Shown: piece by piece, positions 1-64,000 of the stretch
How the letters are laid out: every line of letters begins with the position of its first letter
Position numbering within the stretch: the first letter of the stretch is position 1
Assembly: GCA_903847205.1 (NCBI GenBank)
Contig: CAINDA010000065.1
Location: 67,929-131,928 of the forward strand
Length of the DNA: 64,000 nucleotides
Reading direction: 5' to 3'
DNA from: an uncultured Bacteroidota bacterium
Lineage (GTDB): Bacteria; Bacteroidota; Bacteroidia; 2-12-FULL-35-15
Program-made: the position numbers and the translations under genes
Notes under the pieces: model-generated
Database searches by the model: none
The model's input: only the letters and a program-made list of their open reading frames with translations
What the model was told of the DNA's origin: nothing

Positions 1-1
1 T

Positions 2-577
2 GAAGATGCTTTGTTATTGGTGTCAAAACGTGCAATTGCAATGCAGAAAGCCTGTGAATTGAATCCTTCAACAATGGCAGCTATTTTAAATTTAGATGAT
101 AAAATTACGGAAGCTATCTGTGCCGAGGTTTCTAAAACAGGCGAAATAGTTGTTACTGCAAATTATAACTGTCCAGGCCAATTGGTGATTTCCGGAACCA
201 TAAATGGGATAAACACTGCCTGCGAAAAATTAAAAGCTGCCGGTGCTAAACGCGCATTAATACTGCCTGTCGGAGGTGCTTTTCATTCCCCGATGATGGA
301 ACCTGCGCGCATTGAACTGCAGGATGCTATCAATGCAACAATTTTTAACCAGCCTATTTGTCCTGTATATCAAAATGTCACGGCAAATGCTGTTTCAAAC
401 CCATCCGAAATTCAAAAGAATTTAATTGCACAGCTTACCGCTCCTGTCAGATGGACACAAACTATTCAACAGATGATTGCTGACGGTGCTTCTTCATTTA
501 CAGAGCTTGGACCGGGAAAGGTACTTCAGGGCCTTGTGAAGAAAATAAATCCTGCAATGGAAGCGGCAAGTGTGTGA
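2..577 (+). CDS. fabD: ACP S-malonyltransferase (malonyl-CoA:ACP transacylase), 5'-truncated by window edge
   Basis: The frame is open from position 2 and reads EDALLLVSKRAIAMQKA... It contains the motifs GQLVISG and GAFHSPMM and the C-terminal TELGPGKVLQGL typical of FabD. The N-terminal active-site region lies outside the window. Confidence 0.8.
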   Translation, partial: EDALLLVSKRAIAMQKACELNPSTMAAILNLDDKITEAICAEVSKTGEIVVTANYNCPGQLVISGTINGINTACEKLKAAGAKRALILPVGGAFHSPMMEPARIELQDAINATIFNQPICPVYQNVTANAVSNPSEIQKNLIAQLTAPVRWTQTIQQMIADGASSFTELGPGKVLQGLVKKINPAMEAASV

Positions 578-603
578 ATGATTTGACAATTCTGTTTTAT
601 AAA

Positions 604-640
604 GAAGGATAAATTACAATTTATCCTTCTCTTTGCCGTT
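604..640 (+). terminator. Putative intrinsic terminator after fabD
   Basis: An 11-bp perfect stem GAAGGATAAAT / ATTTATCCTTC (604-614 / 619-629) with loop TACA is followed by a T-rich tract CTTTGCCGTTTT. Confidence 0.4.
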
Positions 641-1301
641 TTACTTAAAAAAGACAATGAAAAAAATATTTTTAGCTGCACTTATTATTTCATCTGCTTT
701 TAACTGCAGCGCCCAATTCCTTAACAGCATTGGGATCACAGTAGGCGTGTCGGCAGCAAATCAGAAATTTTATTTTTACGATCCTCAGGCAGTATCCAAG
801 AAAAATTATATTTTCGGATATAACGGGAGCATATTCGCTGAATTTTTCAGCGGCGATTATGCCCGCTGGGTTTCAGAAATACAATATGATCAAAAGGGCT
901 CATTAGATAAACAGCCCGAAAAAAATTACGGAAACAAACTTCAATACATTTCTTGGAATAATTATTTAAAACTGCGGTATGAAATGTTTAATATTATCCC
1001 ATACATTTTAGTCGGACCGAAACTGGAGTACGATTTATCACAGGGCACTTCATCGCCGGTAATAACTGCAAAATTCCGCCCGCTCCATGTAAGCGCTGCA
1101 TTCGGCGGAGGTATTGAATTTATAAGCTATTCCAATATCAAATTTTTTGTTGAGGGATTTTATAATCCTGATTTAGCAATGTATGCCTACAAACAAACAG
1201 CACTAGGGATACAAAATAAGAATATTGAACTCAGGGTCGGCTTGAAGTATCAGTTCGACAGTAGAAAAGAGACGTGCAATACCCCGACTTATGTGGAATA
1301 A
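633..1301 (+). CDS. Outer-membrane beta-barrel family protein (hypothetical)
   Basis: N-terminal signal peptide MKKIFLAALIISSAFNCSAQ. The 222-aa sequence has the alternating amphipathic pattern with aromatic/Gly residues typical of small OM beta-barrels. Confidence 0.45.
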   Translation: MPFYLKKTMKKIFLAALIISSAFNCSAQFLNSIGITVGVSAANQKFYFYDPQAVSKKNYIFGYNGSIFAEFFSGDYARWVSEIQYDQKGSLDKQPEKNYGNKLQYISWNNYLKLRYEMFNIIPYILVGPKLEYDLSQGTSSPVITAKFRPLHVSAAFGGGIEFISYSNIKFFVEGFYNPDLAMYAYKQTALGIQNKNIELRVGLKYQFDSRKETCNTPTYVE

Positions 1302-1305
1302 AAAA

Positions 1306-1332
1306 CTCTCAATTCAATTTATGAATTGAGAG
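1306..1332. terminator. Bidirectional hairpin between convergent genes
   Basis: An 11-bp perfect inverted repeat CTCTCAATTCA / TGAATTGAGAG with a 5-nt loop lies between the stop of 633..1301 (+) and the stop of 1357..1779 (-). There is an A-run upstream on +, which reads as a T-run on -. Confidence 0.5.
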
Positions 1333-1356
1333 TCTACCTTAATATTTCTCCTTAAT

Positions 1357-1779
1357 TTATTTTGACAAAACTGCAGTTACAGTATCATAATGAGTTGATG
1401 TTGTTCTCACGAAGTACGTCATATTAATTTGATTGGCGCTTGCCAGAACACCGTTATTGCAGGAAACACTAAAGCCTTGTATTGTCTGAGCTGGAATTGT
1501 GAAATTACTTCCGCTTGGTGTTCCGTAAATTTTTTTATTTAATCCCCATAAATAAGCAATGAGAATGTGTGTTGCATCCGATGAATCCGATATAGTGCAA
1601 TTATAGGTTGCCGCGCCATTATCCTTGCTGTTTTCAGATACATGCCAATTTCCCAGGAATTTATCACGAGGGTCTGAACTTGTTGGTGTAGCTGCAGGGT
1701 CATCCTGCTTGGCACATGAGGCTAAAAATAAAGTTGCGAATAAAATTGCTGCAATAGATAGTTCAGCTGCCTTTCTCAT
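1357..1779 (-). CDS. Hypothetical lipoprotein
   Basis: Signal peptide with a lipobox-like LASCAKQ. The 140-aa protein is Ser/Thr/Asn-rich with no recognisable catalytic motif. Confidence 0.45.
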   Translation of the reverse strand: MRKAAELSIAAILFATLFLASCAKQDDPAATPTSSDPRDKFLGNWHVSENSKDNGAATYNCTISDSSDATHILIAYLWGLNKKIYGTPSGSNFTIPAQTIQGFSVSCNNGVLASANQINMTYFVRTTSTHYDTVTAVLSK

Positions 1780-1818
1780 GGGATTAAAATTTTATGATTG
1801 ATTATAAAAAATGTTCGG

Positions 1819-3861
1819 TTAAAATAAATTATTCAATAAGCTGTCATCAACTAAATTTGGCAGTGTTACTTTTAAGTCAGGCTTGCGGGCCATTTCCCGC
1901 TTAATTGCAAATATCGCTCCATTATTGCGGGCCCAGCTTCTGCGGGCAATTCCGTTGTTCACATCCCAAAATAACATTGATTTTAATCTTCGGTCACTGT
2001 CAGCAGTACCGTCCAGCACCATACCAAAACCGCCGTTGATTACTTCGCCCCAGCCTACTCCTCCGCCGTTGTGCAGAGATACCCAGGTAGCTCCGCGGAA
2101 GCAGTCGCCTGCAAAATTCTGAACGGCCATATCGGCTGTATAGCTGGAACCATCATATATATTGGATGTTTCGCGGTAAGGAGAATCAGTGCCTGATACA
2201 TCATGGTGATCACGGCCAAGAACAATGGGAGCGGAAATTTTTCCTGCTTTAACCGCCTTGTTAAAAGCTTCTGCAATTTTTATCCGTCCTTCTGCATCAG
2301 CATATAAAATGCGGGCTTGCGAGCCTACTACCATTTTATTCTGCTGTGCTGCTTTTATCCAGCGGATGTTATCATCCAGCTGCTGCTTGATTTCATCGGG
2401 TGCAGTTTTACGTATTTTTTCAAGAACCTGAGCTGCAATTTTATCTGCGGCTTCCAGATCCTTCGGGTCGCAGGAAGTGCATACCCAGCGAAAAGGGCCG
2501 AAGCCGTAGTCAAAACACATAGGGCCAAGAATGTCTTGTACGTAGGATGGGTACTTGTATGTATTAGACCTGACAGGTTTCGAAAACCTGTCAGGTCTTT
2601 CCTCGGCAAAAATAGCAGCATTAGCTCTGCCCGCTTCTAACAGAAATGCATTACCATAATCAAAGAAATACATTCCTTTTTTAGTAAGCTGATTTATGGC
2701 ATTAACATGGCGCTGCAAAGTTTTCTGAACTTCTATTTTAAATTGTTCAGGATTTTCTGCCATCATTTTATTCGCATCTTCAAGCGAAATCCCCGCTGGA
2801 TAATAGCCTCCAGACCATGGATTGTGCAGTGATGTCTGGTCGGAACCTAAATCTATTTTTACATTTTCAGCAGCAAGTTTTTCCCAGAGGTCAACCACAT
2901 TGCCATGATAAGCCAATGATACAACCTCTTTTGAGAGGCGGGCTTTTTCAATCCGTACAATTAATTTATCCAGATTGTTATATATTTCATCCACCCAGCC
3001 CTGCGAATGGCGTATTTTAATTGCTTTAAGATTCACTTCTGCAATTACTCCTACAGCACCAGCGATAACTGCAGCCTTTGGCTGAGCGCCGCTCATCCCT
3101 CCCAAACCTGCACTCACAAATACTTTCCCGGCTAAGCCTTCTTTACCGCCTCCTGCAAATTTTCTGCCCGCATTCAGCAGCGTAATGGTTGTACCGTGAA
3201 CAATGCCCTGCGGACCGATGTACATAAATGAACCTGCGGTCATCTGCCCGTACTGCGTTACTCCGAGCGCATTAAATTTTTCTAAATCATCCGGTTTGCT
3301 GTAATTCGGTATCATCATTCCGTTTGTAATAACAACCCGGGGCGCATCTTTATGCGATGGAAATAAACCCATAGGATGCCCGGAATATAAGGCCAGTGTC
3401 TGTTCATCCGTCATCTCGGCCAGATATTTCATCGTTAATAAATACTGAGCCCAGTTCTGGAAAACTGAGCCGTTGCCGCCATATGTAATTAACTCATGAG
3501 GGTGCTGTGCTACTGCATTATCTAAATTATTCTGCAGCATCAGCATTATTGCTGCCGCCTGTTTCGACCGGTGCGGATAATCATTGATGGGTCGGGAATG
3601 AATGGCATAATCTGGTCGGAAGCGGTACATGTATATACGGCCGAATTTTTTTAATTCAGCTGCAAATTCTTTTGCCAAAACAACGTGATGTTTTTTATCG
3701 AAATAACGAAGCGCATTGCGGACAGCCAATTTTTTTTCCTCCGTTTTTAAAATATCTTTTCGCTTGGGTGCATGATTTAATACCGGGTCAAATGGCTTTA
3801 CAGGCGGTAATTCAGAAGGAATGCCTTTTAAAATTTGTTTTTTGAATTCTTTGTTCGTCAT
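1819..3861 (-). CDS. hutU: Urocanate hydratase (urocanase), long 680-aa form
   Basis: Conserved urocanase blocks are present: GGMSGAQPKA (NAD-binding), MCFDYGFGPFRWV, YIGPQGIVHGT and SLHNGGGVGWGEV. The six internal ORFs on both strands are antisense or out-of-frame artefacts. Confidence 0.85.
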   Translation of the reverse strand: MTNKEFKKQILKGIPSELPPVKPFDPVLNHAPKRKDILKTEEKKLAVRNALRYFDKKHHVVLAKEFAAELKKFGRIYMYRFRPDYAIHSRPINDYPHRSKQAAAIMLMLQNNLDNAVAQHPHELITYGGNGSVFQNWAQYLLTMKYLAEMTDEQTLALYSGHPMGLFPSHKDAPRVVITNGMMIPNYSKPDDLEKFNALGVTQYGQMTAGSFMYIGPQGIVHGTTITLLNAGRKFAGGGKEGLAGKVFVSAGLGGMSGAQPKAAVIAGAVGVIAEVNLKAIKIRHSQGWVDEIYNNLDKLIVRIEKARLSKEVVSLAYHGNVVDLWEKLAAENVKIDLGSDQTSLHNPWSGGYYPAGISLEDANKMMAENPEQFKIEVQKTLQRHVNAINQLTKKGMYFFDYGNAFLLEAGRANAAIFAEERPDRFSKPVRSNTYKYPSYVQDILGPMCFDYGFGPFRWVCTSCDPKDLEAADKIAAQVLEKIRKTAPDEIKQQLDDNIRWIKAAQQNKMVVGSQARILYADAEGRIKIAEAFNKAVKAGKISAPIVLGRDHHDVSGTDSPYRETSNIYDGSSYTADMAVQNFAGDCFRGATWVSLHNGGGVGWGEVINGGFGMVLDGTADSDRRLKSMLFWDVNNGIARRSWARNNGAIFAIKREMARKPDLKVTLPNLVDDSLLNNLF
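2566..2598. repeat. 33-bp palindromic element, copy A (in-frame inside hutU)
   Basis: AGACCTGACAGG-TTTCGAAAA-CCTGTCAGGTCT has 12-bp perfect inverted arms and a 9-nt spacer. It matches 30 of 33 positions of the copy at 31921-31953. On the hutU strand it encodes RPDRFSKPVRS in frame. Confidence 0.6.
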
Positions 3862-4012
3862 TTAATGGTTTATTAGTCGTTGAACATTGCTGGTAATCTT
3901 AATTTTGAAAATAGCGGAAGAATGCACCTGAAATTAAAAGCATCCCTCTCCCTGCAATGACTGAAAAATCCAGTGATTATTTTATTCCCGGTACTACATT
4001 GGTAAATCATTT

Positions 4013-4092
4013 CATCAGTACATAATCACATCGGCACATAAGTATATCAGTACATCACCACATCACCACATCAGCACATCCTCACATCATTT
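4013..4092. repeat. Degenerate octamer tandem repeat (CATCAGCA-like) x ~10
   Basis: The tract reads catcagta cataatca catcggca cataagta tatcagta catcacca catcacca catcagca catcctca catcattt. It lies between the hutU start and the 3' end of the small Cys-rich ORF. Confidence 0.4.
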
Positions 4093-4266
4093 TTTCTTAT
4101 CAATTCGCCCTTTAACTTTATTGAACCAATAAGGACAATGTTTGCAGCCATTCTGGCAGCAGTAACCCCGTTTGAGAAGATATTTTTCTGTAAATACAAT
4201 ATAGCCTTCCGGACTATAATAAAAATCGTCAGGCTCTAAATCTTTCCTTTGTGAAAATCCTTCCAT
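4087..4266 (-). CDS. Small cysteine-rich conserved hypothetical protein (59 aa, missed by the 60-aa ORF cutoff)
   Basis: Hand translation gives MEGFSQRKDLEPDDFYYSPEGYIVFTEKYLLKRGYCCQNGCKHCPYWFNKVKGRIDKKK with a CCxxGCxHC metal-binding-like motif. From memory it resembles a short DUF-type family common in Bacteroidota. Confidence 0.45.
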   Translation of the reverse strand: MEGFSQRKDLEPDDFYYSPEGYIVFTEKYLLKRGYCCQNGCKHCPYWFNKVKGRIDKKK

Positions 4267-4295
4267 TGGCTTGCAAAATTAAGTAATTTTACTGA

Positions 4296-5246
4296 ATGCC
4301 ATTTGAATCCGAAATTATTCCGCTGCAGGCTGTAAATGATGCTGTAACAAAGGCCCACGGCATTCGTTTGTTTGTGCTTCGTACGGATTTAAATCATCCC
4401 GATTTCAGCGGCAACAAGCTTTTTAAACTTAAATACAATCTGCTTGAAGCCCAAAAGCTGGGAAAAAAAACACTTCTTACTTTCGGCGGTGCATTTTCAA
4501 ATCACATTGCAGCAAGTGCCGCTGCAGGGAAAAAATATGGATTTAAAACCATTGGAATTATCCGGGGAGAAGAATACCCAGAGTTAAATCCAACACTGCA
4601 GTTTGCTAAACGCTGCAGGATGCGTCTGCATTATGTTTCACGTTCTCTATACCGCAATAAAACTGAGCTTTACGAATATGTCGAGCAGCAGTTTTCTGCG
4701 GAAAATTATTATCTGATTCCGGAAGGCGGTTCAAATGAGTTTGGTGTAACAGGCTGTAAAGAAATTACTGAACACATCAATATGGATTTTGATTATGTGT
4801 GCACCCCTTGCGGTACAGGCGCTACAATGGCCGGTATAGTTATGTCATTGAAGCAAAATCAAAATGCTGTCGGGTTCCAGATTTTAAAGGCCAAAGGTTA
4901 TATTCAAAAAGAAGTATCTCAATGGATAAATAAATTTGGTGAAAGCAGTGCAGCAGATTTAGATGATTCAGAAATGTTTTCTCCGGCAGGCAATTGGAAC
5001 ATCAATGAAAATTACCATTTCGGAGGATATGCAAAAGTAAACAAGGAGCTGGCAGTATTCATTAAGCAGTTTGAACTTGAGAACAATATACCGCTTGATT
5101 TCATATACACAGGAAAAATGATGTTCGGCATTTATGACTTAATAGGGAAAGGCTTTTTTAAAAAAGGTCGGACAATCATAGCAATCCATACAGGCGGTCT
5201 GCAGGGTAATTCAGGGTTTAGTTTTCGCAGCCTTATTCATGAATGA
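4296..5246 (+). CDS. PLP-dependent 1-aminocyclopropane-1-carboxylate deaminase / D-cysteine desulfhydrase family enzyme
   Basis: SGNKLFKLKYNL carries the PLP-lysine motif of the ACC-deaminase family (GGNKxRKLE-like). Downstream are GGAFSNHIAASAAAG and HTGGLQG. Length is 316 aa. Confidence 0.7.
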   Translation: MPFESEIIPLQAVNDAVTKAHGIRLFVLRTDLNHPDFSGNKLFKLKYNLLEAQKLGKKTLLTFGGAFSNHIAASAAAGKKYGFKTIGIIRGEEYPELNPTLQFAKRCRMRLHYVSRSLYRNKTELYEYVEQQFSAENYYLIPEGGSNEFGVTGCKEITEHINMDFDYVCTPCGTGATMAGIVMSLKQNQNAVGFQILKAKGYIQKEVSQWINKFGESSAADLDDSEMFSPAGNWNINENYHFGGYAKVNKELAVFIKQFELENNIPLDFIYTGKMMFGIYDLIGKGFFKKGRTIIAIHTGGLQGNSGFSFRSLIHE

Positions 5247-5304
5247 TTACCAAATAGTGAGGTGCCGCATTATTCATTTCGTTTTTTAGTATTACTTTTG
5301 ATTT

Positions 5305-5829
5305 ATGTCAAGATACATTAAAATCGCTTTATTTGTCTCAATTTTTAGTCTCTCATCTTATAGCGGGAATAATGAGCCTGTTACTGCAGCCCAGCGGTAC
5401 GTGCGCAATTTTAAAAACGATGCGGTAAAGGAAATGCAGCTGTACAACATTCCGGCAAGTATCATATTGGCGCAGGGAATGCTCGAAAGCGGTTACGGAA
5501 CAAGTGATTTAGCTGTTTATGCAAATAATCATTTCGGTATCAAATGCCATGACGAATGGGAGGGGCCTATCTTTATTAAAACTGACGATCAAAATAATGA
5601 GTGCTTCAGAAAATATACTTCTGTTCTTGATTCTTACACCGATCACTCTTTATTTTTAAAATCCCGTGCACGTTATGCTGAGTTGTTCGAGCTCAATCAT
5701 ACTGATTATAAAGGATGGGCAAAAGGCTTGAAAGAGGCCGGCTATGCTACAGATCCAAAATATGTGCAGCACCTGCTGGAAATAATTGAAACGTATCAAT
5801 TATTTAAATATGATCTTTTTCCTCAATAG
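5305..5829 (+). CDS. Glucosaminidase-domain protein (peptidoglycan N-acetylglucosaminidase, FlgJ-like)
   Basis: ASIILAQGMLESGYGTSDLAVYANNHFGIKC is the mannosyl-glycoprotein endo-beta-N-acetylglucosaminidase signature. The N-terminus is hydrophobic. Confidence 0.65.
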   Translation: MSRYIKIALFVSIFSLSSYSGNNEPVTAAQRYVRNFKNDAVKEMQLYNIPASIILAQGMLESGYGTSDLAVYANNHFGIKCHDEWEGPIFIKTDDQNNECFRKYTSVLDSYTDHSLFLKSRARYAELFELNHTDYKGWAKGLKEAGYATDPKYVQHLLEIIETYQLFKYDLFPQ

Positions 5830-5847
5830 TCAAAGAAGGCTGCTGTC

Positions 5848-7185
5848 TCAATGAAAAAACATATATGAAATAAAAATAGCGGCAATGACACCAGCCAGAT
5901 CCGCTATTAAACCTGCAGTAATTGCATACCTAGTTTTCTTTATCCCTACGGAGCCGAAATACAATGCAACAATGTAAAAAGTGGTATCTGCAGAACCCTG
6001 AAACACGCATGACAAGTGGCCTACAAACGAATTAGGTCCGTAAACATCCATTGCATTAATCATCATTCCCCTGGAACCGCTGCCGCTTAAGGGTTTCATC
6101 AATGCAGTCGGCAGAGCGCCGACAAAATCAGTATTGAAGCCTAAGAATCCAACTATCCATCCGATGCCGTTAACAAAATAATCCATTGCGCCGGAAGCCC
6201 TGAAAACAGCTATCCCCACTAACATTGCGACGAGATATGGAATTATTTTAATTGTTGTTTCAAATCCGGTTTTTGCTCCTTCAATAAAAGAATCATAAAC
6301 ATTTACTTTTTTGCGGACCGCCCCTATGATAAAAGCTGTAATAATTGAAAACAAAATTACGTTGGCGCTTACTTTTGAAATTACCGCAATCTGCTCATGC
6401 CGCAATGTGCTGAAGTACCAGATAAGACAGCCGACTAAAGCGCTTATACCCAATATCCATGTTAGGACAACACGGTTAAATAAATTTATTTTCTGCCAGA
6501 AGGCAACAGTTAAAAGCCCTATTAACGTTGAGAAATAAGTGGCAAGTAAAATCGGAATAAAAACATCAGAAGGGTCCGTTGCATGCTGTATGGCTCTCTG
6601 GGCAATGATTGTAATCGGTATCAGCGTAAAGCCGGAAGTGTTAAGAACCAAAAACATAATCTGAGCATTGGAGGCTGTTTCTTTATCAGGATTTAATTCC
6701 TGCATACTGCTCATTGCCTTTAATCCAATAGGTGTTGCGGCATTTCCAAGTCCTAACATATTGGCAGAAAAATTCATTAATATCTGTCCGTTGGCGGGAT
6801 GATTTTTGGGGATCCCAGGAAAGAGCCTGCTGAAAAACGGACCTACTATCCGTGATAAAAAATTTATTGCGCCGGCCTTTTCGCCGATGTTCATAAGCCC
6901 AAGCCACAGAGTCATCACGCCGGTCAGAGGCAGTGAAATATCCATCACCGCCATTTTTGATGAATCAAATGTGGCATCAATGATAGTTTTAAAAACTTCG
7001 GTATCGCCGGTAACCATCAGCTTTATAAGAGCGACGGCAAAGGCAATAATAAAAAATGCAATCCAGATATAATTCAGCACTTTGTTTAATTTTATTTCAG
7101 CCCGTAAAAAAAATAGCTTAATTAATAAACTGTTTAAATTATCAGCGAGCCCTTTTTTAATTGGCAGGCTTTGCAATTTTAACAA
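5848..7185 (-). CDS. Nucleoside-recognition (Gate) domain membrane protein, SpmA/SpmB-like fusion
   Basis: The 445-aa polytopic membrane protein has two glycine-rich Gate-like modules (GLMNIGEKAG... and GSGSRGMMINAMD...). Three overlapping short ORFs in this region are spurious. Confidence 0.5.
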   Translation of the reverse strand: MLKLQSLPIKKGLADNLNSLLIKLFFLRAEIKLNKVLNYIWIAFFIIAFAVALIKLMVTGDTEVFKTIIDATFDSSKMAVMDISLPLTGVMTLWLGLMNIGEKAGAINFLSRIVGPFFSRLFPGIPKNHPANGQILMNFSANMLGLGNAATPIGLKAMSSMQELNPDKETASNAQIMFLVLNTSGFTLIPITIIAQRAIQHATDPSDVFIPILLATYFSTLIGLLTVAFWQKINLFNRVVLTWILGISALVGCLIWYFSTLRHEQIAVISKVSANVILFSIITAFIIGAVRKKVNVYDSFIEGAKTGFETTIKIIPYLVAMLVGIAVFRASGAMDYFVNGIGWIVGFLGFNTDFVGALPTALMKPLSGSGSRGMMINAMDVYGPNSFVGHLSCVFQGSADTTFYIVALYFGSVGIKKTRYAITAGLIADLAGVIAAIFISYMFFH

Positions 7186-7325
7186 ACAGACTATTTTGGC
7201 GAATGTAACGAATTAATAATTTTCGGAATAATTTTATCCTATTAAATATTAACAAAATGCGTAGAAAATATTATTAAAAAGCGCTTTTTCAATTCGGTTT
7301 TATTTCTACTTTTGAATCGTCTTAA

Positions 7326-8654
<1,329 letters not shown>

Positions 8655-8881
8655 ATCACGTGTTTACTGGAGTGTTCCCTTATTGTTAAACCCTTTGGAT
8701 GTAGTAGTGTTCAGATTTGATTTCTAAATTAAATTGTAATTTTAAATTCTCTTCAGCCATTATTAAAATAGAACCAATATAAATAGAATTTCCACATGCA
8801 ATTTTTTGTCAGATTGTTTTTTAGTTTGATAAAAACCCTTTACCTTGCGGGAAAATAGAACAAAATTAATTCCTATACAAA

Positions 8882-10216
8882 ATGGATACATTAAAAGATA
8901 AATTTGCAGCAAAAGCAGGCCCGATGAACGCGGCTGTAAAAGCACTGATCAAAGAAAAAGGTGATTTTAAATTAGGTGAATATACCGTAGCTCAGGTATA
9001 TCAAGGAATGAAGAGCATGATTGGTATGGTTACTGAAACATCAAAGCTTGATCCTGAAGAAGGAATCCGTTTTAGAGGTTTCTCAATACCCGAATTGCGT
9101 GAAAAACTTCCAAAGGCACCTGGCGGTACTGAACCGTTGCCGGAAGGTATTTTTTATCTGATGCTTCTGGGTGAACTTCCTACTCAGGAAGAGGTATTAA
9201 ATTTAGGCAATACCTGGGCCAGAAGAGCAATTGTTCCAAAACATGTATTTGATGTATTGGATGAATTGCCTGCTTCTACTCATCCAATGACTCAGTTTGT
9301 AATTGCCATTATGTCTATGCAGACAGAATCATTATTTGCAGCAGCCTACAAAAAGGGAATCAATAAAAAAGATTATTGGGATTATGTTTATGAAGATTCA
9401 ATGAATCTTATCGCACGTTTACCGCGTGTTGCGGCTTATATCTACCGCAGAAAATATAAAAACGGCGTTCACATTGAACCGGATCCAAAATTAGACTGGG
9501 CTGCAAATCTTGCACACATGCTGGGTTACGAAGAGTTTGATATGAAACGTTTGATGCGTTTGTATATGACAATTCACGTAGATCATGAAGGAGGCAACGT
9601 TTCAGCACACGCTACACATCTTGTGGGCTCTGCATTGAGCGACCCTTATTTTGCTTTTGCTGCAGGTATGACAGGATTGGCAGGCCCTTTGCATGGATTA
9701 GCAAATCAGGAAGTATTGAGCTGGATTATTGAATTACGCAATGAGTTAGGCGGCGGACTTCCTACTGAAAAACAGATTGAAGATTATATTAAAAAAACAC
9801 TTGCCGATGGCAAAGTTGTTCCAGGATACGGACACGCGGTGCTTCGTAAAACAGATCCGCGCTTTACTGCTCAGCAGGATTTTTACAACCGTTATATCAA
9901 GCCAAAAGGCAAGGATGATCTTTGCGAAATAGTGCAAATGGTTTATAAAGTTGCTCCGCCGATTCTTGAAAATACAGGGAAAATTAAAAATCCATGGCCG
10001 AATGTAGATGCTCATTCAGGTGTATTATTGAATCATTTCGGTATGGTAGAACACGATTTTTATACAGTATTATTCGGTGTGTCCCGTTCATTAGGGGTGC
10101 TTGCCTCATTAATCTGGGACAGAGCTCTCGGTCATCCGATTGAACGTCCGGGTTCAATTACCACAGAGGGTATAAAAAAGAAAATTGCTATTGCAGAAAC
10201 AAAAGCAAAAATCTAA
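8882..10216 (+). CDS. gltA: Citrate synthase (eukaryote-like type common in Bacteroidota)
   Basis: VVPGYGHAVLRKTDPR contains the catalytic His. The 444-aa protein also has HEGGNVSAHATHLVGSALSDPY and GLAGPLHGLANQEV. Confidence 0.9.
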   Translation: MDTLKDKFAAKAGPMNAAVKALIKEKGDFKLGEYTVAQVYQGMKSMIGMVTETSKLDPEEGIRFRGFSIPELREKLPKAPGGTEPLPEGIFYLMLLGELPTQEEVLNLGNTWARRAIVPKHVFDVLDELPASTHPMTQFVIAIMSMQTESLFAAAYKKGINKKDYWDYVYEDSMNLIARLPRVAAYIYRRKYKNGVHIEPDPKLDWAANLAHMLGYEEFDMKRLMRLYMTIHVDHEGGNVSAHATHLVGSALSDPYFAFAAGMTGLAGPLHGLANQEVLSWIIELRNELGGGLPTEKQIEDYIKKTLADGKVVPGYGHAVLRKTDPRFTAQQDFYNRYIKPKGKDDLCEIVQMVYKVAPPILENTGKIKNPWPNVDAHSGVLLNHFGMVEHDFYTVLFGVSRSLGVLASLIWDRALGHPIERPGSITTEGIKKKIAIAETKAKI

Positions 10217-10224
10217 AACAAAAT

Positions 10225-10258
10225 AAGGCTTCGAAATTATTTCGGAGCCTTTCTTTTT
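10225..10258 (+). terminator. Intrinsic terminator after gltA
   Basis: Stem AAGGCTTCG / CGGAGCCTT (one G-U wobble) with loop AAATTATTT is followed by TCTTTTTAT. Confidence 0.55.
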
Positions 10259-10505
10259 ATCTGCTGTTTTTTAGAAATATCGTTAAATTTTCATTGTTAG
10301 TTTAATGCTTCCTTTTGGAAATCATTACCATTTTGCTTATTTTTATTCGATTGTTAAATTTATTTATAATTTGTTGTATAAATAATTTTAGTAAGTTTAC
10401 TTTTATTTGAAAAAAAAGAGATTGATTTTTATGGAATTAACCCGGAAATACATATAAATCCTATTAACAGCCTTGACGTTTTTTTAAGGCATTAAAAAAA
10501 ATAGT

Positions 10506-11084
10506 ATGGAAAGCTCATTCAGCGACATTATTTTGTCAGGAAAAAAACCCGAAGAAATTTTAAGGGTAAATCTTCATTTTGGTAATTTTAGCAAACTGCC
10601 TGAAGAACTTTGGGAATATGAAAATATCGAATTTCTTGAACTATCAGAAAATAATTTAACCTCTCTTCCTGATAATTTTGCAGTGTTTAAAAACCTGAAA
10701 ACTATTTCACTTCACAAAAACAATCTGGTAGAACTGTTTGATGGTTTTTCGAACCTTAAGAATTTAGAACATCTTGATTTAGGCGGTAATTTTAATTTAG
10801 ATATTCAAAAAGTAACAAAGCAGATTGCAAAACTTCCGAAGCTGAAAGAGCTTGTTCTCAGCCACTGCAGTTTAAGGTCGGTGGATCAAAGTTTATTTAA
10901 AATAGAACACCTTAAAATTTTATACCTAAACAGTAATAAAATCACTGACCTTCCGGTTTTTGATTTGGATAATGACTTCTTCAGTAAATTTCAAAAAATT
11001 GATTTATCTGTGAATGATTTTTTACCAGAAAAAAAGATTGAATTGCGTGATAAGCTGGGTAAAGCGGAACAGTTATTCGTATAG
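10506..11084 (+). CDS. Leucine-rich repeat protein
   Basis: Repeated LxxLxLxxNxL units (LEFLELSENNLTSLP, LKTISLHKNNLVEL, LEHLDLGGN, LKILYLNSNKITDLP). The 192-aa protein has no signal peptide. Confidence 0.7.
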   Translation: MESSFSDIILSGKKPEEILRVNLHFGNFSKLPEELWEYENIEFLELSENNLTSLPDNFAVFKNLKTISLHKNNLVELFDGFSNLKNLEHLDLGGNFNLDIQKVTKQIAKLPKLKELVLSHCSLRSVDQSLFKIEHLKILYLNSNKITDLPVFDLDNDFFSKFQKIDLSVNDFLPEKKIELRDKLGKAEQLFV

Positions 11085-11535
11085 GTGTTTTTGAAAAATT
11101 GAATATAGGGAAGGGAAGAACAATCGGAGCGATATTTGCGGTTCAAACGATATGATTCTTTTTTTTTTGCAAAAAATATTAAAACGATTTTTTTATTTTT
11201 TTTATCGGCTGCTGTTTTCCGTAGAATAGAAATTCTTCTTTTAATACCCTTTTACATCACATCTACCTTATTATTAAAATTTTTCATTTCCTCTTCGCAT
11301 CGGAATAGTCTGTCCTTTCACAATAATTTTATGATCTTTAATTGATGTGATTTTTCTAATCTAACAGCCCGCTCATCATGTTTCTCGTTGAAGCATGTAC
11401 AACATACTTTTCCTTCAACTATGAATAGCAGCATAATCAAGCATTGTTTCTATCAAAAAAATATTTTTGGATCCAAACTAACTAAAAATGTGTAGACCTA
11501 ATTGGAAATTAAGCTGTTTACACCTTGATCTTTAC

Positions 11536-11718
11536 TCAAATAAAATGTTTTTTTGCTTTTAAAACGGCTTGTAAAAATCTCGAAGGTTCAACCGGCCTTA
11601 AAATAAAATCACAGACTTCGTGATCGTAAGCATCAATAGCAAATTCTTTTTTGGAAGCCATTACAATAACCTGTTGTTCTGGCTGAGTAAGGGTTTTGAG
11701 AAACTCTATACCTGTCAT
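11536..11718 (-). pseudogene. Orphan fragment of a response-regulator receiver domain (C-terminal half only)
   Basis: MTGIEFLKTLTQPEQQVIVMASKKEFAIDAYDHEVCDFILRPVEPSRFLQAVLKAKK matches the alpha3-beta5 region of CheY-like receivers (MPxMDGxELL...VIMLTA...A...GAxDYLxKP). An in-frame stop lies five codons upstream of the Met. There is no phospho-acceptor Asp region and no output domain. It sits in a 1.2-kb low-coding region. Confidence 0.35.
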
Positions 11719-12282
11719 GCCCGCCGTGGAATGCTAAAAAAACAAATCAATTTTTTCTTCAATTAATAATATTAGAAGCCTCGGACACTGAGCTGCATTT
11801 TAATGTGAAATGCAAAAATTTAGTTTTAGAAACTTACTTTTCAATCAAGTTTAATTTATGTTCATTGTAGTCGACTATAATACAGTTCATTTTTTACTTT
11901 TTAATTTGAGTATCAAAAGGTGTTTTCAAATGTGCAGTTTTATAAATTCTGAACGTCGGTGAGGAAAAATATGGCGGCAAAGAACACAGCATATTGACTT
12001 ATTAAGTATATAAAAAACATTCACCGCTAATATTTAAACATAAAAGGAATAGGGAAGGTTTAATTTTGTAAAATTCGGTTAAAAAAAGAATTCAAGCCAG
12101 CCTGACAAAAATTAAAATTTATAAAACAAAAAATCAGGCTTTCAATATAAATTCCAAAGCAATGGAGACGGGTTAAAGGGAGATTTTATATATAATAATC
12201 GGTATGAACTGAATAATGCATCCCGATTATTTATTTAAAGGATTAATCTGCGGTTTTGTTTTAGCTAAGAATTAAAAAAAAG

Positions 12283-12633
12283 TTAGAGGACAATAATTTT
12301 TCTACTATAAAATTTTTCGCCGTCCGAAAGTTTCACAAAATAAATACCTTTTGGTGAGTTTGAAATATCAATTATTGGTTGTTTGTCATTAATTTTTGAA
12401 TACAATTTTTCTCGAAGATTATTGTAAATTTCAATAGTCTGAGGCTTGCTTTCAGCTATATTCTGACGGATGGAAAAAACGCCGTTTTCAGGATTAGGAA
12501 AAATCTCCATAGAGTTTTCATTCTCTAAAACCTGGCTGATGCCTGTCGGCAGGGTTACACTTGCATCATCAATCCATAAAACACTGCCCGCTTTGGATTT
12601 TTGTCGAGTGATGATGAACTGTACAATATCCAT
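12283..12633 (-). pseudogene. Remnant carrying a T9SS C-terminal sorting domain
   Basis: The C-terminus EIFPNPENGVFSIRQ...IEIYNN...GIYFVKLSDGEKFYSRKIIVL is a Por/T9SS CTD. At 116 aa it is too short for a cargo protein. The upstream minus strand has protein-like sequence in another frame (VATGSSNWQQASINLTYLSSVTPDT) interrupted by stops, which suggests frameshift decay. Confidence 0.35.
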
Positions 12634-13114
12634 AATGTGTCAGGGGTTACAGAGCTTAAATAAGTTAAATTAATGGACGCCTGCTGCCAGTTTGAAGAAC
12701 CGGTTGCGACATTTGTTTTAAACACTCTGCCGGCAATCGGAAAGCCTTATTTCACTTGTTCCACATGGCATTCGGCAGTATCATTTCCATGAGGTTTATA
12801 TTGTTAATAAAAACTGAAATGGGTTATTTTTTGAGTGCAGGGGATGCCCGGTTTATATATTACGGTTGTTTCATTTTCATTACCATTAAATAAAATACCC
12901 AATGTATCAGAATATACATGGCCGATAAATGGAATTCCCAGTTTTTATAATAACCCCATGAAGTCTGGGTATATACTTTTGTTTCAATGCGGGCTGAGTA
13001 GGTGCCGGAATGTACTGTATCAGTGCATCTGGTAACTGATATAGGGCTGCTCCCGAGATAAGAATAATTAAAAAAATTATACTTTAAAATGGCAAGCTGT
13101 TTTTTTAACAGATT

Positions 13115-14008
13115 TTAATGTTTGGAAATAAAATCACCAACGGCTTTCAAGTAATTCTCAAAACCCATTGTGGTTTCAATAGTGCTGTGTCCAGCATCTG
13201 GTATGCGGTGCCCTTCTTTGAAAGAGCCTTGGTAATTATTATAAATAACAGCACCATGTGTATTAATATTTAAAAAAGCATCAGCCTCGCCGTGAATCCA
13301 AAAGAAAGGCTGCTGAATTTTTTTTATTTCTTCAGCATTATCCAATTTCAGAGTGGTAAAAAAATCGCCTGGCATTGCAAGGCCTGAAGCATCTTGTATC
13401 ATTACTTCTGCAGAAGCGAAAGGAGCTTCCAGCATAAGCTTAGCTGGTTTCATACTATAATTTTCAGCACTTAATTTTGTTGCAGGAGCAGAGCCCATGC
13501 TGAAGCCATACATCATCAGCCTGCTGTTTGACAGTCCTTTACTGCTGAGCCATTTTAATGCAGCATCAGCATCGGCATACAAGCCGTTTTCTGTGGGTTT
13601 GCCGTCCGACATACCGTACCCGCGGTAATCTATCATCATAACGCCGTAATGATTTTTGCTTTTTGTGTTTGCAAGCAGTTTAGCACGCGGCCAGTAAAAG
13701 TCCATGTGGTCCCGGTTTCCATGGCAGTACATAATAACTGTGTCGGTTGCAATGCGGCTGATATTTCCGATATAAATTGCATAAATGCTCACTGCAGCTG
13801 CATCTTCAGGTCCTTGAGAAGCAAGTGTGAAAATATGAATTAAACTGTCAGGGATCTGGTACGACATATCCAACCTGAAATTAACATCGCCAGTATAATT
13901 ATCTAATTTATATTCGGTGAGTTTACTGTTTTCATATAGATTATTATCTAAATTAAAACAACTCGAAAGACTGATTAAAACGGCAGTTATAAGAATATAA
14001 TTTTTCAT
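13115..14008 (-). CDS. Alpha/beta hydrolase (secreted or lipoprotein)
   Basis: Signal peptide MKNYILITAVLISLSSC. GFSMGS is the nucleophile elbow (GxSxG). A downstream HG..D.F block fits a serine hydrolase fold. Confidence 0.65.
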   Translation of the reverse strand: MKNYILITAVLISLSSCFNLDNNLYENSKLTEYKLDNYTGDVNFRLDMSYQIPDSLIHIFTLASQGPEDAAAVSIYAIYIGNISRIATDTVIMYCHGNRDHMDFYWPRAKLLANTKSKNHYGVMMIDYRGYGMSDGKPTENGLYADADAALKWLSSKGLSNSRLMMYGFSMGSAPATKLSAENYSMKPAKLMLEAPFASAEVMIQDASGLAMPGDFFTTLKLDNAEEIKKIQQPFFWIHGEADAFLNINTHGAVIYNNYQGSFKEGHRIPDAGHSTIETTMGFENYLKAVGDFISKH

Positions 14009-14012
14009 GAGT

Positions 14013-14693
14013 TTAAAATTTGCGGGTTAAACCGAAATAAACACCCAAAGCACCATGGCTTTTGAAAGGCGTTTGGTAATCAACTACCAGATTTTGATTT
14101 GATAAATTTGGGGCAATCACTTTAGTTTCTATAATAAAATTCCATTTTTTTAAAGTAAAGTTATGACCTGCTTCCGGCATAAATATCCAATGATTAGGCT
14201 GTATAATATCAAATGCTCGCTTCTGCGAGAGCTCAAACCAATTATCAATGCCGATGTAAAAAAAGTTTTTGCGCTTTCCGTATTCCCAAAATGCATTTAC
14301 AGTGAGCTGCGGATAAAGTTTGTGAGCATCCTTATTCCGGTAGATAATATTTAATGCAGGCGTGATTGTTAATGCCGGTAAATAAGTATGCTGCCTGCAC
14401 AGCTGTTTAGCTGCGCCGAGTTCCATCTGTAAATTTGCGAATAAAGCGGATGTAATATTAACGGAGCCAAAACCGGTTAACGAGCTGTCGATTCCATAGC
14501 CGTAGTTAGCAGTTAAAAACGGAACTGGAATAACAGAATTTCCATAGGTGATAAGAGGGCCTCCTAATGAAATATTTGCTGACTGCTGATTTTTATTCAA
14601 TGGTTTTACAAAACGTGCAGGAGAGCATGAATAAGAATTAATTATTAAAATACAAGCAGATATGCAGATTAAAAAAAAGAGATTTATTTTCAT
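14013..14693 (-). CDS. Putative outer-membrane beta-barrel protein (hypothetical)
   Basis: It has a signal peptide and a C-terminal ...GLTRKF ending in Phe, which looks like a beta-signal. The 226-aa protein is Gly/aromatic-rich with an alternating pattern. Confidence 0.4.
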   Translation of the reverse strand: MKINLFFLICISACILIINSYSCSPARFVKPLNKNQQSANISLGGPLITYGNSVIPVPFLTANYGYGIDSSLTGFGSVNITSALFANLQMELGAAKQLCRQHTYLPALTITPALNIIYRNKDAHKLYPQLTVNAFWEYGKRKNFFYIGIDNWFELSQKRAFDIIQPNHWIFMPEAGHNFTLKKWNFIIETKVIAPNLSNQNLVVDYQTPFKSHGALGVYFGLTRKF

Positions 14694-14828
14694 TTTGTTA
14701 AAATTGTTTCTGGATTAATCGGAGCACCGGTTCGATTGTTCACCCTATCAGCCGTAATTTTAAGATGCTCTTTAAAATTGCAGCAAATATAATTCTATTT
14801 ATATAAAACATTTACCTTTGCTTCTTAT

Positions 14829-15047
14829 ATGAGAGATGTTTTTTATACCATATTAGTAGTCTGGATTATTTCGCGGGTGTTCAGCAGCATTAGTGCTTAT
14901 GGCAGCAAAAAAGAAAATAATTCAGCCGATTCAAAACCAAAGAGTAAACGTACAGATGGCCAAACCTCTGTTGATTATATTCCTCCTGTAAAAAAGAAAA
15001 TAAGCGATGATGAGGGAGAATATGTTGATTACGAGGATGTGAAATAA
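14829..15047 (+). CDS. Small membrane protein (one N-terminal TM helix, acidic C-terminus)
   Basis: The 72-aa protein starts FYTILVVWIISRVF (TM) and ends DDEGEYVDYEDVK. It resembles small DUF-type proteins of Bacteroidota. Coding status is uncertain. Confidence 0.3.
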   Translation: MRDVFYTILVVWIISRVFSSISAYGSKKENNSADSKPKSKRTDGQTSVDYIPPVKKKISDDEGEYVDYEDVK

Positions 15048-15075
15048 ATTTTAGAAATTTAAATTTGAAAAGCAG

Positions 15076-16032
15076 TTAATTTCCTTTTGCTATTTGATCA
15101 TAAATTCCCAGCATCTCAGCCTGTTCTTCAATAGTTTTAAATTCAGAAACATCACCGATTAAAAATTGCTTTGTCTGTAGCAGCAGCCCTGGTTTAAATT
15201 GAGTATCCAAAGCGTTATCAAGTTCGACTTTATTGACAGCAACAGAACCTTTCAATTGAATCTGGAGTTCTTCAAGAGGACGCAAAATTAACCGCGATTT
15301 TTTAGTAAGAATTTCAACACTCCATCTGCCCGGAGCATCCCAGTTAGCCTGATAAGAGAATAATAAATCATCCTTTGTTCTGCCAGCACCGGTAAACACA
15401 GATTTATTATGCCAGGAAAGACCACCCGATGCAAAACAGCTGATTTCAGAAGGCTTCCCGCCTAAATAAAAAGCTAAGTCAATCACATGAGTAGAATTGG
15501 CAAGCAGCCAATTTTCTTTTATTCCCGGCTTTTTATCTAATGGTTCAATAATATGAGCCCATTCAGTAAACTCAAAATTAAAAGATTTTACACCGCCGTC
15601 CTGCTCAATAATTTCTTTTGCTTTTAAAACAGATGCATAAAACCTGCGGTTGTAGGCCAGAAGTACCCTTGCCTTTTGCTGTTTAACAATTTGAGCAAGC
15701 TCATTAATTTCCTGATTATTCAGCCCGGCAGGCTTTTCAATCAATATATTTTTAAACCCTTTATTAACTAACTGAATTGCAGTGTAGGCAAGATCTTCCA
15801 TTCCAACCGCAATAATTGCAGCATCAAATGTAATCTTGTTCTCAAGCAGAAATTTTTCCGTGCCGCCGGTAATTATTTTACAGCTGGTTTTTTCTTCAAA
15901 ATTTGCTGCAGAATTTTCTCCTCTGCCAATAACTGTAACATCACATTGTAAGGCTTTCAGCACCTTGTAATAATCAACAGCCATTATGCCTGCACCGATT
16001 AATAATACTTTTTTATTTAGGTTATCGAACAT
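15076..16032 (-). CDS. Gfo/Idh/MocA family NAD(P)-dependent oxidoreductase (WbpB-like sugar dehydrogenase candidate)
   Basis: The N-terminal Rossmann motif reads KVLLIGAGIMAVDY. Length is 318 aa. It overlaps the next gene by 16 nt, consistent with an operon. Confidence 0.7.
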   Translation of the reverse strand: MFDNLNKKVLLIGAGIMAVDYYKVLKALQCDVTVIGRGENSAANFEEKTSCKIITGGTEKFLLENKITFDAAIIAVGMEDLAYTAIQLVNKGFKNILIEKPAGLNNQEINELAQIVKQQKARVLLAYNRRFYASVLKAKEIIEQDGGVKSFNFEFTEWAHIIEPLDKKPGIKENWLLANSTHVIDLAFYLGGKPSEISCFASGGLSWHNKSVFTGAGRTKDDLLFSYQANWDAPGRWSVEILTKKSRLILRPLEELQIQLKGSVAVNKVELDNALDTQFKPGLLLQTKQFLIGDVSEFKTIEEQAEMLGIYDQIAKGN

Positions 16033-16988
16033 TCGTCAATAGAATTATCATTGTTTTCTTTTCGTAAAAATGAGATCAAATTATTTAAAAATAATAAATG
16101 AAGTTCAGCAGATTCTTTATAGGCGGTGAGACTGCAGTTTCCTGTTCTTAAAATTTCATCTGCTGCTATATTTGTTAATTGGCTCTGAAAAGGCATATTA
16201 AATGTTTGTTCTTCAAGGGCCCAATTATTATCAAGTCTGCTTATCCAAACTTTTGCTTCAGGCCCCTCTTCAATACTGTATCTTACAGCTGCGGTATTTA
16301 TATTTATCCTCAAAGAAGGCGTTTTATCCGGAAAAGAAGCGATGAGAAATGTATGTCCGCCTGTCTTTCCCGTTATGGTGCCTGTGAATTCAATATAACC
16401 CGGACGTTTGCTTTCAATAACTGTTTTATCAATTAAATCATTTGATAATACAATGTTATCTGATTTTGTTAAAAATGCAAACAAATCAAGTAAATGAATA
16501 CCGTTGCAGCTCAATCCCCATGAATTTCCAGAAGCATTGAATTCAACATTTCCGGAAAGTTCCTTTTGTAAATTCTGATAAAAAGGAATCATTCTGCGCG
16601 GGCAGTTTACCCAGGCTTTAATTTTTTTTTCAGTCAGCAATTTTTCAACCGCTTGATAATCGTCCGATTTAACAAATAAGAATTTTTCTAAAATTAAATT
16701 CTTAACATTTGAGTTTGCTGTTAACTGCTCAACCACGCGCCTCCGCACTTTAGAATTAGTAGCAACAATAGCAATATCAATTTGTTTTTCAAGCGCAGAA
16801 ATATCCGTATGAAAAGAAATTTTTCCAGTAAAATTGCTGCCAACCTCTTTAAAACGGGCCTCAGCAACTGCTAATGACTCGGCAGAAGAATCAACTACCT
16901 GAATGCAAACCGGATGTTTCATTGAAGCCAGTGCCTGCAAATGCCTGCTTCCTAATTGCCCTGCTCCTATTATTGCTATGTTTTTCAT
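16017..16988 (-). CDS. Gfo/Idh/MocA family NAD(P)-dependent oxidoreductase
   Basis: MKNIAIIGAGQLGSRHLQAL Rossmann N-terminus in a 323-aa protein. It is a paralog-like partner of the downstream gene. Confidence 0.7.
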   Translation of the reverse strand: MKNIAIIGAGQLGSRHLQALASMKHPVCIQVVDSSAESLAVAEARFKEVGSNFTGKISFHTDISALEKQIDIAIVATNSKVRRRVVEQLTANSNVKNLILEKFLFVKSDDYQAVEKLLTEKKIKAWVNCPRRMIPFYQNLQKELSGNVEFNASGNSWGLSCNGIHLLDLFAFLTKSDNIVLSNDLIDKTVIESKRPGYIEFTGTITGKTGGHTFLIASFPDKTPSLRININTAAVRYSIEEGPEAKVWISRLDNNWALEEQTFNMPFQSQLTNIAADEILRTGNCSLTAYKESAELHLLFLNNLISFLRKENNDNSIDECSIT

Positions 16989-17084
16989 TTATAAAAAGCC
17001 TGAAATATTTTTATCCTAAGCTACCTTTATCATAAAATTAGTAAAAAAGGCGTTTTACTTGATTCATTTTTCAACTATTTCAGC

Positions 17085-17310
17085 CAAATCTAATCTTTTT
17101 CATCCAAATATGTTTTTGTTTCATCCAAAACAAATTTTTTTCAGCCTATGCAAAACATTTTCAGCTTGTACAAACCTTTTTCAGCCTATGCAAACCTTTT
17201 TCAACTCATGCAAACCTTTTTCAGCTTGTGCAAACCTTTTTCGACATATGCAAAACTTTTTCGGCCAGTGCAAACCTTTTTCAGCCTAATATGTTTTGTT
17301 TCAGCCTAAT
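17085..17310. repeat. Tandem array of ~10-11 copies of a 20-bp unit (consensus CAAACCTTTTTCAGCCTATG)
   Basis: Units are contiguous with no spacers. Each has a conserved 12-nt core CAAACCTTTTTC and a variable 8-nt tail (agcctatg, aactcatg, agcttgtg, gacatatg, ggccagtg, agcctaat). The array sits in the divergent intergenic region between the Gfo/Idh/MocA operon (-) and the FG-GAP T9SS gene (+). Confidence 0.7.
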
Positions 17311-17441
17311 CGATTCGATTCGGCTAAAACCTATTATATCACAATTATACCATTATATTCTTTTAATCATGTTTTTAATCGTTTTTTTTGTATACTATTG
17401 TCGCTAATTAAGTTTCAATTTTAAATTAAAGAAATAAGGTC

Positions 17442-19907
17442 ATGAAAAAAACTAACATCCTCACAATTTTTCTTTTTGTCGTATTGGCCTTTAATTCAAA
17501 TGGACAACCGGTTATTACTTCATTTACCCCTGCATCCGGTGCAGTCGGCACTTCAGTAACAATTATCGGAAGCAATTTCAGTGCAGTGCCCGCCAATAAT
17601 ATTGTTTATTTTGGTGCAGTAAAGGCTGTTGTAAATACTGCATCAGTCTCTAGTCTAAATGTTACTGTTCCTGTTGATGCATCATACCAGTTTATTACAG
17701 TTACCACGAATAATCTTACGGCCTATTCGTTTCAGCCATTTAATGTGACATTCCAGTGTTTCGGGGCAATAGATTCCAGCTCCTTTTCAGGACATATAGA
17801 TTATACCACAGGAACCGATCCCCGCAGGATTTCAATAGGCGATTTGGACGGAGACGGGAAGTCTGATCTGGCTGTTGCGAACCATATCGGCCAAACCATT
17901 TCAGTATTTAAAAGCACTAGTACAAGCGGAACTATTTCATTTTCACCAAAAGTGGATTACACACCGGGAGGAGCCCCATCATGCGTTACTATCGGCGATT
18001 TAGACGGCGACGGAAAGCCCGAACTTGTTACAGCGAATAATAATAGTAATGATAACGTTTCAGTATTCAAAAACACAAGTACAATCGGTGCTGTTTCCTT
18101 TGCCGCACGTGTTGATTTTATAGCTGGGACTTATCCTTATTTAGTTTCAATTGGAGATTTGGACGGGGATGGGAAACCGGATCTTGCTGTAGTGAATTAT
18201 TCAAACAATACTGTTTCAATATTAAGAAATACAACTTCAGGCGGGATAATTTCATTTGCAGCAAAAGTTGATTACATAACTGGCAGCAGCCCTAACAGTA
18301 TTTCAATTGGTGATTTGGATGGAGATGGAAAACCTGATTTGTCGATAGCAAATCGTTCCTCCAACACAGTTTCTGTCTTAAAAAACTTAAGCACAAACGG
18401 AACAATTTCATTTGCCCCTAAAGTGGACTATATTACCGGCACATCTCCCTGCGGCGCTTCTATAGCTGATTTGGATGGAGATGGAAAGTTTGATCTAATA
18501 ATACCAAATTTGGGTTCTAACACTCTTTCTATATTTAGAAATACAAGTATAAGCGGAACTATTTCCTTCGCTTCGAAGGTGGATTTTAGCGGCGGAGCCG
18601 GTTCAAGCAATATTTCGACCGGTGATTTAAATGGCGACGGAAAGCCTGATATTGCTGTGACAAATTACAATGCCAATAGCATTTCTATATTTAAAAATAC
18701 GAGTACAATCGGGGCCATTTCTTTTTCTCCAAAAACTGACTTTCCGGCCTCTGGCTCCGCAAACCCTGCCTGTGTTTCTATCGGCGATTTAGACGGTGAC
18801 GGGAAACCCGACCTAGCTGTGGCGAGTGAAGGAGCAAGCAGTTCAGGAACTTCTATTTCAATTTTAAAGAATCAGGTAACATGCGCTTCTTCTTCTCCCG
18901 CCGATGCACGTTTTACATCATCGCAACCAGGCTGTACCGGCCAGTTAGAAAACTTTTACAGCGTTATGGCCGGAGTATCTGGTATAACTCATTCATGGAG
19001 TTTTGGTTCAGGAGCGGCCCCGGCCTCATCTGCTTTGGAAAATCCAACCGGAATAGTTTATTCAATAATGGGAGCTAAAATTGTTACACACATTGTTACC
19101 GCAGGCTCTAACTCCGATACAGTTATTAATATAATAACAATCAACCCTTCCCCGGCTGCATCCTTTATTTCCTCAGCCCCCGCATGTAGCGGTAATATTG
19201 TTAATTTCAGCAATTCAGGGAGCACGGGACCAGGGGTAACTTATTCCTGGGATTTTGGCTCTGGGGCATCTCCAAATACTTCTACATCTCTAAATCCAAA
19301 TGGAATAATTTATAATACTGCAGGAACAAAAACAGTTTCTTTATCCATAAGCAATGAATTTGAATGTGTTACTTCCACAACACAAACCATCACTATAAAT
19401 CCTTTACCATTAATAAGTTTATTTCCTTTTACAGCAGTTTGTATGCAGGCTGTACCATTTGCATTAACTGGCGGCCTGCCCACCGGAGGAACATATTCCG
19501 GAACAGCTGTTGATAGTTTGGGTGTATTTCATCCAGGAAGCGCAAATGCAATTCAGACAATTTTTTATACCATAACTAATTCATTTAACTGTTCTAATAT
19601 GCTATCTCAAAACATTACTGTTCATGACTGCACCGGAATTGACGAAAATAATGTCCTGCCGGAAATTACCATTTACCCTAACCCGGCAAATGGAATATTT
19701 AATATTGCAGTAAAAAATTCAGGCTCAAATGAGCTGCAGATTGGCATATTTGATATGCAGGGAAAGGAAGTATTCAATACTTTATATAAAAACACCGGAG
19801 CTGATTTCAATAAACAAATAAGCTTAGAGACTTTGGCAAAAGGCATTTACTATGTTAAACTAAATACAAGATTGAATTCTCAGATTCAAAAATTAATTAT
19901 TCAATAG
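17442..19907 (+). CDS. T9SS-secreted FG-GAP repeat / PKD-domain surface protein
   Basis: It has a signal peptide and an IPT-like N-terminus. There are at least nine FG-GAP repeats of the form ISIGDLDGDGKPDLAVAN, then PKD-like modules. The C-terminus is a T9SS sorting domain (ITIYPNPANGIFNIAV...GIYYVKLNT...KLIIQ). Confidence 0.75.
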   Translation: MKKTNILTIFLFVVLAFNSNGQPVITSFTPASGAVGTSVTIIGSNFSAVPANNIVYFGAVKAVVNTASVSSLNVTVPVDASYQFITVTTNNLTAYSFQPFNVTFQCFGAIDSSSFSGHIDYTTGTDPRRISIGDLDGDGKSDLAVANHIGQTISVFKSTSTSGTISFSPKVDYTPGGAPSCVTIGDLDGDGKPELVTANNNSNDNVSVFKNTSTIGAVSFAARVDFIAGTYPYLVSIGDLDGDGKPDLAVVNYSNNTVSILRNTTSGGIISFAAKVDYITGSSPNSISIGDLDGDGKPDLSIANRSSNTVSVLKNLSTNGTISFAPKVDYITGTSPCGASIADLDGDGKFDLIIPNLGSNTLSIFRNTSISGTISFASKVDFSGGAGSSNISTGDLNGDGKPDIAVTNYNANSISIFKNTSTIGAISFSPKTDFPASGSANPACVSIGDLDGDGKPDLAVASEGASSSGTSISILKNQVTCASSSPADARFTSSQPGCTGQLENFYSVMAGVSGITHSWSFGSGAAPASSALENPTGIVYSIMGAKIVTHIVTAGSNSDTVINIITINPSPAASFISSAPACSGNIVNFSNSGSTGPGVTYSWDFGSGASPNTSTSLNPNGIIYNTAGTKTVSLSISNEFECVTSTTQTITINPLPLISLFPFTAVCMQAVPFALTGGLPTGGTYSGTAVDSLGVFHPGSANAIQTIFYTITNSFNCSNMLSQNITVHDCTGIDENNVLPEITIYPNPANGIFNIAVKNSGSNELQIGIFDMQGKEVFNTLYKNTGADFNKQISLETLAKGIYYVKLNTRLNSQIQKLIIQ

Positions 19908-20011
19908 TAGAAAAGGATATAAGAAAAAGAACCATTTTTTTCAATTAAAACAGTTCATTTTTTCAGGCTTCATTTTATCAATCCTTACCTGATTTTTATC
20001 TGCAATTATAA

Positions 20012-20051
20012 TTTTAATCAGGGTTTAAGCCCGATCAAGCCCTGATTAAAA
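20012..20051. terminator. Hairpin downstream of the T9SS cargo gene
   Basis: A 12-bp perfect inverted repeat TTTTAATCAGGG / CCCTGATTAAAA has a 16-nt loop containing a GGG...CCC inner stem. It lies ~100 nt after the stop with only a weak T-tract. Confidence 0.35.
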
Positions 20052-20296
20052 TTCCGACCTCATTTTTTCGCCCCGGAAGCTTTGAAACCCAATCGGAGAT
20101 ATGCTTAAAACAGCGGATAAAATTTATTCTGTTATAAAAACTGTTTGAATATATTTCTCCAAAAAATTGTTAATTGAATAATATCGGAACAAAAAAAAGA
20201 CTAATTTCACAGTCCTTGATGACTCAATGCAATAATTCTGAAAAAGTATTGGAAAATTGACTGAGCATCTCTATAGAACACAAATAAAATTTCAAT

Positions 20297-21118
20297 TTGA
20301 TTATGAAAGAAAATAATACCTGGGCGGTTTTACTTTGCGGCGGTTATGGAAGCCGGATGGGGGCCCTAACTAAAACAATTCCAAAACCCCTTATTAAAAT
20401 CCATAACCAGCCGATACTCTGGTATATATTAATGACGCTGCATAAACACGGGATTAAAAATTTAATATTTCCATTAGGTTATAAGGGTGCAATGCTGGAA
20501 AAATACATTAAAAAAAATTTTAAGGATAAAGATTTTAAAATGCATTTTATTGATACAGGTGTTGATTCGACAATTGCAAAACGGCTTGGTAAAATTTCAA
20601 GTGTTATTCCCGAAAATGCCGACTTTCTGTTACTCAACAGCGATACTATTTTTGATTTTGATATTAATGCCATGCTCAGATTACACAGAAGCAAAAAGGC
20701 ATTAATTACCCTCTCTTCTGTTGAAATAATATCTGCATGGGGATTAATACATACTCGAAAAGGGGCGCTTGCCGCTTTTTCAAGAGAAAGAAAAGTGCAT
20801 TACCTAGCTTCAAAAGAAGATGCCGAACTCAAAGGGTATATTTATTCTGGGATTGGATTTATTAATAAAAACGCCTTGAAATATATTGATTTAGAAACCT
20901 GCTACGATTTTGAGCAGGATTTATATTCGAAAATAATAAAAATGAAACGTGCTGCTCATTTCGAAATTGACGGAAGCTGGTTTGCTATTGATACTCCAAA
21001 GGATATTGAAATAATTCATCAGCTGATCGGCGATAAAAGCAACAGGGGCGTAAAAGTTCAGGCAATCAAAAAAAAATTAAGCGTAGCCAGTCCCGCTGTA
21101 AAAAAAAATAAAAAATAA
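20297..21118 (+). CDS. Sugar-1-phosphate nucleotidyltransferase, glucose-1-phosphate cytidylyltransferase (RfbF)-like
   Basis: WAVLLCGGYGSRMG...KPLIKIHNQPILWYILMTLHKHGIKNLIFPLGYKGAMLEKYI parallels the RfbF blocks GGxGTRL...KPKPMVEIGGKPILWHIMK..HGIKDFII.CGYKG. The Lys-rich C-terminal tail is unusual. Confidence 0.65.
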   Translation: MIMKENNTWAVLLCGGYGSRMGALTKTIPKPLIKIHNQPILWYILMTLHKHGIKNLIFPLGYKGAMLEKYIKKNFKDKDFKMHFIDTGVDSTIAKRLGKISSVIPENADFLLLNSDTIFDFDINAMLRLHRSKKALITLSSVEIISAWGLIHTRKGALAAFSRERKVHYLASKEDAELKGYIYSGIGFINKNALKYIDLETCYDFEQDLYSKIIKMKRAAHFEIDGSWFAIDTPKDIEIIHQLIGDKSNRGVKVQAIKKKLSVASPAVKKNKK

Positions 21119-21182
21119 AACCGGCCTTTTTTTATTTTCATTTGAACAAAAAAAAATTAAACTTTGAAAGACATTTCTTGCA

Positions 21183-22313
21183 ATGGATGCTAAAAAATCA
21201 CTTATTTCACGCTACTTATATGAATCGCCATATGTTAAAGACATACAAAAATTCAAAGAAGACATTATTCACAAAAGAGTTATTCCACATCAGGTGGAAG
21301 TACAGCCCGGGCCTTTAGGTAAAAATATATGCTGGCTTAACTGTCCTTATTGTTATGGAAAATCCGCAATAAACTCAACCGAGCGCCTTTCCATCGAAAG
21401 ATATATTGAAGTTTTAAAAAATATTACTGATGGCGGCTGCAAGAAATTTATTTTTGCAGGATGGGCCACCGATCCGCTGTATTATAAACATATTGATGAT
21501 TTGGTTCAGACCGTTGTTGAACGCGACAGCGTTATCGGTTTTAACACACGTGCTATTGACGTAAGCGATAGATTAGTAGAGCTTGTATCGACCCCGTCAC
21601 TGGCCAAGACCAGCTATATGAGTATCAGCGTAAATGCTGGTAATAATGAGAATTACAATAAAGTTAATGCTGCCAGAGGCAAAGCTAAACTGTATGACAG
21701 AGTGCTCAAAAACGTCACCAGCATTGTTACTCATAAGAAAAAAAATAATGCATCGCTCGATATAAGTGTTTCTTATCTGATAAATCAATATACGAACTCA
21801 AAAGAAGAGATAATAAAATTTATTACTGATTTTAAAAATGCAGGCGCTGACCTTATTCGCTTTTCATGCCCGCAGATTCCAAGAGGAGATGTTCCAGGTG
21901 AAAACCCTTTCATACCAACACAAATTGAATATCAGGATTATATTAATGAGTTGACACAGATTATTGAAAGCTTCAGCGATGAAAGCTGCAAAGTAATTGT
22001 TGTGAAGAGTGACGATAAATTTATACAAGCCCGCACAACACCCTGTTTCGCCAGATTTATTTATCCTACCATCGGCTATGATGGCTGGCTGTACCACTGT
22101 TCTCAGTCATCAGGCTCTAACTTCCGCAGTCAGGCTTTGGGAAATCTTGCAACAGATAATTTCTGGGATCTTTTATACGATTATGATGCAAATAATTTAG
22201 ATAATTATTTTTCCTCCTGCTCAAAAAAGATGGAAAACAATAATTGCAGGTGCGATAGAAAAGAACATACCGTTAACAGCCTGATCAAGGACAACGGCTT
22301 TTTTAATAAATAG
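21183..22313 (+). CDS. Radical SAM enzyme of unknown specificity (no cobalamin-binding domain)
   Basis: The CX3CX2C motif is at residues 50-57 (NICWLNCPYCYG). The protein is 376 aa. Additional C-terminal cysteines (YHCSQ..., SCSKKMENNNCRCDRKEH) may bind an auxiliary cluster. It sits inside a nucleotide-sugar operon. Confidence 0.65.
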   Translation: MDAKKSLISRYLYESPYVKDIQKFKEDIIHKRVIPHQVEVQPGPLGKNICWLNCPYCYGKSAINSTERLSIERYIEVLKNITDGGCKKFIFAGWATDPLYYKHIDDLVQTVVERDSVIGFNTRAIDVSDRLVELVSTPSLAKTSYMSISVNAGNNENYNKVNAARGKAKLYDRVLKNVTSIVTHKKKNNASLDISVSYLINQYTNSKEEIIKFITDFKNAGADLIRFSCPQIPRGDVPGENPFIPTQIEYQDYINELTQIIESFSDESCKVIVVKSDDKFIQARTTPCFARFIYPTIGYDGWLYHCSQSSGSNFRSQALGNLATDNFWDLLYDYDANNLDNYFSSCSKKMENNNCRCDRKEHTVNSLIKDNGFFNK

Positions 22314-22348
22314 AGTTTTTCATTTATGAAACAGCAAAATTTTCATCG

Positions 22349-23284
22349 ATGAAAGGCATAGGAGAACAAGGTAATTCATTAAAAGTAGCAATACTCGGAG
22401 CCGGCGGAATCGGCAAAGTGCATGCTCGAATTTTTCATTCGCTGGGTGCAGAGATATATGCAATTTTGGGCAGCAGTACCAAAACAGCATCTGAATCTTC
22501 AAATGATTTAAAACAATCCTTCGGATTTAAACCTAAAGCTTTTGCAAATATTGAGGAGCTTTTGGCAGAGCCTATTGATGCAGTATGCATATGTACACCG
22601 CCTCATTTACATGTTGAACATACCTTAGCTGCTTTTAATAAAGGATTTGCAGTTTTCTGCGAAAAGCCGCTTTTCTGGAATGATAAAATGTCTAAAACTG
22701 ACATGCTGTTAAAACTCGATCAACTAAAATCTCACCCCAGCCGGCGTTTTATGATGAACGCTCCTAATGCATTTTTCTTAGAGGGACTTAATAACAGGAT
22801 AAATGAACCAGGTAAAATTAAATCCTTTAAATTTAGTTTTCATACAAATGGAAATTACAAAGGCAGAGAAATAGGAGTTGATTTACTTACTCATGGATTA
22901 TCGCTGATATATAAACTTTTTGGTCTGCGAAACCTAAGTTTATTTAAGTCCCAGACGGCTGATAACAAATATTCCTGTTCTTTCAGATTCGGCAATTGCA
23001 AAGTAGAATTTGATTTTATGGAAGATCTCAATGGATCTAAATTATTTTTGATTGATATTGACGGACATGTTTTTACCCGCGGACAGGAAGGTTTTGGGGC
23101 TGAGTATAATGTATTTCTTCTTGACTCAAGAACAAATGAAAAAATAAAAATAACTGACCCTTTTCAGCAATCCATTAGTAATTTTTTAGATTATTGTAAA
23201 AGCGGGTCACCCATTGGTCACGATAAATTTGAGGAGGCTGAAGTTATTATGAAAATTATGATTCAAAATTTATTAGTTAGTTGA
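22349..23284 (+). CDS. Gfo/Idh/MocA family oxidoreductase
   Basis: VAILGAGGIGKVHARIFHSLGAEIYAILG Rossmann N-terminus in a 311-aa protein. Confidence 0.65.
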   Translation: MKGIGEQGNSLKVAILGAGGIGKVHARIFHSLGAEIYAILGSSTKTASESSNDLKQSFGFKPKAFANIEELLAEPIDAVCICTPPHLHVEHTLAAFNKGFAVFCEKPLFWNDKMSKTDMLLKLDQLKSHPSRRFMMNAPNAFFLEGLNNRINEPGKIKSFKFSFHTNGNYKGREIGVDLLTHGLSLIYKLFGLRNLSLFKSQTADNKYSCSFRFGNCKVEFDFMEDLNGSKLFLIDIDGHVFTRGQEGFGAEYNVFLLDSRTNEKIKITDPFQQSISNFLDYCKSGSPIGHDKFEEAEVIMKIMIQNLLVS

Positions 23285-23361
23285 AGCAGGGCTTTGTAAA
23301 ATAAAAACAAAAATTTCAAAAACAAAATACACTGGAAATACGAATTAATTAATCTCTTTAA

Positions 23362-24405
23362 ATGAATATACTTATAACTGGCAACCTTGGTTATGTAGGA
23401 CCTAACCTGATTAAATATTTAAAAAAGAATTATCCTGCTGATAAACTTTTCGGTTTTGATATCGGATACTTTAGCAACTGTGTTACAACTCCCTTCAGAA
23501 TGCCTGAAACAATGCTGGAAGCGCAGTACTTTGGCGATGTAAGAAATTTTTCGGAGCACCTGCTCAAAGGGATAGATGCTGTAATTCACTTAGCTGCTAT
23601 TTCAAATGACCCGATGAGCAGCCAGTTTGAAGAAATCACTTATGCCATTAACCACAAAGCAAGTATTGATATTGCAAAAAAAGCAAAGAATGCAGGTGTA
23701 AAAAGTTTTGTATTCGCTTCTAGCTGCAGTGTATATGGCTTTGCAGCCGATGGCGCACGTGTTGAATCATCTGACCTTAATCCGCTAACAGCTTATGCAA
23801 AATCTAAAGTCCTTACAGAAGAGGATTTACAGCCTTTAGCGGATGATAACTTTAAAGTTACCTGCCTGCGTTTTGCCACAGCCTGCGGTATGAGTGACCG
23901 TTTACGTTTAGATCTTGTACTCAATGATTTTGCTGCATCAGCAATTGCAAATAAAAAAATCTCTATACTCAGCGACGGCACGCCATGGCGTCCGCTCATC
24001 AATACGCTTGATATGGCAAGAGCAATGGGCTGGTCTGTAAATAGAGAAACCTCGAAAGGAGGAAATTTTTTACTTATGAATGTAGGCAGCAACGTTTGGA
24101 ACTACCAGGTAAAAGAAATTGCAGGATTTGTAAAAGAGCAATTTCCTGAGGTAGAAATTAGCATCAATCCAAATGCGCAGCCTGATAAACGGTCATACCG
24201 TGTGAATTTCGATTTCTTTAATTCTTTAGCGCCTGATTTTACTCCTAAAATCACTATACAGCAGAGCATTGCTGATTTACTTAATGGATTAAATGCAATT
24301 AAGTTTAATGATGCAGATTTCAGGCAGTCGAATTTAATCCGCCTCAATATGATCAACAGTCTGAAAACAAATAATTTTATTGACGATAATATTAATTGGG
24401 TATAA
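23362..24405 (+). CDS. Extended-SDR NAD-dependent sugar epimerase/dehydratase (candidate NDP-hexose 4,6-dehydratase)
   Basis: MNILITGNLGYVGPNLIKYL glycine-rich N-terminus. It also has IHLAAISND, FASSCSVYG and a YAKSK catalytic YxxxK. Length is 347 aa. Confidence 0.65.
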   Translation: MNILITGNLGYVGPNLIKYLKKNYPADKLFGFDIGYFSNCVTTPFRMPETMLEAQYFGDVRNFSEHLLKGIDAVIHLAAISNDPMSSQFEEITYAINHKASIDIAKKAKNAGVKSFVFASSCSVYGFAADGARVESSDLNPLTAYAKSKVLTEEDLQPLADDNFKVTCLRFATACGMSDRLRLDLVLNDFAASAIANKKISILSDGTPWRPLINTLDMARAMGWSVNRETSKGGNFLLMNVGSNVWNYQVKEIAGFVKEQFPEVEISINPNAQPDKRSYRVNFDFFNSLAPDFTPKITIQQSIADLLNGLNAIKFNDADFRQSNLIRLNMINSLKTNNFIDDNINWV

Positions 24406-24408
24406 TCT

Positions 24409-24960
24409 ATGGACTTTATTAAAACACCCTTTGCTGGTTTATTCTTAATTCAGGCAAAACCAATTAAAGATGACAGAGGTTTGTTTGGCAGGACATTTTG
24501 TAAAAAAGAATTTGCTGAAATTAATTTCACAAAAGATTTTGTTCAATTTAACCATTCATTGACTTTAAAAAAAGGTACCGTCAGAGGGCTGCATTTTCAA
24601 CTTCCGCCCTATTCCGAAACAAAATTAATCAGATGTGTTCAAGGAAAAATTTATGATACGGCAGTTGATTTAAGAAAAAATTCGCCCACATTTTTGCAGC
24701 ATTTCGACACAGAGCTTAGTGCTGAAAGCATGATGTCTATATTAATTCCAGAAGGTTTTGCTCACGGCTATCAAACACTGGAAGACAATTCTGCTTTTAT
24801 CTATCACCATACACAATTTTATACACCAGGCTCCGAATCAGGGATAAGGTATGACGATCCTTTACTGAAAATAAAGTGGCCTCTGCCGATTGTAAATGTA
24901 AGTGAAAAAGACAAAAGCCAAAACTTATTAGAAACTAATTTTAAAGGAATAGAACTATGA
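24409..24960 (+). CDS. dTDP/CDP-4-dehydro-6-deoxyhexose 3,5-epimerase (RmlC-like cupin)
   Basis: GLFLIQAKPIKDDRGLFGRTF, RGLHFQ, KLIRCVQGKIYDTAVDLRKNSPTF and EGFAHGYQTL are RmlC-family blocks. Length is 183 aa. Confidence 0.7.
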   Translation: MDFIKTPFAGLFLIQAKPIKDDRGLFGRTFCKKEFAEINFTKDFVQFNHSLTLKKGTVRGLHFQLPPYSETKLIRCVQGKIYDTAVDLRKNSPTFLQHFDTELSAESMMSILIPEGFAHGYQTLEDNSAFIYHHTQFYTPGSESGIRYDDPLLKIKWPLPIVNVSEKDKSQNLLETNFKGIEL

Positions 24961-26183
24961 ACTGCAGGTTTTGTAAAAATGAGTTGAAACATGTTTTTAT
25001 TGATTTAGGAAATTCTCCTCCATCAAATTCTTTCTTAACGCCCGCTCAATTAAATGTGCCGGAAAGCTTTTTCCCTTTAAAAATTTTCGTCTGCGAAAAA
25101 TGTTTTTTAGTACAGGTAGATGAATATAAAAAAGCTGCCGAAATTTTTGACAGTGAGTATGCCTATTTTTCTTCCGTTTCAAGGAGCTGGCTTGAACACT
25201 CAAAAAAATATACCGAAAAAATGATCTCCGAATTCGGGATTAATTACCAATCACAGGTAATTGAAATTGCTTCAAATGATGGCTATCTGCTTCAATATTT
25301 TAAAGAAAAAGGAATACCTGTTTTGGGAATAGAACCAACAGAATCAACGGCAAACGCAGCCAAAGCAAAAGGGATTGAATCAATAGGAGAATTTTTTGGT
25401 GAGCGATTAGCAAGCCAGCTCAGCAATGAAGGCAGAAAAGCCGATTTACTTTTAGGAAATAATGTATTAGCGCATGTTCCGGACATTAATGATTTTGTTA
25501 AAGGCTTACAAATTGCTTTAAAAGCGGATGGAATAATTACAATGGAATTTCCTCATTTGCTTCAATTAGTTAAGAACAATCAGTTCGATACAATTTACCA
25601 CGAACATTTTTCGTATTTATCTTTTACAACGGTGAAAAGAATTTTTGAAAAACATAATCTTGAAATGTTCCATGTAGAAGAACTGCCTACACACGGCGGT
25701 TCATTAAGAATTTTTGCCAAACAGAAAACATCCGCTTTAAACCCTGTAAGAAGCACTGTAAATGCATTGCTTGTAAAAGAAGATCAGGCTGGAATAAATG
25801 GTCTGGAATTTTATAAAGGTTTTGATAAGAATGCCGCAAAAGTTAAACTTGATTTTCTTGAGTTTTTGATACATGCTAAAAAGGAAGGCAAAAAAATTGC
25901 AGCTTACGGCGCAGCAGCAAAAGGTAGCACCATGTTAAACTTCTGCGGAATTAAAAATGACTGGATAGAATATGTAGTTGACGGCGCAGCCAGCAAGCAG
26001 GGAAAATATATGCCTGCCAGCCACATACCAATTGTTAATGAAGTAAAAATAAAAGAACACAAACCCGACTATATAATTATTCTGCCCTGGAATATTAAGG
26101 AAGAAATAATGAATCAATTAAGTTATGTAAAAGGATGGGGATGCATCTTTGTAACTGTCATACCTGATTTGCAGAAATTTTAA
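24957..26183 (+). CDS. NDP-hexose C-methyltransferase (TylC3/EryBIII-like)
   Basis: An N-terminal Cys4 zinc ribbon (CRFCKN...CEKCFLVQ) precedes a class I SAM-MTase core (VIEIASNDGYLL, LGIEP). The C-terminus has the C-methyltransferase domain signature (IAAYGAAAKGSTMLNF...YIIILPWNIKEEI). Length is 408 aa. Confidence 0.7.
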   Translation: MNCRFCKNELKHVFIDLGNSPPSNSFLTPAQLNVPESFFPLKIFVCEKCFLVQVDEYKKAAEIFDSEYAYFSSVSRSWLEHSKKYTEKMISEFGINYQSQVIEIASNDGYLLQYFKEKGIPVLGIEPTESTANAAKAKGIESIGEFFGERLASQLSNEGRKADLLLGNNVLAHVPDINDFVKGLQIALKADGIITMEFPHLLQLVKNNQFDTIYHEHFSYLSFTTVKRIFEKHNLEMFHVEELPTHGGSLRIFAKQKTSALNPVRSTVNALLVKEDQAGINGLEFYKGFDKNAAKVKLDFLEFLIHAKKEGKKIAAYGAAAKGSTMLNFCGIKNDWIEYVVDGAASKQGKYMPASHIPIVNEVKIKEHKPDYIIILPWNIKEEIMNQLSYVKGWGCIFVTVIPDLQKF

Positions 26184-26333
26184 AAAAAAAATTGTACAAG
26201 ATATATGGTTTTGCATAGAACCTTGTTCAGCTTAAATAAGCAAGTTTATAACACATTAGTAATTAGATGATAATTATCTTTTCAGAAATTCAAGTACTAT
26301 TTAATAATTTTCATTATTAATCTATTTAATTAT

Positions 26334-27314
26334 ATGAGCAAAAAAAACAAATCCACACCAATAGAAGAAGAAGCTGCCGCATTTGACAAAAGAATGACCG
26401 AAAGAAGCAGTGCCGGCTTCATTCCTGATTTAAGGGATGCTGTAAAATGCGATTATTTTTATAAAAGTTTTTTCCGTGACCCTTATTTTATGAAATTGTA
26501 CCAGGGGCAGATGACTGATTTGTTCGTCAACGGCCTTGAAAAACATAAAGGAAAAAAATTAACAATTTTAGATGTGGGATGCGGGCCAGGGCTGAGTACC
26601 CTGGAAATAGCAAGAAACGGGCACAATGTTACCGCAATTGACATTTCAGAAAAATCTATTGAACTCGCAAAAAAAGCGCTTGCCAATAATCGATACAAGA
26701 AAAATTTCGGCTTGTTAAATTATCAGGTATTACCTTTTGAAGAAGTGAAGGGAAAATTTGACGCAATTATATTTTCTGGTGCACTGCATCATTTTCCAAA
26801 CCTCAAGGATGTGGTAAAAAAATCCGTAACCCTTCTTAATAAAGATGGCATTTTACTTTGCTATGAACCTTGGCATGAAAAATGGCGAAAACAAGATGCC
26901 GCTCAAGTGGCACTGTTCAGAATGATTTTGTCCATCACAGGATTTTGGTATGAAAAAAATCTTTTTAAAAACACCAAAAATAAGCCGAAAATGTTTGATG
27001 AATATGTTGATGATATTCACCTTGAATATGTTTCGGAGAAAGATAAAAATGAACCTGACGGACAGTCTCCAAATGATAATGCTGCCAGCGGGGATGAAAT
27101 TATAAAATGCCTGAATAAATATTTTGTTCAGAAAGAATTAAAATCTGGATTTTCTTTTATTTACAGATTCTTGGGAGGCATGAGAGGGTCAGATGAAATC
27201 TTGCACCGCCTGGCCGATTTGTTCACAGTTTATGATCAATATGCTGTTGAAAATGGATGGATGAATTCAAATGCATTTTTTTACATCGGAACAAAAAACA
27301 ATATTCAGAAATAA
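26334..27314 (+). CDS. Class I SAM-dependent methyltransferase
   Basis: ILDVGCGPGLSTLEIARNGHNVTAIDISEKSIELAKK is SAM-binding motif I. Length is 326 aa. Confidence 0.65.
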   Translation: MSKKNKSTPIEEEAAAFDKRMTERSSAGFIPDLRDAVKCDYFYKSFFRDPYFMKLYQGQMTDLFVNGLEKHKGKKLTILDVGCGPGLSTLEIARNGHNVTAIDISEKSIELAKKALANNRYKKNFGLLNYQVLPFEEVKGKFDAIIFSGALHHFPNLKDVVKKSVTLLNKDGILLCYEPWHEKWRKQDAAQVALFRMILSITGFWYEKNLFKNTKNKPKMFDEYVDDIHLEYVSEKDKNEPDGQSPNDNAASGDEIIKCLNKYFVQKELKSGFSFIYRFLGGMRGSDEILHRLADLFTVYDQYAVENGWMNSNAFFYIGTKNNIQK

Positions 27315-28218
27315 AATAATTCCGATCGTTTCATCTTACCTATTTTACAGAAATTTTAAAATAATAATTTTGAAAATACTAGTTACCGGAACGTCAGGAT
27401 TTGTAGGCAGATATGTTTTAAGTGAATTGTTAAAATATCAGCATTCTATTGTGATTGCAGCTGCAGATATTTCAAAACAAAATTTTCCAAAACAAAATGA
27501 TACCGTTGAAATAAAAGAATTCAATTTAGATTTTGTGAATAGCTACGGAAATCTGATGGACTATTTTAATAATCCGGATATGCTTATTCACATTGCATGG
27601 AAAGGCCTTCCGAATTTTAACGCACAGATACATGAAGAGCAATTAACTAGTCACTGTGATTTCATAAAAAAATTAGTTAAGAACGGCATAAAAAAAATTA
27701 CTGTTACCGGAACCTGTTTAGAATATGGATTACAGGAAGGCTGCCTGATGGAAACAATGGATATTAAACCAAGCCTAACCTACCCTATTGCAAAAGCCGA
27801 ACTATGCAATTTTATTAGTAATTTACAAGAGCTTCATGATTTTGAATTTAACTGGCTTCGATTATTTTATATGTATGGCGAAGGCCAAAATCCAAAATCA
27901 ATTCTTTCGCAGTTAGAAAATGCAATTAAAAACAATGACAAAATTTTTAATATGTCCAAAGGAGATCAGCAAAGAGATTATCTCCCAATAGAAAAAGTTG
28001 CTGAATATATTGTAAAAACGGCTTTGCAGAACAAGATTAAAGGTATTGTAAATTGCTGTTCAGGAAAACCAATAACAATCCTTAAATTAGTTCAGGATTA
28101 TTTAGATGAACATAAAGCAGATATAAAATTAAATTTAGGTTATTTCCCTTATCCCGATTATGAACCATTTGCCTTTTACGGTGATGCAAAAAAATTAAAT
28201 GCATCAATAGGTAATTAA
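27271..28218 (+). CDS. NAD-dependent epimerase/dehydratase family protein (candidate 4-ketoreductase)
   Basis: Rossmann start LKILVTGTSGFVGRYVL. The true start is probably the in-frame TTG at 27370, which would avoid a 44-nt overlap with the upstream gene. A YPIAKAE YxxxK-like motif is present. Confidence 0.6.
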   Translation: MHFFTSEQKTIFRNKIIPIVSSYLFYRNFKIIILKILVTGTSGFVGRYVLSELLKYQHSIVIAAADISKQNFPKQNDTVEIKEFNLDFVNSYGNLMDYFNNPDMLIHIAWKGLPNFNAQIHEEQLTSHCDFIKKLVKNGIKKITVTGTCLEYGLQEGCLMETMDIKPSLTYPIAKAELCNFISNLQELHDFEFNWLRLFYMYGEGQNPKSILSQLENAIKNNDKIFNMSKGDQQRDYLPIEKVAEYIVKTALQNKIKGIVNCCSGKPITILKLVQDYLDEHKADIKLNLGYFPYPDYEPFAFYGDAKKLNASIGN

Positions 28219-28229
28219 ATTAAACAAAA

Positions 28230-29306
28230 ATGGAAGACGAATTAAAAGCCTTATCAAAAGGAAACAAAGTTATTTTCAAGCAAAATTCTGTTCCTCTTTT
28301 TCAAAATAAAGTTTACCGTACAAAAGAGGAAGCACTCAATGCCCCTACAGGCGAAGTACAGCTTGCTGAATCTGCACAAACAGGTTTTATTTTTAATAAA
28401 ACATTTGATAACAGTTTGATGGACTATGATGCCGACTATCATAATGAACAATCGAATTCGCCGATATTTAAAGAACATCTGCAATATGTTTTTGATCTTA
28501 TTAAGAGATATGATCTTACTGGCAAAAAAGTAGTAGAAATAGGATGCGGGAAAGCTCACTTTTTTAATCTTATGAAAGAAAACGGAGTTAACTGCATTGG
28601 GTTTGATCCTGCCTATGAAGGCAATGACACAGCCATTATAAAAGATTATTTCAGTGACAAATATGACATTAACGGCGATTTAATTATACTCAGGCATACA
28701 CTTGAACACATAGAAAATCCACATTTATTTATTTCCGACATCGCAAAAGCAAACAAGTACAGAGGATATATTTTTATTGAAGTGCCTACTTTTGACTGGA
28801 TAAATAAAAAACAGGCTTTTTGGGATGTTTTTTATGAACATTGTAATTATTTTACTGAAACAAGCCTGGGCTCTATGTTTAATAAAGCTGAAACAGGGAG
28901 CTTTTTCGGGGGACAGTATATTTACTGCTATTCAGCCCTGAAAGAATTAAAAACTACTATTGAAAAGAAATCTGAAGGCTCAATTGAAAATATATCATTC
29001 GATTCAAGCGTTTTAAAATGGGGGAAATTTCTTGACGAGAAAAAAAATATCGCAGTGTGGGGTGCAGGTGCAAAAGGCTCAACTTTTTTAAATTTACTGG
29101 ATCAGAAAAAAGAAAAAATAAAATTTGTTATTGATATTAATCCCGAAAAGCAAAACAAATTTATTGCCCGCACATGTCATCCAATATATTCTCCAAAAGC
29201 GCTTGAAGGCAGCGGTATTGAAAACATTTTAATAATGAATGAAAATTATATTGACGAAATAAAAGCTGCAGTAAATAATCCAAACATTAATTTTTATTGT
29301 TTATAG
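28230..29306 (+). CDS. SAM-dependent methyltransferase with C-methyltransferase C-terminal domain (second C-MT-like gene, lacks zinc ribbon)
   Basis: SAM motif VVEIGCGKAHFFNLMKENGVNCIGFDP. The C-terminus IAVWGAGAKGSTFLNLL...FVIDINPEKQNKF aligns with the C-terminus of the 24957 gene product (IAAYGAAAKGSTMLNF...). Confidence 0.55.
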   Translation: MEDELKALSKGNKVIFKQNSVPLFQNKVYRTKEEALNAPTGEVQLAESAQTGFIFNKTFDNSLMDYDADYHNEQSNSPIFKEHLQYVFDLIKRYDLTGKKVVEIGCGKAHFFNLMKENGVNCIGFDPAYEGNDTAIIKDYFSDKYDINGDLIILRHTLEHIENPHLFISDIAKANKYRGYIFIEVPTFDWINKKQAFWDVFYEHCNYFTETSLGSMFNKAETGSFFGGQYIYCYSALKELKTTIEKKSEGSIENISFDSSVLKWGKFLDEKKNIAVWGAGAKGSTFLNLLDQKKEKIKFVIDINPEKQNKFIARTCHPIYSPKALEGSGIENILIMNENYIDEIKAAVNNPNINFYCL

Positions 29307-29310
29307 ATTC

Positions 29311-30348
29311 ATGCTGAAAAAAATAACACTGATAACAATATCAAGAAACCGGCATCCCTATCTCGAGAGAATTATTGATTATTATGCGAACAGCGCCATT
29401 CAAGTGCTTATTGCAGATGACAGTAAAGAAAAATATTCAAAAGTCCTGCCTCCCAATACTGCGTATTACCAATATTCAGGAGTGCCTTATTTATTCAGGT
29501 TTGATGATATAATTCAAAAAGTAAAAACTCCTTACGTTGTATTTTGTGCCGATGACGATTTCATTGTTCCTGAAGGAATTTCAAAATGCGTTTCATTCTT
29601 AGATACTAATCCCGATTATAACTCTGCTCACGGGCAATATGTTTTTTTTTATCACAGCAAAAATAAACTGTTTTACACACCAGGTTATTTAGTTACAGTT
29701 GGGTGTGATATTAATGAAGATACAGCAATGGGCCGGACTGAAAGGTATAAAAAACTCCCTATTCAATTATGCTATTGTGTTCACAGAACAGAAAATTTGA
29801 AGCTGACATTTAACACTTTAAAAAATTCTGTAAATAATTTAGGCCTGTTTGAAACTATAATAGGTATGAAAACTTTAATTGAGGGGAAACATAAAGTATT
29901 ACCTGTTTTTTATTCTGCGCGGCAAAGTTTATACAGCTCCGCAGGCAGCGGCGCCAGCATTGATGTTTGCGCTTCAAAGGATGAATATAAAAATGAATAT
30001 AATTCCTATCTTGTTGAAATGGCTTCCCTGCTCTCAAAAAAAGATAATATCCCTTTTGATGAAGCATTTGCTTTTTTTAAACAATTGATGGTTGAATTTG
30101 TTGATTATAGATATATTTCAAAACCATCTTCAAAAAAAATGATGATGAAGTTTATAAAAAAAACAATTCCTTTTGGCCTGCGTAAAGGAGCACGTCATTA
30201 TTTATTACTTCTTCAGGAACAAAACAAGAAAAAGAATAATATTCAATTATCTCAAAAAATAAATAGTTTTCCTTTTATCACAGGCAGTCCTGAAAATAAA
30301 GAACTTCAAAAAATAGAGAACTGTATTTTAAAATATAATGTAAAGTAA
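29311..30348 (+). CDS. Putative GT-A fold glycosyltransferase (GT2-like)
   Basis: The N-terminus ITLITISRNRHPYLERIIDYY...VLIADDS resembles GT2 (IPTYNR...DDGS). FCADDDF is a possible DxD motif. Length is 345 aa. The match is weak. Confidence 0.4.
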   Translation: MLKKITLITISRNRHPYLERIIDYYANSAIQVLIADDSKEKYSKVLPPNTAYYQYSGVPYLFRFDDIIQKVKTPYVVFCADDDFIVPEGISKCVSFLDTNPDYNSAHGQYVFFYHSKNKLFYTPGYLVTVGCDINEDTAMGRTERYKKLPIQLCYCVHRTENLKLTFNTLKNSVNNLGLFETIIGMKTLIEGKHKVLPVFYSARQSLYSSAGSGASIDVCASKDEYKNEYNSYLVEMASLLSKKDNIPFDEAFAFFKQLMVEFVDYRYISKPSSKKMMMKFIKKTIPFGLRKGARHYLLLLQEQNKKKNNIQLSQKINSFPFITGSPENKELQKIENCILKYNVK

Positions 30349-30395
30349 ATTCTTTAATTTCGGGTTCATAACAACCTCTAAAATCAAGCATCTAA

Positions 30396-31877
30396 TTGGG
30401 AATTATAGAAAAGCAGGCAACCAAAAACTTAATATACTCTTATCTTGGAGCAGGGCTTGGTTTTGTTACTTTAATGTGGTCGTCGCATTTATTAAGTCCG
30501 GATGAAAACGGATTAACGCGCATTTTACTTTCAATCACAGCTCTCTTTTCTCAATTTGCAAGTTTAGGATTCAATGCAGTAACCTCTCGTTTTTTTCCTT
30601 ATTTTAGAAATAAAGAAAAAGGCCATCATGGCTACCTGTATTATGGCATCATCACCACTTTAGCCGGATTTACGCTATGTTACATTACATTCTATTTTTT
30701 CAAAGATCAAATAATTGCCGATAATCAACAAAAATCAAAGTTATTTGCCGACTATCTTTTTTACTTAATGCCTCTTACCTTCTTCACTTTATTTTTTGGT
30801 TTATTCGATTACTATTTAAGAGCCTGTTATAGATCAGTTATCGGCTCCTCTTCAAAAGATTTAACCCAGCGCATTTTAATTCTGGCAGTCCTATTTTTAT
30901 ATTTTTTAAAAATAATCAACTTTAACATTTTTGTTTTTTTATATGTTGCAGCAACTTGTATTCCTACTTTAATTCTTCTCTATTATATTGTAAAACTTGG
31001 CGAATGGCATGTAAAACCTGTTAGAGGATTTGTGAGCAAAGAGCTTAGAAAAGAAATGATAAACCTTAGTTTATATGCAATAATAATAGGTAGTTCCGGA
31101 ATTTTAATGTCGAGTATTGATGTAATAATGGTGAATCAAAAATTGGGCCTCAAACAAACTGGTATTTACGGCATTGCGTTTTATTTCGGCAGCATCATAA
31201 TTATTCCATCACGCTCATTACTGCGGATTGCGATGGGGATTGTTGCTGATGCATTTAAAAAAAATGATCTGGAAGAAATCAGCCGTTTGTATAAAAAATC
31301 CTGCAACAGCCAGCTGACAATCGGTTTATTACTTTTTATCGGAATATGGTGTAATATAAATAACATTATGGCTTTATTGCCTCCGGAATATGCAGGAGGT
31401 AAAAACGTAATACTGTTTATCAGTTTAGGCAATTTAATAGATATGGGAACCGGCTTTAATTACATCATAATGATGACTTCAAAACATTACAGGTTTGATG
31501 GAATATTTATGATCATTATTTTATTTTTAACAATATTTTTAAACTATCTTTTGATTCCCATCTACGGAATCACAGGATCAGCAATAGCAACAGCAACAAC
31601 CATTGCAGCTTATAATATTATGAGATGGCTGTTTTTACTTTTCAAATTTAAAATGCAGCCTTACGATTTAAATAATGTAAAAATTATTGTTATCGCCGCG
31701 ATAGCTTTTTTACCCGGGTATTTTATGCCGTACTTAAATTTTCTGGTGATTGATATAGCCGTGAGAAGCGGGATTGTAGGAGGATTATTTATTCTCTTAC
31801 TTTTAAAAACGGAAGCAGCCCCCGAAATAAATATCAAAATCAGAAAAAACCTGAAACGATTTTCAATTCATATTTAG
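30396..31877 (+). CDS. Wzx-like oligosaccharide flippase (MOP superfamily polysaccharide biosynthesis protein)
   Basis: A 493-aa protein with ~12-14 TM helices. GLTRILLSITALFSQFASLGFNAVTSRFFPYF is a Wzx-type N-terminal block. The predicted start is TTG. It is a clear paralog of the gene at 59764..61233. Confidence 0.65.
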   Translation: MGIIEKQATKNLIYSYLGAGLGFVTLMWSSHLLSPDENGLTRILLSITALFSQFASLGFNAVTSRFFPYFRNKEKGHHGYLYYGIITTLAGFTLCYITFYFFKDQIIADNQQKSKLFADYLFYLMPLTFFTLFFGLFDYYLRACYRSVIGSSSKDLTQRILILAVLFLYFLKIINFNIFVFLYVAATCIPTLILLYYIVKLGEWHVKPVRGFVSKELRKEMINLSLYAIIIGSSGILMSSIDVIMVNQKLGLKQTGIYGIAFYFGSIIIIPSRSLLRIAMGIVADAFKKNDLEEISRLYKKSCNSQLTIGLLLFIGIWCNINNIMALLPPEYAGGKNVILFISLGNLIDMGTGFNYIIMMTSKHYRFDGIFMIIILFLTIFLNYLLIPIYGITGSAIATATTIAAYNIMRWLFLLFKFKMQPYDLNNVKIIVIAAIAFLPGYFMPYLNFLVIDIAVRSGIVGGLFILLLLKTEAAPEINIKIRKNLKRFSIHI

Positions 31878-31920
31878 GATTTCCCTAACAGCAATATAGC
31901 TTCCTTCCTTTGATGAAAAA

Positions 31921-31953
31921 AGACCTGACAGGTTTTAAAAACCTATCAGGTCT
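31921..31953. repeat. 33-bp palindromic element, copy B (intergenic, likely bidirectional terminator)
   Basis: AGACCTGACAGG-TTTTAAAAA-CCTATCAGGTCT has the same arms and spacer length as the copy at 2566-2598. It lies between the convergent flippase (+) and YfhO-like (-) genes and is flanked by A and T runs. Confidence 0.6.
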
Positions 31954-32040
31954 AAATTAAAAAGCAGCATAAAATGCGAGGCCGAATCTATTAAATCATT
32001 ACACAAAAATCAAGATATAATACATCGAAACGCCTGTGTA

Positions 32041-34563
32041 CTATTGTTCTTTTTTTCTAAATGAAAGAAAAATCGAAGCCCCTGCAGCCAAAAACAATAA
32101 AATACAAGAGGCCAGTGAAATTTTTTCTCCAAGGAAATATTTTTTGGGCTCAAATTTGAATTCAATCTGATGCTTCCCTGCCGGAATGCGCATTGCACGC
32201 AATACATAGTCGGCTCCAAAGTGAGGTTTTGCAACACCGTCAATGTAAGCATCCCAGCCTTTATTATAGTAGATTTCAGAAAAAACTGCCAGTTGCTCAG
32301 TACCCGCATTTGATTCGTATTTAAGGTCATTAGGTTTACATTCCAGTAGTTTAATGGAAGCAGAACCGTCTGGTTTTGGAGAGAAGCCATCCAGTTCATT
32401 GTGGTATCGTTCATCAACAACTGCAGTATTTCCAGGGTTTACCTCTCCTATTGTTTTAATTTCTTCGTCCGCATTTTTAACAACTTTCACTTCCTTAACA
32501 AACCAGGCATTTCCCAGTGCATAACGGTTCTGCAGAGGAGATGCATCCGGATTGTAAATAATATAACGTGCGTTCAGCATATTCAATACCCCCTGCTTTG
32601 CAAAAACAGCCCGTAACGACGAATCATTTGGGTTTGATTTCAGTGTTGTCATTATATCCTGAATACTATTTTGAATATGCATATCTATCAAATCCTGGTA
32701 CCGTCTCAATTTTGCTGCATGGTAGCCGCCAATTGATTTATGATAATACGATGTACCTGATTCATTAAAAGTATTTACAGCAATATTCAACACACGGTAA
32801 TCCGGATCTTTGTCCTCTAAAATTTCCTGACTGGCTTTTGTTAAAGGAAAAGGAACAGCTGCCTCTTGTTTTGTTTTAAAATTTTTATCATTTACATATC
32901 CTTTATCAATCTGAACTAAATCAACAAAAATTAACAATCCTAAAACTACAGTCAAAATAGTTTTATTAATTATTGATTTAAAAAACAGCCAGATCGCGCC
33001 AGCGGCAAGCGTTATAAAAATAAAACTTCGCAATGCATCTGATTTAAATAATGTAATACGGGCAATTTCAACATTGTCAATAAATTTTTGAGCAATTACT
33101 GCACCGTTGCTCTTTAAAATCTGATTGTACATTTTATCATACTCGCCGTCGCCGAAAAATGTGGTTAAGCCCGGCATAATGTAATAAATCAATGACAAGC
33201 CGCCAGTTATTGCGAATGAAATAAAGAAAGCATTTTGAACACTTATTTCCTTTTTGATAAAAGCAATTTTGATTTTATGTTTAAAAAAATCAGGGTTCTT
33301 TAATATTTTATTTATTGCCAATATCGCCAAAAGCGGAATTGTAAATTCTGCCACTACCAATATCATAGAAACTGCTCTGAATTTATTATAAGCAGGAAAG
33401 TGATCTAAAAAAAATTCTGTCAAAGGCATAAAATTTTTGCCCCACGACATCATCAGCGAAAACAGCGTACCAGTTAACAGCACCCATTTCATCCGCCCCT
33501 CAACAATAAATAATCCGAAAACAAATAAAAATATAATAATGGCTCCTGCGTAAGGCGACATAGTAAACGGCTGATCGCCCCAATATTGCGACATGCCTCC
33601 GATACTTTCACGCATATCAGGATCAACATTTTTCAAGGCGCTTTTATTTTCACCTACACTTATTGATGAAGACCGCCCTTTAAAACCCGGAATCATCAGT
33701 GTCATCGTTTCAGAAACACCCATGCTCCATTGTGTTGCATAATCTTTATCCAAACCAGACGTTTTATTTCCTTTATCAGACGACAATTCAGAAGCACCTC
33801 GTATTGTTACTGAAGCGTAATCAGCAGTGTTCCATAAATTACTGATATTGCATCCAATAGCCAAAACACCCGCAATGGCGAATATGCCGATACTTTTTAA
33901 AATTGCTTTATACTCTTTTTGTTTAATGCGCGCCACCCATTCAAATGCTATATAAATACCTAAAAACAAAAACAAATAATAAGTTATCTGAACGTGATTC
34001 CAATATAATTCCATTCCTAAAAAAAGCGCTGTAAGCGCGCCTCCAAGCAGATATTTACCTCTGTTAACAAGTATAACCCCCGCAAATACCAATGGCATGT
34101 ATGCAATAGCAAATGCTTTTGTAATATGCCCGGCATCAATTATTATAAAGAAATATGCAGAAAATGCAAACGCCACGGCCCCGAGAATACTAAGCCATGG
34201 ATCAATCTTAAGCACAAGCAGCAGAATAAAGAAACCTAATAAATAAGAAAAAACAATATTGGCCGGAAAAGGAAGCCACAATGTAGAAACGCCGCGAAAA
34301 TACAACAGCAGATTATCCGGATGCCGAATTGATATTTGATATGCAGGCATACCCCCGAACATTGAATTTGTCCATAAAGGTTCTTCATGATACTGATCTC
34401 TGAAATCATTTGATTCTTTTGCCATTCCGGCGCTTGAAACCATATCGCTCTGTATAATTACTTTCCCTTTTAATACAGGTGTAAAATATCCTAGAGTCAA
34501 AACAATAAAAATTACTATTGCTGCAATAATCGGAACAAGTGCTTTAAGATTGATATTTTTCAT
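32041..34563 (-). CDS. Large polytopic membrane protein, YfhO-like (putative glycan/lipid glycosyltransferase family)
   Basis: 840 aa with ~14 TM helices in the N-terminal two-thirds and a soluble C-terminal domain plus a final TM. The overall architecture and N-terminus (MKNINLKALVPIIAAIV...) resemble the YfhO family. No motif-level confirmation. Confidence 0.45.
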   Translation of the reverse strand: MKNINLKALVPIIAAIVIFIVLTLGYFTPVLKGKVIIQSDMVSSAGMAKESNDFRDQYHEEPLWTNSMFGGMPAYQISIRHPDNLLLYFRGVSTLWLPFPANIVFSYLLGFFILLLVLKIDPWLSILGAVAFAFSAYFFIIIDAGHITKAFAIAYMPLVFAGVILVNRGKYLLGGALTALFLGMELYWNHVQITYYLFLFLGIYIAFEWVARIKQKEYKAILKSIGIFAIAGVLAIGCNISNLWNTADYASVTIRGASELSSDKGNKTSGLDKDYATQWSMGVSETMTLMIPGFKGRSSSISVGENKSALKNVDPDMRESIGGMSQYWGDQPFTMSPYAGAIIIFLFVFGLFIVEGRMKWVLLTGTLFSLMMSWGKNFMPLTEFFLDHFPAYNKFRAVSMILVVAEFTIPLLAILAINKILKNPDFFKHKIKIAFIKKEISVQNAFFISFAITGGLSLIYYIMPGLTTFFGDGEYDKMYNQILKSNGAVIAQKFIDNVEIARITLFKSDALRSFIFITLAAGAIWLFFKSIINKTILTVVLGLLIFVDLVQIDKGYVNDKNFKTKQEAAVPFPLTKASQEILEDKDPDYRVLNIAVNTFNESGTSYYHKSIGGYHAAKLRRYQDLIDMHIQNSIQDIMTTLKSNPNDSSLRAVFAKQGVLNMLNARYIIYNPDASPLQNRYALGNAWFVKEVKVVKNADEEIKTIGEVNPGNTAVVDERYHNELDGFSPKPDGSASIKLLECKPNDLKYESNAGTEQLAVFSEIYYNKGWDAYIDGVAKPHFGADYVLRAMRIPAGKHQIEFKFEPKKYFLGEKISLASCILLFLAAGASIFLSFRKKEQ

Positions 34564-34805
34564 TTTTTATTGATTTTGTTTTAATGTATTTAAATGTAAG
34601 ATCTGATTTAATTTAAAATATAATTTTAAGAGTCATTGCGTTTTTTTAACAGGCGCAAATATAAACTAAAATGACTTAAATATATAATTGATTCAGCGAT
34701 ATGTTCCAGTTAAAAAGTAATAAAAACCGCATTTCTTTGACCCTGCCGGAGATATATTGAATCAACATTATTTATGTACTTTTACTAATTCAAAAATATT
34801 CAAAC

Positions 34806-35621
34806 ATGAAAAACTTAATTAATCCGGCATATTTAACCGAAGAAAAAATAAAAGAAATTCGCCTTCAGTTCCAAAATGCTGCACCTTGTAAACATGTTGC
34901 TTTAGATAATTTTTTGGACACCGCCGCCGCGAATACGCTTTACGAAAATTTCCCAAAACTGGAAACTCTGAATGTAAAACGGAAAAGCATCAACGAAAAT
35001 AAATCGGAAGAATACCATTTAGACAGGTATCATCCTCAGTTTAATGAGCTGCGCGATTTTTTAAATTCACCCGAAATGTATGAGTGGATAAGTAAAGTTA
35101 CAGGCATAGAAGGATTAAGCTCTACTTATGATTCATTGGGATCAGGCGTTCACCAGGGCGGACCAGGCAGTTTTGTGGATATTCACGTTGATGTGAATAT
35201 GAACACTGCTGAAAAATTACATCGTAGAATTAACCTGCTCATCTACCTGAATAAAAACTGGAAAGATGAATACGGCGGGGCTTTGGAGTTTTGGGACAAA
35301 GACGTAAAAAACTGCATTTCCAAAGTTATGCCTTATTTTAACCAGGCTGCAATTATGGTTACTGATGAAACATCGTACCACGGTTATTCAAAAATCAATA
35401 TCCCTGAAGGTGAAAGCCGCAAATCATTCTACTGCTATTATTATACGCCCGCAGGCAGCGATTTTGTTTACCGCGATTCCCGCTTTAAAAGCCGTCCCGA
35501 TGAAAGTATGACAAAAACAGCAATTACAGAAGTAAAAGAAACTTTAAAAATAAATGCAAAAAAACTTCTGAAATTTTTAGGTGTTAAATCTTTAGATTTT
35601 CAGGATAAGAATAAAAAATAA
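34806..35621 (+). CDS. 2OG-Fe(II) oxygenase superfamily protein
   Basis: HVDVN gives the HxD motif and SYHGYS the distal His. The block RRINLLIYLNKNWKDEYGGALEFWD is typical of prolyl-4-hydroxylase/PhyH-like enzymes. Length is 271 aa. Confidence 0.6.
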   Translation: MKNLINPAYLTEEKIKEIRLQFQNAAPCKHVALDNFLDTAAANTLYENFPKLETLNVKRKSINENKSEEYHLDRYHPQFNELRDFLNSPEMYEWISKVTGIEGLSSTYDSLGSGVHQGGPGSFVDIHVDVNMNTAEKLHRRINLLIYLNKNWKDEYGGALEFWDKDVKNCISKVMPYFNQAAIMVTDETSYHGYSKINIPEGESRKSFYCYYYTPAGSDFVYRDSRFKSRPDESMTKTAITEVKETLKINAKKLLKFLGVKSLDFQDKNKK

Positions 35622-35654
35622 TTCACCCCTCTTTCCTTCAGGGATAGATTCATT

Positions 35655-36455
35655 ATGGCGGACGATCTAAAAAATAAAGTAATCTGGATAACAGGTGCAT
35701 CCTCCGGTATCGGTGAAGCGCTGGCGTATGCATGCATAAACGAAGGTGCAAGGCTGGTTTTATCTGCACGCAGAGAAGATGAACTAAAACGGGTTGCTGC
35801 AAACTGCAAAACAGATCCGAAAAATATTCTTATTCTTCCGCTCGATCTTGAACACACCGAAAACATTGAAGAAAAGGTAAAAGAAGTAATTCTGAAATTT
35901 GGGAGAATTGATATCCTGATAAATAACGGGGGCATGGGACAGCGCGGAAAGGCACTGAATACAAGCACGGAGGTTGACAGAAGAATAATGGAGATAAATT
36001 TTTTCGGCACTATTAATCTTTCAAAAGCGGTTTCCCGGATTATGCAGAATCAAAAATCCGGCAAGATAGTAGTAATTTCAAGTATTATGGGAAAATACGG
36101 GCTTCCGCTTTATTCAAGTTATGCAGCCTCGAAACATGCCCTACACGGCTATTTTGAATCACTCCGACAGGAACTGTATGGTGATAATGTGCAGGTATTA
36201 ATTGTAAGCCCCGGGTTTATTAATACTGATATAAGTTTAAAATTACTTACTGAAAACGGCGGACAATACGGTGTTAAAAGCGACGCGCAGGAAAAAGGGA
36301 TGTCTGCAGAGGATTGCGCAAAAGGAATTCTGAAGGCCGTTAAAGGAGGCCGTAACCATAAGTATGTAGGCGGGTATGAATTATTTTCGGTATTTGTAAA
36401 ACAGTATTTCCCGAAAATGTTTTATAAGCTTATGAGAAAAATGACAAAAGAATAA
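35655..36455 (+). CDS. Short-chain dehydrogenase/reductase (classical SDR)
   Basis: VIWITGASSGIGEALA is the TGxxxGxG motif, NNGG is present, and YSSYAASKHAL gives YxxxK. Length is 266 aa. Confidence 0.8.
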   Translation: MADDLKNKVIWITGASSGIGEALAYACINEGARLVLSARREDELKRVAANCKTDPKNILILPLDLEHTENIEEKVKEVILKFGRIDILINNGGMGQRGKALNTSTEVDRRIMEINFFGTINLSKAVSRIMQNQKSGKIVVISSIMGKYGLPLYSSYAASKHALHGYFESLRQELYGDNVQVLIVSPGFINTDISLKLLTENGGQYGVKSDAQEKGMSAEDCAKGILKAVKGGRNHKYVGGYELFSVFVKQYFPKMFYKLMRKMTKE

Positions 36456-36571
36456 GTTTGCATAAAAAAATTATACGGCCTTTTATTCGGTTCAATTTCT
36501 GAGGTAACTTCTGGTAAAAGGACGGAGAGCCTGCTACAAACAGAAAGCCGGCCGATTATTAAATTTGGGGG

Positions 36572-37267
36572 TTATTGGCAATTACAATTATTGGTACATG
36601 TTTGCCAAACTTTTTGTAAAGCATCTGCTAAACCATCTTTTAATTGCTTTTCTGTTGTTACGGTATTTGCTCCCGCTTCTTTATAACACCCATGGGCTAA
36701 CAAATATTTATATTTGGCATAATTGGCACAGTTCTCTGCCCATGCAAGATGCTGTTCAATTGCCAAGTCCTTGTATTTTTTTACAACAGGATCGGATGTA
36801 CTGTTGTTTTCGCAGTCGGCGAAAGTTGTTGCTGCAGCATTTTCGCTTACATTGTTTTTACTTTCATTTCCAAGTGCTATTCCAGTATTTTTTACTTCAT
36901 CTTTTTTAAATTCAAGGTTCTGTCCGTTTAAGAAAATATTTAAATGTTTTGTATCCTCTTTAAGTGAAAAAAAGTCGGGCGCAGTATAGGATCCAAGTGG
37001 CGTACTTAATTTTAATGTATATAAGTCGATGGGAAGGGTTAGTGTTTTTGCTTCTTTCGGATCAAATATATATTGATTCTCGTTAAAATATATTTTAACA
37101 GCCGCATCCCCCTCCCATATTGCCTGAAAAGTAATGCCGGCAGTAACTGGAGATTTTTTTGATTGATCTGAATTGGCAATTGTATTCTGTTTCACATTCT
37201 GTGAAGATAAAATGGATGTCGTAAAATTTAAAGTGATAAATGTGATAAAAAAGAATTTAGCTTTCAT
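36572..37267 (-). CDS. Hypothetical secreted protein
   Basis: Signal peptide MKAKFFFITFITLNFTTSILSSQN with a Cys-rich C-terminus. The overlapping + strand ORFs are low-complexity artefacts. Confidence 0.5.
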   Translation of the reverse strand: MKAKFFFITFITLNFTTSILSSQNVKQNTIANSDQSKKSPVTAGITFQAIWEGDAAVKIYFNENQYIFDPKEAKTLTLPIDLYTLKLSTPLGSYTAPDFFSLKEDTKHLNIFLNGQNLEFKKDEVKNTGIALGNESKNNVSENAAATTFADCENNSTSDPVVKKYKDLAIEQHLAWAENCANYAKYKYLLAHGCYKEAGANTVTTEKQLKDGLADALQKVWQTCTNNCNCQ

Positions 37268-37702
37268 TGAATTGAAATGGCTGAAATATTTAAGGTTTAG
37301 TGAACAAGTATCCTGTTAACATTAAAATAATATCTTTTTTGAAATATATATCCAAAGGGAAACGGCATTTATTTTAATTTTTTTGCAGAGCGAATTAATT
37401 TAAATTCAAATGGTTGTTTCTTGATAAAAACTGAAAATATGATTAATATCATGAAATGTCGTGTAAAGTTAAATCAAAAAATTATTGGTTTGAAGGTTTT
37501 CGACAGATATTTATAACGGGCAGATAAATCCTATAAAATCTGGATTATTGGGCAATAAATCCTTTAATGAATAATTGCAGCTTATTATTTATCTGCTGAA
37601 GCTTTTATGTTTTCTGAAATATTTTTTATGATATATGTTGTAAAATCAAAGGAAAGGGAAAAGAATACTTTGGGTGGAGTAGTGGCAATTTTATAATAAA
37701 AA

Positions 37703-40700
37703 TTAAATTTTAATTCCGATTAGAGTTACGTCATCTATCTGCTCCAAATTACCTTTCCAGGAATGAAAAGAAGATGCCAGTAATGCTTTTTGCTCCGGCA
37801 TTTCCTTTGTCGAATTTATTTTTAATAATTCCTTTAATTGTTTATGCATAAATTTTTTGCCTTTATCTCCTCCGAATTGATCTGCATAACCATCGGTAAT
37901 TAAATAATATGAGGTATCTCCGATGTATTCCAATACGCGAGTAGTAAATGGTTTGCTCATTTCCTGTTTACCAACTGGCTGCTTGTCGCCCTTGATTTCA
38001 AGCATTTCTCCATTTGAGAAATACCATAAAGGATTATTTGCACCGCTCCACTGAATTTGTTTTGAGATTTTATTAATTGACAATAAAGAAATATCCATTC
38101 CGTCTTTTACATTCTCGCCGCTTTTTTCAAATGTTTCAATTACCAAACTCCTGGTTTTATCAAGAATTTCACCTGTATTTCTTAAACCAAATTCTTTAAC
38201 TGCCCTGTTGAGTGCATTACTGCATACAACACTAATCATAGCGCCGGGAACACCATGGCCCGTACAGTCCGCTGCAGCAATAAAAATCTGATCTTCAAAT
38301 TTCTCGAGCCAGTAAAAGTCTCCTGCAACAATATCCTTAGGTTTATAGAGTACAAAACTATTCGGGAAATATTGTTTTATCATTTCAAAGGATGGCAAAA
38401 TGGCATTCTGAAGGCGTTTCGCATACGTTATTGAATCAGTGATTTCTTTATTTTTTTCCTCTACCAATTCTTTTTGATGCTTCAGTTCAAATGTGCGTTC
38501 AGTTACTTTAAATTCCAATACTTTTTTCTCCGAAATTAATTTCCTTTCGCGGTATCTTATAAAAAAATAAACTGCGCTGATTCCGAAAATAATCATCAAT
38601 GAATAAAACCATTTTGTTTTCCAAAATGGGGGTTGAATTATCACTTTTACGCTGCATCCTCTATTATTCCAATGTCCTTCATTATTAGCACCTTTTACAC
38701 GAAAAATATACTCGCCCGGATCGAGGTTTGTATAAACCGTTTCATTTTTAGCACCCGAGAAAACCCAGTCTTTATCAAAGCCTTCAAGCATATAAGCAAA
38801 TTGATTTTTTTCTGGAAAAATAAAATTTAATGCAGCAAAGGAAAAAGATATTGAGTTTTGATCATAATTAAGATCAATTTCTTTTTTAAGTATTAAAGAG
38901 CTGTCTAATGATGCTTCCTTACCAAATAATTTAAATCCTGTAAGTGCAATTTTCGGAGGTGTTTTGTTTTCAATAATATCTTCAGGAGAAAAAGTATAAT
39001 ATCCATCCCCGCCGATATATAATTTTTTATCAAATTTCGATTTTATTGCAGCAGATCCTGCAGCGCCCTCAAAGGGTAGTCCATCCTGCGTTTTAAATAT
39101 TTTCAGTATTCCTTTTGGATATAATGAATCATTATTTTTACCGCCAAGATAAGATGGAGGAGTATAAAATGTCATGCTGGATGCGGTACACAGCCACATC
39201 GAGCCGTCATCATTAAATAGAATGGGGCCGACATTATTATCAGGTAAACCATCATTATCGGTCAGGTGCCAGAATTTCACCTTTTGTAAATCCCTTTTGA
39301 GAGATTTTAAATTCAGAGCATTTAAACCTCCTCCGAAAGTACCAACCCATAGTATTCCGGTTGTTGGATCAATTTCAATATGAAATATTGAATTATAACT
39401 CAAACTATTCGCGTCATTGTTTTTATATATAAAACGGGTAAATTTTTTTGTTTCAGGATCAAAAGTATTTATACCTCCACCCATTGTTCCGACCCAAAGA
39501 AGTTTATTCCAGCGATCCCATTTCATATCCATTATTCTATTATCATTAAGTGAAGCAGGATCATTGCTCTTTTCCTTTGTCCACCTAAAAACAGAATACT
39601 TTTCAGTATGCGTGTCAAATTTTACCAGTCCGCCTCCTAGCGTACCAAGCCATAAAATTCCATTTTCACCTTTCAGGATATTTGCCTGCCTGTGTATTTT
39701 CGCTATTTCGGGTTTATCTTTTTCTTCATTTTCTCTGAAATAACGTTTTACTACTTTCCATGTTCTAGTATCAAATTTTATAAGACCGTTTTCTGTACCA
39801 ATCCACATGATATCATTTTCATCTTCTGAAAAATTATAAACAAGTCCCAGATCGGCTTCCTTGTTGAGAATATGCCTTGTTATTCCAGTTGTTCTGTCTA
39901 TAACAGTTGCTCCTGAACCATAATAGCCGATCCATAGATTATTGTTTTTACTTTCATAAAATGTAAAAACGGCATTTGATAAAATTGGATCATCCTGTTT
40001 TTCTATATGAGTAATTGATTTAGTTTTAACAGGCATTTTGTACATAACCTCCAGAGATGCATTTTTACCCACTATCCATATACTGCCTTTCGAATCTTCA
40101 AAAAAAGTCTGGTAAGAACCGCCTCCATCGTTTGCTGAAATTGGGTTTTCAGGGTCGTGAATAAAATGCTGAGCAGTTTCGTGAATTCTGTCAAAAATGT
40201 CGCATCCTTTATTTGTTTTCAAAAGCAGGTTTCCGTTTTTCATCACCAATAAGCCTGAAGGATCTGATAATAGGGATTCAGGGTCTTTCGGATTGTGATA
40301 AAATGTTTTACATTTTTGAGTTTTCAAATTGTAAAAAATTAATTCCTTATTTGTTATGCAGACTAATTCGGTATCAGAAATTTGTTTTGCTTTCCAAACA
40401 GAATAAGAGGAACTAAATTTGTAGGGGATATTATACCTTTTTATTTTTCCGGTTTCAGGATCAAACAAATCAATGGACTGTCCTACATTCCCAAAATAAC
40501 TTAACCAAAATTTACCATCTTTAGTTATATCCAGTAATACAGGAGCGTTTGTTAATATGGAAGTACTGTCGTTATCCTTATGCGTATAATTAATAAATGA
40601 TTCAGTAGAAGGATCGAATACACATAAGCCCCCGCCATAGGTGGCCATCCAGATTCTTCCTTTTTTATCTTCGGAAAGCCCCCAGTTAATTCTTGTTGAA

Positions 40701-41107
40701 CCAAGTGTGTTTACCGGATTTTTATATTGTTTGAATTTTTCATTGATGGGATCATACTTGTATATTCCTATACCGTCGAATCCAACCCACAGTGTTCCAT
40801 TTTTTGTAACCAGCAGAGTCCGCACAGCATCGGTTTCAAATGTATTTGTATCCGACTGTAAATGTTTAAATGCTTTAAATATTTTGCCGTCATATCGGTA
40901 CAAACCATTATTGGTGCCAATCCAAATGAAGCCTGAAGAATCTTCTGCAACAGCAGATATATCATAATCCTTAAAATTTATTTCTTTTCCCGGGTGATAA
41001 AATACGAATGATTCAGGATCTTGTATCGGATCAGGATTTTGCGAATGGCATAAAAAAGAAATGAAAAGTAAAAAAAACAGACTGCAGGCAGCAAAAAAAT
41101 TATTCAT
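37703..41107 (-). CDS. Periplasmic beta-propeller/Y_Y_Y sensor fused to a PP2C-type (SpoIIE) serine phosphatase
   Basis: A signal peptide precedes many two-component-regulator propeller repeats (WIGTNNGLYRYD, LWVGFDGIGIYKYD, LWIGYYGSGATVID...). Then come a Y_Y_Y block (GEYIFRVKGANNEGHWN), a TM helix (WFYSLMIIFGISAVYFFIRY), a coiled coil and a PP2C core (VAGDFYWLE...AADCTGHGVPGAMIS...DGMDISLL...ITDGYADQF). Length is 1134 aa. Confidence 0.75.
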   Translation of the reverse strand: MNNFFAACSLFFLLFISFLCHSQNPDPIQDPESFVFYHPGKEINFKDYDISAVAEDSSGFIWIGTNNGLYRYDGKIFKAFKHLQSDTNTFETDAVRTLLVTKNGTLWVGFDGIGIYKYDPINEKFKQYKNPVNTLGSTRINWGLSEDKKGRIWMATYGGGLCVFDPSTESFINYTHKDNDSTSILTNAPVLLDITKDGKFWLSYFGNVGQSIDLFDPETGKIKRYNIPYKFSSSYSVWKAKQISDTELVCITNKELIFYNLKTQKCKTFYHNPKDPESLLSDPSGLLVMKNGNLLLKTNKGCDIFDRIHETAQHFIHDPENPISANDGGGSYQTFFEDSKGSIWIVGKNASLEVMYKMPVKTKSITHIEKQDDPILSNAVFTFYESKNNNLWIGYYGSGATVIDRTTGITRHILNKEADLGLVYNFSEDENDIMWIGTENGLIKFDTRTWKVVKRYFRENEEKDKPEIAKIHRQANILKGENGILWLGTLGGGLVKFDTHTEKYSVFRWTKEKSNDPASLNDNRIMDMKWDRWNKLLWVGTMGGGINTFDPETKKFTRFIYKNNDANSLSYNSIFHIEIDPTTGILWVGTFGGGLNALNLKSLKRDLQKVKFWHLTDNDGLPDNNVGPILFNDDGSMWLCTASSMTFYTPPSYLGGKNNDSLYPKGILKIFKTQDGLPFEGAAGSAAIKSKFDKKLYIGGDGYYTFSPEDIIENKTPPKIALTGFKLFGKEASLDSSLILKKEIDLNYDQNSISFSFAALNFIFPEKNQFAYMLEGFDKDWVFSGAKNETVYTNLDPGEYIFRVKGANNEGHWNNRGCSVKVIIQPPFWKTKWFYSLMIIFGISAVYFFIRYRERKLISEKKVLEFKVTERTFELKHQKELVEEKNKEITDSITYAKRLQNAILPSFEMIKQYFPNSFVLYKPKDIVAGDFYWLEKFEDQIFIAAADCTGHGVPGAMISVVCSNALNRAVKEFGLRNTGEILDKTRSLVIETFEKSGENVKDGMDISLLSINKISKQIQWSGANNPLWYFSNGEMLEIKGDKQPVGKQEMSKPFTTRVLEYIGDTSYYLITDGYADQFGGDKGKKFMHKQLKELLKINSTKEMPEQKALLASSFHSWKGNLEQIDDVTLIGIKI

Positions 41108-41184
41108 AATGCACTAATAAAATCTGTTTTTACAACAGCCAAAACCTTTACAGATTAGGTTGTTTGAAAGAATTGCATTTAAAT

Positions 41185-44004
41185 TTACTTGCTCAAATAC
41201 AAATTTCGCTCTGAATAAATTGTATGAAAAAATTCATCTGTTAAATCGTCAATAAAATAAATTGCTTCACCGGTTGACTTCATTTCGGGGCCGAGCTCTT
41301 TAATTACTTCAGGAAATTTATTGTAGGAAAACACCGGGATTTTAATTGCATACCCTATTTTGCGCGGATTGAATTTAAAGTCTTTCACTTTCTTTTCGCC
41401 GAGCATAACTTTGGCGGCATAGTTTACATACGGCTCGTCATAAGCTTTTGCAATAAACGGCACTGTGCGTGATGCGCGCGGGTTGGCTTCAATAATATAT
41501 ACTACTTCATTTTTTATTGCAAACTGTATATTCAATAAACCGACAGTATGCAGAGCCAATGCGATGGTTTTTGTATGCTGTTCAATCTGTTTAAGCACGT
41601 TTTCGCTCAAATCAAAAGGAGGAAGCACAGCGTATGAATCGCCAGAATGAATTCCTGCAGGCTCTATGTGCTCCATGATGCCTATAATATAAACATCTTC
41701 GCCGTCGCATATAGAGTCAGATTCCGCTTCTATGGCTCCTTCTATGAAATTATCAAGCAGTACTTGGTTGCCAGGATGATCTTTTAATAAATTTACAACA
41801 TGCTGTTCTAACTCAGCTTCATTGATAACAATTTTCATATTCTGTCCGCCAAGCACATACGAAGGACGCACTAGCAGAGGGAAGCCGAGTGTTTTTGAAA
41901 GTTCAACGGCCTGTTCACCGTCTTCAATTACGCCGAATTTCGGGTAAGGGATATTATTTTCTTTTAAAAGTTTTGAAAAGCTTCCTCTGTCTTCGGCTAA
42001 ATCCAGTGACTTATAATCTGTACCGATAATTTTGATGCCGTATCGTTCGAGCTTTTCAGCAAGCTTTAAGGCTGTTTGTCCGCCAAGCTGAACAATAACA
42101 CCAACAGGCTTTTCATTCAAAATAATATCATAAATATGTTCCCAGAAAACAGGCTCGAAATATAATTTATCAGCAACATTAAAGTCGGTGGAAACCGTTT
42201 CGGGGTTGCAGTTTATCATTATAGTTTCGTAGCCGCATTCTTTAGCGGCAATCACTCCGTGAACGCAGCTGTAATCAAATTCAATTCCCTGCCCGATGCG
42301 GTTTGGACCGCTGCCAAGTACAATTACTTTTTTATTATCCGAAGCAATGGATTCATTTTCATCTTCAAATGTGCTGTAGTAGTAGGGTGTTTTAGCTTCA
42401 AATTCTGCGGCACAGGTATCTACTAATTTATAAACACGTTTTATTTTTAATTCCTGTCTGCGGTTAAACACTTCACTTTCCAAGCATTTCAGAAGATGTG
42501 CAATCTGTCTGTCAGCATATCCTTTTTGTTTGGCTTCATAAAATAAATCGCGCGGAAGCTGAGGCAGCGTATATTTCGAAATCTCGCCTTCCAGCAGAAT
42601 CAATTCTTCAATCTGGTTTAAAAACCAGGGATCAATGTGGGTGAGCTTTTGAATTGTTTTGATGGAGATGCCTAATTTAATTGCATCGTAAATATGGAAA
42701 AGCCTGTTCCAGCTGGGGCGTTCGAGGCTTTTTAATAATTCATTCTGGTTGGTTACTTCTCTTCCGTCGGCGCCTAAACCATTGCGTTTAATTTCCAAAG
42801 ACTGACATGCTTTTTGCAACGCCTCCTGAAAGGACCGCCCAATGCCCATTACCTCGCCGACTGATTTCATTTGAAAACCTAATTCGCGGTTAGCGCCTTT
42901 AAATTTATCGAAATTCCAGCGCGGAATTTTTACAATAACATAATCCAATGTAGGCTCAAAAAAAGCAGATGTTGATTTAGTTATTTGATTCTCTAATTCA
43001 TCCAGGTTAAAGCCTATTGCAAGCTTTGCAGCGATTTTTGCAATAGGATAGCCGGTTGCTTTGCTTGCCAATGCTGATGAACGGGATACGCGAGGATTAA
43101 TTTCAATAGCAATTATTTCTTCCGAGTCATCGGGATTAACCGCAAACTGTACGTTGCAGCCGCCTGCAAAATTTCCGATGCTGCGCATCATTTTAATTGA
43201 CAATGTGCGCATCTTCTGAAAAGTACTGTCAGATAAAGTCATTGCAGGAGCAACAGTAATGCTGTCGCCGGTATGGACGCCCATCGGGTCAAAATTTTCA
43301 ATAGAGCAGATAATTACAACATTATCATTGTTGTCCCGAAGTAATTCAAGCTCATATTCTTTCCAGCCCAGCACCGCTTTATCAATAAGTACTTCATGAA
43401 TAGGTGATGTATGCAGGCCGCGGTCAAGCGCTTTATCAAAATCTTCTTTATGATAAACAACGGCACCCCCGCTGCCTCCAAGGGTAAATGAAGGGCGGAT
43501 TACCAATGGGAAACCGAAATCCTGTGCAATTTCTTTTCCTTCTAAAAAGGAACGGCAGATTTTTGAAGGCGCCATTCCTACACCTATAGATTCCATGCAT
43601 TGGCGGAATTTTTCACGGTCTTCTGTAATTTCAATCGCGTGTATATCAACACCGATCATGCGGATGCCGTATTTTTTCCAAATGCCCATTTCATCGCATT
43701 TCATTGCAAGATTGAGGGCAGTCTGCCCCCCAACACTGGGCAGTACGGCATCAATATGTTTATTTTCTTCTAATATTTTGATTATAGATTTAGCTTCCAG
43801 CGGCAAAAGGTAAATGTTTTCAGCAGTAACCTTGTCCGTCATAATAGTTGCCGGATTAGAGTTAATAAGCGTTACAGTGATTCCTTCTTCTCTTAAAGAG
43901 CGTGCAGCCTGCGATCCAGAATAGTCGAACTCGCAAGCCTGTCCGATCACAATTGGACCGCTGCCGATGATTAAAACTGACTTTATGGAATGATCTCTTG
44001 GCAT
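41185..44004 (-). CDS. carB: Carbamoyl-phosphate synthase large subunit (939-aa form lacking the C-terminal MGS-like domain)
   Basis: Duplicated ATP-grasp halves. The N-terminus MPRDHSIKSVLIIGSGPIVIGQACEFDYSGSQA and the second-half repeat VIVLGSGPNRIGQGIEFDYSCVHG are CarB hallmarks. Confidence 0.9.
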   Translation of the reverse strand: MPRDHSIKSVLIIGSGPIVIGQACEFDYSGSQAARSLREEGITVTLINSNPATIMTDKVTAENIYLLPLEAKSIIKILEENKHIDAVLPSVGGQTALNLAMKCDEMGIWKKYGIRMIGVDIHAIEITEDREKFRQCMESIGVGMAPSKICRSFLEGKEIAQDFGFPLVIRPSFTLGGSGGAVVYHKEDFDKALDRGLHTSPIHEVLIDKAVLGWKEYELELLRDNNDNVVIICSIENFDPMGVHTGDSITVAPAMTLSDSTFQKMRTLSIKMMRSIGNFAGGCNVQFAVNPDDSEEIIAIEINPRVSRSSALASKATGYPIAKIAAKLAIGFNLDELENQITKSTSAFFEPTLDYVIVKIPRWNFDKFKGANRELGFQMKSVGEVMGIGRSFQEALQKACQSLEIKRNGLGADGREVTNQNELLKSLERPSWNRLFHIYDAIKLGISIKTIQKLTHIDPWFLNQIEELILLEGEISKYTLPQLPRDLFYEAKQKGYADRQIAHLLKCLESEVFNRRQELKIKRVYKLVDTCAAEFEAKTPYYYSTFEDENESIASDNKKVIVLGSGPNRIGQGIEFDYSCVHGVIAAKECGYETIMINCNPETVSTDFNVADKLYFEPVFWEHIYDIILNEKPVGVIVQLGGQTALKLAEKLERYGIKIIGTDYKSLDLAEDRGSFSKLLKENNIPYPKFGVIEDGEQAVELSKTLGFPLLVRPSYVLGGQNMKIVINEAELEQHVVNLLKDHPGNQVLLDNFIEGAIEAESDSICDGEDVYIIGIMEHIEPAGIHSGDSYAVLPPFDLSENVLKQIEQHTKTIALALHTVGLLNIQFAIKNEVVYIIEANPRASRTVPFIAKAYDEPYVNYAAKVMLGEKKVKDFKFNPRKIGYAIKIPVFSYNKFPEVIKELGPEMKSTGEAIYFIDDLTDEFFHTIYSERNLYLSK

Positions 44005-44104
44005 AATTTAGATGTGCTGATTTAAAGAGTTGATAATTTAAAAATGATAACGAAAGTACTTATAAATGCCTTCTTTGCTTTAAAAAATCTATTAACAAGT
44101 TTTC

Positions 44105-44136
44105 AAAAAAAATGCCCCGCAGGTGCGGAGCATTTT
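44105..44136 (-). terminator. Intrinsic terminator of rpmH
   Basis: On the minus strand a 9-bp stem TGCTCCGCA / TGCGGGGCA (one mismatch) with a CC loop is followed by eight T residues. It lies 40-70 nt downstream of the rpmH stop. Confidence 0.6.
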
Positions 44137-44174
44137 CAAATTTTTGAATTAATAAATTTTCAAATTTTATTTTT

Positions 44175-44330
44175 TTATTTATGAGTTTTTTCGTCAGAAA
44201 CAGTTAATTTTTTTCTTCCTTTAGCTCTGCGGGAAGCCAATACTCTGCGGCCATTTGCAGATGCCATTCTCTCACGGAAACCGTGTTTGTTTTTTCTCTT
44301 TTTTACCGATGGTTGGAATGTACGTAACAT
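44175..44330 (-). CDS. rpmH: 50S ribosomal protein L34 (51 aa; below the ORF-track length cutoff)
   Basis: Hand translation gives [51 protein letters not shown]. This matches the L34 consensus MKRTFQPS.RKR.N.HGFRARMAT..GR.VLA.RRAKGRK.L. Confidence 0.85.
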
Positions 44331-44819
44331 TTTACTTTATTTTATGTCCCTCTGATGAAGAACTATTTATATTCTGTTTTCTTGATTTAAGGACTGCAAA
44401 GATATAACTTTTTTCTTTCCTGCAACTTTTTTCTTAGAATCAGGCTGATTTAGTTTTGATTTGGAGAGAAAAAGAGCCTGTTTGCCAATAAAAATAACCC
44501 GTTCCCAAAGGGAAAGAAGCATTGAGAGCTTTGAACCAAGGGGGAAGAAAGAGGCTTATTGGCAAAAAGAAGTGGTTAGCAAGAGTCCACTGTCCTGCGG
44601 GTAAATATTCTTAATTTAAGATCCAACCTCCTTATGGGCACAGGGACTGATTGATAATTATTTTTTTGATTGAAACAGAAAAGATGATAGGTCGATTTCC
44701 TCCAAAATATTCTAAAATTCAGTAGATTTGTGCTTAATAACATTCATAAAATTCAGCCTGTTTCATACGGCAATTTTAACAAAGGATAAAATTAAACCGA
44801 ATAATAGTTAGAAATTTTA

Positions 44820-46004
44820 ATGATTTTAGAAATCCCAAAGCCGGCATTAACAATGTATAAACAAACAGTTGATTTTATTAAATCACAATTCCCATCTCAG
44901 GATTCGATTCAGCTGCATGAGCCTGTTTTTAATGGTAATGAAAAAAATTATCTGATAGACTGTGTTGATTCAACCTTTGTTTCATCAGTTGGAAAATATG
45001 TGGATAATTTTGAAAAACAGTTGGCTGCTTATACAGGTGCAAAGTATGCTGTTGCCTGCGTAAACGGCACTGCAGCCCTTCACATGGCAATGATTACCGC
45101 AGGAGTTCAAAGGAATGATATTGTAATTACTCAGCCTTTAAGTTTTATTGCAACATGCAATGCCATTGCCTACATTGGTGCATCGCATTTATTTGTGGAT
45201 GTTGATAAGGATACAATGGGTTTAAGCCCGGAAAAACTAAAAACTTATTTGACTGAAAATGCTGTAAAAAAATCAGACGGTTTTGCCTATCATAAGTCAA
45301 CCGGACAAAAAATCGCAGCCTGCATACCCATGCATACATTCGGTCATCCCTGCCGTATTGATGAACTTGCCGTTATCTGCAATGAATATAATATTGCACT
45401 GATTGAAGATGCAGCTGAATCTATAGGCAGTTATTATAAAAATAAACATACAGGCACTTTCGGACTTTTAGGAACATTTAGTTTTAACGGCAATAAAACC
45501 ATTACCTGCGGCGGGGGAGGAGCTATTGTTACCAATAATGAAGCATTGGCAAAAAGAGCTAAATATTTAACCACCCAGGCTAAAGTGCCTCATCGCTGGG
45601 AATTTGTGCATGATGAAATTGGATATAATTACCGGATGCCTAATATTAACGCGGCATTGGCCTGTGCCCAGCTGGAGCAGCTGAATCCTTTTCTTGAAAA
45701 TAAACGCAGTCTGGCGAAGCTCTATTCCGAATTTTTTAAAGGAACCGGGATGCAATTTATGGAAGAGCCGTCTGATTCAAAATCAAACTATTGGCTTTGT
45801 TCAATATTGCTGCCTGATAAAAAAACACGTGACGAGTTTTTACAATACAGCAATGATAACGGGGTAATGACCCGTCCTGTGTGGAGATTAATGAATAAAC
45901 TTGTGATGTTTAAAGATGCCATCTGCGGTAATTTAGATAATGCACAGATGCTGGAAGACAGGCTGGTGAATATACCGAGCAGTGTGAGGATGCAAATAAA
46001 ATGA
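44820..46004 (+). CDS. DegT/DnrJ/EryC1/StrS family PLP-dependent sugar aminotransferase (LegC/PseC-like)
   Basis: LHEPVFNGNEKNYLIDCVDSTFVSS...AVACVNGTAALHMAMI...FSFNGNKTITCGGGGAIVTN carries the conserved Lys (FNGNK). The start may instead be Met12 at 44853. Confidence 0.8.
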   Translation: MILEIPKPALTMYKQTVDFIKSQFPSQDSIQLHEPVFNGNEKNYLIDCVDSTFVSSVGKYVDNFEKQLAAYTGAKYAVACVNGTAALHMAMITAGVQRNDIVITQPLSFIATCNAIAYIGASHLFVDVDKDTMGLSPEKLKTYLTENAVKKSDGFAYHKSTGQKIAACIPMHTFGHPCRIDELAVICNEYNIALIEDAAESIGSYYKNKHTGTFGLLGTFSFNGNKTITCGGGGAIVTNNEALAKRAKYLTTQAKVPHRWEFVHDEIGYNYRMPNINAALACAQLEQLNPFLENKRSLAKLYSEFFKGTGMQFMEEPSDSKSNYWLCSILLPDKKTRDEFLQYSNDNGVMTRPVWRLMNKLVMFKDAICGNLDNAQMLEDRLVNIPSSVRMQIK

Positions 46005-46636
46005 GAGTGCTTGTAATCAGCGATATTCATGGAAATTTACCTGCTTTAGAATACGTTCTTAAGGAGGAGCAATCTGCTGATTTGGTTATTTCATTGGGTG
46101 ATGTTGTAAATTACGGACCTTGGAGTAATGAATGTGTTGATTTAATGGATTCATTAAAAAGTAAAGTTTTGATTTTAGGAAATCACGAAGAGGCATTTCT
46201 TGATGGGCTGTATCAGGGAAGTAATTTAACAGCAAAAGCCTTTTTTGAAATATGTTACCCAAGCTTTAATCGAAAAGACCAAGTCAGTAAGTACATAAAA
46301 ATGTATTCTTTCAAAGATGCAGTTTTTACTCATACATTAAACAATAGCTATATTTTCAATGACTCAGAAATTCAAATTGAGAAAGATACTTTTATCGGCC
46401 ATTCGCACCGGATATTTTTAAAAGATGTAAACGGTTATAGATTGGTAAACGTTGGCAGTGTAGGACAAAACCGTATAAATATCGATGAGCTCAATTATGT
46501 AATCTGGGATACTGAAAATAATTCTGTCGAATTAATGAGAAAAGAATTTAATGTCGATCAGCTTATTCAAGAAATGAAAATTAAAAACTATCCCGAAATA
46601 TGCCTCAATTATATTTTATCTAAACGCATTAAATAA
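46001..46636 (+). CDS. Metallophosphoesterase (calcineurin-like, YfcE-type)
   Basis: MRVLVISDIHGNLPALEYV (DxHG), SLGDVVNYGP (GD motif), GNHE and GHSH form the motif series. Length is 211 aa. Confidence 0.65.
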   Translation: MRVLVISDIHGNLPALEYVLKEEQSADLVISLGDVVNYGPWSNECVDLMDSLKSKVLILGNHEEAFLDGLYQGSNLTAKAFFEICYPSFNRKDQVSKYIKMYSFKDAVFTHTLNNSYIFNDSEIQIEKDTFIGHSHRIFLKDVNGYRLVNVGSVGQNRINIDELNYVIWDTENNSVELMRKEFNVDQLIQEMKIKNYPEICLNYILSKRIK

Positions 46637-46638
46637 TA

Positions 46639-47631
46639 ATGGGAAACAAAATAAATATAGCCATTACGGGAACAGGCAGTTTAATTGGTCAGGCGGTTAT
46701 TAAGTCAATACAGCGTTCTAATCTAAAAGATAAAATTAGTATAGTCGGCTTTGATTATTTTAAAGAAACAGTTGGTTCGTTTTGGTCAGATAAAAATTAT
46801 TTTCTGCCTGATATTTTAAGACCTGGTATCAGCGAGGAAAAATGGATAAACGTAATTATAAATGCAATTCTTGAAAACAACATTAAACTATTATTTGCCG
46901 GAGTTGATTTTGAACTCCCTCTTTTTGCTAAATATAAAACTGTTATAGAGGAAAAAACAGGTGTTATAATAATGGTAAGTTCTGCAGCCGTTATTGAAAT
47001 TGCAGACGATAAATATTTAACTTACGAATTCTTAAAGAAACATGACCTTTCGCATCCAAAATCTTTTTTACCTGGCGAAGCAGATTTTAATACATTAAAA
47101 TATCCTCTGATTATAAAACCCAGAAAAGGAGCAAGAAGCAAGGGTGTTTATAAAGTAAAAGATAAAGATCATCTCTTAAGCGTTATTGACTCAATTAAAG
47201 ATCCGATTATTCAGGAATGTATAGGTATTGACGAAGAAGAATATACCTGCGGAACAATATATTTGAATGGCGAACTAAAAAAAATAATTGTTTTAAAAAG
47301 GAGTTTAAAAGAAGGAAATACGTTTATCTCTCATTACAAAAATGATTTTCCGGAGATTATTACGACCTATTTAAAAGAAGTTTCGAATTACTTAAAACCT
47401 TTTGGGGCTTGTAATTTTCAGTTAAGACTTGATTCAGAAGGCCTGCCTAAAATATTTGAGATTAATTCTCGTCACTCGGGTACAACCTACATTCGTTCAT
47501 TGTTCGGTTTTAAGGAAGTTGAATATATTATCAATTATCTTTTATTTAATATTGAAATGGAATTTGAAATGAGAGAAGGAACTGTGGTGAGATATTTCGA
47601 CGAATTTTTTGTTCAATCTAATAAAAAATGA
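46639..47631 (+). CDS. ATP-grasp domain enzyme (ligase) within the nonulosonic-acid cluster
   Basis: PLIIKPRKGARSKGVYKVKDKD is the B-loop and FEINSRHSGT the Mg/ATP site. Length is 330 aa. Confidence 0.6.
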   Translation: MGNKINIAITGTGSLIGQAVIKSIQRSNLKDKISIVGFDYFKETVGSFWSDKNYFLPDILRPGISEEKWINVIINAILENNIKLLFAGVDFELPLFAKYKTVIEEKTGVIIMVSSAAVIEIADDKYLTYEFLKKHDLSHPKSFLPGEADFNTLKYPLIIKPRKGARSKGVYKVKDKDHLLSVIDSIKDPIIQECIGIDEEEYTCGTIYLNGELKKIIVLKRSLKEGNTFISHYKNDFPEIITTYLKEVSNYLKPFGACNFQLRLDSEGLPKIFEINSRHSGTTYIRSLFGFKEVEYIINYLLFNIEMEFEMREGTVVRYFDEFFVQSNKK

Positions 47632-48485
47632 AAATTTTAATTACCGGCGTTAACGGTTTTGCAGGGAAGGTGCTGTATAAATATTTGTCCCAGCAGCATG
47701 AAGCTGCAGGGATATATAACAGCGGTAAGGCAATGTTTGGTAATTGTTTTAAAGTTGATTTAACAAAAGAAGCCGAAACAATTCAGGTTATTGGAAAGGC
47801 AGGCGGAGGTTCTATTGATGCTATTGTGCATTTGGCTTCACAGACAGCAAATACAGGCAATGTTAATGATCTTTCGGTGCTATTCAATAATGCAGCTATT
47901 TCAAAGAATATTGCTTTAGCAGCCAGAGAATATGCCGTTAAGCAATTTGTTAATTTATCAAGCTCCTCTGTCTATCCCAATATTGACGGTGTATTCCATG
48001 AAAATTCCAGTATAAACCCAGCGTTGAATTCTGACGGCATTTATGGGTTATCAAAATATAACAGCGAAGTGATTTTAGATTATTTTTTGTCTAAAACAGA
48101 AATTGAAATAACACATTTAAGAACCGCAATGATAATCGGCGAAGAAATGGAAAGTACACGTTTAATTCCCGTTATTGAAAATGAAATAGTAGAACATAAT
48201 ACAGTTACATTATTTGGAAAAGGTGAGCGCTTATTGAACTTAATCAGGGTGGAAAAGCTGGCTGAATATGTATCTTTTTTTTTAAGCCATCCATCTCATA
48301 ATATTGTTAATATAGCAGAAGAGTGCTTATCAGTATTTGATTTAGCTAAAAGGATAATTGTTCAAAAAGGGAATGCTGAAACTAAAATTATCTTGAAAGA
48401 AGAAGGAAACAGAAGTAAATTTATTTTGGATATACAAAAGTTGAAAAAAATAATGGCAAATAGCGTGAATCATGGAGAAAAATAA
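47628..48485 (+). CDS. NAD-dependent epimerase/dehydratase family protein
   Basis: MKILITGVNGFAGKVLYKYL Rossmann N-terminus and YGLSKYNSE YxxxK. Length is 285 aa with a 4-nt overlap with the ATP-grasp gene. Confidence 0.6.
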   Translation: MKILITGVNGFAGKVLYKYLSQQHEAAGIYNSGKAMFGNCFKVDLTKEAETIQVIGKAGGGSIDAIVHLASQTANTGNVNDLSVLFNNAAISKNIALAAREYAVKQFVNLSSSSVYPNIDGVFHENSSINPALNSDGIYGLSKYNSEVILDYFLSKTEIEITHLRTAMIIGEEMESTRLIPVIENEIVEHNTVTLFGKGERLLNLIRVEKLAEYVSFFLSHPSHNIVNIAEECLSVFDLAKRIIVQKGNAETKIILKEEGNRSKFILDIQKLKKIMANSVNHGEK

Positions 48486-48641
48486 TAATCTGTAAGTTAG
48501 GCAAAAAAGGTTAAATAAGGGACAGTTTTTGAATAGGCACATGATTTATAGTTTAGTTATTTGTTGATATAATTTATCCTTATACCTTTGATTCGATGAA
48601 TATTTTAATTCACCTGCTTCAATGTCGAAACAATTACCGTT

Positions 48642-50132
48642 ATGAAAAATTTCAAAAAAAAGTTTCAACTTTTATTCATTATATTTTTTATCAATACCTT
48701 TTTGACTTTTACAAAATGTGATGCCCAAAATAATGTCGGTATTGGTACGACTACACCTGCACCATCTGCTTTATTAGATATAGATGCAAGTCCAGCAAAT
48801 GATAAAGGAATACTTATTCCAAGGATGAATACAGGGCAGATGAATGCTATTGTCTCCCCAGCAAATGGGTTATTAATTTATAATACGGATTGTAATGTGT
48901 TCGATTATTGGAACGGCTCAGCTTGGATCCCTTTTCCTTTCTCTGGCATAGGCCCTCCACAGCCTAGCACGATTACTGGCATGAGCCCTGTTTGTTTAGC
49001 TCAAAACGGAGTTGTTTATTCTGTTATCAATGTGAGCGGTGTAACGTACTCATGGACCTATTCTGGTACAGGCTTCACCTGCTCTTCAGGATGCACAAGC
49101 AATACCATAACAGCCGCCTTTTCTGCTTCAGCAACTTCCGGTATTCTCACCGTTACACCAAGCAGTGCCTGTGCTGTTGGCACACCCCAAACCTTTAATA
49201 TTACTGTGAATGGCCTTCCTACTGCTGCCAACGCAGGAGCTGATATAAATCCGGCATGCAGTGTAAGCAATACTACGTTAGCCGGAAATCCACCAATAAT
49301 TGGTACAGGTTCATGGTCGGTAGTATCTGGTACGGCCTCCATCACTACCCCAGGTTCTCCTTCATCTGGGGTCACAGGATTGGCAGTGCCTGGCATAGCT
49401 ACCTTGCGGTGGACAATTTCCAATGCTCCCTGCACCTCGTCAACTGATGATGTTGTTATTACAACTACCTCATGCGGATCCACTTGCGGCTTACAAACAT
49501 TTGCATCAGCTAATTTAAATGTTGGTGTCATGGTAACCAGCGATGGTTCACATACTGCACAGCAGCAAACCAATAACGGTGTTGTCGAAAAATACTGTTA
49601 TAACAACGTGACTGCCAATTGTGCCATTTACGGCGGTTTTTATGAATGGCCAGAAGCAATGAGCTACTCTGCTTCTATTAACTGCGATCCTTGCGGAAGC
49701 AGCGGTGTTCAGGGGATATGTCCTTCAGGTTTGCATATACCGACCGATTTAGAATTTAGCCGCTATGAATATTGCTTAGAAAATACTATTGCGCCGACTG
49801 GAAACACAACTTTGTCAGATTTTCAGACTTTAACAAGCTGGCGCGGCACTAATTCAACAGCAGGACCGGGGGCGAAAATGAAAGTAACAAACAGTAACTC
49901 TCCCGCATGGGATGGCACCAATGCCAGCGGTTTCTCGGCACTTCCCGGAGGATTTCGAACGAGCTCAAATGGTGCGTTCTCAACTATGGGCTTATACTCG
50001 CTCTTCTGGAGTGCATCGGAGAATAGTGGTATTGATGCTTGGGCTCGTCGTCAAACTACAGGCAGCGGGCAGTCCGATCGGGGGCTGGGAACAAAAACAG
50101 GTGGTTTTCAGGTTCGTTGTCTGTACGATTGA
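48642..50132 (+). CDS. Secreted protein with C-terminal Fibrobacter succinogenes major paralogous (FISUMP) domain
   Basis: It has a signal peptide and a central Ig/PKD-like Thr/Ser-rich region. The C-terminus FSALPGGFRTSSNGAFSTMGLYSLFWSASENSGIDAWARRQ...GGFQVRCLYD has the YWSS...A..R....SVRC-type signature of the Fib_succ_major domain. The 171-aa antisense ORF 49058..49573 is spurious. Confidence 0.6.
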   Translation: MKNFKKKFQLLFIIFFINTFLTFTKCDAQNNVGIGTTTPAPSALLDIDASPANDKGILIPRMNTGQMNAIVSPANGLLIYNTDCNVFDYWNGSAWIPFPFSGIGPPQPSTITGMSPVCLAQNGVVYSVINVSGVTYSWTYSGTGFTCSSGCTSNTITAAFSASATSGILTVTPSSACAVGTPQTFNITVNGLPTAANAGADINPACSVSNTTLAGNPPIIGTGSWSVVSGTASITTPGSPSSGVTGLAVPGIATLRWTISNAPCTSSTDDVVITTTSCGSTCGLQTFASANLNVGVMVTSDGSHTAQQQTNNGVVEKYCYNNVTANCAIYGGFYEWPEAMSYSASINCDPCGSSGVQGICPSGLHIPTDLEFSRYEYCLENTIAPTGNTTLSDFQTLTSWRGTNSTAGPGAKMKVTNSNSPAWDGTNASGFSALPGGFRTSSNGAFSTMGLYSLFWSASENSGIDAWARRQTTGSGQSDRGLGTKTGGFQVRCLYD

Positions 50133-50214
50133 TTAGTTAACAATTTGCCTCAAAATTGAGGTTTGTAATTCTTGAAATTATCTATCCTAGATTTGAATTG
50201 ATATTTAATCAAAA

Positions 50215-50757
50215 ATGTTTAAGCACCTAAAATTCATTCTGTTTTATCCTAAAATAGGACCAGATATGTACTTAACACATTGGCTTTTGTTTTTTAAACC
50301 TTTTCGTATGTGGTTTCAAAAATATAAAATTGGGAGCATTGGGTCCAACTCTGAAATAAGGCCTTATTGCACAATTATAGGAACCCAAAATGTAGTTATC
50401 GGAAATAATGTTATTATTCCCAATGGGACGACGTTATGTAATTTACCTGGAGATAAAAAATCATTTATTTATATTGAGGATGATGTGCTGCTTGGACCTA
50501 ATGTGGCTATTTACAGCAGTACACATAATTTTCAGAATATAGAAATTCCTATAAAAAATCAAGGTTACAAAACTGCCGAAACACGTTTAAAAAAAGGATG
50601 CTGGGTGGGAATTAATTCTGTGATATTACCGGGTGTTACAATTGGAAAAAATAGCGTTGTAGGTGCTAATTCTGTAGTAAATATAGATGTGCCGGATTTT
50701 GCCGTTGTCGCCGGTGCTCCAGCCAAAATAATAAAATATATCAATGATCCTAAATAG
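50215..50757 (+). CDS. Hexapeptide-repeat (left-handed beta-helix) sugar acetyltransferase (LegH/PseH/WbpD-like role plausible)
   Basis: Consecutive [LIV]GxxxxI hexads: IGNNVIIPNGTTL, VLLGPNVAIYSS, CWVGINSVILPGVTIGKNSVVGANSVV. The true start may be an internal Met. Confidence 0.7.
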   Translation: MFKHLKFILFYPKIGPDMYLTHWLLFFKPFRMWFQKYKIGSIGSNSEIRPYCTIIGTQNVVIGNNVIIPNGTTLCNLPGDKKSFIYIEDDVLLGPNVAIYSSTHNFQNIEIPIKNQGYKTAETRLKKGCWVGINSVILPGVTIGKNSVVGANSVVNIDVPDFAVVAGAPAKIIKYINDPK

Positions 50758-51778
50758 AAACAAAGTATTTATAATAGCCGAAGCAGGCGTTAATCATAAC
50801 GGAAGCATGGATATGGCTGTAAAGTTGATTGACGCAGCAATTAATGCAAAGGTTGATGCAGTAAAATTTCAGACCTTTATTGCCGAAAATGTAATTTCAA
50901 AATACGCTGAAAAAGCCGACTATCAGAAGGAATCCACTGGTGAAAACGAAAGTCAGCTGGATATGGTTAAGAAACTTCAATTGAGTTTCAAAAATTTTAC
51001 TGAATTAAAAATGTATTGCGATTCAAAAGGAATAATGTTTCTTTCTACTCCGTTTGATATGGCCAGTGTTGATTTCTTAGCCACATTAAAAATGGGATTG
51101 TGGAAAATTCCCTCCGGCGAAATTACTAATATGCCCTATCTGCAAAAAATTGGGAGTTTTAATGAGGAAGTTATTTTCTCTACGGGTATGTCAACTTTAG
51201 GCGATATAGAAAATGCATTAAAAATATTAATTGATGCTGGTACATCAAAAGAAAAAATTACAGTACTGCATTGCAATACAGAATATCCTACCCCGATGAT
51301 TGATGTAAATTTAAAGGCGATGTTAACCATTAAAGGAGCATTTGATATTAACATAGGTTATTCTGATCATACCTTAGGAATTGAAGTGGCCATCGCAGCA
51401 GCGGCTTTAGGAGCAAATGTTATTGAAAAACATTTTACATTGGACAAGTCACTTCCTGGACCGGATCACAAAGCATCATTAGAACCTCAGGAATTAAAAG
51501 CGATGACGGCAGCAATAAGAAATACTGAACTGGCTTTAGGAAGCAGAGTAAAATTGCCGACATCTTCAGAAAAAAAGAATATTAACATAGCCCGCAAAAG
51601 TATTCATTTAGCAAAAAATATCACAAAAGGGGCAGTTATTACAACTGATGATTTAATTATTAAACGTCCTGGAAATGGGATAAGTCCGATGTTTTTAAAT
51701 GAAATTATAGGCTGCGTTGTAAAGCATGATCTCACCGAGGACAGCATTTTAAATTTCAAAGATATAGAATGGAAATAG
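50744..51778 (+). CDS. Nonulosonic acid synthase (NeuB/LegI/PseI family, with C-terminal SAF domain)
   Basis: VFIIAEAGVNHNGSMDMAVKLIDAA is the NeuB N-terminal signature. It also has KFQTF, YSDHTLG and a SAF-domain C-terminus. Length is 344 aa. Confidence 0.8.
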   Translation: MILNRNKVFIIAEAGVNHNGSMDMAVKLIDAAINAKVDAVKFQTFIAENVISKYAEKADYQKESTGENESQLDMVKKLQLSFKNFTELKMYCDSKGIMFLSTPFDMASVDFLATLKMGLWKIPSGEITNMPYLQKIGSFNEEVIFSTGMSTLGDIENALKILIDAGTSKEKITVLHCNTEYPTPMIDVNLKAMLTIKGAFDINIGYSDHTLGIEVAIAAAALGANVIEKHFTLDKSLPGPDHKASLEPQELKAMTAAIRNTELALGSRVKLPTSSEKKNINIARKSIHLAKNITKGAVITTDDLIIKRPGNGISPMFLNEIIGCVVKHDLTEDSILNFKDIEWK

Positions 51779-52878
51779 CAATTTTAACCAGTTCGCGCGC
51801 CGATTTTGGTTTTTACAAGCCCTTGCTAAATCGTTTAAATAAACAAAAATCGATTAAAGCAAAACTGGTTGTTTTTGGAACTCATCTTTCTAAAAAACAT
51901 GGTTATACCATTGATGATATAAGAAACTCCGGTTATAAAATATTTTCAGAAATAGATGTTATCCCTGCGGGTGACAAGCCTCAAGATATTTCTAAATTAA
52001 TAGGTAAAGCGCATTTGAAATTTGGCGAATTTTGGAAACAAAATAAATTTGATTTGATTTTATGTCTTGGCGATAGATATGAAATGTTTGGGGCTGTGTC
52101 TGCATCTGTGCCTTTTAATATACATGTTGTTCATATCAGCGGCGGTGAAGAAACTTTAGGAGCGATTGATAATATCTACAGGCATTCACTTTCTTTAATC
52201 GCAAAATATCATTTTACCAATACTAAAAAAAATGCAGAGAGAGTGAAGCAGATTAAAAATTCGTCAAAAAATATTTATCATACTGGTTCAATGGCAGTTG
52301 ATAATATCAATGCTACTGAATTATATAATGCCAAAAATTTCCAAAAAAAATTTAATTTTAATATTGCTGAACCCTTTATACTCTTTACGTTTCATCCTGA
52401 AACTGTAAACTATGCAAACAATGAATCTTATTCTTCAATTATTAAAGAAACACTGCTCAGTTTAAATACAAATGTGCTTGTAACAATGCCTAACGCAGAT
52501 ACAATGGGTGATGTGATCAGAAAACAATTACACGAAGCAGCCACAGAAAATAAAAGGATTCACCTTTTTGAATCATTGGGTTCTAAGGGCTATTACACTG
52601 CTTTAAAAAATTGTGATTTTGTATTAGGAAATTCATCAAGCGGCATTGTTGAAGCGGCATCATTTGGTAAATATGTAATTGACTTGGGCAGTCGTCAGCA
52701 GGGAAGGGAAACCGGGAAAAATGTAATTCAATGCAAAATAAATAAAGATAAAATTCTCATAGCAGTTAAACAATTAAGAGTTTTACCTAAATTTAGTACT
52801 AAAAATATTTATGGTGATGGAGATGCGAGCGGTAAAATTTTCGCTCTGTTAAAAAAAATTGAAGCTGGACTAATCTAA
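51769..52878 (+). CDS. UDP/GDP-N-acetylhexosamine 2-epimerase, hydrolysing (NeuC/LegG family)
   Basis: MEIAILTSSRADFGFYKPLL, GDRYEMFGAV and HISGGE are NeuC blocks. Length is 369 aa. Confidence 0.8.
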   Translation: MEIAILTSSRADFGFYKPLLNRLNKQKSIKAKLVVFGTHLSKKHGYTIDDIRNSGYKIFSEIDVIPAGDKPQDISKLIGKAHLKFGEFWKQNKFDLILCLGDRYEMFGAVSASVPFNIHVVHISGGEETLGAIDNIYRHSLSLIAKYHFTNTKKNAERVKQIKNSSKNIYHTGSMAVDNINATELYNAKNFQKKFNFNIAEPFILFTFHPETVNYANNESYSSIIKETLLSLNTNVLVTMPNADTMGDVIRKQLHEAATENKRIHLFESLGSKGYYTALKNCDFVLGNSSSGIVEAASFGKYVIDLGSRQQGRETGKNVIQCKINKDKILIAVKQLRVLPKFSTKNIYGDGDASGKIFALLKKIEAGLI

Positions 52879-52887
52879 ATTTTATTC

Positions 52888-53940
52888 ATGACAGATTTTA
52901 ATAAATACATATTTCCTGAAACGGGTACAGCCCGCGAAGCACTGCAGTTAATTAATAAAATAGGCATTCCCAATATGGCTGTTTTTATTGTTAATGAAAA
53001 TCAGCAGTTAGTTGGATCATTGACTGACGGCGATATCCGGCGCGGTTTATTGAACGGGATTACTATTGATGCTCTGGTAGGTAAATTTATGAATCCTTCA
53101 AGCAAAAGTTTTGAAGACGGCGGAAACAATTTTGAAAAAGTAAATAAATATAAGGCTGCCGGAATACGTTTTATTCCTGTGATTGATGAAAATAAAAAAA
53201 TTGTAAGGGTTGTCGATCTCGAGAAGCTGCGTTCTATAATTCCTGCAGATGCGGTATTGATGGCCGGAGGGAAGGGAGAAAGGCTGAAACCATATACTGA
53301 TACTACTCCTAAACCAATGCTGAAAATTGGCGATAAGCCTATTATTGTGAGGAACCTTGAACGGCTTGCGAATTATGGTATAAGCAATTTTCATATTTCA
53401 GTGCGTCACATGGCCGATCAGATTGAAAATGGCATTAAAGAATATAAAATTGATAATAGTTTATTAAATTTTGTAAAAGAAGAAAAACCCCTTGGGACAA
53501 TTGGTTCCGTTAAGTTAATCAAAACATTTATATATGATACAATCCTGCTGATGAACGCGGATTTGCTTACTAATATTGATTTTCAAGATTTTTACAAAAA
53601 ATTTCTCGAATCGGGAGCCGACATGCAGGTGGCTACTATTCCCTATAACATTGATGTTCCTTACGCCATAATGGATATAAGCGATAAAAATGAAGTACTG
53701 TCTTTTAGCGAAAAGCCCCGTTATACATATTATTCGAATGCAGGAATTTATGTATTCAAAAAAGAATTAGTGAGTTTGATTCCTGATAATGATGTGTTTG
53801 ATGCTACTCATTTTATGGAAGCAGTAATCGCCTCCAAGAAAAAATTAACATCCTATCCAATTTTAGGATATTGGCTGGATATAGGCCGTATAGAGGATTT
53901 TTACAAAGCACAGGAGGATGTTAAACATATTTATTTCTGA
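52888..53940 (+). CDS. CBS-pair + sugar-phosphate nucleotidyltransferase (PtmE-like)
   Basis: The N-terminal ~110 aa contain two CBS motifs. Then comes an NTP-transferase core AVLMAGGKGERLKPYTDTTPKPMLKIGDKPII. This matches the architecture of C. jejuni PtmE in the legionaminic acid pathway. Confidence 0.6.
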   Translation: MTDFNKYIFPETGTAREALQLINKIGIPNMAVFIVNENQQLVGSLTDGDIRRGLLNGITIDALVGKFMNPSSKSFEDGGNNFEKVNKYKAAGIRFIPVIDENKKIVRVVDLEKLRSIIPADAVLMAGGKGERLKPYTDTTPKPMLKIGDKPIIVRNLERLANYGISNFHISVRHMADQIENGIKEYKIDNSLLNFVKEEKPLGTIGSVKLIKTFIYDTILLMNADLLTNIDFQDFYKKFLESGADMQVATIPYNIDVPYAIMDISDKNEVLSFSEKPRYTYYSNAGIYVFKKELVSLIPDNDVFDATHFMEAVIASKKKLTSYPILGYWLDIGRIEDFYKAQEDVKHIYF

Positions 53941-54623
53941 TGAAAATTTTATATATCATACCTGCACGCGGGGGGAGTAAGGGACTTCCTGGCAAAAACA
54001 TTCGTGTATTAAATGGTAAACCGTTGATTGCTCATAGCATTGCAGCAGCTCAAAATTCGCATCATCATGGAACTATCCTCGTTAGCACGGATGATGAAAA
54101 AATAGCGGCTATTTCAAAAGAATACGGTGCTGAAGTTCCCTTTCTGCGCCCTGCTCAATTGGCCTCTGATACAGCTTCTTCAATTGATGTGCTTTTTCAT
54201 GCACTGGTTTTTTACAGTGCTCAAAACATAACATTTGATAGTATTGTTTTGTTACAGCCGACATCACCGCTGCGGACTTCCAAAGATATTGATGCGGCAA
54301 TTGAATTAATGATTAAAAAAAATGCAGAAGCAATTGTATCAGTATGCGAAGCCGAACATCACCCGCTTTGGGCAAATACATTACCTGAAGATGGCTGTAT
54401 GAAAGATTTTATCCGTGAAGAAATAAAAGGATTAAACCGGCAGCAGCTGCCAAAATATTATCGGTTGAACGGAGCAGTTTATATTTCCACCATTTCTGCA
54501 TTAAATAAGTACAAAGATTTTTTACATGAAAAAACGTTTGCTTATGTTATGCCTGCAGAACGTTCAGTAGATATTGACCACGAAATAGATTTCAAATTAG
54601 CAGAGCTTCTGCTGAAGGAATAA
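53940..54623 (+). CDS. CMP-nonulosonic acid synthetase (acylneuraminate cytidylyltransferase family, NeuA/LegF-like)
   Basis: MKILYIIPARGGSKGLPGKNIRVLNGKPLIAHSI is the CMP-sugar synthetase P-loop-like signature. Length is 227 aa. Confidence 0.8.
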   Translation: MKILYIIPARGGSKGLPGKNIRVLNGKPLIAHSIAAAQNSHHHGTILVSTDDEKIAAISKEYGAEVPFLRPAQLASDTASSIDVLFHALVFYSAQNITFDSIVLLQPTSPLRTSKDIDAAIELMIKKNAEAIVSVCEAEHHPLWANTLPEDGCMKDFIREEIKGLNRQQLPKYYRLNGAVYISTISALNKYKDFLHEKTFAYVMPAERSVDIDHEIDFKLAELLLKE

Positions 54624-54641
54624 TTATTGTTGAAACAATCC

Positions 54642-55517
54642 TTATTTTAATTTAATCCGCTCAAACGCATCAATAAAGGAAATCTCACTGGCATTATATA
54701 TTTTGCAATTAAGTTTTGCTGCATAATGGTTTAAAATAAAGTAAGCAGAGAATGTCCTGCTCCAGATATCAAAAAATTCATGTGCTTTTTGTGTTCCTTT
54801 ATCAGGATAAGCTTTTAGAAAGGGGACAAATTTTATTTCCTTTTCATTTTCAAAAAAGTGAGCCACTTTTGTGTAAAGAATATTTTCGTCGCTCATGTGC
54901 AGATTCTCATGCCAGGTATGATCAGCACCGACTAAATAAATTTCTTTATACTTCATATTTATCCCTAAAAACAGTGCAGCTATAGTAACATTTAAACTTT
55001 GAGGCATTGCCAGGTCACTTTTGTAAAACCGTTCTGCAAGGCTCGGGAACCCTTTAAATACTGTATAGTTGAAAGGAGTCAAAATTATGCTGCTGTTTTT
55101 TTTTTGTAATTCAATAAAAATAGGCTGATTCATTGCGCGTTTCGGCACCATTAAATTCAAAGGCCAATTTGTTTTTTCTTGAAGGCTTTTGAAAGTTGCT
55201 GCAATAGCCTCATTCGTCCCTTTCCAAAAGAAAGGATCAAGTATAACATAATATTTTGGTTTTAGTGTTTCAAACTCCGGTGTTAAAGCAAAAGTATTTA
55301 CGCAGATAAGCGGATACTGTTTAAATAATTCAGGATGTTTTTCAAGGGAAGCTTTAAGTGAGGGACCATTCGCCAATACAATGCATCTTTCGCTTTTTGC
55401 CTTTGGAAGATGAAGCCCGAATTTGGACTGTACAAGGATTTTTAAAACAGACAGAAAAGTATTTACGCTTTGCGATATAAAATTCACTAAATTTTTATAG
55501 GCTGCTTCCGCTGTCAT
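54642..55517 (-). CDS. DUF115 / MptE-like (motility-accessory-factor-like) protein, candidate nonulosonic-acid glycosyltransferase
   Basis: CIVLANGPSLK is the glycine-rich GNGPSL-type motif of the DUF115/Maf family. YLVGADHTW appears later. Length is 291 aa. It is convergent with the CMP-sugar synthetase gene. Confidence 0.4.
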   Translation of the reverse strand: MTAEAAYKNLVNFISQSVNTFLSVLKILVQSKFGLHLPKAKSERCIVLANGPSLKASLEKHPELFKQYPLICVNTFALTPEFETLKPKYYVILDPFFWKGTNEAIAATFKSLQEKTNWPLNLMVPKRAMNQPIFIELQKKNSSIILTPFNYTVFKGFPSLAERFYKSDLAMPQSLNVTIAALFLGINMKYKEIYLVGADHTWHENLHMSDENILYTKVAHFFENEKEIKFVPFLKAYPDKGTQKAHEFFDIWSRTFSAYFILNHYAAKLNCKIYNASEISFIDAFERIKLK

Positions 55518-55689
55518 TTGGTTTAAATATTTTTACAAATGTAATTATAATCATTAAAAACTGATTTCCAATTTACCCAATAATAAATCAGCCCTTCTCC
55601 AGCCATGCCGCAATAGTAATTTCAAATACTGAAGATTGTTATTTTTTGCTAATTTTGACATCTGCTTATTCAAATTAAAAAGATTATTA

Positions 55690-56385
55690 ATGAAAAGTAA
55701 ATTACCAAGACCGATCGTCGATTTAGCTAAAAAAGTGGTTATCCCCATTTTAAGAAACCGCTGGAAAAAAAATCCTATTGTAGCTGAATGGGTTAAGAAA
55801 GGCTATATTGATGATAAGGAAATAGATTTTATTGTGTTGAATTGGCATAAATGGAATGCACCGACTCCGCCTCCTCATAAAATAAAACAACTTACTGTTG
55901 CTGAATTCGGCAAAAAATATAAATGCAGAATATTGGTTGAAACCGGCACTTTCCGAGGAGATATGATGGAAGCTCAGAAAAATAATTTTGATAAATTATA
56001 TTCCGTTGAACTAAGCATTGAATACTGGGAAAAAGCAAAACAGCGTTTTAAAAGTGATTCACGGATTAATTTAATTCAGGGCGACAGCGGTGAAGTGCTT
56101 CCGAAACTTGTTCCGACACTGGAACAGCCTGCATTATTTTGGTTAGACGGTCATTACTGCGGGAGCTCAACTGCTTTGAGTGCTGTGGAGTGCCCTATTT
56201 ATGCAGAAATTGATGCGGTTTTTAAAAATAATAAGGGACACGTAATGCTTATTGATGATGCCCGTTTATTTATAGGAGAGCATGATTACCCGACAATTCC
56301 TGAGTTAACTCAATATGTTAAAAAAATAAATCCGGATTATTCCGTTACTGTTGTTGACGACATGATTAGAGTTGTGAAATCTTAG
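55690..56385 (+). CDS. Class I SAM-dependent methyltransferase, TylF/MycF/CmcI-like (sugar O-methyltransferase candidate)
   Basis: ILVETGTFRGDMMEA is the SAM motif and LFWLDGHY a metal/active-site-like block. The ORF track starts at 55636, but Met19 (55690, MKSKLPRP) is a more plausible start. Confidence 0.5.
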   Translation: MKSKLPRPIVDLAKKVVIPILRNRWKKNPIVAEWVKKGYIDDKEIDFIVLNWHKWNAPTPPPHKIKQLTVAEFGKKYKCRILVETGTFRGDMMEAQKNNFDKLYSVELSIEYWEKAKQRFKSDSRINLIQGDSGEVLPKLVPTLEQPALFWLDGHYCGSSTALSAVECPIYAEIDAVFKNNKGHVMLIDDARLFIGEHDYPTIPELTQYVKKINPDYSVTVVDDMIRVVKS

Positions 56386-56404
56386 CAAATTTAATGAAGA
56401 CAAA

Positions 56405-57136
56405 ATGATCAACGTAGAACGTATCACAAAAAAAATATTTCAAAATTTCGGACTGCTTATTCGTAAGTACAATGCCGCTACCAGTGAAGAACTCAGACGC
56501 ATTAAACTTTTGGAGCATTACAACATTGATTTGGTTTTTGATATCGGTGCAAACAAAGGCCAATATGCTACCGGTATCATTGATGCCGGTTATGCCCATA
56601 AAATAGTTTCATTTGAGCCTTTATCTTCTGTTTACAAAATAATTGAAGCTGAAAGCAAAAAGTATGAAAATTGGACTGTTGCACCGCGCTGCGCTATCGG
56701 CAGTAAAAAGGAAGAAATTGAAATTAATATTTCTGCAAATTCGGTAAGCAGTACTTTGCTGAATATGCTGGATTCACACTATCAAGGCGCCCCCGACTCA
56801 AAAATTATCGGTAAAGAAAAAGTACAGGTATATCCATTAGATGAAATAGGACTGGAATACAGCAAATCCGCAAAAAATATTTTTTTTAAAATTGATGTGC
56901 AAGGGTTTGAGCAGGAGGTGTTGAAAGGGGCGCAGACAATGATTGCTAGCGCAAAAGGAATTGAAATGGAAATTTCATTGCTGCCATTATATGAAAATCA
57001 AAATTGGTTATTGCCGCAGGTCTTGGAATATATGGAACAAACCGGATTTCAACTAAACAGTATTGCGCCGGCATTTACTGATAATAAAACGGGTGTGGTG
57101 CTGCAATGCAACGGCATATTTTTTAGAAAAAAATAA
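56405..57136 (+). CDS. FkbM family methyltransferase
   Basis: LVFDIGANKGQYATGII and FKIDVQGFEQEVLKGA are the two FkbM-domain signatures. Length is 243 aa. Confidence 0.8.
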   Translation: MINVERITKKIFQNFGLLIRKYNAATSEELRRIKLLEHYNIDLVFDIGANKGQYATGIIDAGYAHKIVSFEPLSSVYKIIEAESKKYENWTVAPRCAIGSKKEEIEINISANSVSSTLLNMLDSHYQGAPDSKIIGKEKVQVYPLDEIGLEYSKSAKNIFFKIDVQGFEQEVLKGAQTMIASAKGIEMEISLLPLYENQNWLLPQVLEYMEQTGFQLNSIAPAFTDNKTGVVLQCNGIFFRKK

Positions 57137-57167
57137 AAGTTTACAATTTTAATGAATAAAAAAATGC

Positions 57168-57198
57168 AGCTGATCGGCTGCATTTTTTATTGATTTAA
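57168..57198. terminator. Bidirectional terminator between convergent genes
   Basis: AAAAAAATGCAGC-TGATCG-GCTGCATTTTTT has a 7-bp stem flanked by an A-run and a T-run. It lies between 56405..57136 (+) and 57218..58297 (-). Confidence 0.55.
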
Positions 57199-57217
57199 TA
57201 AAGTTTGAATTTAAAAA

Positions 57218-58297
57218 TCAAATACAATTTTTAACAGAAATTGTTTTACTCATCGTATTATAAATATCTACAAACGTATCCTGCAGGTTCCATTTATATT
57301 TCCATTCAGGATAATCATTTTGAAATTTTGAAACATCACTGATGTACCATATATGATCACCGCTGCGTGCCTGCTCGCTGTAGCTGTGGTTTAATTTTTT
57401 GCCGCTGATATCTTCGCACATTTTTATTGCTTCAATCATCGAACAGTTAGCAAACCGCCCGCCGCCGGCATTGTAGGCAGCACCTTTTTTGGGATTTTGA
57501 TAAAAATTCCAAAACATATCTACCAAGTCGGAGCTGTGGATATTATCACGCACCTGCTTTCCTTTGTAGCCGAATATGGTATAATGATCTCCGGAAAGCG
57601 TGCATTTCATTAAGTAAGATAAAAAACCATGAAGCTGTGCCCCGCTGTGGTTTGGGCCCGTTAAGCATCCGCCGCGGAATACACCTACATTCATATCAAA
57701 ATATTTTCCATACTCCTGAGCCATCACATCGGCAGCTACTTTTGAAGCGCCGAATACAGAATGTTTGGTATGATCAATACTCATTTGCTCATCAATGCCG
57801 TTTTTAAAATACGGATGAGATTCATCAATTTCCCAGCGTGTTTCTTTTTCTATCAACGGCAGAAAATTAGGATTATCGCCATATACTTTATTGGTAGAAG
57901 TAAAAATAAAAACAGCTTCCTTGCAATATTTGCGGGTCAGTTCAAGCATGTGCATGGTGCCTAAAGCGTTCACGCCGAAGTCTGTGATTGGCTCTTTAGC
58001 TGCCCAGTCATGACTGGGTTGTGCGGCAGTATGTACAATCAGTTTAATATCACTTCCGTATTGATTGAATATTTTTTCGAGTTCAATTAGGTTTCGGATA
58101 TCAATTGAATAATGTTCGTAGTTAGAAACAGTTTCTTTTATTCTGGTTACATTCCAATTGGTGGATGCGGCTGTTCCGAAAAAATAACTTCTCATATCAT
58201 TATCGATACCGATTATTTTATCAAATTTTTTCGAAAAAAAGGAAACAGCTTCACTGCCGATTAATCCTCCAGAGCCTGTTATTAATGCTATATTCAT
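57218..58297 (-). CDS. Extended SDR NDP-sugar epimerase, CDP-paratose/tyvelose 2-epimerase-like
   Basis: [21 protein letters not shown] glycine-rich N-terminus. [38 protein letters not shown] gives YxxxK plus the post-motif block typical of the CDP-tyvelose epimerase subfamily. Length is 359 aa. Confidence 0.6.
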
Positions 58298-58395
58298 GAT
58301 AATTACAAATAATGTTTTGGGTTAGTAAAAGTAACTTTTTTTTACTGTTTTCTGAAAATAAATTTTCAAATCAAACAGGTGCTCCTCATTCACGA

Positions 58396-59541
58396 TTATT
58401 GAGCCCATGACGCAATTGTGTCATAGCTCTGCCTTACAAGGTTATTTAAAGTTTTCGATATTTTTACTGCATTTTGTTTTTTGATATTTATTTCATCACG
58501 GTTTAAAGAAGAAAATATTGTTTGGATCTCCTCCTTTAGATTGGGGCTGTCTTCCGCAAACCAGCCTGCATCCTGCAGTAAAAACCAGTTGTCGCTTTCT
58601 TTGTTTCCGCAGAAAATAATGGATGCTCCGCAGCAGATACTGCTTACTGCTTTTGAAGGCACGGCAACATGAGTCCATGAATTTACAAGTGTTACAAGAT
58701 GCACATCAATATGATGCAGTTCGTTCCGGGGCACGCTGTTTAGTATAGTTACCGAAGGATTATTTTTTGCGTATTGTTTCAGCTCTTCCGCTTTAATTCC
58801 GTAAACAGCCAGTACCATATGGTGTTTATCAGGGTTCAGCTGATCGATTACAGTTTTAATAAAATCTCCGGAATGGGGATTTCCGCAATTACCGCAGTAT
58901 CCAAGGTATATCTTATCAATATGGACTTTCCATGCAGGAGTTTTTTCAATTTTATTTTGATCTAAAAAAACACCGCAGGGTAAAATAACATGTTCTATCT
59001 GCCGTCCGTATTTTTTATCTAAAAGTTTTTTTTGATGAGGTCCAAGAGCTATTATTTTATCGGGAGCATTTTTATAAGTCTGTTTAAGAGCGTATCTATA
59101 TAAAAAATTGTTTTCGCTTAATTCGCCAGTAGCAGCAAACCCTTCCGGGAATAAATCCATGCTCCATAAAATCCATTCAATTTTTTTACGGCCTAATATT
59201 TTTGATGCCCACATCGGCAGCAGGGGAGGACTTGTCATTACTATAATCGGTCCGTGATTTAATTTAGCGGCCTTCCGGATTAAATTGTAACCATCCAATA
59301 AACTGCTCAGATAGCGGAGTATTTTATTATTCCCTTCATAAATCGTTTTGATTGGATACGTTTTGCCAACCGGTTCACGTTTGGTCCCGCCTCCTTCATA
59401 ACTGCGGCTGATGTGAACAACTGCCACTTCTAATTTATGATGTTCAATTAAATAATTTGCGAGGTCCCAGGCATTTTCACCTGTAATGTTAATATTGGGA
59501 GGGTAATGACGGTTGACTATAGTTAATTTTTTTGTCTGCAT
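58396..59541 (-). CDS. GT-B fold glycosyltransferase (GT4/GT1 family)
   Basis: The N-terminus TIVNRHYPPNINITGENAWDLANYL resembles GT4 WcaI-like proteins (YxP.....G). Length is 381 aa. Confidence 0.65.
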   Translation of the reverse strand: MQTKKLTIVNRHYPPNINITGENAWDLANYLIEHHKLEVAVVHISRSYEGGGTKREPVGKTYPIKTIYEGNNKILRYLSSLLDGYNLIRKAAKLNHGPIIVMTSPPLLPMWASKILGRKKIEWILWSMDLFPEGFAATGELSENNFLYRYALKQTYKNAPDKIIALGPHQKKLLDKKYGRQIEHVILPCGVFLDQNKIEKTPAWKVHIDKIYLGYCGNCGNPHSGDFIKTVIDQLNPDKHHMVLAVYGIKAEELKQYAKNNPSVTILNSVPRNELHHIDVHLVTLVNSWTHVAVPSKAVSSICCGASIIFCGNKESDNWFLLQDAGWFAEDSPNLKEEIQTIFSSLNRDEINIKKQNAVKISKTLNNLVRQSYDTIASWAQ

Positions 59542-59763
59542 ATATAACTACCGAAGCAATTTATTAAAGGAACCGAAAGATGGATTATAAGTATAATTTT
59601 TAAAACCTGTTTGTTATGATTTGCAGCAACGGTAAGGTTTTTTAATCCTTACAAAGTTAATTAAATTTTTTAATTTCTGTTTCTATGCTACCTTTGGAAA
59701 AATGATTTTTAATTGAAATATTTGAATCATCATTTCGTTATAATCCTCAAATAAAAAAACAAA

Positions 59764-61233
59764 TTGGGATCAATAAAAAGGCAGGGAATACAAAACGCTG
59801 TTATCACTTACTCAGGTGTGATGATTGGTTTTGTGAGTCTGTTGTTTATACAGCCGAATTTACTTAAACCCGAAGAGCTTGGATTGACGCGCATTTTAAT
59901 TGCTGCTGCAAGTCTGATCGCAACTATTTTACCATTGGGTGTGAGCAGTGTCACAACCAGATATTTTCCTTTCTTTCGTAATGAAGAGAAAAAACATCAC
60001 GGCTATTTTGGTTTTATGCTCCTCTTTCCCCTGCTGGGGACTGTTATTTGCGGTATTTTAGTTTACTGTTTCAAAAATGTAATCATCAATCAATACATTG
60101 AACAGTCATTTTTATTCACCCGCTTTTTTGATCTGCTTTTGCCCTTTGCCTTTATAATAGGGCTTAATATGGCATTGAATGCCTACTGCGCTTCCCTTTT
60201 TAAAACCGCAGTAATAAGTTTTTTTGAAGGGATTTTCTGCCGTGTTCTTTTTATTTTCCTGATTGTAATCTATTATTTCAGATGGATAGATCTTACCATG
60301 TTTATCAATTTGTTTGTCACCATTTATGCATTACAGGCTGTGTCAATGATAATTTATATTTATTCAGAGGATAAACCTTCGTTAAAAATCGATACTGGTT
60401 TTCTGAAATCTATTGGGCTTAGAAACCTCATAAAATATGGTTTAATACTAACGGTGACAAATTTCTCTTCCCTGAGTTTGAAGCACCTCGATGCAATTAT
60501 GATTGGTAAATATATGAACCTTGATTATGTCGGCATTTTTACTGTTGCTGCATATATTGCACTTGTGATTGAGATACCGCTTACTTCGCTGGAGCGGATT
60601 ACACACACTAAAGTCGCTCAGGCATGGGCGAATAAGGATACAGAGAGTATCAAAAAAATATATAATCAATCAGTAAAATATTTAATGCTGGCAGGCGGGT
60701 TGCTGTTAGTCGGTATTATTGCAAATGTTCATGAACTGCTGGGGCTGCTGCCTGAGGCATATCACAAGGGTGCTGTGGTTATTGTGATTACCTGCATCGG
60801 CGGGTTTTTAAATATTGCGACAGGTGTAAATACTTCAATACTTTTTGCTTCCGAAAAATACGTTTACGGCGCTTATTTATTGATCTTTTTAATGATAGCG
60901 GCCATTATTTTGAACATTATTTTAATACCAAAGTACGGCATTGAAGGGGCTGCATTTGCAACCGCTCTGTCGTCTGTAATTTATAATGCTTTGAAGTATT
61001 TTATTATTTTGAAAAATTTTAAAATGCAGCCTTATGATATGTCGAGTGTGAAAATACTTCTTGTGATTGCGGCAGCATTTTTTGTAAGCTATTTGCTGCC
61101 TTCAATGAATAACACTGCTGCATCTATTGTGTTTAAAACAGTTGTAATTACAAGTGTTTACGGAAGCCTTACAATTCTTTTAAAAATTGTGCCGGAGTTT
61201 CATCAGTACATTTCATTCAGCAGAAAAAAATGA
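59764..61233 (+). CDS. Wzx-like oligosaccharide flippase, paralog of 30396..31877
   Basis: A 489-aa polytopic protein with a TTG start. The N-terminal block GLTRILIAAASLIATILPLGVSSVTTRYFPFFRNEEKKHHGY and the C-terminal FKMQPYDMSSVKILLVIAAAF align residue-by-residue with the other flippase gene. Confidence 0.65.
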   Translation: MGSIKRQGIQNAVITYSGVMIGFVSLLFIQPNLLKPEELGLTRILIAAASLIATILPLGVSSVTTRYFPFFRNEEKKHHGYFGFMLLFPLLGTVICGILVYCFKNVIINQYIEQSFLFTRFFDLLLPFAFIIGLNMALNAYCASLFKTAVISFFEGIFCRVLFIFLIVIYYFRWIDLTMFINLFVTIYALQAVSMIIYIYSEDKPSLKIDTGFLKSIGLRNLIKYGLILTVTNFSSLSLKHLDAIMIGKYMNLDYVGIFTVAAYIALVIEIPLTSLERITHTKVAQAWANKDTESIKKIYNQSVKYLMLAGGLLLVGIIANVHELLGLLPEAYHKGAVVIVITCIGGFLNIATGVNTSILFASEKYVYGAYLLIFLMIAAIILNIILIPKYGIEGAAFATALSSVIYNALKYFIILKNFKMQPYDMSSVKILLVIAAAFFVSYLLPSMNNTAASIVFKTVVITSVYGSLTILLKIVPEFHQYISFSRKK

Positions 61234-61282
61234 GTCGGAAGTCTGTTCTAAAAAAATGTAATTTTTTTTGTATCGAAAAGAG

Positions 61283-61330
61283 GAAAATAGCCACAGAGTC
61301 ACAGAGACACGGAGAACACGGAGTAACACG
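61283..61330. repeat. Degenerate octamer micro-repeat (CACRGAGW) x ~5
   Basis: The tract reads ccacagagt cacagaga cacggaga acacggagta acacgaag. It lies just downstream of the flippase paralog. Confidence 0.3.
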
Positions 61331-61372
61331 AAGAAGAAACCATCTCAGCTCTTCAATTAGGTTCGAATAGAA

Positions 61373-62479
61373 CTACAATGCAACAAAGTTAATTGTTACC
61401 GTTCCATAAAAAGGGTTTGTGAGTTTATTTTCCATTACATAAGGCAGATTGCTATAACCTCTGTAAAAATCACCTTCATCAATATTAAATTTTGAATTAA
61501 TCCTGTAACCGGCTTGTAATGAAAGCCAGATAGATTTATGAATTGAACATTCGTAAGTAAGCCTAACTCTTAATTCAGATCTTCTAAGTTCTAATTTGCT
61601 GTATGCCGGCAATGGATTAGAATTCATTAAATTTCCTAAATAATAGGAATTTCCTTCCAACAAAAATCCTCCTGAAATAATATTTTTGGCATTAGCATTG
61701 AAACGGACTGCAGCCCGTGATGGAAGCAGTGATTCAATTCCCCATTTACTATTTTGGAATGTGCAGTTATATAGAAGCACCGGCACAATACTCTGCTCCC
61801 CGCCTCTATATGTGCGGCTTAATCCGATGGCAGTCTGAAGCCTGGAATGAGGCTTCCATCCAAACAATACTGCAGTCGAAAATTTAATAGTTGAGAGAGG
61901 CTGCAATTTTGAAAGGCTGTAATCTCCGCTCAATGTGAAATTATTTTGATTTAATAAAAAGAATTTTTCATTAAGCGGCTTGAAAATAGTGAAATTGCCA
62001 TCCATGCTGCGCAGTCCGTTATCATTAAGCGTTTTCGGAAAAGGACTTAATCCATCTGGCGATGTGAAACTGTATTTATTGTCTAAATAGCTGAAACCAA
62101 CTAATACCATCCACTTGGCTTTTGAAATTATCGGGAGGTTCACTGCAAACCTAAATCCTTGATTAAAATTTATTGTGTTTTTCTGCGGGCTTCCGAAAGA
62201 GGGGTTTATAGGAGTTTGGGCAGTGGCTATATTGGACGATAAGATATTAGATGATTGAAAATCATATCCTGCTGAAATTACTTTAAAAGGTGTGCTTCCC
62301 AAAACTTTTAAGTTACAATATGTTTTTCCGTCAGCATCAATTACATAGTATTTGTTGACTTCTATTTTGCTGGTTGTATCTTTCTGTGCAGAAACAAAAT
62401 TTGAAATGCAGACAGATATGATTAGCAAAAATATTTTATTCCTTTTTATAAAATCATTTAGACTTATTTTTTTTCTCAT
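61373..62479 (-). CDS. Hypothetical secreted / outer-membrane protein
   Basis: Signal peptide MRKKISLNDFIKRNKIFLLIISVCISNFVSAQ. The 368-aa sequence is Gly/Asn/Ser/aromatic-rich and beta-strand-like. Confidence 0.4.
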   Translation of the reverse strand: MRKKISLNDFIKRNKIFLLIISVCISNFVSAQKDTTSKIEVNKYYVIDADGKTYCNLKVLGSTPFKVISAGYDFQSSNILSSNIATAQTPINPSFGSPQKNTINFNQGFRFAVNLPIISKAKWMVLVGFSYLDNKYSFTSPDGLSPFPKTLNDNGLRSMDGNFTIFKPLNEKFFLLNQNNFTLSGDYSLSKLQPLSTIKFSTAVLFGWKPHSRLQTAIGLSRTYRGGEQSIVPVLLYNCTFQNSKWGIESLLPSRAAVRFNANAKNIISGGFLLEGNSYYLGNLMNSNPLPAYSKLELRRSELRVRLTYECSIHKSIWLSLQAGYRINSKFNIDEGDFYRGYSNLPYVMENKLTNPFYGTVTINFVAL

Positions 62480-62600
62480 TTCAGATTTTAATTCATTTTT
62501 AAAACAACAGTAGATTTTATATGAAGCAGCTATATCATTTAAAAGTCATTTCAACCCCTGCCCGCGGATGTTTAAATGACAAGTTGAAATATTCTAAAAT

Positions 62601-62628
62601 AAAAAAAGTACAGTTTTCTTAACTGTAC
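62601..62628 (-). terminator. Intrinsic terminator of the TPR gene
   Basis: On the minus strand an 8-bp stem GTACAGTT / AACTGTAC with loop AAGAA is followed by seven T residues. Confidence 0.55.
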
Positions 62629-62649
62629 TTTCTCTTTTTAAGTAAATTT

Positions 62650-63414
62650 TTAATTCAATTTTTTAAGAAGAGCTTCGCAGTCAGTTTTTGCTTTTTTGTC
62701 GTCTTCATTCGAAGGTGTAATTTCCAAAGCTTTTTGAGCCCAAAGTTTAGCTTCCACTTTTTTCCCCATGTCGGAATAGGTCTGAGCAAGTTCAAATTGG
62801 TGGTTCATATATTTAGGTTCAATACCTATGGCTGTGATAAAGGCTTTTACGGCATCATCATAAGTACCGCCCGGAGGCACTCCTCCGAAAAATGAATTAA
62901 TCATAATTTTTTCAACACCGTTAAAACCTGCAATTGTTCGGTTCCAGCGGCCAAGTATATGGTATGCACCGGCTAATCTGGGGTTGAGTGCAATTGCCCT
63001 GTCAACCTGTGTTTTAATTAATTTTGCATTCGCTACTTTTTGCTTTGAACTGGCATTTTCGTTGATGCGTCCTAAAGCCATTGCATAAGCAAAATGGGCA
63101 TCGGCACTTGCCTCATTTAATTTAATTGCTTTTTTAGCAAGGTACTCTGCCGTTTGGTAATACTTCATTTTTTCAGCATCGGCAACATAAAAAAAGCCGT
63201 ATTTAGAATAGCAGTAACTTGCGCCCTGCACATAATTTACGTTATTTGAATCTGTTTTTAATAAGGCTTGAAACGCAGGAAATGCATCTTTATATCTGAA
63301 TTCAAGTTTAGCCTTTAAAGCTTTTGCATATTGTTCATCATTGGTTTGAGAAATTGCCGAAAGACTGGCAATGACCGCAAAAACTGCAGTAAATAGTGTT
63401 TTCATCTTTTTCAT
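62650..63414 (-). CDS. Tetratricopeptide-repeat (TPR) protein, secreted
   Basis: Signal peptide MKKMKTLFTAVFAVIASLSAISQ followed by several TPR-like 34-mers (W..AL...P.N..). Length is 254 aa. Confidence 0.7.
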   Translation of the reverse strand: MKKMKTLFTAVFAVIASLSAISQTNDEQYAKALKAKLEFRYKDAFPAFQALLKTDSNNVNYVQGASYCYSKYGFFYVADAEKMKYYQTAEYLAKKAIKLNEASADAHFAYAMALGRINENASSKQKVANAKLIKTQVDRAIALNPRLAGAYHILGRWNRTIAGFNGVEKIMINSFFGGVPPGGTYDDAVKAFITAIGIEPKYMNHQFELAQTYSDMGKKVEAKLWAQKALEITPSNEDDKKAKTDCEALLKKLN

Positions 63415-63628
63415 TTTTTATTAATATTCTGGTTTGTAAATTTCATGAATTCTCGGCTTATGCAATTTGAGATTGCAAAGTAGCAGTAATTTTTTTATCC
63501 ATTGTAAAGAATTTTTAATTTCTTTTACAATGCTGTTCTGAACGATTTTTCACGATCGTAAATTTATTAATTTTTATTGGCGGTAAAGAGAGGGGAGCAG
63601 GTTGTGCGATTTATATTTAATCAAAAAA

Positions 63629-63991
63629 TTAGTTATTCGGATAGCCTGAATTCACCCATTTTACAATGGCAGTAATGTCGCAGTCGGTTAGTTTATTATT
63701 CTTAGGCATAGGAGAAAAGCCGGTAGATTGCTTTAAACATCCTATTAATCTGTTATTTATAGCAGTTGCAGCAACTCCGCTGTAAGAAGTTAAATCATAA
63801 CCTCCCCCTTTATTACTTGCTGAATGACATCCTGTGCACCATGTATTTATTATTCCGCTGATTCTGCCGCTGTATGTATAACTTGAGGTATCGCAGGTGC
63901 CGCCGCAATTAGACGTGTTTTGGGCGCCCATCTGAATCCATATTTTTATGTAATTGATGTCTTTCAGATCTAATTTTTTTTTAATGGGCAT
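63629..63991 (-). CDS. Putative c-type cytochrome domain protein (CxxCH), possibly N-terminally truncated by the window edge
   Basis: WCTGCHS carries a CxxCH heme-binding motif. The frame stays open to the window end, so the true start may lie beyond position 64000. Confidence 0.35.
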   Translation of the reverse strand: MPIKKKLDLKDINYIKIWIQMGAQNTSNCGGTCDTSSYTYSGRISGIINTWCTGCHSASNKGGGYDLTSYSGVAATAINNRLIGCLKQSTGFSPMPKNNKLTDCDITAIVKWVNSGYPNN

Positions 63992-64000
63992 TGATGCAAA

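What the first reader, a model, noticed from the sequence alone, without database searches (positions are those of the whole stretch)
21183..22313. Stand-alone radical SAM enzyme embedded in a nucleotide-sugar operon
The CX3CX2C motif sits at residues 50-57 with no N-terminal cobalamin-binding domain, so it is not a class B methylase. A C-terminal Cys cluster (CSKKMENNNCRC) could ligate an auxiliary Fe-S cluster in a SPASM/twitch-like arrangement. Radical SAM enzymes acting on NDP-sugars (DesII-type deaminase/dehydratase, AprD4-type dehydratase, epimerases) are rare and mostly known from antibiotic pathways. One in a cell-surface glycan locus is unusual.
Basis: partly seen in the sequence, partly recalled or inferred. 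Interest (0 to 1): 0.6.

Follow-up and report, generated by a model that had tools for sequence, protein, structure and literature searches.

The report
Uncharacterised radical SAM sugar-nucleotide enzyme
This is a real gene for an iron-sulfur "radical SAM" enzyme from a widespread but unstudied family that always sits beside (or is fused to) a sugar-activating enzyme, and probably performs a difficult radical step in making an unusual cell-surface sugar.

Summary
It belongs to an unnamed radical SAM family. Only the generic Pfam model passes its cut-off, and no NCBIfam model does. The closest solved structures are DesII, the TDP-sugar radical deaminase, and the twitch/SPASM enzymes SkfB and SuiB. 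The C-terminal domain carries the twitch signature C288-x12-G301-x4-C306 plus C355-x-C357.

Across 119 related loci the gene is tied to a sugar-1-phosphate nucleotidyltransferase. That gene is present in 39/39 loci with full flanks and is fused to the rSAM in several proteins. A small NADP-type GFO/IDH/MocA oxidoreductase is present in 28/39, and a TylC3-type 3-C-methyltransferase in 29/39. Many loci hold a bona fide CDP-glucose 4,6-dehydratase, so the nucleotide is probably CDP.

My best reading is that the enzyme abstracts a ring hydrogen from a CDP-hexose to give a keto sugar, which the GFO partner then reduces. The net result would be deoxygenation (about 0.4). Plain dehydrogenation is the main rival.

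It is not a housekeeping rSAM. The family is common in marine bacteria, including SAR11. I judge it a new variant of a known kind. The function is untested.

The parts
20297..21118 (+). Sugar-1-phosphate nucleotidyltransferase (glucose-1-P cytidylyltransferase-like). The likely true start is the ATG at 20303. This is the universal partner of the rSAM.
   Evidence: Pfam NTP_transferase scores 71 bits. NCBIfam G1P_cyt_trans scores 104 bits, below its cut-off. The best PDB match is RfbF 1tzf. The gene is present in 39/39 fully flanked loci and lies directly upstream in 50/93. It is fused to the rSAM in P0011, P0051, P0063, P0069, P0070, P0072 and P0121.
21183..22313 (+). Radical SAM enzyme, 376 aa, the subject of the finding. 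It has a DesII-like core plus a twitch-type C-terminal domain.
21330..21353 (+). Codons for C50-x3-C54-x2-C57, the radical SAM [4Fe-4S] binding motif.
   Evidence: Translation. The motif is invariant in alignment A1.
22044..22253 (+). Codons for residues 288-357: C288-x12-G301-x4-C306 ... C355-R-C357-D-R-K. This is the putative auxiliary-cluster (twitch) region.
   Evidence: All four Cys and G301 are invariant in the core family. C288, C306 and R359 are invariant, and C357 and G301 nearly so, in relatives down to 19% identity. The region aligns to the Pfam-recognised SPASM region of P0238. The model shows a beta-hairpin plus helices here.
22349..23284 (+). Small GFO/IDH/MocA oxidoreductase, the usual immediate partner. 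It is probably an NADPH-dependent ketoreductase.
   Evidence: Pfam GFO_IDH_MocA scores 74 bits. It is directly adjacent to the rSAM in 69 of about 98 loci and present in 28/39 fully flanked loci. The EKP and DLLPH motifs are conserved, and there is no acidic residue at the end of beta2.
23362..24405 (+). Extended SDR of the 'SSCSVYG' type. By motif it is not a 4,6-dehydratase. It may be a C4-dehydrogenase or an epimerase.
   Evidence: The best PDB hit is 6vo6. I recall this entry as Cj1427, a GDP-heptose C4-dehydrogenase. The Cj1427 function is documented in PMC10680097.
24409..24960 (+). RmlC-type 3,5-epimerase.
   Evidence: TIGR01221 scores 170.8 bits, above its cut-off of 155.75.
24957..26183 (+). 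NDP-hexose 3-C-methyltransferase (TylC3/TcaB9/KijD1 type).
   Evidence: Pfam Methyltransf_13 and Methyltransf_14 hits. PDB 4rv9 matches at E 7.8e-69. The gene is present in 29/39 fully flanked loci.
26334..27314 (+). Class I SAM methyltransferase, probably an O-methyltransferase.
27271..28218 (+). Short SDR of the 'GTCLEYG' type, a likely sugar 4-ketoreductase. The true start is probably internal.
28230..29306 (+). Second, divergent C-methyltransferase-like protein.
   Evidence: Pfam Methyltransf_23 plus the C-terminal domain of Methyltransf_14.
29311..30348 (+). Glycosyltransferase (TIGR04440).
   Evidence: 171 bits against a cut-off of 70.
30396..31877 (+). Wzx-like polysaccharide flippase, the last gene of the same-strand run. 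A terminator-like hairpin at 31921-31953 lies downstream.
   Evidence: Pfam Polysacc_synt. Hairpin.

Best explanation
The gene encodes a two-cluster (twitch-type) radical SAM enzyme that acts on the CDP-hexose made by the neighbouring nucleotidyltransferase. SAM is cleaved reductively at the C50/C54/C57 cluster to give a 5'-deoxyadenosyl radical. That radical removes a hydrogen from a carbinol carbon of the sugar ring, with C3 the best guess by analogy with DesII. The resulting ketyl-type radical loses the neighbouring hydroxyl. It is then reduced by one electron, delivered through the C288/C306/C355/C357 cluster, to give a CDP-keto-deoxy-hexose. The GFO/IDH/MocA partner encoded 35 nt downstream reduces that ketone with NADPH. 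The pair therefore deoxygenates a CDP-hexose directly, following AprD4/AprD3 logic on a DesII-like scaffold. The modified sugar then passes to the second module for C4 oxidation, 3,5-epimerisation, 3-C-methylation, O-methylation and 4-reduction, followed by transfer and flipping to the cell surface.

Shown: the gene, its motifs, its fold class, and its conserved and sometimes fused partnership with the nucleotidyltransferase and the GFO enzyme.

Inferred: that the substrate is a CDP-hexose, and that the enzyme generates a ketone. I put about 0.75 on this general statement.

Guess: that the reaction is dehydration rather than dehydrogenation, and which carbon is attacked. The confidence given below applies to this specific version.
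For: - Radical SAM core and motif.
- Confident model: pLDDT 89.5, pTM 0.90.
- The profile alignment to DesII starts before the cluster motif.
- Twitch signature CX12GX4C plus CXC is invariant. It is homologous to a Pfam-SPASM region in P0238.
- NTase-rSAM fusion proteins exist. The NTase is present in 39/39 fully flanked loci.
- GFO is directly adjacent in 69 of about 98 loci, often with a gap of 3-30 nt or an overlap. It has an NADP-type beta2 end and intact EKP/DLLPH motifs.
- Minimal cassettes of [NTase-rSAM fusion]-GFO-GT2 lack any 4,6-dehydratase.
- IMG/VR loci hold only rSAM-NTase-3-C-methyltransferase-short SDR. There the rSAM is the only candidate source of the ketone that a TylC3-type methyltransferase needs.
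- Where GFO is missing, a DegT aminotransferase or another SDR follows the rSAM. That fits a keto product.
- A bona fide CDP-glucose 4,6-dehydratase occurs in many loci (TIGR02622 at 477 and 409 bits, cut-off 278). This points to CDP as the nucleotide.
- Precedent for a radical SAM dehydratase with an NADPH reductase partner: AprD4/AprD3 (PMC5461906).
- DesII abstracts H-3 (PMC11434129).
Against: - No biochemical data exist for any member.
- The known radical dehydratases and lyases on sugars (AprD4, DesII, BlsE) have no auxiliary cluster. The cluster-bearing twitch enzymes on sugar-like substrates (BtrN, SpeY) are dehydrogenases; this is from my own knowledge.
- DesII given a 4-hydroxy substrate dehydrogenates rather than dehydrates. 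The computed barriers are 6.7 against 23 kcal/mol.
- Gene order gives conflicting hints. rSAM-GFO sits right after the NTase in some loci and after the final ketoreductase in others.
- GFO is absent from 11/39 fully flanked loci.
- The nucleotidyltransferase is below the cut-off for the CDP-glucose equivalog (104 against 300 bits). The nucleotide and sugar are therefore inferred, not shown.
- I could not read model coordinates, so I did not check that the four Cys are close enough to hold one cluster.
Confidence: 0.4

Rival explanations
1. Twitch radical SAM dehydrogenase (BtrN/SpeY-like, or DesII acting on a hydroxy substrate). The enzyme oxidises one secondary alcohol of the CDP-hexose (C2, C3 or C4) to a ketone, and the auxiliary cluster carries the electron away. 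The ketone is then reduced from the other face by GFO (net epimerisation), transaminated by DegT, or used as the activating group for the C-methyltransferase.
For: Four invariant Cys sit in a twitch arrangement. DesII oxidises TDP-quinovose at C3 with a low computed barrier. DegT lies next to the rSAM in 9/98 loci and is present in 14/39. A distant relative is an rSAM-SPASM-DegT fusion. The viral loci need a ketone source for the methyltransferase.
Confidence: 0.3
2. True DesII-type lyase. A 4-amino-4,6-dideoxy sugar made by a 4,6-dehydratase plus a DegT aminotransferase is deaminated to a 3-keto-4,6-dideoxy sugar, which GFO then reduces.
For: DesII is the closest solved structure. Some loci carry exactly NTase, rSAM, a 4,6-dehydratase-like SDR and DegT, for example L054, L099 and L118.
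Against: This window has no aminotransferase in the operon. The only DegT, at 44820, is a LegC-family enzyme belonging to the nonulosonic-acid cluster. The window also has no 4,6-dehydratase. DegT is absent from 25/39 loci. TIGR04426 scores 31.8 against a cut-off of 450. DesII has no auxiliary cluster.
Confidence: 0.1
3. Radical SAM epimerase (HygY/NeoN-like). Hydrogen is abstracted and returned to the opposite face by a protein donor, with no keto intermediate.
For: Twitch radical SAM sugar epimerases exist (HygY, from my own knowledge). The loci make stereochemically unusual sugars.
Against: The only invariant Cys are the seven assigned to the two clusters, so no spare Cys is available as H donor. 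This reading does not explain the tightly coupled GFO reductase.
Confidence: 0.1
4. Not a sugar enzyme. It would be a peptide (RiPP) maturase like SkfB or SuiB, or a housekeeping rSAM that merely lies in the locus.
Against: No precursor-peptide gene and no RiPP recognition element are evident. The N-terminus is only 49 residues. The protein is fused to a nucleotidyltransferase in several lineages, and the sugar-gene neighbourhood is conserved over 119 loci. All housekeeping models fall far below their cut-offs.
Confidence: 0.03

Closest known systems
DesII (TDP-4-amino-4,6-dideoxy-D-glucose deaminase, desosamine pathway; PDB 8HZV/8HZY)
   Different: Identity is only 12-14%. The TIGR04426 score is far below its cut-off. 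DesII has a six-helix N-terminal domain of about 130 aa and a single cluster. This family has 49 residues before the motif and four invariant extra Cys. Its context is CDP rather than TDP. Its partner is a GFO reductase rather than the DesI/DesV aminotransferases. It sits in a surface glycan locus rather than an antibiotic pathway.
AprD4/AprD3 (radical SAM 1,2-diol dehydratase plus NADPH reductase, apramycin C3' deoxygenation)
   Same: Both have the two-gene logic of a radical SAM enzyme plus a dedicated NAD(P)H reductase acting on a sugar.
BtrN and SpeY (twitch radical SAM dehydrogenases of aminoglycoside and spectinomycin pathways)
   Same: They share a single auxiliary-cluster twitch domain with the Cys pattern C...C...(CxxC or CxC), and they act on carbohydrate-like alcohols.
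SkfB / SuiB / anSME (SPASM-twitch peptide-modifying enzymes)
   Different: They act on peptides and have peptide-binding N-terminal domains or a second auxiliary cluster. This family lacks the CX2CX5CX3C motif and has a sugar-nucleotide context.
BlsE (cytosylglucuronate decarboxylase)
   Different: BlsE catalyses a decarboxylation and has no conserved auxiliary Cys (my knowledge). Its pathway is different.

Membership tests
Radical SAM superfamily | CX3CX2C motif binding the SAM-cleaving [4Fe-4S] cluster | tested here: met
   C50, C54 and C57 are invariant in 31 homologues.
Radical SAM superfamily | Pfam PF04055 above its gathering score, and a partial TIM-barrel fold | tested here: met
Radical SAM superfamily | Reductive cleavage of SAM to 5'-deoxyadenosine | not testable with these tools
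   Needs anaerobic biochemistry.
SPASM/twitch subfamily | CX9-15GX4C signature after the barrel | tested here: met
   C288-x12-G301-x4-C306 is invariant in the core family. C288 and C306 are invariant, and G301 nearly so, in relatives down to 19% identity.
SPASM/twitch subfamily | Pfam SPASM (PF13186) hit | tested here: inconclusive
   The window protein gives no hit even at E<=1. Six of 31 family members give sub-threshold hits, the best at 1.3e-3. The distant relative P0238 passes (34.5 bits against 21.5) in the region that aligns with residues 288-357 at 99.4% hhalign probability.
SPASM/twitch subfamily | Second auxiliary-cluster motif CX2CX5CX3C (full SPASM) | tested here: not met
   Only C355-x-C357 follows. 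The domain is therefore twitch-type (one auxiliary cluster at most), not full SPASM.
SPASM/twitch subfamily | C-terminal beta-hairpin plus helix domain, and actual binding of an auxiliary Fe-S cluster | tested here: inconclusive
DesII family (TIGR04426) | Equivalog HMM score of at least 450 bits | tested here: not met
   31.8 bits.
DesII family (TIGR04426) | Six-helix N-terminal domain, a single cluster, and a DesI-type 4-aminotransferase in the pathway | tested here: not met
   Only 49 residues precede the motif. There are four extra invariant Cys. The operon has no aminotransferase.
Class B cobalamin-dependent radical SAM methylases | N-terminal B12-binding domain (PF02310) | tested here: not met
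   No hit, and no room for such a domain.
AprD4-type diol dehydratases | Sequence or fold relatedness to AprD4 | tested here: not met
Housekeeping rSAM (QueE, NrdG, PflA) | Equivalog HMM above its cut-off | tested here: not met

The most novel reading that the evidence does not exclude
NTase + twitch rSAM + GFO reductase would be a self-contained, previously undescribed route that deoxygenates a CDP-hexose directly by radical chemistry. It would not need the 4-keto-6-deoxy intermediate on which all textbook deoxysugar pathways depend. The route would be used widely by marine bacteria, including SAR11, and apparently by some phages, to diversify surface glycans.
Probability: 0.3. Interest if true: 0.8.

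Novelty: new variant of a known kind. Interest (0 to 1): 0.55.

Why it matters
Radical SAM chemistry on nucleotide sugars is known from only a handful of antibiotic pathways, such as DesII. This finding points to a large, unnamed family doing such chemistry in ordinary cell-surface glycan loci. The family has 64 clusters at 50% identity below E 1e-30, and hundreds of metagenomic copies. It occurs in the hypervariable surface-sugar regions of SAR11, among the most abundant bacteria in the ocean, and on contigs classed as viral.

The fused nucleotidyltransferase names the likely substrate class, so the function can be tested directly in vitro. If the pair deoxygenates CDP-hexoses, it adds a new entry point to deoxysugar biosynthesis and a new tool for glyco-engineering. 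If it is a dehydrogenase, it extends the BtrN type to nucleotide sugars. Either result would allow thousands of genes now labelled only "radical SAM protein" to be annotated.

Tried and rejected
1. I first thought rSAM + GFO replaces the 4,6-dehydratase as the source of NDP-4-keto-6-deoxyhexose, prompted by locus L031. I rejected this as a general rule. Many loci carry a bona fide CDP-glucose 4,6-dehydratase beside the pair.

2. I tried using gene order as a guide to reaction order. It is contradictory: order A places rSAM-GFO right after the NTase, and order B places it after the last ketoreductase.

3. I looked for a named family. NCBIfam gives only far sub-threshold hits for the window protein and for ten distant relatives. 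The PDB sequence search gives only SkfB and DesII, both weakly.

4. I ran six full-text literature searches for radical SAM together with nucleotide-sugar, CDP-glucose, C-methyltransferase or SAR11 terms. None found a paper on this family. The nearest is a report of uncharacterised radical SAM genes beside rfbF on the Brachyspira hyodysenteriae plasmid (PMC4267127). tblastn of the plasmid collection found no close homologue there.

5. The phage GenBank collection gave only one marginal hit.

7. The genomic context of the rSAM-DegT fusion P0238 could not be used, because the contig is only 2.7 kb.

8. I checked for a terminator between the NTase and the rSAM. There is only a weak A-U hairpin with a z-score of -0.89. 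The consensus scan places no terminator-like site on the + strand in the gaps either side of the rSAM gene.

9. The sigma-70 promoter scan is uninformative, with 44 sites found against 49.7 expected. Bacteroidota also use a different promoter consensus.

Full report
**Observation**

The window has an ATG-to-stop ORF at exactly 21183-22313 on the + strand, encoding 376 aa. Counting along the translation puts CWLNCPYC at C50/C54/C57. Pfam recognises only the generic Radical_SAM domain, at 49.1 bits against a cut-off of 29.5, over residues 48-193. There is no B12-binding or SPASM hit. NCBIfam gives 15 hits, all far below their cut-offs. The best are the tungsten-cofactor maturase at 42 bits (cut-off 380) and DesII at 31.8 (cut-off 450). 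NrdG2 scores 20.5 (cut-off 131) and QueE 16.9 (cut-off 260). The housekeeping homologies that would have refuted the reading are absent.

**The family**

A search of 5.8 billion proteins found 358 relatives, the closest at 80% identity. Sources name them only as "radical SAM protein" or "MoaA/NifB/PqqE/SkfB family". A profile search of 1.84 billion cluster representatives found 64 clusters below 1e-30 and 355 below 1e-10.

In 31 aligned members sharing 45-80% identity, seven Cys are invariant: C50, C54, C57, C288, C306, C355 and C357. In relatives down to 19% identity, C288, C306 and R359 remain invariant, and C357 and G301 nearly so. C355 is replaced there by a CxxC spacing or is absent.

C288-x12-G301-x4-C306 matches the CX9-15GX4C signature of SPASM/twitch domains. 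The CX2CX5CX3C motif for a second auxiliary cluster is absent, so at most one auxiliary cluster can be bound, which makes it a twitch domain. The window protein gives no Pfam SPASM hit. Six of 31 members give sub-threshold hits. A distant relative, P0238, passes the SPASM cut-off in the stretch that aligns to residues 288-357, with 99.4% hhalign probability.

**Structure**

AlphaFold2 run on the family alignment gave a confident model, with pLDDT 89.5 and pTM 0.90. It shows a partial barrel followed by a beta-hairpin (296-297 and 302-304) and helices.

- Foldseek: DesII ranks first, with E 7.6e-12 and TMq 0.64.
- Family profile against PDB sequences: only SkfB (4.7e-5) and DesII (3.7e-4) are found. 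The DesII alignment begins before the cluster motif.

According to its structure paper, DesII has a six-helix N-terminal domain, one cluster, and a C-terminal beta-hairpin plus two helices. It abstracts H-3 of the TDP-sugar (PMC11434129). The window protein is thus DesII-like in fold. It differs in having a short N-terminus and in keeping the Cys of an auxiliary cluster.

**Context in the window**

The host is a member of the Bacteroidota, shown by a T9SS-sorted protein at 17442-19907. From 20297 to 31877, eleven same-strand genes follow each other with gaps from -44 to 150 nt:

- nucleotidyltransferase
- rSAM
- GFO/IDH/MocA oxidoreductase
- extended SDR
- RmlC-type epimerase (above its cut-off)
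- TylC3/TcaB9-type 3-C-methyltransferase (E 7.8e-69 to PDB 4rv9)
- methyltransferase
- short SDR
- second C-methyltransferase-like protein
- TIGR04440 glycosyltransferase
- Wzx-like flippase

There is no convincing terminator on either side of the rSAM gene. The SDR at 23362-24405 has the motif SSCSVYG rather than the T-D-E/K of 4,6-dehydratases. tblastn finds no CDP-glucose 4,6-dehydratase anywhere in the 64 kb.

**Context elsewhere**

I collected 30 loci from species-representative genomes. They are mostly marine: SAR11/Pelagibacter, Rhodospirillaceae, Myxococcales and gammaproteobacterial MAGs. I added 80 metagenome loci out of 258 confirmed stretches, 4 IMG/VR loci, and 5 loci retrieved through exact-protein look-ups. 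I labelled their genes by tblastn with reference proteins.

In the 39 loci with at least 5 kb on both sides, the counts are:

| Gene | Loci |
|---|---|
| Nucleotidyltransferase | 39 |
| 3-C-methyltransferase | 29 |
| GFO oxidoreductase | 28 |
| RmlC-like epimerase | 19 |
| Divergent 4,6-dehydratase-like SDR | 16 |
| CDP-glucose 4,6-dehydratase-type SDR | 15 |
| DegT aminotransferase | 14 |
| SSCS-type SDR | 13 |

Representatives of the dehydratase type score 477 and 409 bits on TIGR02622, against a cut-off of 278.

The gene immediately downstream of the rSAM is GFO in 54 of 98 loci. The gene immediately upstream is the nucleotidyltransferase in 50 of 93, and GFO in a further 15. Several proteins of about 640 aa are nucleotidyltransferase-rSAM fusions, and the GFO gene overlaps their 3' end.

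In L034 and L035 the cassette is fusion, GFO, GT2, with no 4,6-dehydratase nearby. The IMG/VR loci L037-L039 hold overlapping genes for rSAM, nucleotidyltransferase, 3-C-methyltransferase and a short reductase-like SDR. They have no other enzyme that could create the ketone the methyltransferase needs. Where GFO is missing, a DegT aminotransferase or another SDR usually follows the rSAM.

The GFO partner keeps the EKP and DLLPH motifs. It has no acidic residue at the end of beta2. From general knowledge of Rossmann folds, I read this as a preference for NADP(H), and therefore as a reductase role.

**Interpretation**

Three things are solid:

- The gene is real and conserved.
- It encodes a DesII-like radical SAM enzyme with a twitch-type Cys set.
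- It works with a sugar-1-phosphate nucleotidyltransferase and usually with a GFO oxidoreductase, within pathways for C-methylated and often aminated surface sugars.

The nucleotide is probably CDP. This rests on the co-occurring CDP-glucose 4,6-dehydratases and on the RfbF-like N-terminus of the transferase.

The general mechanism I commit to, at about 0.75, is as follows. A hydrogen is abstracted from a carbinol carbon of the CDP-hexose. This leads to a keto sugar, which GFO then reduces or DegT transaminates.

The specific version I favour, at about 0.4, is dehydration followed by reduction, which amounts to a direct deoxygenation. My reasons are these:

- The only established pairing of a sugar-modifying rSAM with a dedicated NAD(P)H reductase is AprD4/AprD3 (PMC5461906).
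- The minimal NTase-rSAM-GFO-GT cassettes must produce something that cheap epimerases cannot.
- A net epimerisation would be redundant with the epimerases already present in the loci.

The main rival, at about 0.3, is a BtrN-like dehydrogenation. It is favoured by the auxiliary cluster and by the behaviour of DesII on hydroxy substrates. A true DesII-type deamination is unlikely for this window, because the operon has no aminotransferase and the window has no 4,6-dehydratase. An epimerase would lack a spare conserved Cys to act as hydrogen donor. A peptide maturase is excluded by the context and by the fusions.

**Comparison and novelty**

The protein fails the membership tests for DesII, AprD4, class B methylases and housekeeping rSAMs. 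It meets the tests for the radical SAM superfamily and, by motif and fold, for the twitch subgroup. None of the six full-text literature searches aimed at this family turned up a study of it. The library covers open-access papers only, so a subscription-journal report cannot be excluded.

I rate it a new variant of a known kind: a nucleotide-sugar radical SAM enzyme with a retained twitch cluster, a nucleotidyltransferase partner that is fused in some lineages, and a GFO reductase partner. The family is common in marine surface-glycan loci.

**Limits**

No biochemistry exists for any member. I could not read model coordinates to check the Cys geometry. The substrate, the site of attack and the reaction type are inferences. 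The gene labels in the 119 loci come from tblastn with reference proteins, not from curated annotation.

Noticed in passing
window 44820-54623 (+): A second glycan cluster for a legionaminic-acid-type nonulosonic acid. It holds a LegC-family aminotransferase (549 bits, cut-off 420), a metallophosphoesterase, an ATP-grasp protein, an SDR, a hexapeptide acetyltransferase, NeuB, a NeuC-like 2-epimerase, a CBS-domain nucleotidyltransferase and a CMP-sugar synthetase.
   Followed up: partly
P0148 (712 aa) and P0199 (904 aa), distant relatives: Both have a TIR domain fused N-terminally to an rSAM-SPASM module of this superfamily. This architecture suggests an anti-phage or signalling role unrelated to sugar synthesis.
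   Followed up: no
P0238 (784 aa), distant relative: An rSAM-SPASM domain is fused to a C-terminal DegT/DnrJ/EryC1 aminotransferase. This is a Rosetta-stone link between this superfamily and sugar transamination. Its contig is too short to give any context.
   Followed up: partly
L036-L039 (IMG/VR contigs), rSAM at 8001-9116: Contigs classed as viral carry rSAM + nucleotidyltransferase + 3-C-methyltransferase (+ short SDR), with overlapping genes. In L038, the one flank I scanned, the genes outside the cassette have no Pfam hits. This may be a phage-borne sugar pathway. I did not verify that the contigs are truly viral.
   Followed up: partly
L031 1-1362; L034 13933-17103; L035 8375-9934 and 13918-15420: Genes for B12-binding (class B) radical SAM enzymes flank the NTase-rSAM fusion cassettes. 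This suggests further radical C-methylation of the same sugar.
   Followed up: no
window 28230-29306 (+): A second, divergent C-methyltransferase-like gene lies in the same operon. It combines Methyltransf_23 with the C-terminal domain of Methyltransf_14 and lacks the N-terminal zinc domain. The sugar may therefore carry two C-methyl groups or a two-carbon branch.
   Followed up: no
window 15076-16988 (-): Two more GFO/IDH/MocA oxidoreductase genes overlap each other on the opposite strand upstream of the operon. An alpha/beta hydrolase gene lies next to them.
   Followed up: no
window 31921-31953: A 15-bp perfect hairpin with a T-run lies between the convergent flippase gene and the YfhO-like membrane protein gene at 32041-34563(-). 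It is the only strong terminator-like site in the region.
   Followed up: no
window 20297-20303: The nucleotidyltransferase ORF opens with TTG at 20297, and an ATG follows two codons later. A public gene call for the identical contig starts 45 codons further in and would cut off the GGxGxR nucleotide-binding loop. That call is probably a mis-annotated start.
   Followed up: partly
P0172 (1631 aa) and P0195 (6428 aa): Very large proteins contain a domain of this rSAM superfamily, at residues 182-495 and 4080-4360. I did not examine their architecture.
   Followed up: no

Follow-up and report, generated by a model that had tools for sequence, protein, structure and literature searches.

The closest described relative of the protein considered here is SiaA of Pseudomonas aeruginosa (PA0172; PDB 6K4E), a membrane-anchored sensor phosphatase of the SiaABCD network. 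The biochemistry of SiaA, SiaB and SiaC has been described (PMC7278518; PMC7647112), and the active-site residues of SiaA are D457, D474, G477, D534, D600, G601, D604 and D653 (PMC7647112). RsbU, RsbP and SpoIIE of Bacillus subtilis also have the PPM fold; in these proteins an N-terminal sensory region regulates the phosphatase via a helical linker, and the target is a small phosphoprotein whose phosphorylation state picks its binding partner (PMC12143880). A linker-controlled dimer mechanism has been shown for RsbU and proposed to be general to PPM phosphatases, and sensors are exchanged modularly between kinases, cyclases and phosphatases (PMC12143880). With regard to sensing, the closest described proteins are the hybrid two-component systems (HTCS) of Bacteroides thetaiotaomicron, amongst which BT4663 is described as undergoing a scissor-like closing movement (PMC8534201, citing Lowe et al. 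2012). Our literature search returned no relevant paper on a fusion of these two kinds of module or on SiaB and SiaC in Bacteroidota; one match to "SiaC" was an unrelated sialidase, and the SiaC biology in the literature searched concerned P. aeruginosa only.

The gene described here lies in a 64-kb stretch of DNA, hereafter the window. Its complete coding sequence (37703..41107, minus strand), defined from the ORF list and translation, begins with ATG and specifies 1134 aa plus a stop codon. A protein identical to the product is present in public assemblies (P0001), and a 71%-identical orthologue is likewise 1134 aa long. From the N terminus to the C terminus this protein, which we call the sensor phosphatase, comprises a signal peptide, a Reg_prop double β-propeller, a Y_Y_Y domain, one transmembrane (TM) helix, a helical linker of ~50 aa that contains an ERT motif, and, lastly, a PP2C domain. 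Hydropathy analysis revealed just two hydrophobic segments. One, at residues 1–23, corresponds to the signal peptide (aa 1–22, MNNFFAACSLFFLLFISFLCHS; 41042..41107, minus strand), which is modelled as a helix over residues 2–22 followed by a low-confidence stretch; the other corresponds to the TM helix (aa 832–852, WFYSLMIIFGISAVYFFIRY; 38552..38614, minus strand), which is followed by the positively charged RYRERK. An AlphaFold2 model (pLDDT 83.7) placed β structure at residues 34–824, a helix at 832–866, a low-confidence linker at 862–886, a helix at 880–903 and a PP2C fold extending to residue 1133.

The periplasmic tandem β-propeller sensor (approximately aa 34–690; 39038..41008, minus strand) was identified by Pfam, PDB sequence matches and Foldseek, and the Ig-like, membrane-proximal Y_Y_Y domain (approximately aa 696–824; 38636..39022, minus strand) by Pfam, alignment to 4a2l and the modelled β strands at 696–824. 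Pfam matched Reg_prop in five stretches (E 1.3e-27) and Y_Y_Y at residues 761–824 (E 5.5e-19). Amongst known structures, the periplasmic module gave multi-stretch matches to BT4663 (4a2l, E 5e-67) as well as to 3v9f and 3ott, with the Y_Y_Y region aligned to 4a2l residues 643–787; by fold, Foldseek paired the module with 4a2m (E 4e-52, TMt 0.77). These results bear out the HTCS-type periplasmic module that a preliminary description of this DNA had proposed.

That description had further proposed that the output is a SpoIIE/PP2C domain in place of the HisKA/HATPase, receiver and AraC domains, and Pfam agreed: no match to HisKA, HATPase_c, Response_reg, HTH_AraC/HTH_18 or HAMP was found in the protein even at E ≤ 1, and the PP2C domain forms its C-terminal end (residue 1134). 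Since only ~50 residues, all of them helical, separate the TM helix from the PP2C domain, a cryptic kinase domain cannot fit between them; Pfam, hydropathy and the structure model together rule out a hidden histidine kinase, HAMP, receiver or AraC domain.

The cytoplasmic helical linker (aa 853–903; 38399..38551, minus strand) was delimited by invariant alignment columns and by a gap-free alignment to the SiaA linker ELEDKVQERT. Its motif, L864-E865...E870-R871-T872, is conserved, and S892, A896 and Q900 of the alpha-0 helix are invariant (alignments A1 and A4); the low confidence of the monomer model at 862–886 is what a dimeric coiled coil would give. The PP2C/PPM phosphatase domain that follows (aa 904–1134; 37706..38398, minus strand) is of the SiaA type according to Pfam, NCBIfam, PDB and fold comparisons. 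Pfam SpoIIE (PF07228) matched residues 939–1133 with 48.8 bits, above its cut-off of 25 (E 1.1e-12), and the NCBIfam SiaA equivalog model (NF038263) was matched over positions 383–656 of 658 with 197.7 bits, a full-length score that lies far below the equivalog cut-off of 700 bits because the N-terminal two thirds of the protein are unrelated to SiaA and HAMP is missing. As a single sequence the protein matched SiaA (6k4e) with E 4.6e-39. When a profile of the PP2C module was searched against the PDB, SiaA (3e-67, 230 bits) was separated by a gap of ~200 bits from the next phosphatase, RssB (7e-6, 28.7 bits), which was followed by RsbX (2e-3) and Rv1364c (0.19); the SpoIIE structure was not detected in this search. 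The fold of the module also matched 6k4e (TMt 0.89, rmsd 2.4 Å).

The eight active-site residues of SiaA, in the order given above, align to D930, D947, G950, D1005, D1072, G1073, D1076 and D1125. All eight are identical between the two proteins and invariant in 36 homologues, and they include the metal-binding aspartates D930, D947, D1072 and D1125, together with D1005 and D1076. A loss of metal-binding aspartates, raised at the outset as a possible objection, is thus contradicted, and residue mapping together with invariance rules out a pseudo-phosphatase. Judged by its sequence, the PP2C domain is catalytically intact and belongs specifically to the SiaA subfamily.

The combination of propeller, Y_Y_Y and PP2C is common in Bacteroidota, where it has already been catalogued and annotated automatically, and the gene is an unremarkable representative of a family that is both widespread and uncharacterised. 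Grouped at 50% identity, this family comprises at least 114 clusters under the name "SpoIIE family protein phosphatase", with some homologues named "serine phosphatase RsbU (regulator of sigma subunit)" in several sources. This architecture is not unusual.

The immediate neighbours are those noted before, carB and a small secreted protein. carB (41185-44004, minus strand) lies upstream of the sensor phosphatase gene, and a gene whose 231-aa product has a signal peptide (36572-37267) lies downstream across a gap of 435 nt. We rejected this product as a partner, since Pfam gave no match to it and a DUF4834 gene takes the place of its gene beside the 71% orthologue. On a wider scale, the sensor phosphatase gene is flanked on either side by a cluster for the biosynthesis of sugars and nonulosonic acids, a placement kept in the 71% orthologue. 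As had been stated for STAS and anti-sigma partners adjacent to the gene, Pfam found no STAS, anti-sigma/RsbW, sigma, SiaB or SiaC gene amongst ORFs of at least 90 aa in the window, and jackhmmer found neither SiaB nor SiaC amongst all ORFs of at least 50 aa. Searches of the window for Rfam families and for tRNA genes were both empty. Promoter and terminator scans of the interval from 36.4 to 44.9 kb gave counts not above the shuffled expectation and are therefore uninformative as to operon structure.

We looked for partners at homologous loci by combining greedy gene maps with two pooled Pfam scans of neighbouring ORFs (150 small and 150 large). No conserved operon partner emerged across the homologues; what recurred instead was mostly synteny of housekeeping genes (those for enolase, citrate synthase, thioredoxin and L17). 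In an unbiased survey of 150 small ORFs lying up to 3.6 kb from 49 loci of the same architecture, the only recurring signalling families were SiaC and the SiaB-like DUF6272, each found three times, and neither STAS nor HATPase_c_2 was amongst the 25 most frequent families, a listing too short to reveal a STAS gene confined to one or two loci. SiaB and/or SiaC lay within 10 kb at six loci of this architecture and were absent within that distance at ~88%. In several other Bacteroidota genomes a siaB-siaC pair follows immediately downstream of a phosphatase gene of the same architecture; pairs adjoin such genes at L004, L008, L092 and L093, the last two of which were found by starting from SiaC, in addition to the phosphatase-based loci. 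At L004, L092 and L093 the order is Reg_prop/Y_Y_Y/SpoIIE gene, lipoprotein gene, DUF6272 gene, SiaC gene. The 276-281-aa lipoprotein encoded between the phosphatase gene and siaB was considered as a general output and rejected, as jackhmmer found it to be common to L004 and L008 only; a protein of similar size is encoded at the same position at L092 and L093. No SiaD-like diguanylate cyclase adjoins siaB-siaC at the Bacteroidota loci examined, and no GGDEF family appears in the gene tables of L004, L087, L088, L091, L092 and L093.

A candidate pair for the sensor phosphatase itself was found in Logan run ERR4193932, which carries the sensor phosphatase gene and also a SiaC-family gene (P0163) with a DUF6272 gene upstream. 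The DUF6272 kinase passes the NCBIfam SiaB_fam_kinase model (165 bits against a cut-off of 85), and P0163, when aligned to P. aeruginosa SiaC, retains the NTSS motif and the conserved Thr68. This siaB-siaC pair adjoins era-der and dnaN. Its locus has a tetranucleotide correlation with the window of 0.991, compared with 0.993 for a piece taken from the window and 0.972 for the best unrelated locus. The shared run and composition suggest that the pair belongs to the same genome as the sensor phosphatase.

We favour, with a probability of about 0.62, the reading that the gene specifies a single-pass inner-membrane sensor Ser/Thr phosphatase that is switched by a ligand in the manner of SiaA and whose substrate would be phospho-SiaC encoded elsewhere. 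With the partners absent nearby, the link to SiaC rests on subfamily similarity, gene linkage at a minority of loci and co-occurrence in one sample. In the proposed mechanism the protein would act as a dimer. Ligand binding at the periplasmic module would alter how far apart the two Y_Y_Y domains next to the membrane, and the TM helices, stand from one another, as in the scissor-like closing of BT4663; relayed along the coiled-coil linker, this change would switch the activity of the PP2C dimer by the linker-controlled mechanism shown for RsbU. The substrate would be the phospho-Thr68 of a SiaC-family protein phosphorylated by a SiaB-family kinase, and the genes for both would form a pair at another site of the same genome, presumably the pair next to era-der and dnaN. 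Dephosphorylated SiaC would then bind and control an output protein. The preliminary description had envisaged a Ser/Thr route akin to partner switching; that view gains support, and the SiaA-type output module sharpens it by indicating, in place of STAS and RsbW, a SiaB kinase paired with a SiaC phosphoprotein.

Nearest amongst the alternatives is classical partner switching of the RsbU/SpoIIE type, in which the phosphatase would dephosphorylate a STAS anti-anti-sigma factor encoded elsewhere and so free a sigma factor from an RsbW-like kinase. The Pfam assignment of the PP2C domain to the SpoIIE family and the RsbU label borne by homologues in several sources speak for this possibility, as does the anti-sigma-antagonist-like fold of SiaC (PMC7647112), which makes the SiaC and STAS routes mechanistically close. 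We nevertheless regard it as unlikely: amongst phosphatases of known structure, SiaA outscores every STAS-directed one by ~200 bits in the match to the PP2C module, the window holds no STAS, RsbW or sigma gene, and amongst the 25 most frequent families in the 150 small ORFs at 49 loci it is SiaB and SiaC, not STAS, RsbW or sigma factors, that recur.

The protein could also be a general Ser/Thr phosphatase, or one opposing Hanks kinases, that takes off phosphates added by eukaryotic-like kinases to several cytoplasmic or membrane proteins, some of them perhaps with a part in the surface-polysaccharide biosynthesis encoded by the surrounding clusters. In P0120 a homologous sensor module is joined to a Ser/Thr protein kinase, so kinase outputs can be driven by the same signal too; the position of the gene between the two sugar and nonulosonic-acid clusters, also in the 71% orthologue, fits this idea, and in Anabaena, according to a 2026 report (PMC13555669), a glycosyltransferase is regulated by a phosphatase/STAS module. 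Set against these points, the domain comes from the RsbU/SiaA branch, with phosphatases of the PstP/PrpC type (2y09, 2j82 and 5iti) reaching just E 0.6-1.1; no Pkinase gene is present in the window; and neighbourhood conservation across the 49 loci is limited to housekeeping genes. This makes a broad or Hanks-opposing role quite improbable. That the protein is a pseudo-phosphatase or scaffold, or conceals a histidine-kinase module, is scarcely credible, given that every metal-binding and catalytic residue is present and invariant and that the ~50 helical residues between TM helix and PP2C accompany a protein with no kinase-related Pfam match at E ≤ 1.

Returning to the SiaA-like reading, the conserved TM-linker-PP2C module is also present on many other sensor types, so the sensor phosphatase is probably one of several that feed one SiaB/SiaC switch. 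Extending this to Bacteroidia at large, we tentatively suggest, as a possibility short of an even chance, that numerous membrane PP2C sensors, with HTCS propellers, TPR or other inputs mounted on an almost identical TM-linker-PP2C module, converge on one extremely conserved SiaB/SiaC Thr-phosphorylation switch whose output is not a SiaD-type diguanylate cyclase. If so, the gene would be one input channel through which an extracellular, possibly glycan, cue reaches a global output that is not a transcription factor. The sharper hypothesis is that the Bacteroidota "SpoIIE family" sensor phosphatases are of the SiaA type and probably target SiaC-family phosphoproteins. If true, the sensing domain with which HTCS detect glycans would also be wired into a Thr-phosphorylation switch, and the phosphorylation of SiaC Thr68 would provide a read-out and, in an ecologically dominant phylum, a testable way into this layer of signalling.

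Compared with the known systems, the periplasmic half is closest to BT4663, BT3049 and BT4673 (PDB 4A2L/4A2M, 3V9F and 3OTT/3VA6), whose periplasmic domains are alike in fold and length at ~23% identity; in both the B. thetaiotaomicron HTCS and the sensor phosphatase, two Reg_prop propellers are followed by Y_Y_Y right before the TM helix. HTCS then continue with HisKA, HATPase_c, receiver and AraC DNA-binding domains, all four of which the sensor phosphatase lacks, and whereas HTCS output is an intramolecular phosphorelay to the DNA-binding domain, that predicted here is a phosphatase with a separate protein as its target. The linkage of HTCS to polysaccharide-utilisation loci (SusC/SusD, glycoside hydrolases) is also absent beside the gene and 48 homologous loci: SusC/SusD were not found within the window by Pfam scans, no TonB-receptor/SusD family was amongst the 25 most frequent in 150 large neighbouring ORFs at those 48 loci, and polysaccharide-utilisation genes did not recur near either. 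The glycan-sensing role implied earlier thus finds no support in genomic context. RsbU, RsbP and SpoIIE resemble the sensor phosphatase in their sensor-linker-phosphatase plan and small phosphoprotein target, yet their PP2C domains are far more distant (SpoIIE undetected and RsbX at E 2e-3 with the family profile), they are not periplasmic sensors (SpoIIE being a membrane protein), and they act on STAS proteins, by which sigma factors are controlled. SiaA differs in its unrelated sensor half, which here is replaced by an 800-aa HTCS-type double propeller and Y_Y_Y that has one TM helix and a cleavable signal peptide, in its HAMP domain, undetected here, and in gene order, as the sensor phosphatase gene does not share an operon with siaB and siaC. 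The two proteins are alike in being sensor phosphatases anchored in the membrane, and their linker and PP2C modules can be aligned over ~270 residues.

The gene under study (37703–41107, minus strand) opens with an ATG and comprises 1134 codons, according to the ORF list and its translation. Its product had been described as a periplasmic propeller and Y_Y_Y sensor carrying a PP2C output, and Pfam, hydropathy, a structure model and Foldseek bear out this architecture in every detail. Pfam places Reg_prop in five separate stretches (E 1.3e-27), Y_Y_Y at residues 761–824 (E 5.5e-19) and SpoIIE/PP2C at residues 939–1133 (E 1.1e-12; 48.8 bits, with a gathering threshold of 25). Kyte-Doolittle analysis gives two hydrophobic segments only, a signal peptide (1–23) and a transmembrane (TM) helix (832–852), the latter directly followed by RYRERK. 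In an AlphaFold2 model built with 36 homologues (mean pLDDT 83.7), beta structure spans residues 34–824, followed by a helix (832–866), a stretch of low confidence (862–886), a second helix (880–903) and a PP2C alpha/beta fold reaching the C-terminus. Using Foldseek against the PDB, we matched the N-terminal 820 residues to 4a2m, the periplasmic part of BT4663 (E 4e-52; target-normalised TM-score 0.77), and the C-terminus to the PP2C domain of SiaA, 6k4e (TM-score 0.89, rmsd 2.4 Å).

Two other readings of this protein were weighed, that a kinase domain lies hidden between the TM helix and the PP2C region, and that the PP2C domain is a pseudo-phosphatase lacking its metal-binding Asp residues. 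Pfam detects no HisKA, HATPase_c, Response_reg, AraC or HAMP domain in the protein even at E ≤ 1, and a cryptic kinase domain is excluded because there is no space for one. With regard to catalysis, the conserved active-site residues of SiaA, the P. aeruginosa phosphatase, are D457, D474, G477, D600, G601 and D653, with D534 and D604 assisting a third metal (PMC7647112). By alignment to chain 6k4e_A (chain index + 362 = SiaA numbering, checked on GGDFY and VDCAGHG), the six correspond to D930, D947, G950, D1072, G1073 and D1125, and the assisting pair to D1005 and D1076. All eight are invariant in a 36-sequence alignment of homologues with the same architecture, and the pseudo-phosphatase reading is therefore rejected.

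Judged by its sequence, the output module is of the SiaA type. The protein scores 197.7 bits against the NCBIfam SiaA equivalog model, over positions 383–656 (model length 658), much more than the generic SpoIIE model of Pfam gives; it stays below the 700-bit full-length cut-off because the N-terminal two thirds of the chain show no relationship to SiaA. From 18 homologues we built a profile of the linker and PP2C region and ran it against all PDB sequences: SiaA matched at 3e-67 (230 bits), the next matches being RssB (7e-6, 28.7 bits), RsbX (2e-3), Rv1364c (0.19) and PstP-like enzymes (~1); B. subtilis SpoIIE was not detected in this search. The linker forms part of the match to 6k4e_A, with LExxVxERT aligned to ELEDKVQERT of SiaA without gaps.

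Reg_prop, Y_Y_Y and SpoIIE occur together in 117 of the 120 best cluster representatives from a collection of 5.8 billion proteins, under source names such as "SpoIIE family protein phosphatase", "two-component regulator propeller domain-containing protein" and [quoted passage not shown]. Scanning one genome per GTDB species yielded at least 600 matching stretches, and the whole protein was covered in about 46 of the 80 best loci, nearly all from Bacteroidota. Flammeovirga sp. EKP202 (L014) and Labilibacter sediminis CG51 (L031) are cultured relatives with the same arrangement. From these cluster counts and existing names it follows that the family is large and already catalogued. With residues 741–1134 as query, an exhaustive HMMER search reached 23,058 representatives of 50%-identity clusters at E ≤ 1e-30. 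Of the top 150, 114 include the Y_Y_Y region, and the other 36 (340–880 aa) share the TM-linker-PP2C module only, at 58–69% identity; the output module is better conserved than the sensor and is reused on other sensors. Several homologues carry additional domains between the TM helix and PP2C, either PAS (P0056, P0067, P0095) or GAF (P0084, P0094, P0108). P0120 has the sensor module joined to a Ser/Thr protein kinase instead of a phosphatase. The 1543-aa homologue P0078, from outside the window, combines Reg_prop, Y_Y_Y, HisKA, HATPase_c, Response_reg and then SpoIIE, and is a full hybrid two-component system (HTCS) with PP2C in place of the AraC output, perhaps an intermediate in evolution or else a phosphatase under phosphorelay control.

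The neighbours first reported, a small secreted protein and carB, are both present. On the same strand, carB (41185–44004, minus) lies 77 nt upstream, and beyond it a 51-aa ORF (44175–44330, minus), which from its sequence looks like rpmH (ribosomal protein L34), lies within the 816 nt, otherwise poor in ORFs, that separate carB from a DegT gene. On the contig of a 71%-identical orthologue, an L34 gene (Pfam Ribosomal_L34) lies upstream of carB on carB's strand. Downstream, 435 nt separate the gene from an ORF of 231 aa (36572–37267) whose product has a signal peptide and matches no Pfam family; it is followed by genes for an SDR, an oxygenase of the 2OG-Fe(II) type and a YfhO-like membrane protein. 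The sensor phosphatase is flanked by two sugar-biosynthesis clusters, one at 20297–31877 (nucleotidyltransferase, radical SAM enzyme, dTDP-sugar epimerase, two C-methyltransferases and flippase) and one at 44820–61233 (DegT aminotransferase, NeuB at 50744–51778, UDP-GlcNAc 2-epimerase, CBS-nucleotidyltransferase, cytidylyltransferase at 53940–54623 and flippase), the latter resembling a nonulosonic-acid pathway. This context is partly kept beside the orthologue, which retains carB, the sensor, SDR, oxygenase, YfhO and NeuB and is missing the 231-aa gene; a TPR-SpoIIE paralogue (L002:1–623) lies 10 kb from it. Elsewhere in the window are genes of housekeeping function (urocanase, enolase, citrate synthase) and three putative surface or secreted proteins: an FG-GAP/PKD/TIG protein of 821 aa with a type IX secretion C-terminal sorting domain (17442–19907, plus), a 116-aa ORF consisting almost solely of such a domain (12283–12633, minus) and a 496-aa PKD and Fib_succ_major protein with no sorting-domain match (48642–50132, plus). 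Four ORFs of 140–381 aa (1357–1779, minus; 14013–14693, minus; 55636–56385, plus; 58396–59541, minus) match no Pfam family at the thresholds used.

The claimed absence of an adjacent STAS or anti-sigma partner holds across the 64-kb window, in which Pfam scans and jackhmmer found no STAS, RsbW-like, sigma, SiaB, SiaC or GGDEF gene. Because the window lacks partner genes, we examined the neighbours of homologues. Jackhmmer, seeded with the DUF6272 (SiaB-like kinase) and SiaC genes downstream of the homologue P0010 (L004), detected SiaB, SiaC or both at six loci, at distances of up to 10 kb (L004, L008, L079, L047, L055, L018). We also pooled the 150 nearest small ORFs (80–300 aa, no more than 3.6 kb away) of 49 loci with the same architecture for an unbiased Pfam scan. 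No signalling family recurred except SiaC (3) and DUF6272 (3); all others were housekeeping families, reflecting synteny among related MAGs, and the 25 most frequent families included neither STAS nor HATPase_c_2. If a locus is unlinked, the chance of meeting it in 20 kb of flank from a 4-Mb genome is roughly 0.5%; by this rough, informal estimate, linkage in 6 of 49 loci, not all of them independent, is well above chance. SiaC-seeded searches recovered two further loci, L092 and L093, which have on one strand, in this order, SpoIIE, a Reg_prop/Y_Y_Y/SpoIIE gene (1099–1100 aa), a lipoprotein, DUF6272 and SiaC. The second SpoIIE gene there lies directly upstream of the propeller-type gene, and there are several PP2C sensor paralogues per genome. 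A lipoprotein (274–281 aa, no Pfam family) separates the sensor phosphatase from siaB in a single lineage: among the homologue loci covered by jackhmmer it was shared only by L004 (13663–14508) and L008 (13499–14329), and L092 (4449–5279) and L093 (4451–5275) have one of comparable length at the corresponding place.

Among SiaC homologues, P0163 has the source pattern of our query protein. It occurs in Logan run ERR4193932, which also carries the sensor phosphatase gene, and on a 339-kb ENA contig (L087), where a DUF6272 gene immediately precedes it and the pair lies downstream of era and der, adjoining dnaN. Tetranucleotide correlation of this contig with the window is 0.991, compared with 0.993 for the window's own fragment and 0.972 for the best unrelated Bacteroidota locus; the pair very likely comes from the same genome as the sensor phosphatase. 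At 165.4 bits the DUF6272 kinase clears the NCBIfam SiaB_fam_kinase threshold of 85, and P0163, which matches SiaC models, can be aligned to SiaC of P. aeruginosa (6kko, 6k4f; E 1e-17) with LNTSS/FNTSS and Thr68 in register. The order era-der-siaB-siaC recurs in two lineages (L087:9445–10381; L091:5441–6384). Bacteroidia SiaC-family proteins are 83–98% identical across 120 clusters formed at 90% identity (P0121–P0240), unusually high for a 126-aa protein; this striking conservation fits a hub touched by many partners. As the gene tables of six Bacteroidota siaB/siaC loci contain no GGDEF family, the output of the switch is probably other than SiaD.

In P. aeruginosa, SiaB phosphorylates SiaC at Thr68, SiaA removes the phosphate, and only unphosphorylated SiaC binds and activates the diguanylate cyclase SiaD (PMC7278518; PMC7647112). 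In PPM phosphatases of this branch a dimeric coiled-coil linker docks on the phosphatase dimer and controls its activity, and histidine kinases, cyclases and phosphatases exchange the same sensory domains (PMC12143880). For BT4663, signalling is reported to proceed through a scissor-like motion of the periplasmic dimer (Lowe et al. 2012, as cited in PMC8534201). For the sensor phosphatase, the analysis establishes the domain order, the intact active site and the SiaA-type module, as well as that SiaB and SiaC exist and are conserved; that it dimerises, which way it is regulated, what it dephosphorylates and all later steps are inferred. In the resulting model, a periplasmic ligand would alter the dimer geometry, the TM helices and ERT-motif linker would pass the change inward, the PP2C dimer would switch activity, the balance of SiaC-P and SiaC would shift, and unphosphorylated SiaC would engage an output.

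Such domain shuffling is documented and to be expected, the protein belongs to the PF07228 phosphatases, and the Reg_prop/Y_Y_Y/SpoIIE family is already named in public annotation; in the searchable literature, neither this architecture nor SiaB/SiaC of Bacteroidota turned up as the subject of an experimental study. The more interesting possibility is a many-sensor network converging on SiaC with an output other than a SiaD-type diguanylate cyclase, a tentative reading to which we assign a probability of roughly one in three. As to the ligand, the fold is HTCS-like and three of the solved structural relatives of the sensor domain belong to glycan-utilisation regulators, but genomic context lends no support to the glycan-sensing role that the preliminary description implied: SusC/SusD and TonB-receptor families are absent from the window and from the 25 most frequent families among 150 large neighbour ORFs at 48 loci, where TPR proteins and housekeeping enzymes dominate. 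Compared with HTCS proteins, the sensor phosphatase has a similar sensor fold but lacks three of the four defining features. Unlike SiaA, it has an HTCS-type sensor and lacks a HAMP domain, its gene stands outside any siaB-siaC operon, and no SiaD lies near the Bacteroidota siaB-siaC pairs covered here; it is predicted to work like SiaA, yet is not a SiaA equivalog.

Follow-up and report, generated by a model that had tools for sequence, protein, structure and literature searches.

The locus analyzed here raises the question of what a phosphoesterase, an ATP-grasp enzyme and an SDR protein (hereafter the trio) do between the aminotransferase gene and the remaining genes of a nonulosonic-acid operon. 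In the 64-kb stretch of DNA under study (the window), the nine genes listed in an earlier note are all in place on the plus strand, and its ORFs and domain calls proved real, but an inserted gene, the absence of a dehydratase and the continuation of the cluster had been missed. Neighbouring genes overlap at their stop and start codons, or leave almost no gap, in two blocks: 44820-48485, which comprises legC and the trio, and 50215-54623. The glycan cluster extends past 54623 to ~61233 (61.2 kb), beginning with an MptE-like/DUF115 protein (54642..55517, minus strand; PF01973, 42.8 bits), which, by analogy with Maf-type proteins, is a candidate nonulosonic-acid transferase; a homologue also lies downstream of the cassette in L025. 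The rest of the glycan locus (55636..61233, mixed strands) encodes an FkbM methyltransferase (56405-57136, plus), a CDP-tyvelose-2-epimerase-like SDR (57218-58297, minus), a soluble 381-aa protein (58396-59541, minus), a Wzx-like flippase (59764-61233, plus) and a 249-aa ORF without family match.

The core enzymes allowed us to assign the pathway. The legC product, a PLP-dependent sugar 4-aminotransferase of DegT fold (44820..46004, plus; translation may in fact begin at the second ATG, 12 codons further on), scored 549 bits against the LegC family model TIGR04181 (cut-off 420) and 299 bits against PF01041. The LegI-like, NeuB-family synthase (50744..51778, plus) reached 491 bits with TIGR03569 (cut-off 400), while the PseI model gave 279 bits, under its cut-off of 340. 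For the LegG-like, NeuC-family hydrolysing NDP-HexNAc 2-epimerase (51769..52878, plus), TIGR03568 gave 377 bits (cut-off 236), and the LegF/NeuA-like CMP-nonulosonic acid synthetase (CTP_transf_3, PF02348; 53940..54623, plus) stayed under the cut-off of the PseF model (168 versus 205.7 bits). E. coli O161 carries Leg5Ac7Ala (PMC7685785), and its cluster has the same gene order as the window operon. Since LegC shares 53% identity with Lea2, and NeuB 58% with Lea4, of that Leg5Ac7Ala pathway, the window operon is, judged by its sequence, a legionaminic-type nonulosonic-acid operon. The legionaminic type favored by the earlier note thus holds, with the LegC-family, NeuB and NeuC models all above cut-off, while the GDP-dependent branch that it named is one possibility. 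The CBS-pair and sugar-1-phosphate nucleotidyltransferase (PtmE/Lea6/Elg6-like; PF00571, PF00483; 52888..53940, plus) shares 33% identity along its entire length with the nucleotidyltransferase of the O161 cluster. Enzymes of this kind are regular members of Leg clusters without the trio.

The core set, previously called present, is incomplete in the 64-kb window, where a 4,6-dehydratase and a LegH-type enzyme are both missing. We detected neither a LegB-type nor a PglF-like HexNAc 4,6-dehydratase anywhere in the window, nor any remnant upstream of legC, which abuts rpmH and carB. In both closest relatives and in the majority of the other loci, a dehydratase gene lies directly upstream of legC; its product is either LegB-type or PglF-like, the latter labelled 'UDP-GlcNAc 4,6-dehydratase' by NCBI. 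The protein formerly described as an LbH N-acetyltransferase (50215..50757, plus) does have the left-handed beta-helix (LbH, hexapeptide) fold. However, an assignment to the NeuD/PglD/LegH type was rejected (TIGR03570 51.6, cut-off 160.8): its best matches are WbbJ, WcaF and maltose O-acetyltransferases, and its alignment to an acetyltransferase from an E. coli Leg cluster is confined to the hexapeptide repeats. The LbH gene is an optional accessory gene, found in 12 of the 27 related loci and each time between the SDR gene and neuB. In six loci, neuB directly follows the SDR gene, and no LbH or PglD-like acetyltransferase gene was detected (other cassette ORFs being unannotated). A PglD/LegH-type acetyltransferase, as present in canonical E. 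coli Leg clusters, was not found in 26 of 28 trio loci. The PglD-like acetyltransferase encoded alongside the trio in L011 and L039 indicates that the ATP-grasp enzyme need not replace LegH everywhere.

The trio begins with a metallophosphoesterase (46001..46636, plus; PF00149, PF12850), which is calcineurin-like and resembles YfcE, as named in the earlier note, only loosely (44.2 against the YfcE model, cut-off 56.25). Fifteen orthologues retain its metal-binding motifs D8xH10, G33D34, G60N61H62, H111 and G133H134xH136, and the best PDB relatives of the enzyme are 3rqz and 3qfm, followed by YfcE, Ap4A hydrolase and PPP phosphatases. In eight loci its position is taken by a PHP-domain phosphoesterase; the catalytic metal ligands are intact in both types. 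The ATP-grasp ligase, our candidate amide-forming N-acylase (46639..47631, plus), belongs to NF009402 (283 bits, cut-off 218), an NCBIfam family named 'carbamoyl phosphate synthase-like', and its orthologues are 45-82% identical across phyla. Its AF2 model (pLDDT 88) has 2pn1, L-amino-acid ligases, PurK, PylC and PurT as top Foldseek matches. The third member is an extended SDR of ~280 aa, GalE- or UDP-GlcA-4-epimerase-like (47628..48485, plus; PF01370, 101 bits), with conserved G7xxG10xxG13, S111 and Y139xxxK143; its family profile finds 6zl6 (E 8e-35) and 3m2p as best PDB matches. We ruled out that it is the missing 4,6-dehydratase, as the LegB model gave 21.9 bits (cut-off 475) and it reads SSSSVY where dehydratases read TDE or TDK.

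The trio had been regarded as a local insertion, yet it is not idiosyncratic to this operon: it recurs in 27 further loci from at least five phyla (Bacteroidota, Leptospira, Campylobacterota, Omnitrophota, Planctomycetota), 18-20 of which also carry nonulosonic-acid core genes (NeuC and the CBS-nucleotidyltransferase in 19, NeuB in 20). The cassette runs in the order [dehydratase]-legC-phosphoesterase-ATP-grasp-SDR-(LbH)-neuB-neuC-CBS-NTP-transferase (ptmE-like)-CMP synthetase, an order shared by the two closest relatives, and this arrangement is far beyond chance, because it recurs in independent loci. Wherever the locus is not truncated by the end of a contig (25 of 25), an SDR gene follows the ATP-grasp gene; a phosphoesterase gene precedes the ATP-grasp gene in all but one. 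legC adjoins the trio in 21 of the 27 related loci and stays beside it in the rearranged L018 and L031. No neuB gene accompanies the trio in L018, L019, L023 and L032; in L023, L032 and Leptospira, the genes for phosphoesterase, ATP-grasp, SDR and CBS-NTP-transferase are contiguous. In unrelated contexts, too, members of the NF009402 type have a DegT aminotransferase and a PglF/WbpM-like dehydratase as neighbours: in the Verrucomicrobia-like loci L040 and L042, in the polysaccharide cluster of S. meliloti pSymB and in the flagellin island of Acetoanaerobium.

Domain fusions and comparable gene clusters bear on the function of the ATP-grasp enzyme. Among proteins above the same NF009402 cut-off, we found fusions to PHP domains (P0157, P0173), to a HAD phosphatase (P0269), to an SDR (P0229) and, in many members, to FemAB-like domains. 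In P0221 and P0280-P0282 (34% identity to the window protein, E 1e-35), the ATP-grasp is likewise joined to a phosphoglycosyltransferase. The same architecture is reported for Neisseria PglB2, which has an ATP-grasp domain instead of an acetyltransferase domain and makes a 4-glyceramido-2-acetamido-2,4,6-trideoxyhexose, not diNAcBac (PMC11130364, PMC6959607). In C. difficile, an ATP-grasp enzyme is required for a peptidylamido sugar (PMC5207246). The slot between legC and neuB, filled by the trio in the window, is elsewhere the place of N-acyl modifiers: E. coli O161 has a FemAB-type alanyltransferase there, C. jejuni has ptmG/H, and Kuenenia has a deacetylase with a formyltransferase. Our search of the literature found no paper linking ATP-grasp enzymes with nonulosonic acids.

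Taken at the level of sequence, the trio probably adds an unusual acyl group to the sugar; in our best reading, the target is the C4 amine (later N7) and the acid is not acetate but some other, probably phosphorylated, one. To the full reading, in which the trio takes over the PglD/LegH step of a legionaminic-type operon and so brings about a non-acetyl N-acylation of this amine, we assign about an even chance. A 4,6-dehydratase encoded outside the window would supply an NDP-4-keto-6-deoxy-HexNAc, the C4 of which would be aminated by LegC. The NF009402 enzyme would then spend ATP to activate a carboxylic acid, but not acetate, as its acyl-phosphate and join it to the C4 amine, the later N7 of the nine-carbon sugar. 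A phosphate monoester on the acid would be cleaved by the metallophosphoesterase, or by a PHP or HAD enzyme in other lineages. Because the phosphoesterase is taken to strip a phosphate from the acid, the latter would be a phosphorylated central metabolite; by analogy with PglB2, the leading candidate is 3-phosphoglycerate, which would give an N-glyceroyl group. The GalE-like SDR might carry out an NAD-dependent oxidation/reduction or epimerisation once the sugar nucleotide is acylated, the simplest site being C2' of its hydroxyacyl chain. NeuC, NeuB and the CMP synthetase would yield CMP-Leg5Ac7(acyl), and LbH, where present, may acetylate the side chain or a sugar hydroxyl. Gene identities, synteny, the phosphatase fold swap, domain fusions and the absence of LegH-type genes are observed; from these we infer all substrates, the nature of the acid and the order of the ligation, dephosphorylation and SDR steps.

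The carboxylate-amine ligases among the top Foldseek matches (L-amino-acid ligases, PylC, PurT, PurK) speak for an N-acylase, as do the phosphoglycosyltransferase fusions and the DegT and dehydratase neighbours in other contexts. The PHP and HAD fusions and the swap of phosphoesterase types speak for the phosphatase role, and P0229 for a coupling to the SDR. Against our reading, the SDR is not needed in a plain 'ligate, then dephosphorylate' scheme, and the SDRs that accompany the ATP-grasp in S. meliloti, Acetoanaerobium and P0229 fall into different subfamilies; moreover, the S. meliloti trio shares an operon with nodP2Q2-cysQ, and the DegT gene is ~20 kb away. Of the earlier interpretation, the legionaminic type and the idea of an N-acyl decoration stand, whereas the local insertion and the complete core do not. 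A non-acetyl acyl group fits the slot, the lack of LegH in most trio loci and the fusions; of the two positions named, N7 (the hexose C4 amine) is a much more likely target than N5, and an aminoacyl group is one among the possible acyl groups.

That the acid is an amino acid, with the architecture and target amine unchanged, is a possibility we hold as rather doubtful. O-phospho-Ser/Thr/homoserine, Ala or another free amino acid would be joined to N7, the phosphoesterase would free a side-chain hydroxyl, and LbH or a PglD-like enzyme would N-acetylate the alpha-amine to give a group like that of Leg5Ac7AcAla. Legionaminic acids with N7-alanyl or N-acetylalanyl groups do exist, and the closest structural relatives of the ATP-grasp enzyme include L-amino-acid ligases, PylC and Ddl/VanA. 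Similarly, the metallophosphoesterase comes closest to PPP/PrpE-type phospho-Ser/Thr phosphatases and the PHP proteins to the histidinol-phosphatase/YcdX group; the FemAB-like aminoacyl transferase fusions, the C. difficile enzyme and the acetyltransferases often found with the trio fit as well. However, the alanyl group of O161 is attributed to the FemAB-type enzyme and not to an ATP-grasp, LbH resembles O-acetyltransferases, and PglB2, the sole family-type precedent with a known product, yields a glyceroyl and not an aminoacyl group. The role of the SDR is still unaccounted for.

Two further proposals take the trio away from the acylation of the nonulosonic acid. It is quite improbable that its product is a different part of the same glycan, such as a uronic-acid amide, with the SDR as UDP-GlcA 4-epimerase, the ATP-grasp as amidoligase for a phosphorylated amino-alcohol and the phosphatase stripping the phosphate. 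The Cj1438/Cj1435 system of C. jejuni works in this way. The best PDB match of the SDR profile, 6zl6, is a UDP-glucuronic acid 4-epimerase, the S. meliloti trio lies apart from the aminotransferase, and ORFs of one cluster (c9) lie just upstream of the cassette in ~8 loci, the sole annotated member (Leptospira) having UDP-glucose/GDP-mannose dehydrogenase Pfam domains. Against this, the trio forms part of the legC...neuB operon, its genes overlapping at their stop and start codons and keeping one order across phyla; it stays by legC even where loci are rearranged, and no sugar 6-dehydrogenase was detected near the cluster in the window; the phosphoglycosyltransferase fusions point to diamino-trideoxyhexose substrates. 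Very improbable, in our estimate, is that the trio supplies or re-routes a sugar-nucleotide precursor for the CBS-nucleotidyltransferase, as in GDP-heptose synthesis, the ATP-grasp being a kinase, the phosphoesterase a sugar-bisphosphate or NDP-sugar phosphatase and the SDR an epimerase. The contiguity of these four genes in Leptospira, L023 and L032 would agree with it, but the CBS-nucleotidyltransferase is normal in trio-less Leg clusters, and it does not accompany the trio in S. meliloti or the Verrucomicrobia-like loci. Structure comparison puts ligases and carboxylases, not kinases, at the top of the list, and the phosphoglycosyltransferase and FemAB-like fusions place the ATP-grasp at the N-acylation step, as in our preferred reading.

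Whether this particular genome makes the modified sugar is a separate matter. The gene overlooked in the earlier list, the tenth of the cluster, encodes a FISUMP/PKD_6 lipoprotein-like product (48642..50132, plus; PF09603, PF19408) with a signal peptide followed by Cys, and splits the operon in two halves. Its GC content is 0.449 compared to 0.30-0.39 for its neighbours (0.30-0.35 for the flanking genes), and it is not present at the equivalent position in any related locus, including the two closest relatives; it is foreign and outside the pathway. A hairpin with a T-run (terminator-like) lies 3' of it at 50147-50162, and a promoter-like site at 48545-48573, found by a consensus scan that is not informative for Bacteroidota promoters. 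Given this insertion and the lack of a 4,6-dehydratase within 64 kb, the pathway may not run in this genome. Complete loss of function, with a decaying copy that makes no modified nonulosonic acid, appears unlikely to us, although the closest relatives do have intact clusters: none of the nine pathway ORFs is shortened or frameshifted, their catalytic motifs are conserved, and the dehydratase could sit elsewhere in the genome, our search having covered 64 kb of a 338-kb contig. Such decay would fit any function of the trio in other genomes. Across these genomes, the trio is a conserved, horizontally mobile module.

ORF calling together with Pfam and NCBIfam scans resolved the region 44820-54623 into ten ORFs, all on the plus strand. 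The first encodes a LegC-family 4-aminotransferase (44820-46004, +; TIGR04181, 549 bits, cut-off 420). It is followed by what we call the trio: a calcineurin-like metallophosphoesterase (MPE; 46001-46636, +), an ATP-grasp protein (46639-47631, +; NCBIfam NF009402, PRK12767.1-1, 283.1 bits, cut-off 218), and an extended SDR of 285 aa (SDR285; 47628-48485, +). Next come a FISUMP/PKD_6 protein (48642-50132, +), a hexapeptide transferase of the left-handed beta-helix type (LbH; 50215-50757, +), NeuB (50744-51778, +; TIGR03569, 491 bits, cut-off 400), and the hydrolysing 2-epimerase NeuC (51769-52878, +; TIGR03568, 377 bits, cut-off 236). A CBS plus NTP-transferase protein (52888-53940, +) and a CTP_transf_3 cytidylyltransferase, the CMP synthetase (53940-54623, +; PF02348, 87.6 versus a cut-off of 22.6), complete the set. 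In each of two blocks, 44820-48485 and 50215-54623, neighbouring genes overlap or nearly abut at their stop and start codons. The cluster pointed out in the earlier note is real, but its description omitted the FISUMP gene, and the phosphoesterase labelled YfcE-like there scores below the cut-off of that family (TIGR00040, 44.2 bits versus 56.25).

LegC is 53% identical to Lea2 of E. coli O161 and NeuB 58% identical to its O161 counterpart. The O161 O antigen contains Leg5Ac7Ala, for which Lea3 was assigned as the alanyltransferase (PMC7685785). On these relationships, the window operon is classified by sequence as a legionaminic-type pathway. The D-glycero-D-galacto configuration of the product would follow from orthology to the O161 enzymes, with 8-epi or other isomers being possible. 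The NeuC, NeuB, and CMP-synthetase models that we used do not separate Leg from Neu enzymes, and the window proteins missed the cut-offs of the PseI and PseF models. We compared the operon with the CMP-legionaminic systems of C. jejuni (LegB/C/H/G/I/F and PtmE), E. coli (Elg/Lea), and A. baumannii (Lga clusters). It has in common with the CMP-Leg pathway the LegC-family aminotransferase, the NeuB-type synthase, the 2-epimerase, the CBS-nucleotidyltransferase, and the CMP synthetase, and the E. coli Leg clusters show the same gene order at 33-58% identity. In O161, this order is dehydratase, LegC, a FemAB-family protein, NeuB, NeuC, (a hypothetical protein), nucleotidyltransferase, CMP synthetase, and the O161 flippase. 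The window operon differs in having neither a PglD/LegH-type enzyme nor a 4,6-dehydratase, and in carrying the trio and LbH between legC and neuB.

Of the core set, which had been described as present, LegC, NeuB, NeuC, the CBS-NTP-transferase, and the CMP synthetase are there, but not the 4,6-dehydratase or a LegH-type enzyme. The best LegB score (TIGR04180) of any window protein was 50.7 against a cut-off of 475, and neither a LegB nor a PglF-like dehydratase was detectable in the whole 64 kb. Searches by tblastn with LegB and a 395-aa dehydratase returned only distant SDRs in the window and no remnant upstream of legC. SDR285 was rejected as a divergent LegB or dehydratase, since it lacks the TDE/TDK motif (SSSSVY at this place) and is epimerase-like. 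A second candidate, SDR359 (57218-58297, -), was also dismissed, as it resembles CDP-tyvelose 2-epimerase; this kinship is clear (1orr, E 8e-34), and the protein reads FGASK at the expected YxxxK, so that Phe may stand in for its catalytic Tyr. For a PglD/LegH-type N-acetyltransferase, tblastn over the window gave no match. The LbH protein scores 51.6 with TIGR03570 (cut-off 160.8), resembles WbbJ, WcaF, and maltose O-acetyltransferases, and aligns with the E. coli Leg-cluster acetyltransferase in the hexapeptide repeats alone; as LegH it was ruled out on its sequence.

The FISUMP/PKD_6 gene sits between the SDR and LbH genes and encodes a lipoprotein-like protein with a signal peptide followed by Cys. 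Its GC content is 0.449, compared with 0.30-0.39 in the pathway genes and about 0.32 in the neighbours. A promoter-like site lies on one side of it and a terminator-like hairpin with a T-run on the other, features that are descriptive only, as the sigma-70 promoter and terminator scan was at background level. Neither the 27 related loci nor the two closest relatives have the gene at this position, and it reads as a foreign insertion, around which no convincing transposon-like repeats were found. The two closest relatives, whose ATP-grasp proteins are 78-79% identical to that of the window, have an intact series of LegB, LegC, MPE, ATP-grasp, SDR, LbH, NeuB, NeuC, NTP-transferase, and CMP synthetase, indicating that the window copy lacks its 5' end and is split mid-way. 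Given the missing dehydratase and the inserted foreign gene, the pathway may be inactive in this genome. After the CMP synthetase, both relatives carry Gfo/Idh/MocA-family genes, to which one of them (locus L044) adds a PtmF/PtmA-like short-chain dehydrogenase.

Upstream of legC lie rpmH and carB. The interval 44000-44820 includes about 480 bp of non-coding DNA before legC, at the place where relatives carry a 4,6-dehydratase gene, as well as a purine-rich stretch (44420-44640) and, on the minus strand at ~44180-44340, a short gene whose product reads as ribosomal protein L34 (rpmH). An Rfam scan of the whole window gave no matches. The carB-like carbamoyl-phosphate synthase large chain (41185-44004, -) has just 939 aa, with two ATP-grasp halves and the oligomerisation domain present and no C-terminal allosteric domain reported; it is a true CPSase, unrelated to the 'CPS-like' ATP-grasp protein of the trio. 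Downstream of the operon follow an MptE-like/DUF115 protein, an FkbM methyltransferase, SDR359, a soluble 381-aa protein, and a 12-TM Wzx-like flippase. Elsewhere in the window, a second deoxysugar cluster (20297-31877, +) encodes an NTP-transferase, a radical SAM enzyme, a Gfo/Idh/MocA oxidoreductase, two SDRs, a dTDP-4-dehydrorhamnose 3,5-epimerase, two Methyltransf_14-type C-methyltransferases, another methyltransferase, a Wzx-like protein, and a weak GT2 match under the Pfam cut-off; this content suggests a C-methylated, branched deoxysugar.

Among species-representative genomes, an alignment-based scan yielded 28 loci from Bacteroidota, Leptospira, Sulfurimonas/Arcobacteraceae, Omnitrophota, and Planctomycetales, with the ATP-grasp ORF intact in 27 and disrupted in one (L030). 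Carriers in culture include Elizabethkingia meningoseptica, Christiangramia portivictoriae, Parapedobacter lycopersici, Niabella defluvii, and Leptospira alexanderi. Homology mapping and ORF clustering revealed a recurrent order: a dehydratase (395-aa PglF-like or 328-aa LegB), legC, phosphoesterase, ATP-grasp, an SDR of ~280 aa, (LbH), neuB, neuC, CBS-NTP-transferase, and CMP synthetase. An SDR follows the ATP-grasp gene in 25 of the 25 loci that are not cut by a contig end, and the phosphoesterase precedes it in every locus except one. Twelve of 27 loci have LbH; in six, neuB comes directly after the SDR. In eight loci, the position of the metallophosphoesterase is taken by an unrelated PHP-domain protein of ~235 aa.

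The family also occurs in other settings. Verrucomicrobia-like loci combine its ATP-grasp genes with a DegT aminotransferase, a PglF-like dehydratase, and PHP. An Acetoanaerobium flagellar glycosylation island encodes, in order, DegT, ATP-grasp, SDR, Metallophos, and a PglD-like acetyltransferase. On S. meliloti pSymB (L033/L034), we found the operon cysD(nodP2)-nodQ2-cysQ-PHP-ATP-grasp-SDR (7581-13934 of L034) within a polysaccharide cluster containing three sulfotransferases, a WbpM-like dehydratase, DegT, a PIG-L deacetylase, and a formyltransferase. An ATP-grasp homologue (36-39% identical) is encoded on 75 Sinorhizobium megaplasmid records, in two of which the operon was inspected; a search for functional literature on this S. 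meliloti operon found none. The common denominator of these contexts is the 2-acetamido-4-amino-2,4,6-trideoxyhexose pathway. We conclude that the trio is a conserved, mobile, and widespread module, as yet uncharacterised, with a putative role in N-acylation. The earlier idea of a legionaminic-type pathway with a non-canonical N-acyl decoration at N5 or N7 finds partial support, N7 being the most likely site.

Two further observations concern gene content around these loci. In the O-antigen locus of Leptospira alexanderi (L005; 9366-13213 and 14706-20925), MPE, ATP-grasp, SDR, and CBS-NTP-transferase form a block by themselves between a first and a second nonulosonic-acid gene set, the latter comprising a NeuB-AP_endonuc_2 fusion (753 aa), DegT, a cytidylyltransferase, Fe-ADH, and a radical SAM/SPASM protein. 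The 395-aa PglF-like dehydratase (STDKA...MMGASK) is unusually conserved (L022/L014/L023, ~7000-8200; E. coli L035-L037), the gene of Flavobacteriia sharing 71-74% DNA identity with genes in 24 E. coli genomes.

The AF2 model of the ATP-grasp protein (pLDDT 88) is closest, according to Foldseek, to the uncharacterised structure 2pn1, L-amino-acid ligases, PurK, PylC, and PurT. The nucleotide- and Mg-binding residues K160, Q192/E193, E274/N276, and R278 do not vary among 22 sequences. With this modelled fold and these residues, the protein is predicted to be an ATP-grasp carboxylate-amine ligase. Close homologues number in the hundreds, the best 120 being 56-82% identical, with Elizabethkingia, Leptospira, Oleiphilus, Sphingobacteriaceae, and Methylumidiphilus among the named sources. 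Against cluster representatives (50% identity), phmmer gave 153 matches at E<=1e-30 and 3677 at E<=1e-3, of which ten were checked for family membership.

A fusion search covering 1.84 billion representative proteins linked the ATP-grasp domain to PHP (P0157, P0173), a HAD phosphatase (P0269), an SDR (P0229), a phosphoglycosyltransferase (PGT, Bac_transf; P0221, P0280-P0282), and, in many proteins, FemAB/Acetyltransf_6 (P0149, P0205), the last being abundant in Verrucomicrobiota-like metagenomic contigs. All four fusions scored (P0157, P0221, P0229, P0269) passed the cut-off of NF009402, which NCBI names 'carbamoyl phosphate synthase-like protein'. Metal ligands are all conserved in both the MPE and PHP families; the five MPE motifs DxH, GD, GNH(E), H, and GHxH are kept in 15-16 orthologues, and 3rqz and 3qfm are the nearest relatives of known structure. 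The association of three phosphatase folds, MPE, PHP, and HAD, with one ATP-grasp partner suggests that a phosphate monoester is hydrolysed as a regular part of the pathway. In the ~280-aa SDR family, which is of the NDP-sugar epimerase/reductase type, the NAD-binding G7/G10/G13 (GxxGxxG) and, from the catalytic Ser/Tyr/Lys triad, Y139/K143 are invariant and S111 is conserved to at least 90%; the family profile best matches UDP-GlcA and UDP-GlcNAc 4-epimerases. The SDR half of P0229 belongs to another SDR subfamily.

In other organisms, genes for N-acyl modifiers occupy the slot between legC and neuB: ptmG/ptmH in C. jejuni and a deacetylase with a formyltransferase in Kuenenia (bioRxiv 10.64898/2026.04.20.719630). 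In the orthologous O161 operon, Lea3, a FemAB-family alanyltransferase, occupies the same slot and sets the N7 acyl group; unlike the trio, it belongs to an unrelated family, presumably depends on aminoacyl-tRNA, and has no phosphatase or SDR partner. A further parallel is Neisseria PglB, an acetyltransferase/phosphoglycosyltransferase yielding diNAcBac, whose allelic variant PglB2 carries an ATP-grasp domain instead of the acetyltransferase and yields 4-glyceramido-2-acetamido-2,4,6-trideoxyhexose (GATDH) (PMC11130364, PMC6959607). In both PglB2 and the window, an ATP-grasp enzyme is found where an acetyltransferase usually acylates the C4 amine of 2-acetamido-4-amino-2,4,6-trideoxyhexose. 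The NF009402 homologues of the window protein also include the PGT-ATP-grasp architecture of PglB2, a likeness of architecture only; with P0221 as query, no named Neisseria protein was among the best 120 matches. In contrast to PglB2, which serves a lipid-linked hexose, the window enzyme is free-standing, always accompanied by phosphoesterase and SDR, and would feed a nonulosonic-acid pathway. For ORF8 beside pglB2, no function was found in the literature.

The C. jejuni HS:2 capsule employs the ATP-grasp amidoligase Cj1438 and the phosphatase Cj1435, an amide being ligated with a phosphorylated partner that is then dephosphorylated; there, the carboxylate comes from the sugar (glucuronate) and the phosphate is on the amine. 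The trio would follow the same ligate-then-dephosphorylate logic, although the roles of carboxylate and amine differ, and PDB-search results contained no sequence relation of this system to the window proteins. In C. difficile, the 'carbamoyl-phosphate-synthetase-like' ATP-grasp protein CDR20291_0245 is genetically required for the peptidylamido amino sugar of type B flagellin (PMC5207246). It adjoins FemAB-like and aminotransferase genes and is likened to the window protein by description; its sugar differs in not being a nonulosonic acid. Our literature searches found no paper tying ATP-grasp enzymes to legionaminic, pseudaminic, or nonulosonic acids, apart from incidental reference-list matches, and no match for 'carbamoyl phosphate synthase' with nonulosonic.

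In established pathway chemistry, N7 of the nonulosonic acid derives from the C4 nitrogen of the hexose. What we observed are gene identities, synteny, non-orthologous displacement of the phosphatase, fusions, and the absence of LegH; for the substrates and the order of steps we infer the following scheme. After C4 amination by LegC, the ATP-grasp enzyme would activate a non-acetate acid as acyl-phosphate and form an amide on the C4 amine, and the phosphoesterase would strip the phosphate borne by the acid. Since no gene of the cassette could supply an unusual acid, we expect a universal metabolite in phosphorylated form. The leading candidate, by analogy to PglB2, is 3-phosphoglycerate, which would give a glyceroyl group; another scheme that employs all three enzymes would lead from PEP via pyruvoyl to lactoyl. 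A tentative role for the GalE-like SDR is a subsequent NAD-dependent redox or epimerisation reaction, in the simplest case on the side chain at C2'. NeuC, NeuB, and the CMP synthetase would yield CMP-Leg5Ac7(acyl), with optional acetylation by the LbH enzyme.

Competing readings differ in the acyl group or the substrate. An aminoacyl group on N7, capped by N-acetylation, fits equally well for loci that combine a PglD-like acetyltransferase with the trio, of which there are two. The trio might instead make a uronic-acid amide, as UDP-GlcA 4-epimerase is the top PDB match of the SDR profile; we assign this a low probability. A kinase/phosphatase precursor route is thought unlikely given the fusion data. 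A more far-reaching version of our own proposal is tentative, and we hold it with well below even confidence: a cassette of a phosphatase (MPE, PHP, or HAD), an NF009402 ATP-grasp ligase, and an SDR may place N-glyceroyl or a related hydroxyacyl group, drawn from a glycolytic phospho-acid, on 2,4-diamino-2,4,6-trideoxyhexoses and hence on N7 of Leg/Pse. This 'ligate, dephosphorylate, redox-tailor' cassette would have spread horizontally across at least six phyla.

N-acyl groups on legionaminic and pseudaminic acids affect the antigenicity, charge, phage susceptibility, and immune mimicry of bacterial surfaces, and to our knowledge few of the enzymes adding non-acetyl groups have been identified. 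The gene behind the N7-glyceroyl substituent of T. forsythia Pse5Am7Gra was termed 'elusive' in 2018, and the genes for the Gra (glyceroyl) substituent are stated to be unresolved in Tannerella forsythia and Vibrio vulnificus (PMC5378307, PMC6120980). Certain V. vulnificus strains are known to have a 7-N-glyceroyl pseudaminic acid. Unassigned ORFs of the T. forsythia locus (Tanf_01195 to Tanf_01230) are not annotated in the paper's text or supplement. A 2025 review states that the stage at which such non-acetyl groups are added is still not known. The trio offers a testable answer to an open question of bacterial glycobiology, being a compact, self-contained, and widely distributed three-enzyme module that is directly accessible in vitro or in E. 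coli. If true, the N-glyceroyl/hydroxyacyl reading would answer which genes make the Gra substituent. Should a phosphorylated central metabolite be used, the module would represent a new route of sugar N-acylation that requires no acyl-CoA, acyl carrier protein, or tRNA, and it would provide a genomic marker from which modified nonulosonic acids could be predicted for Leptospira, Elizabethkingia, Flavobacteriia, Campylobacterota, and many uncultured lineages.
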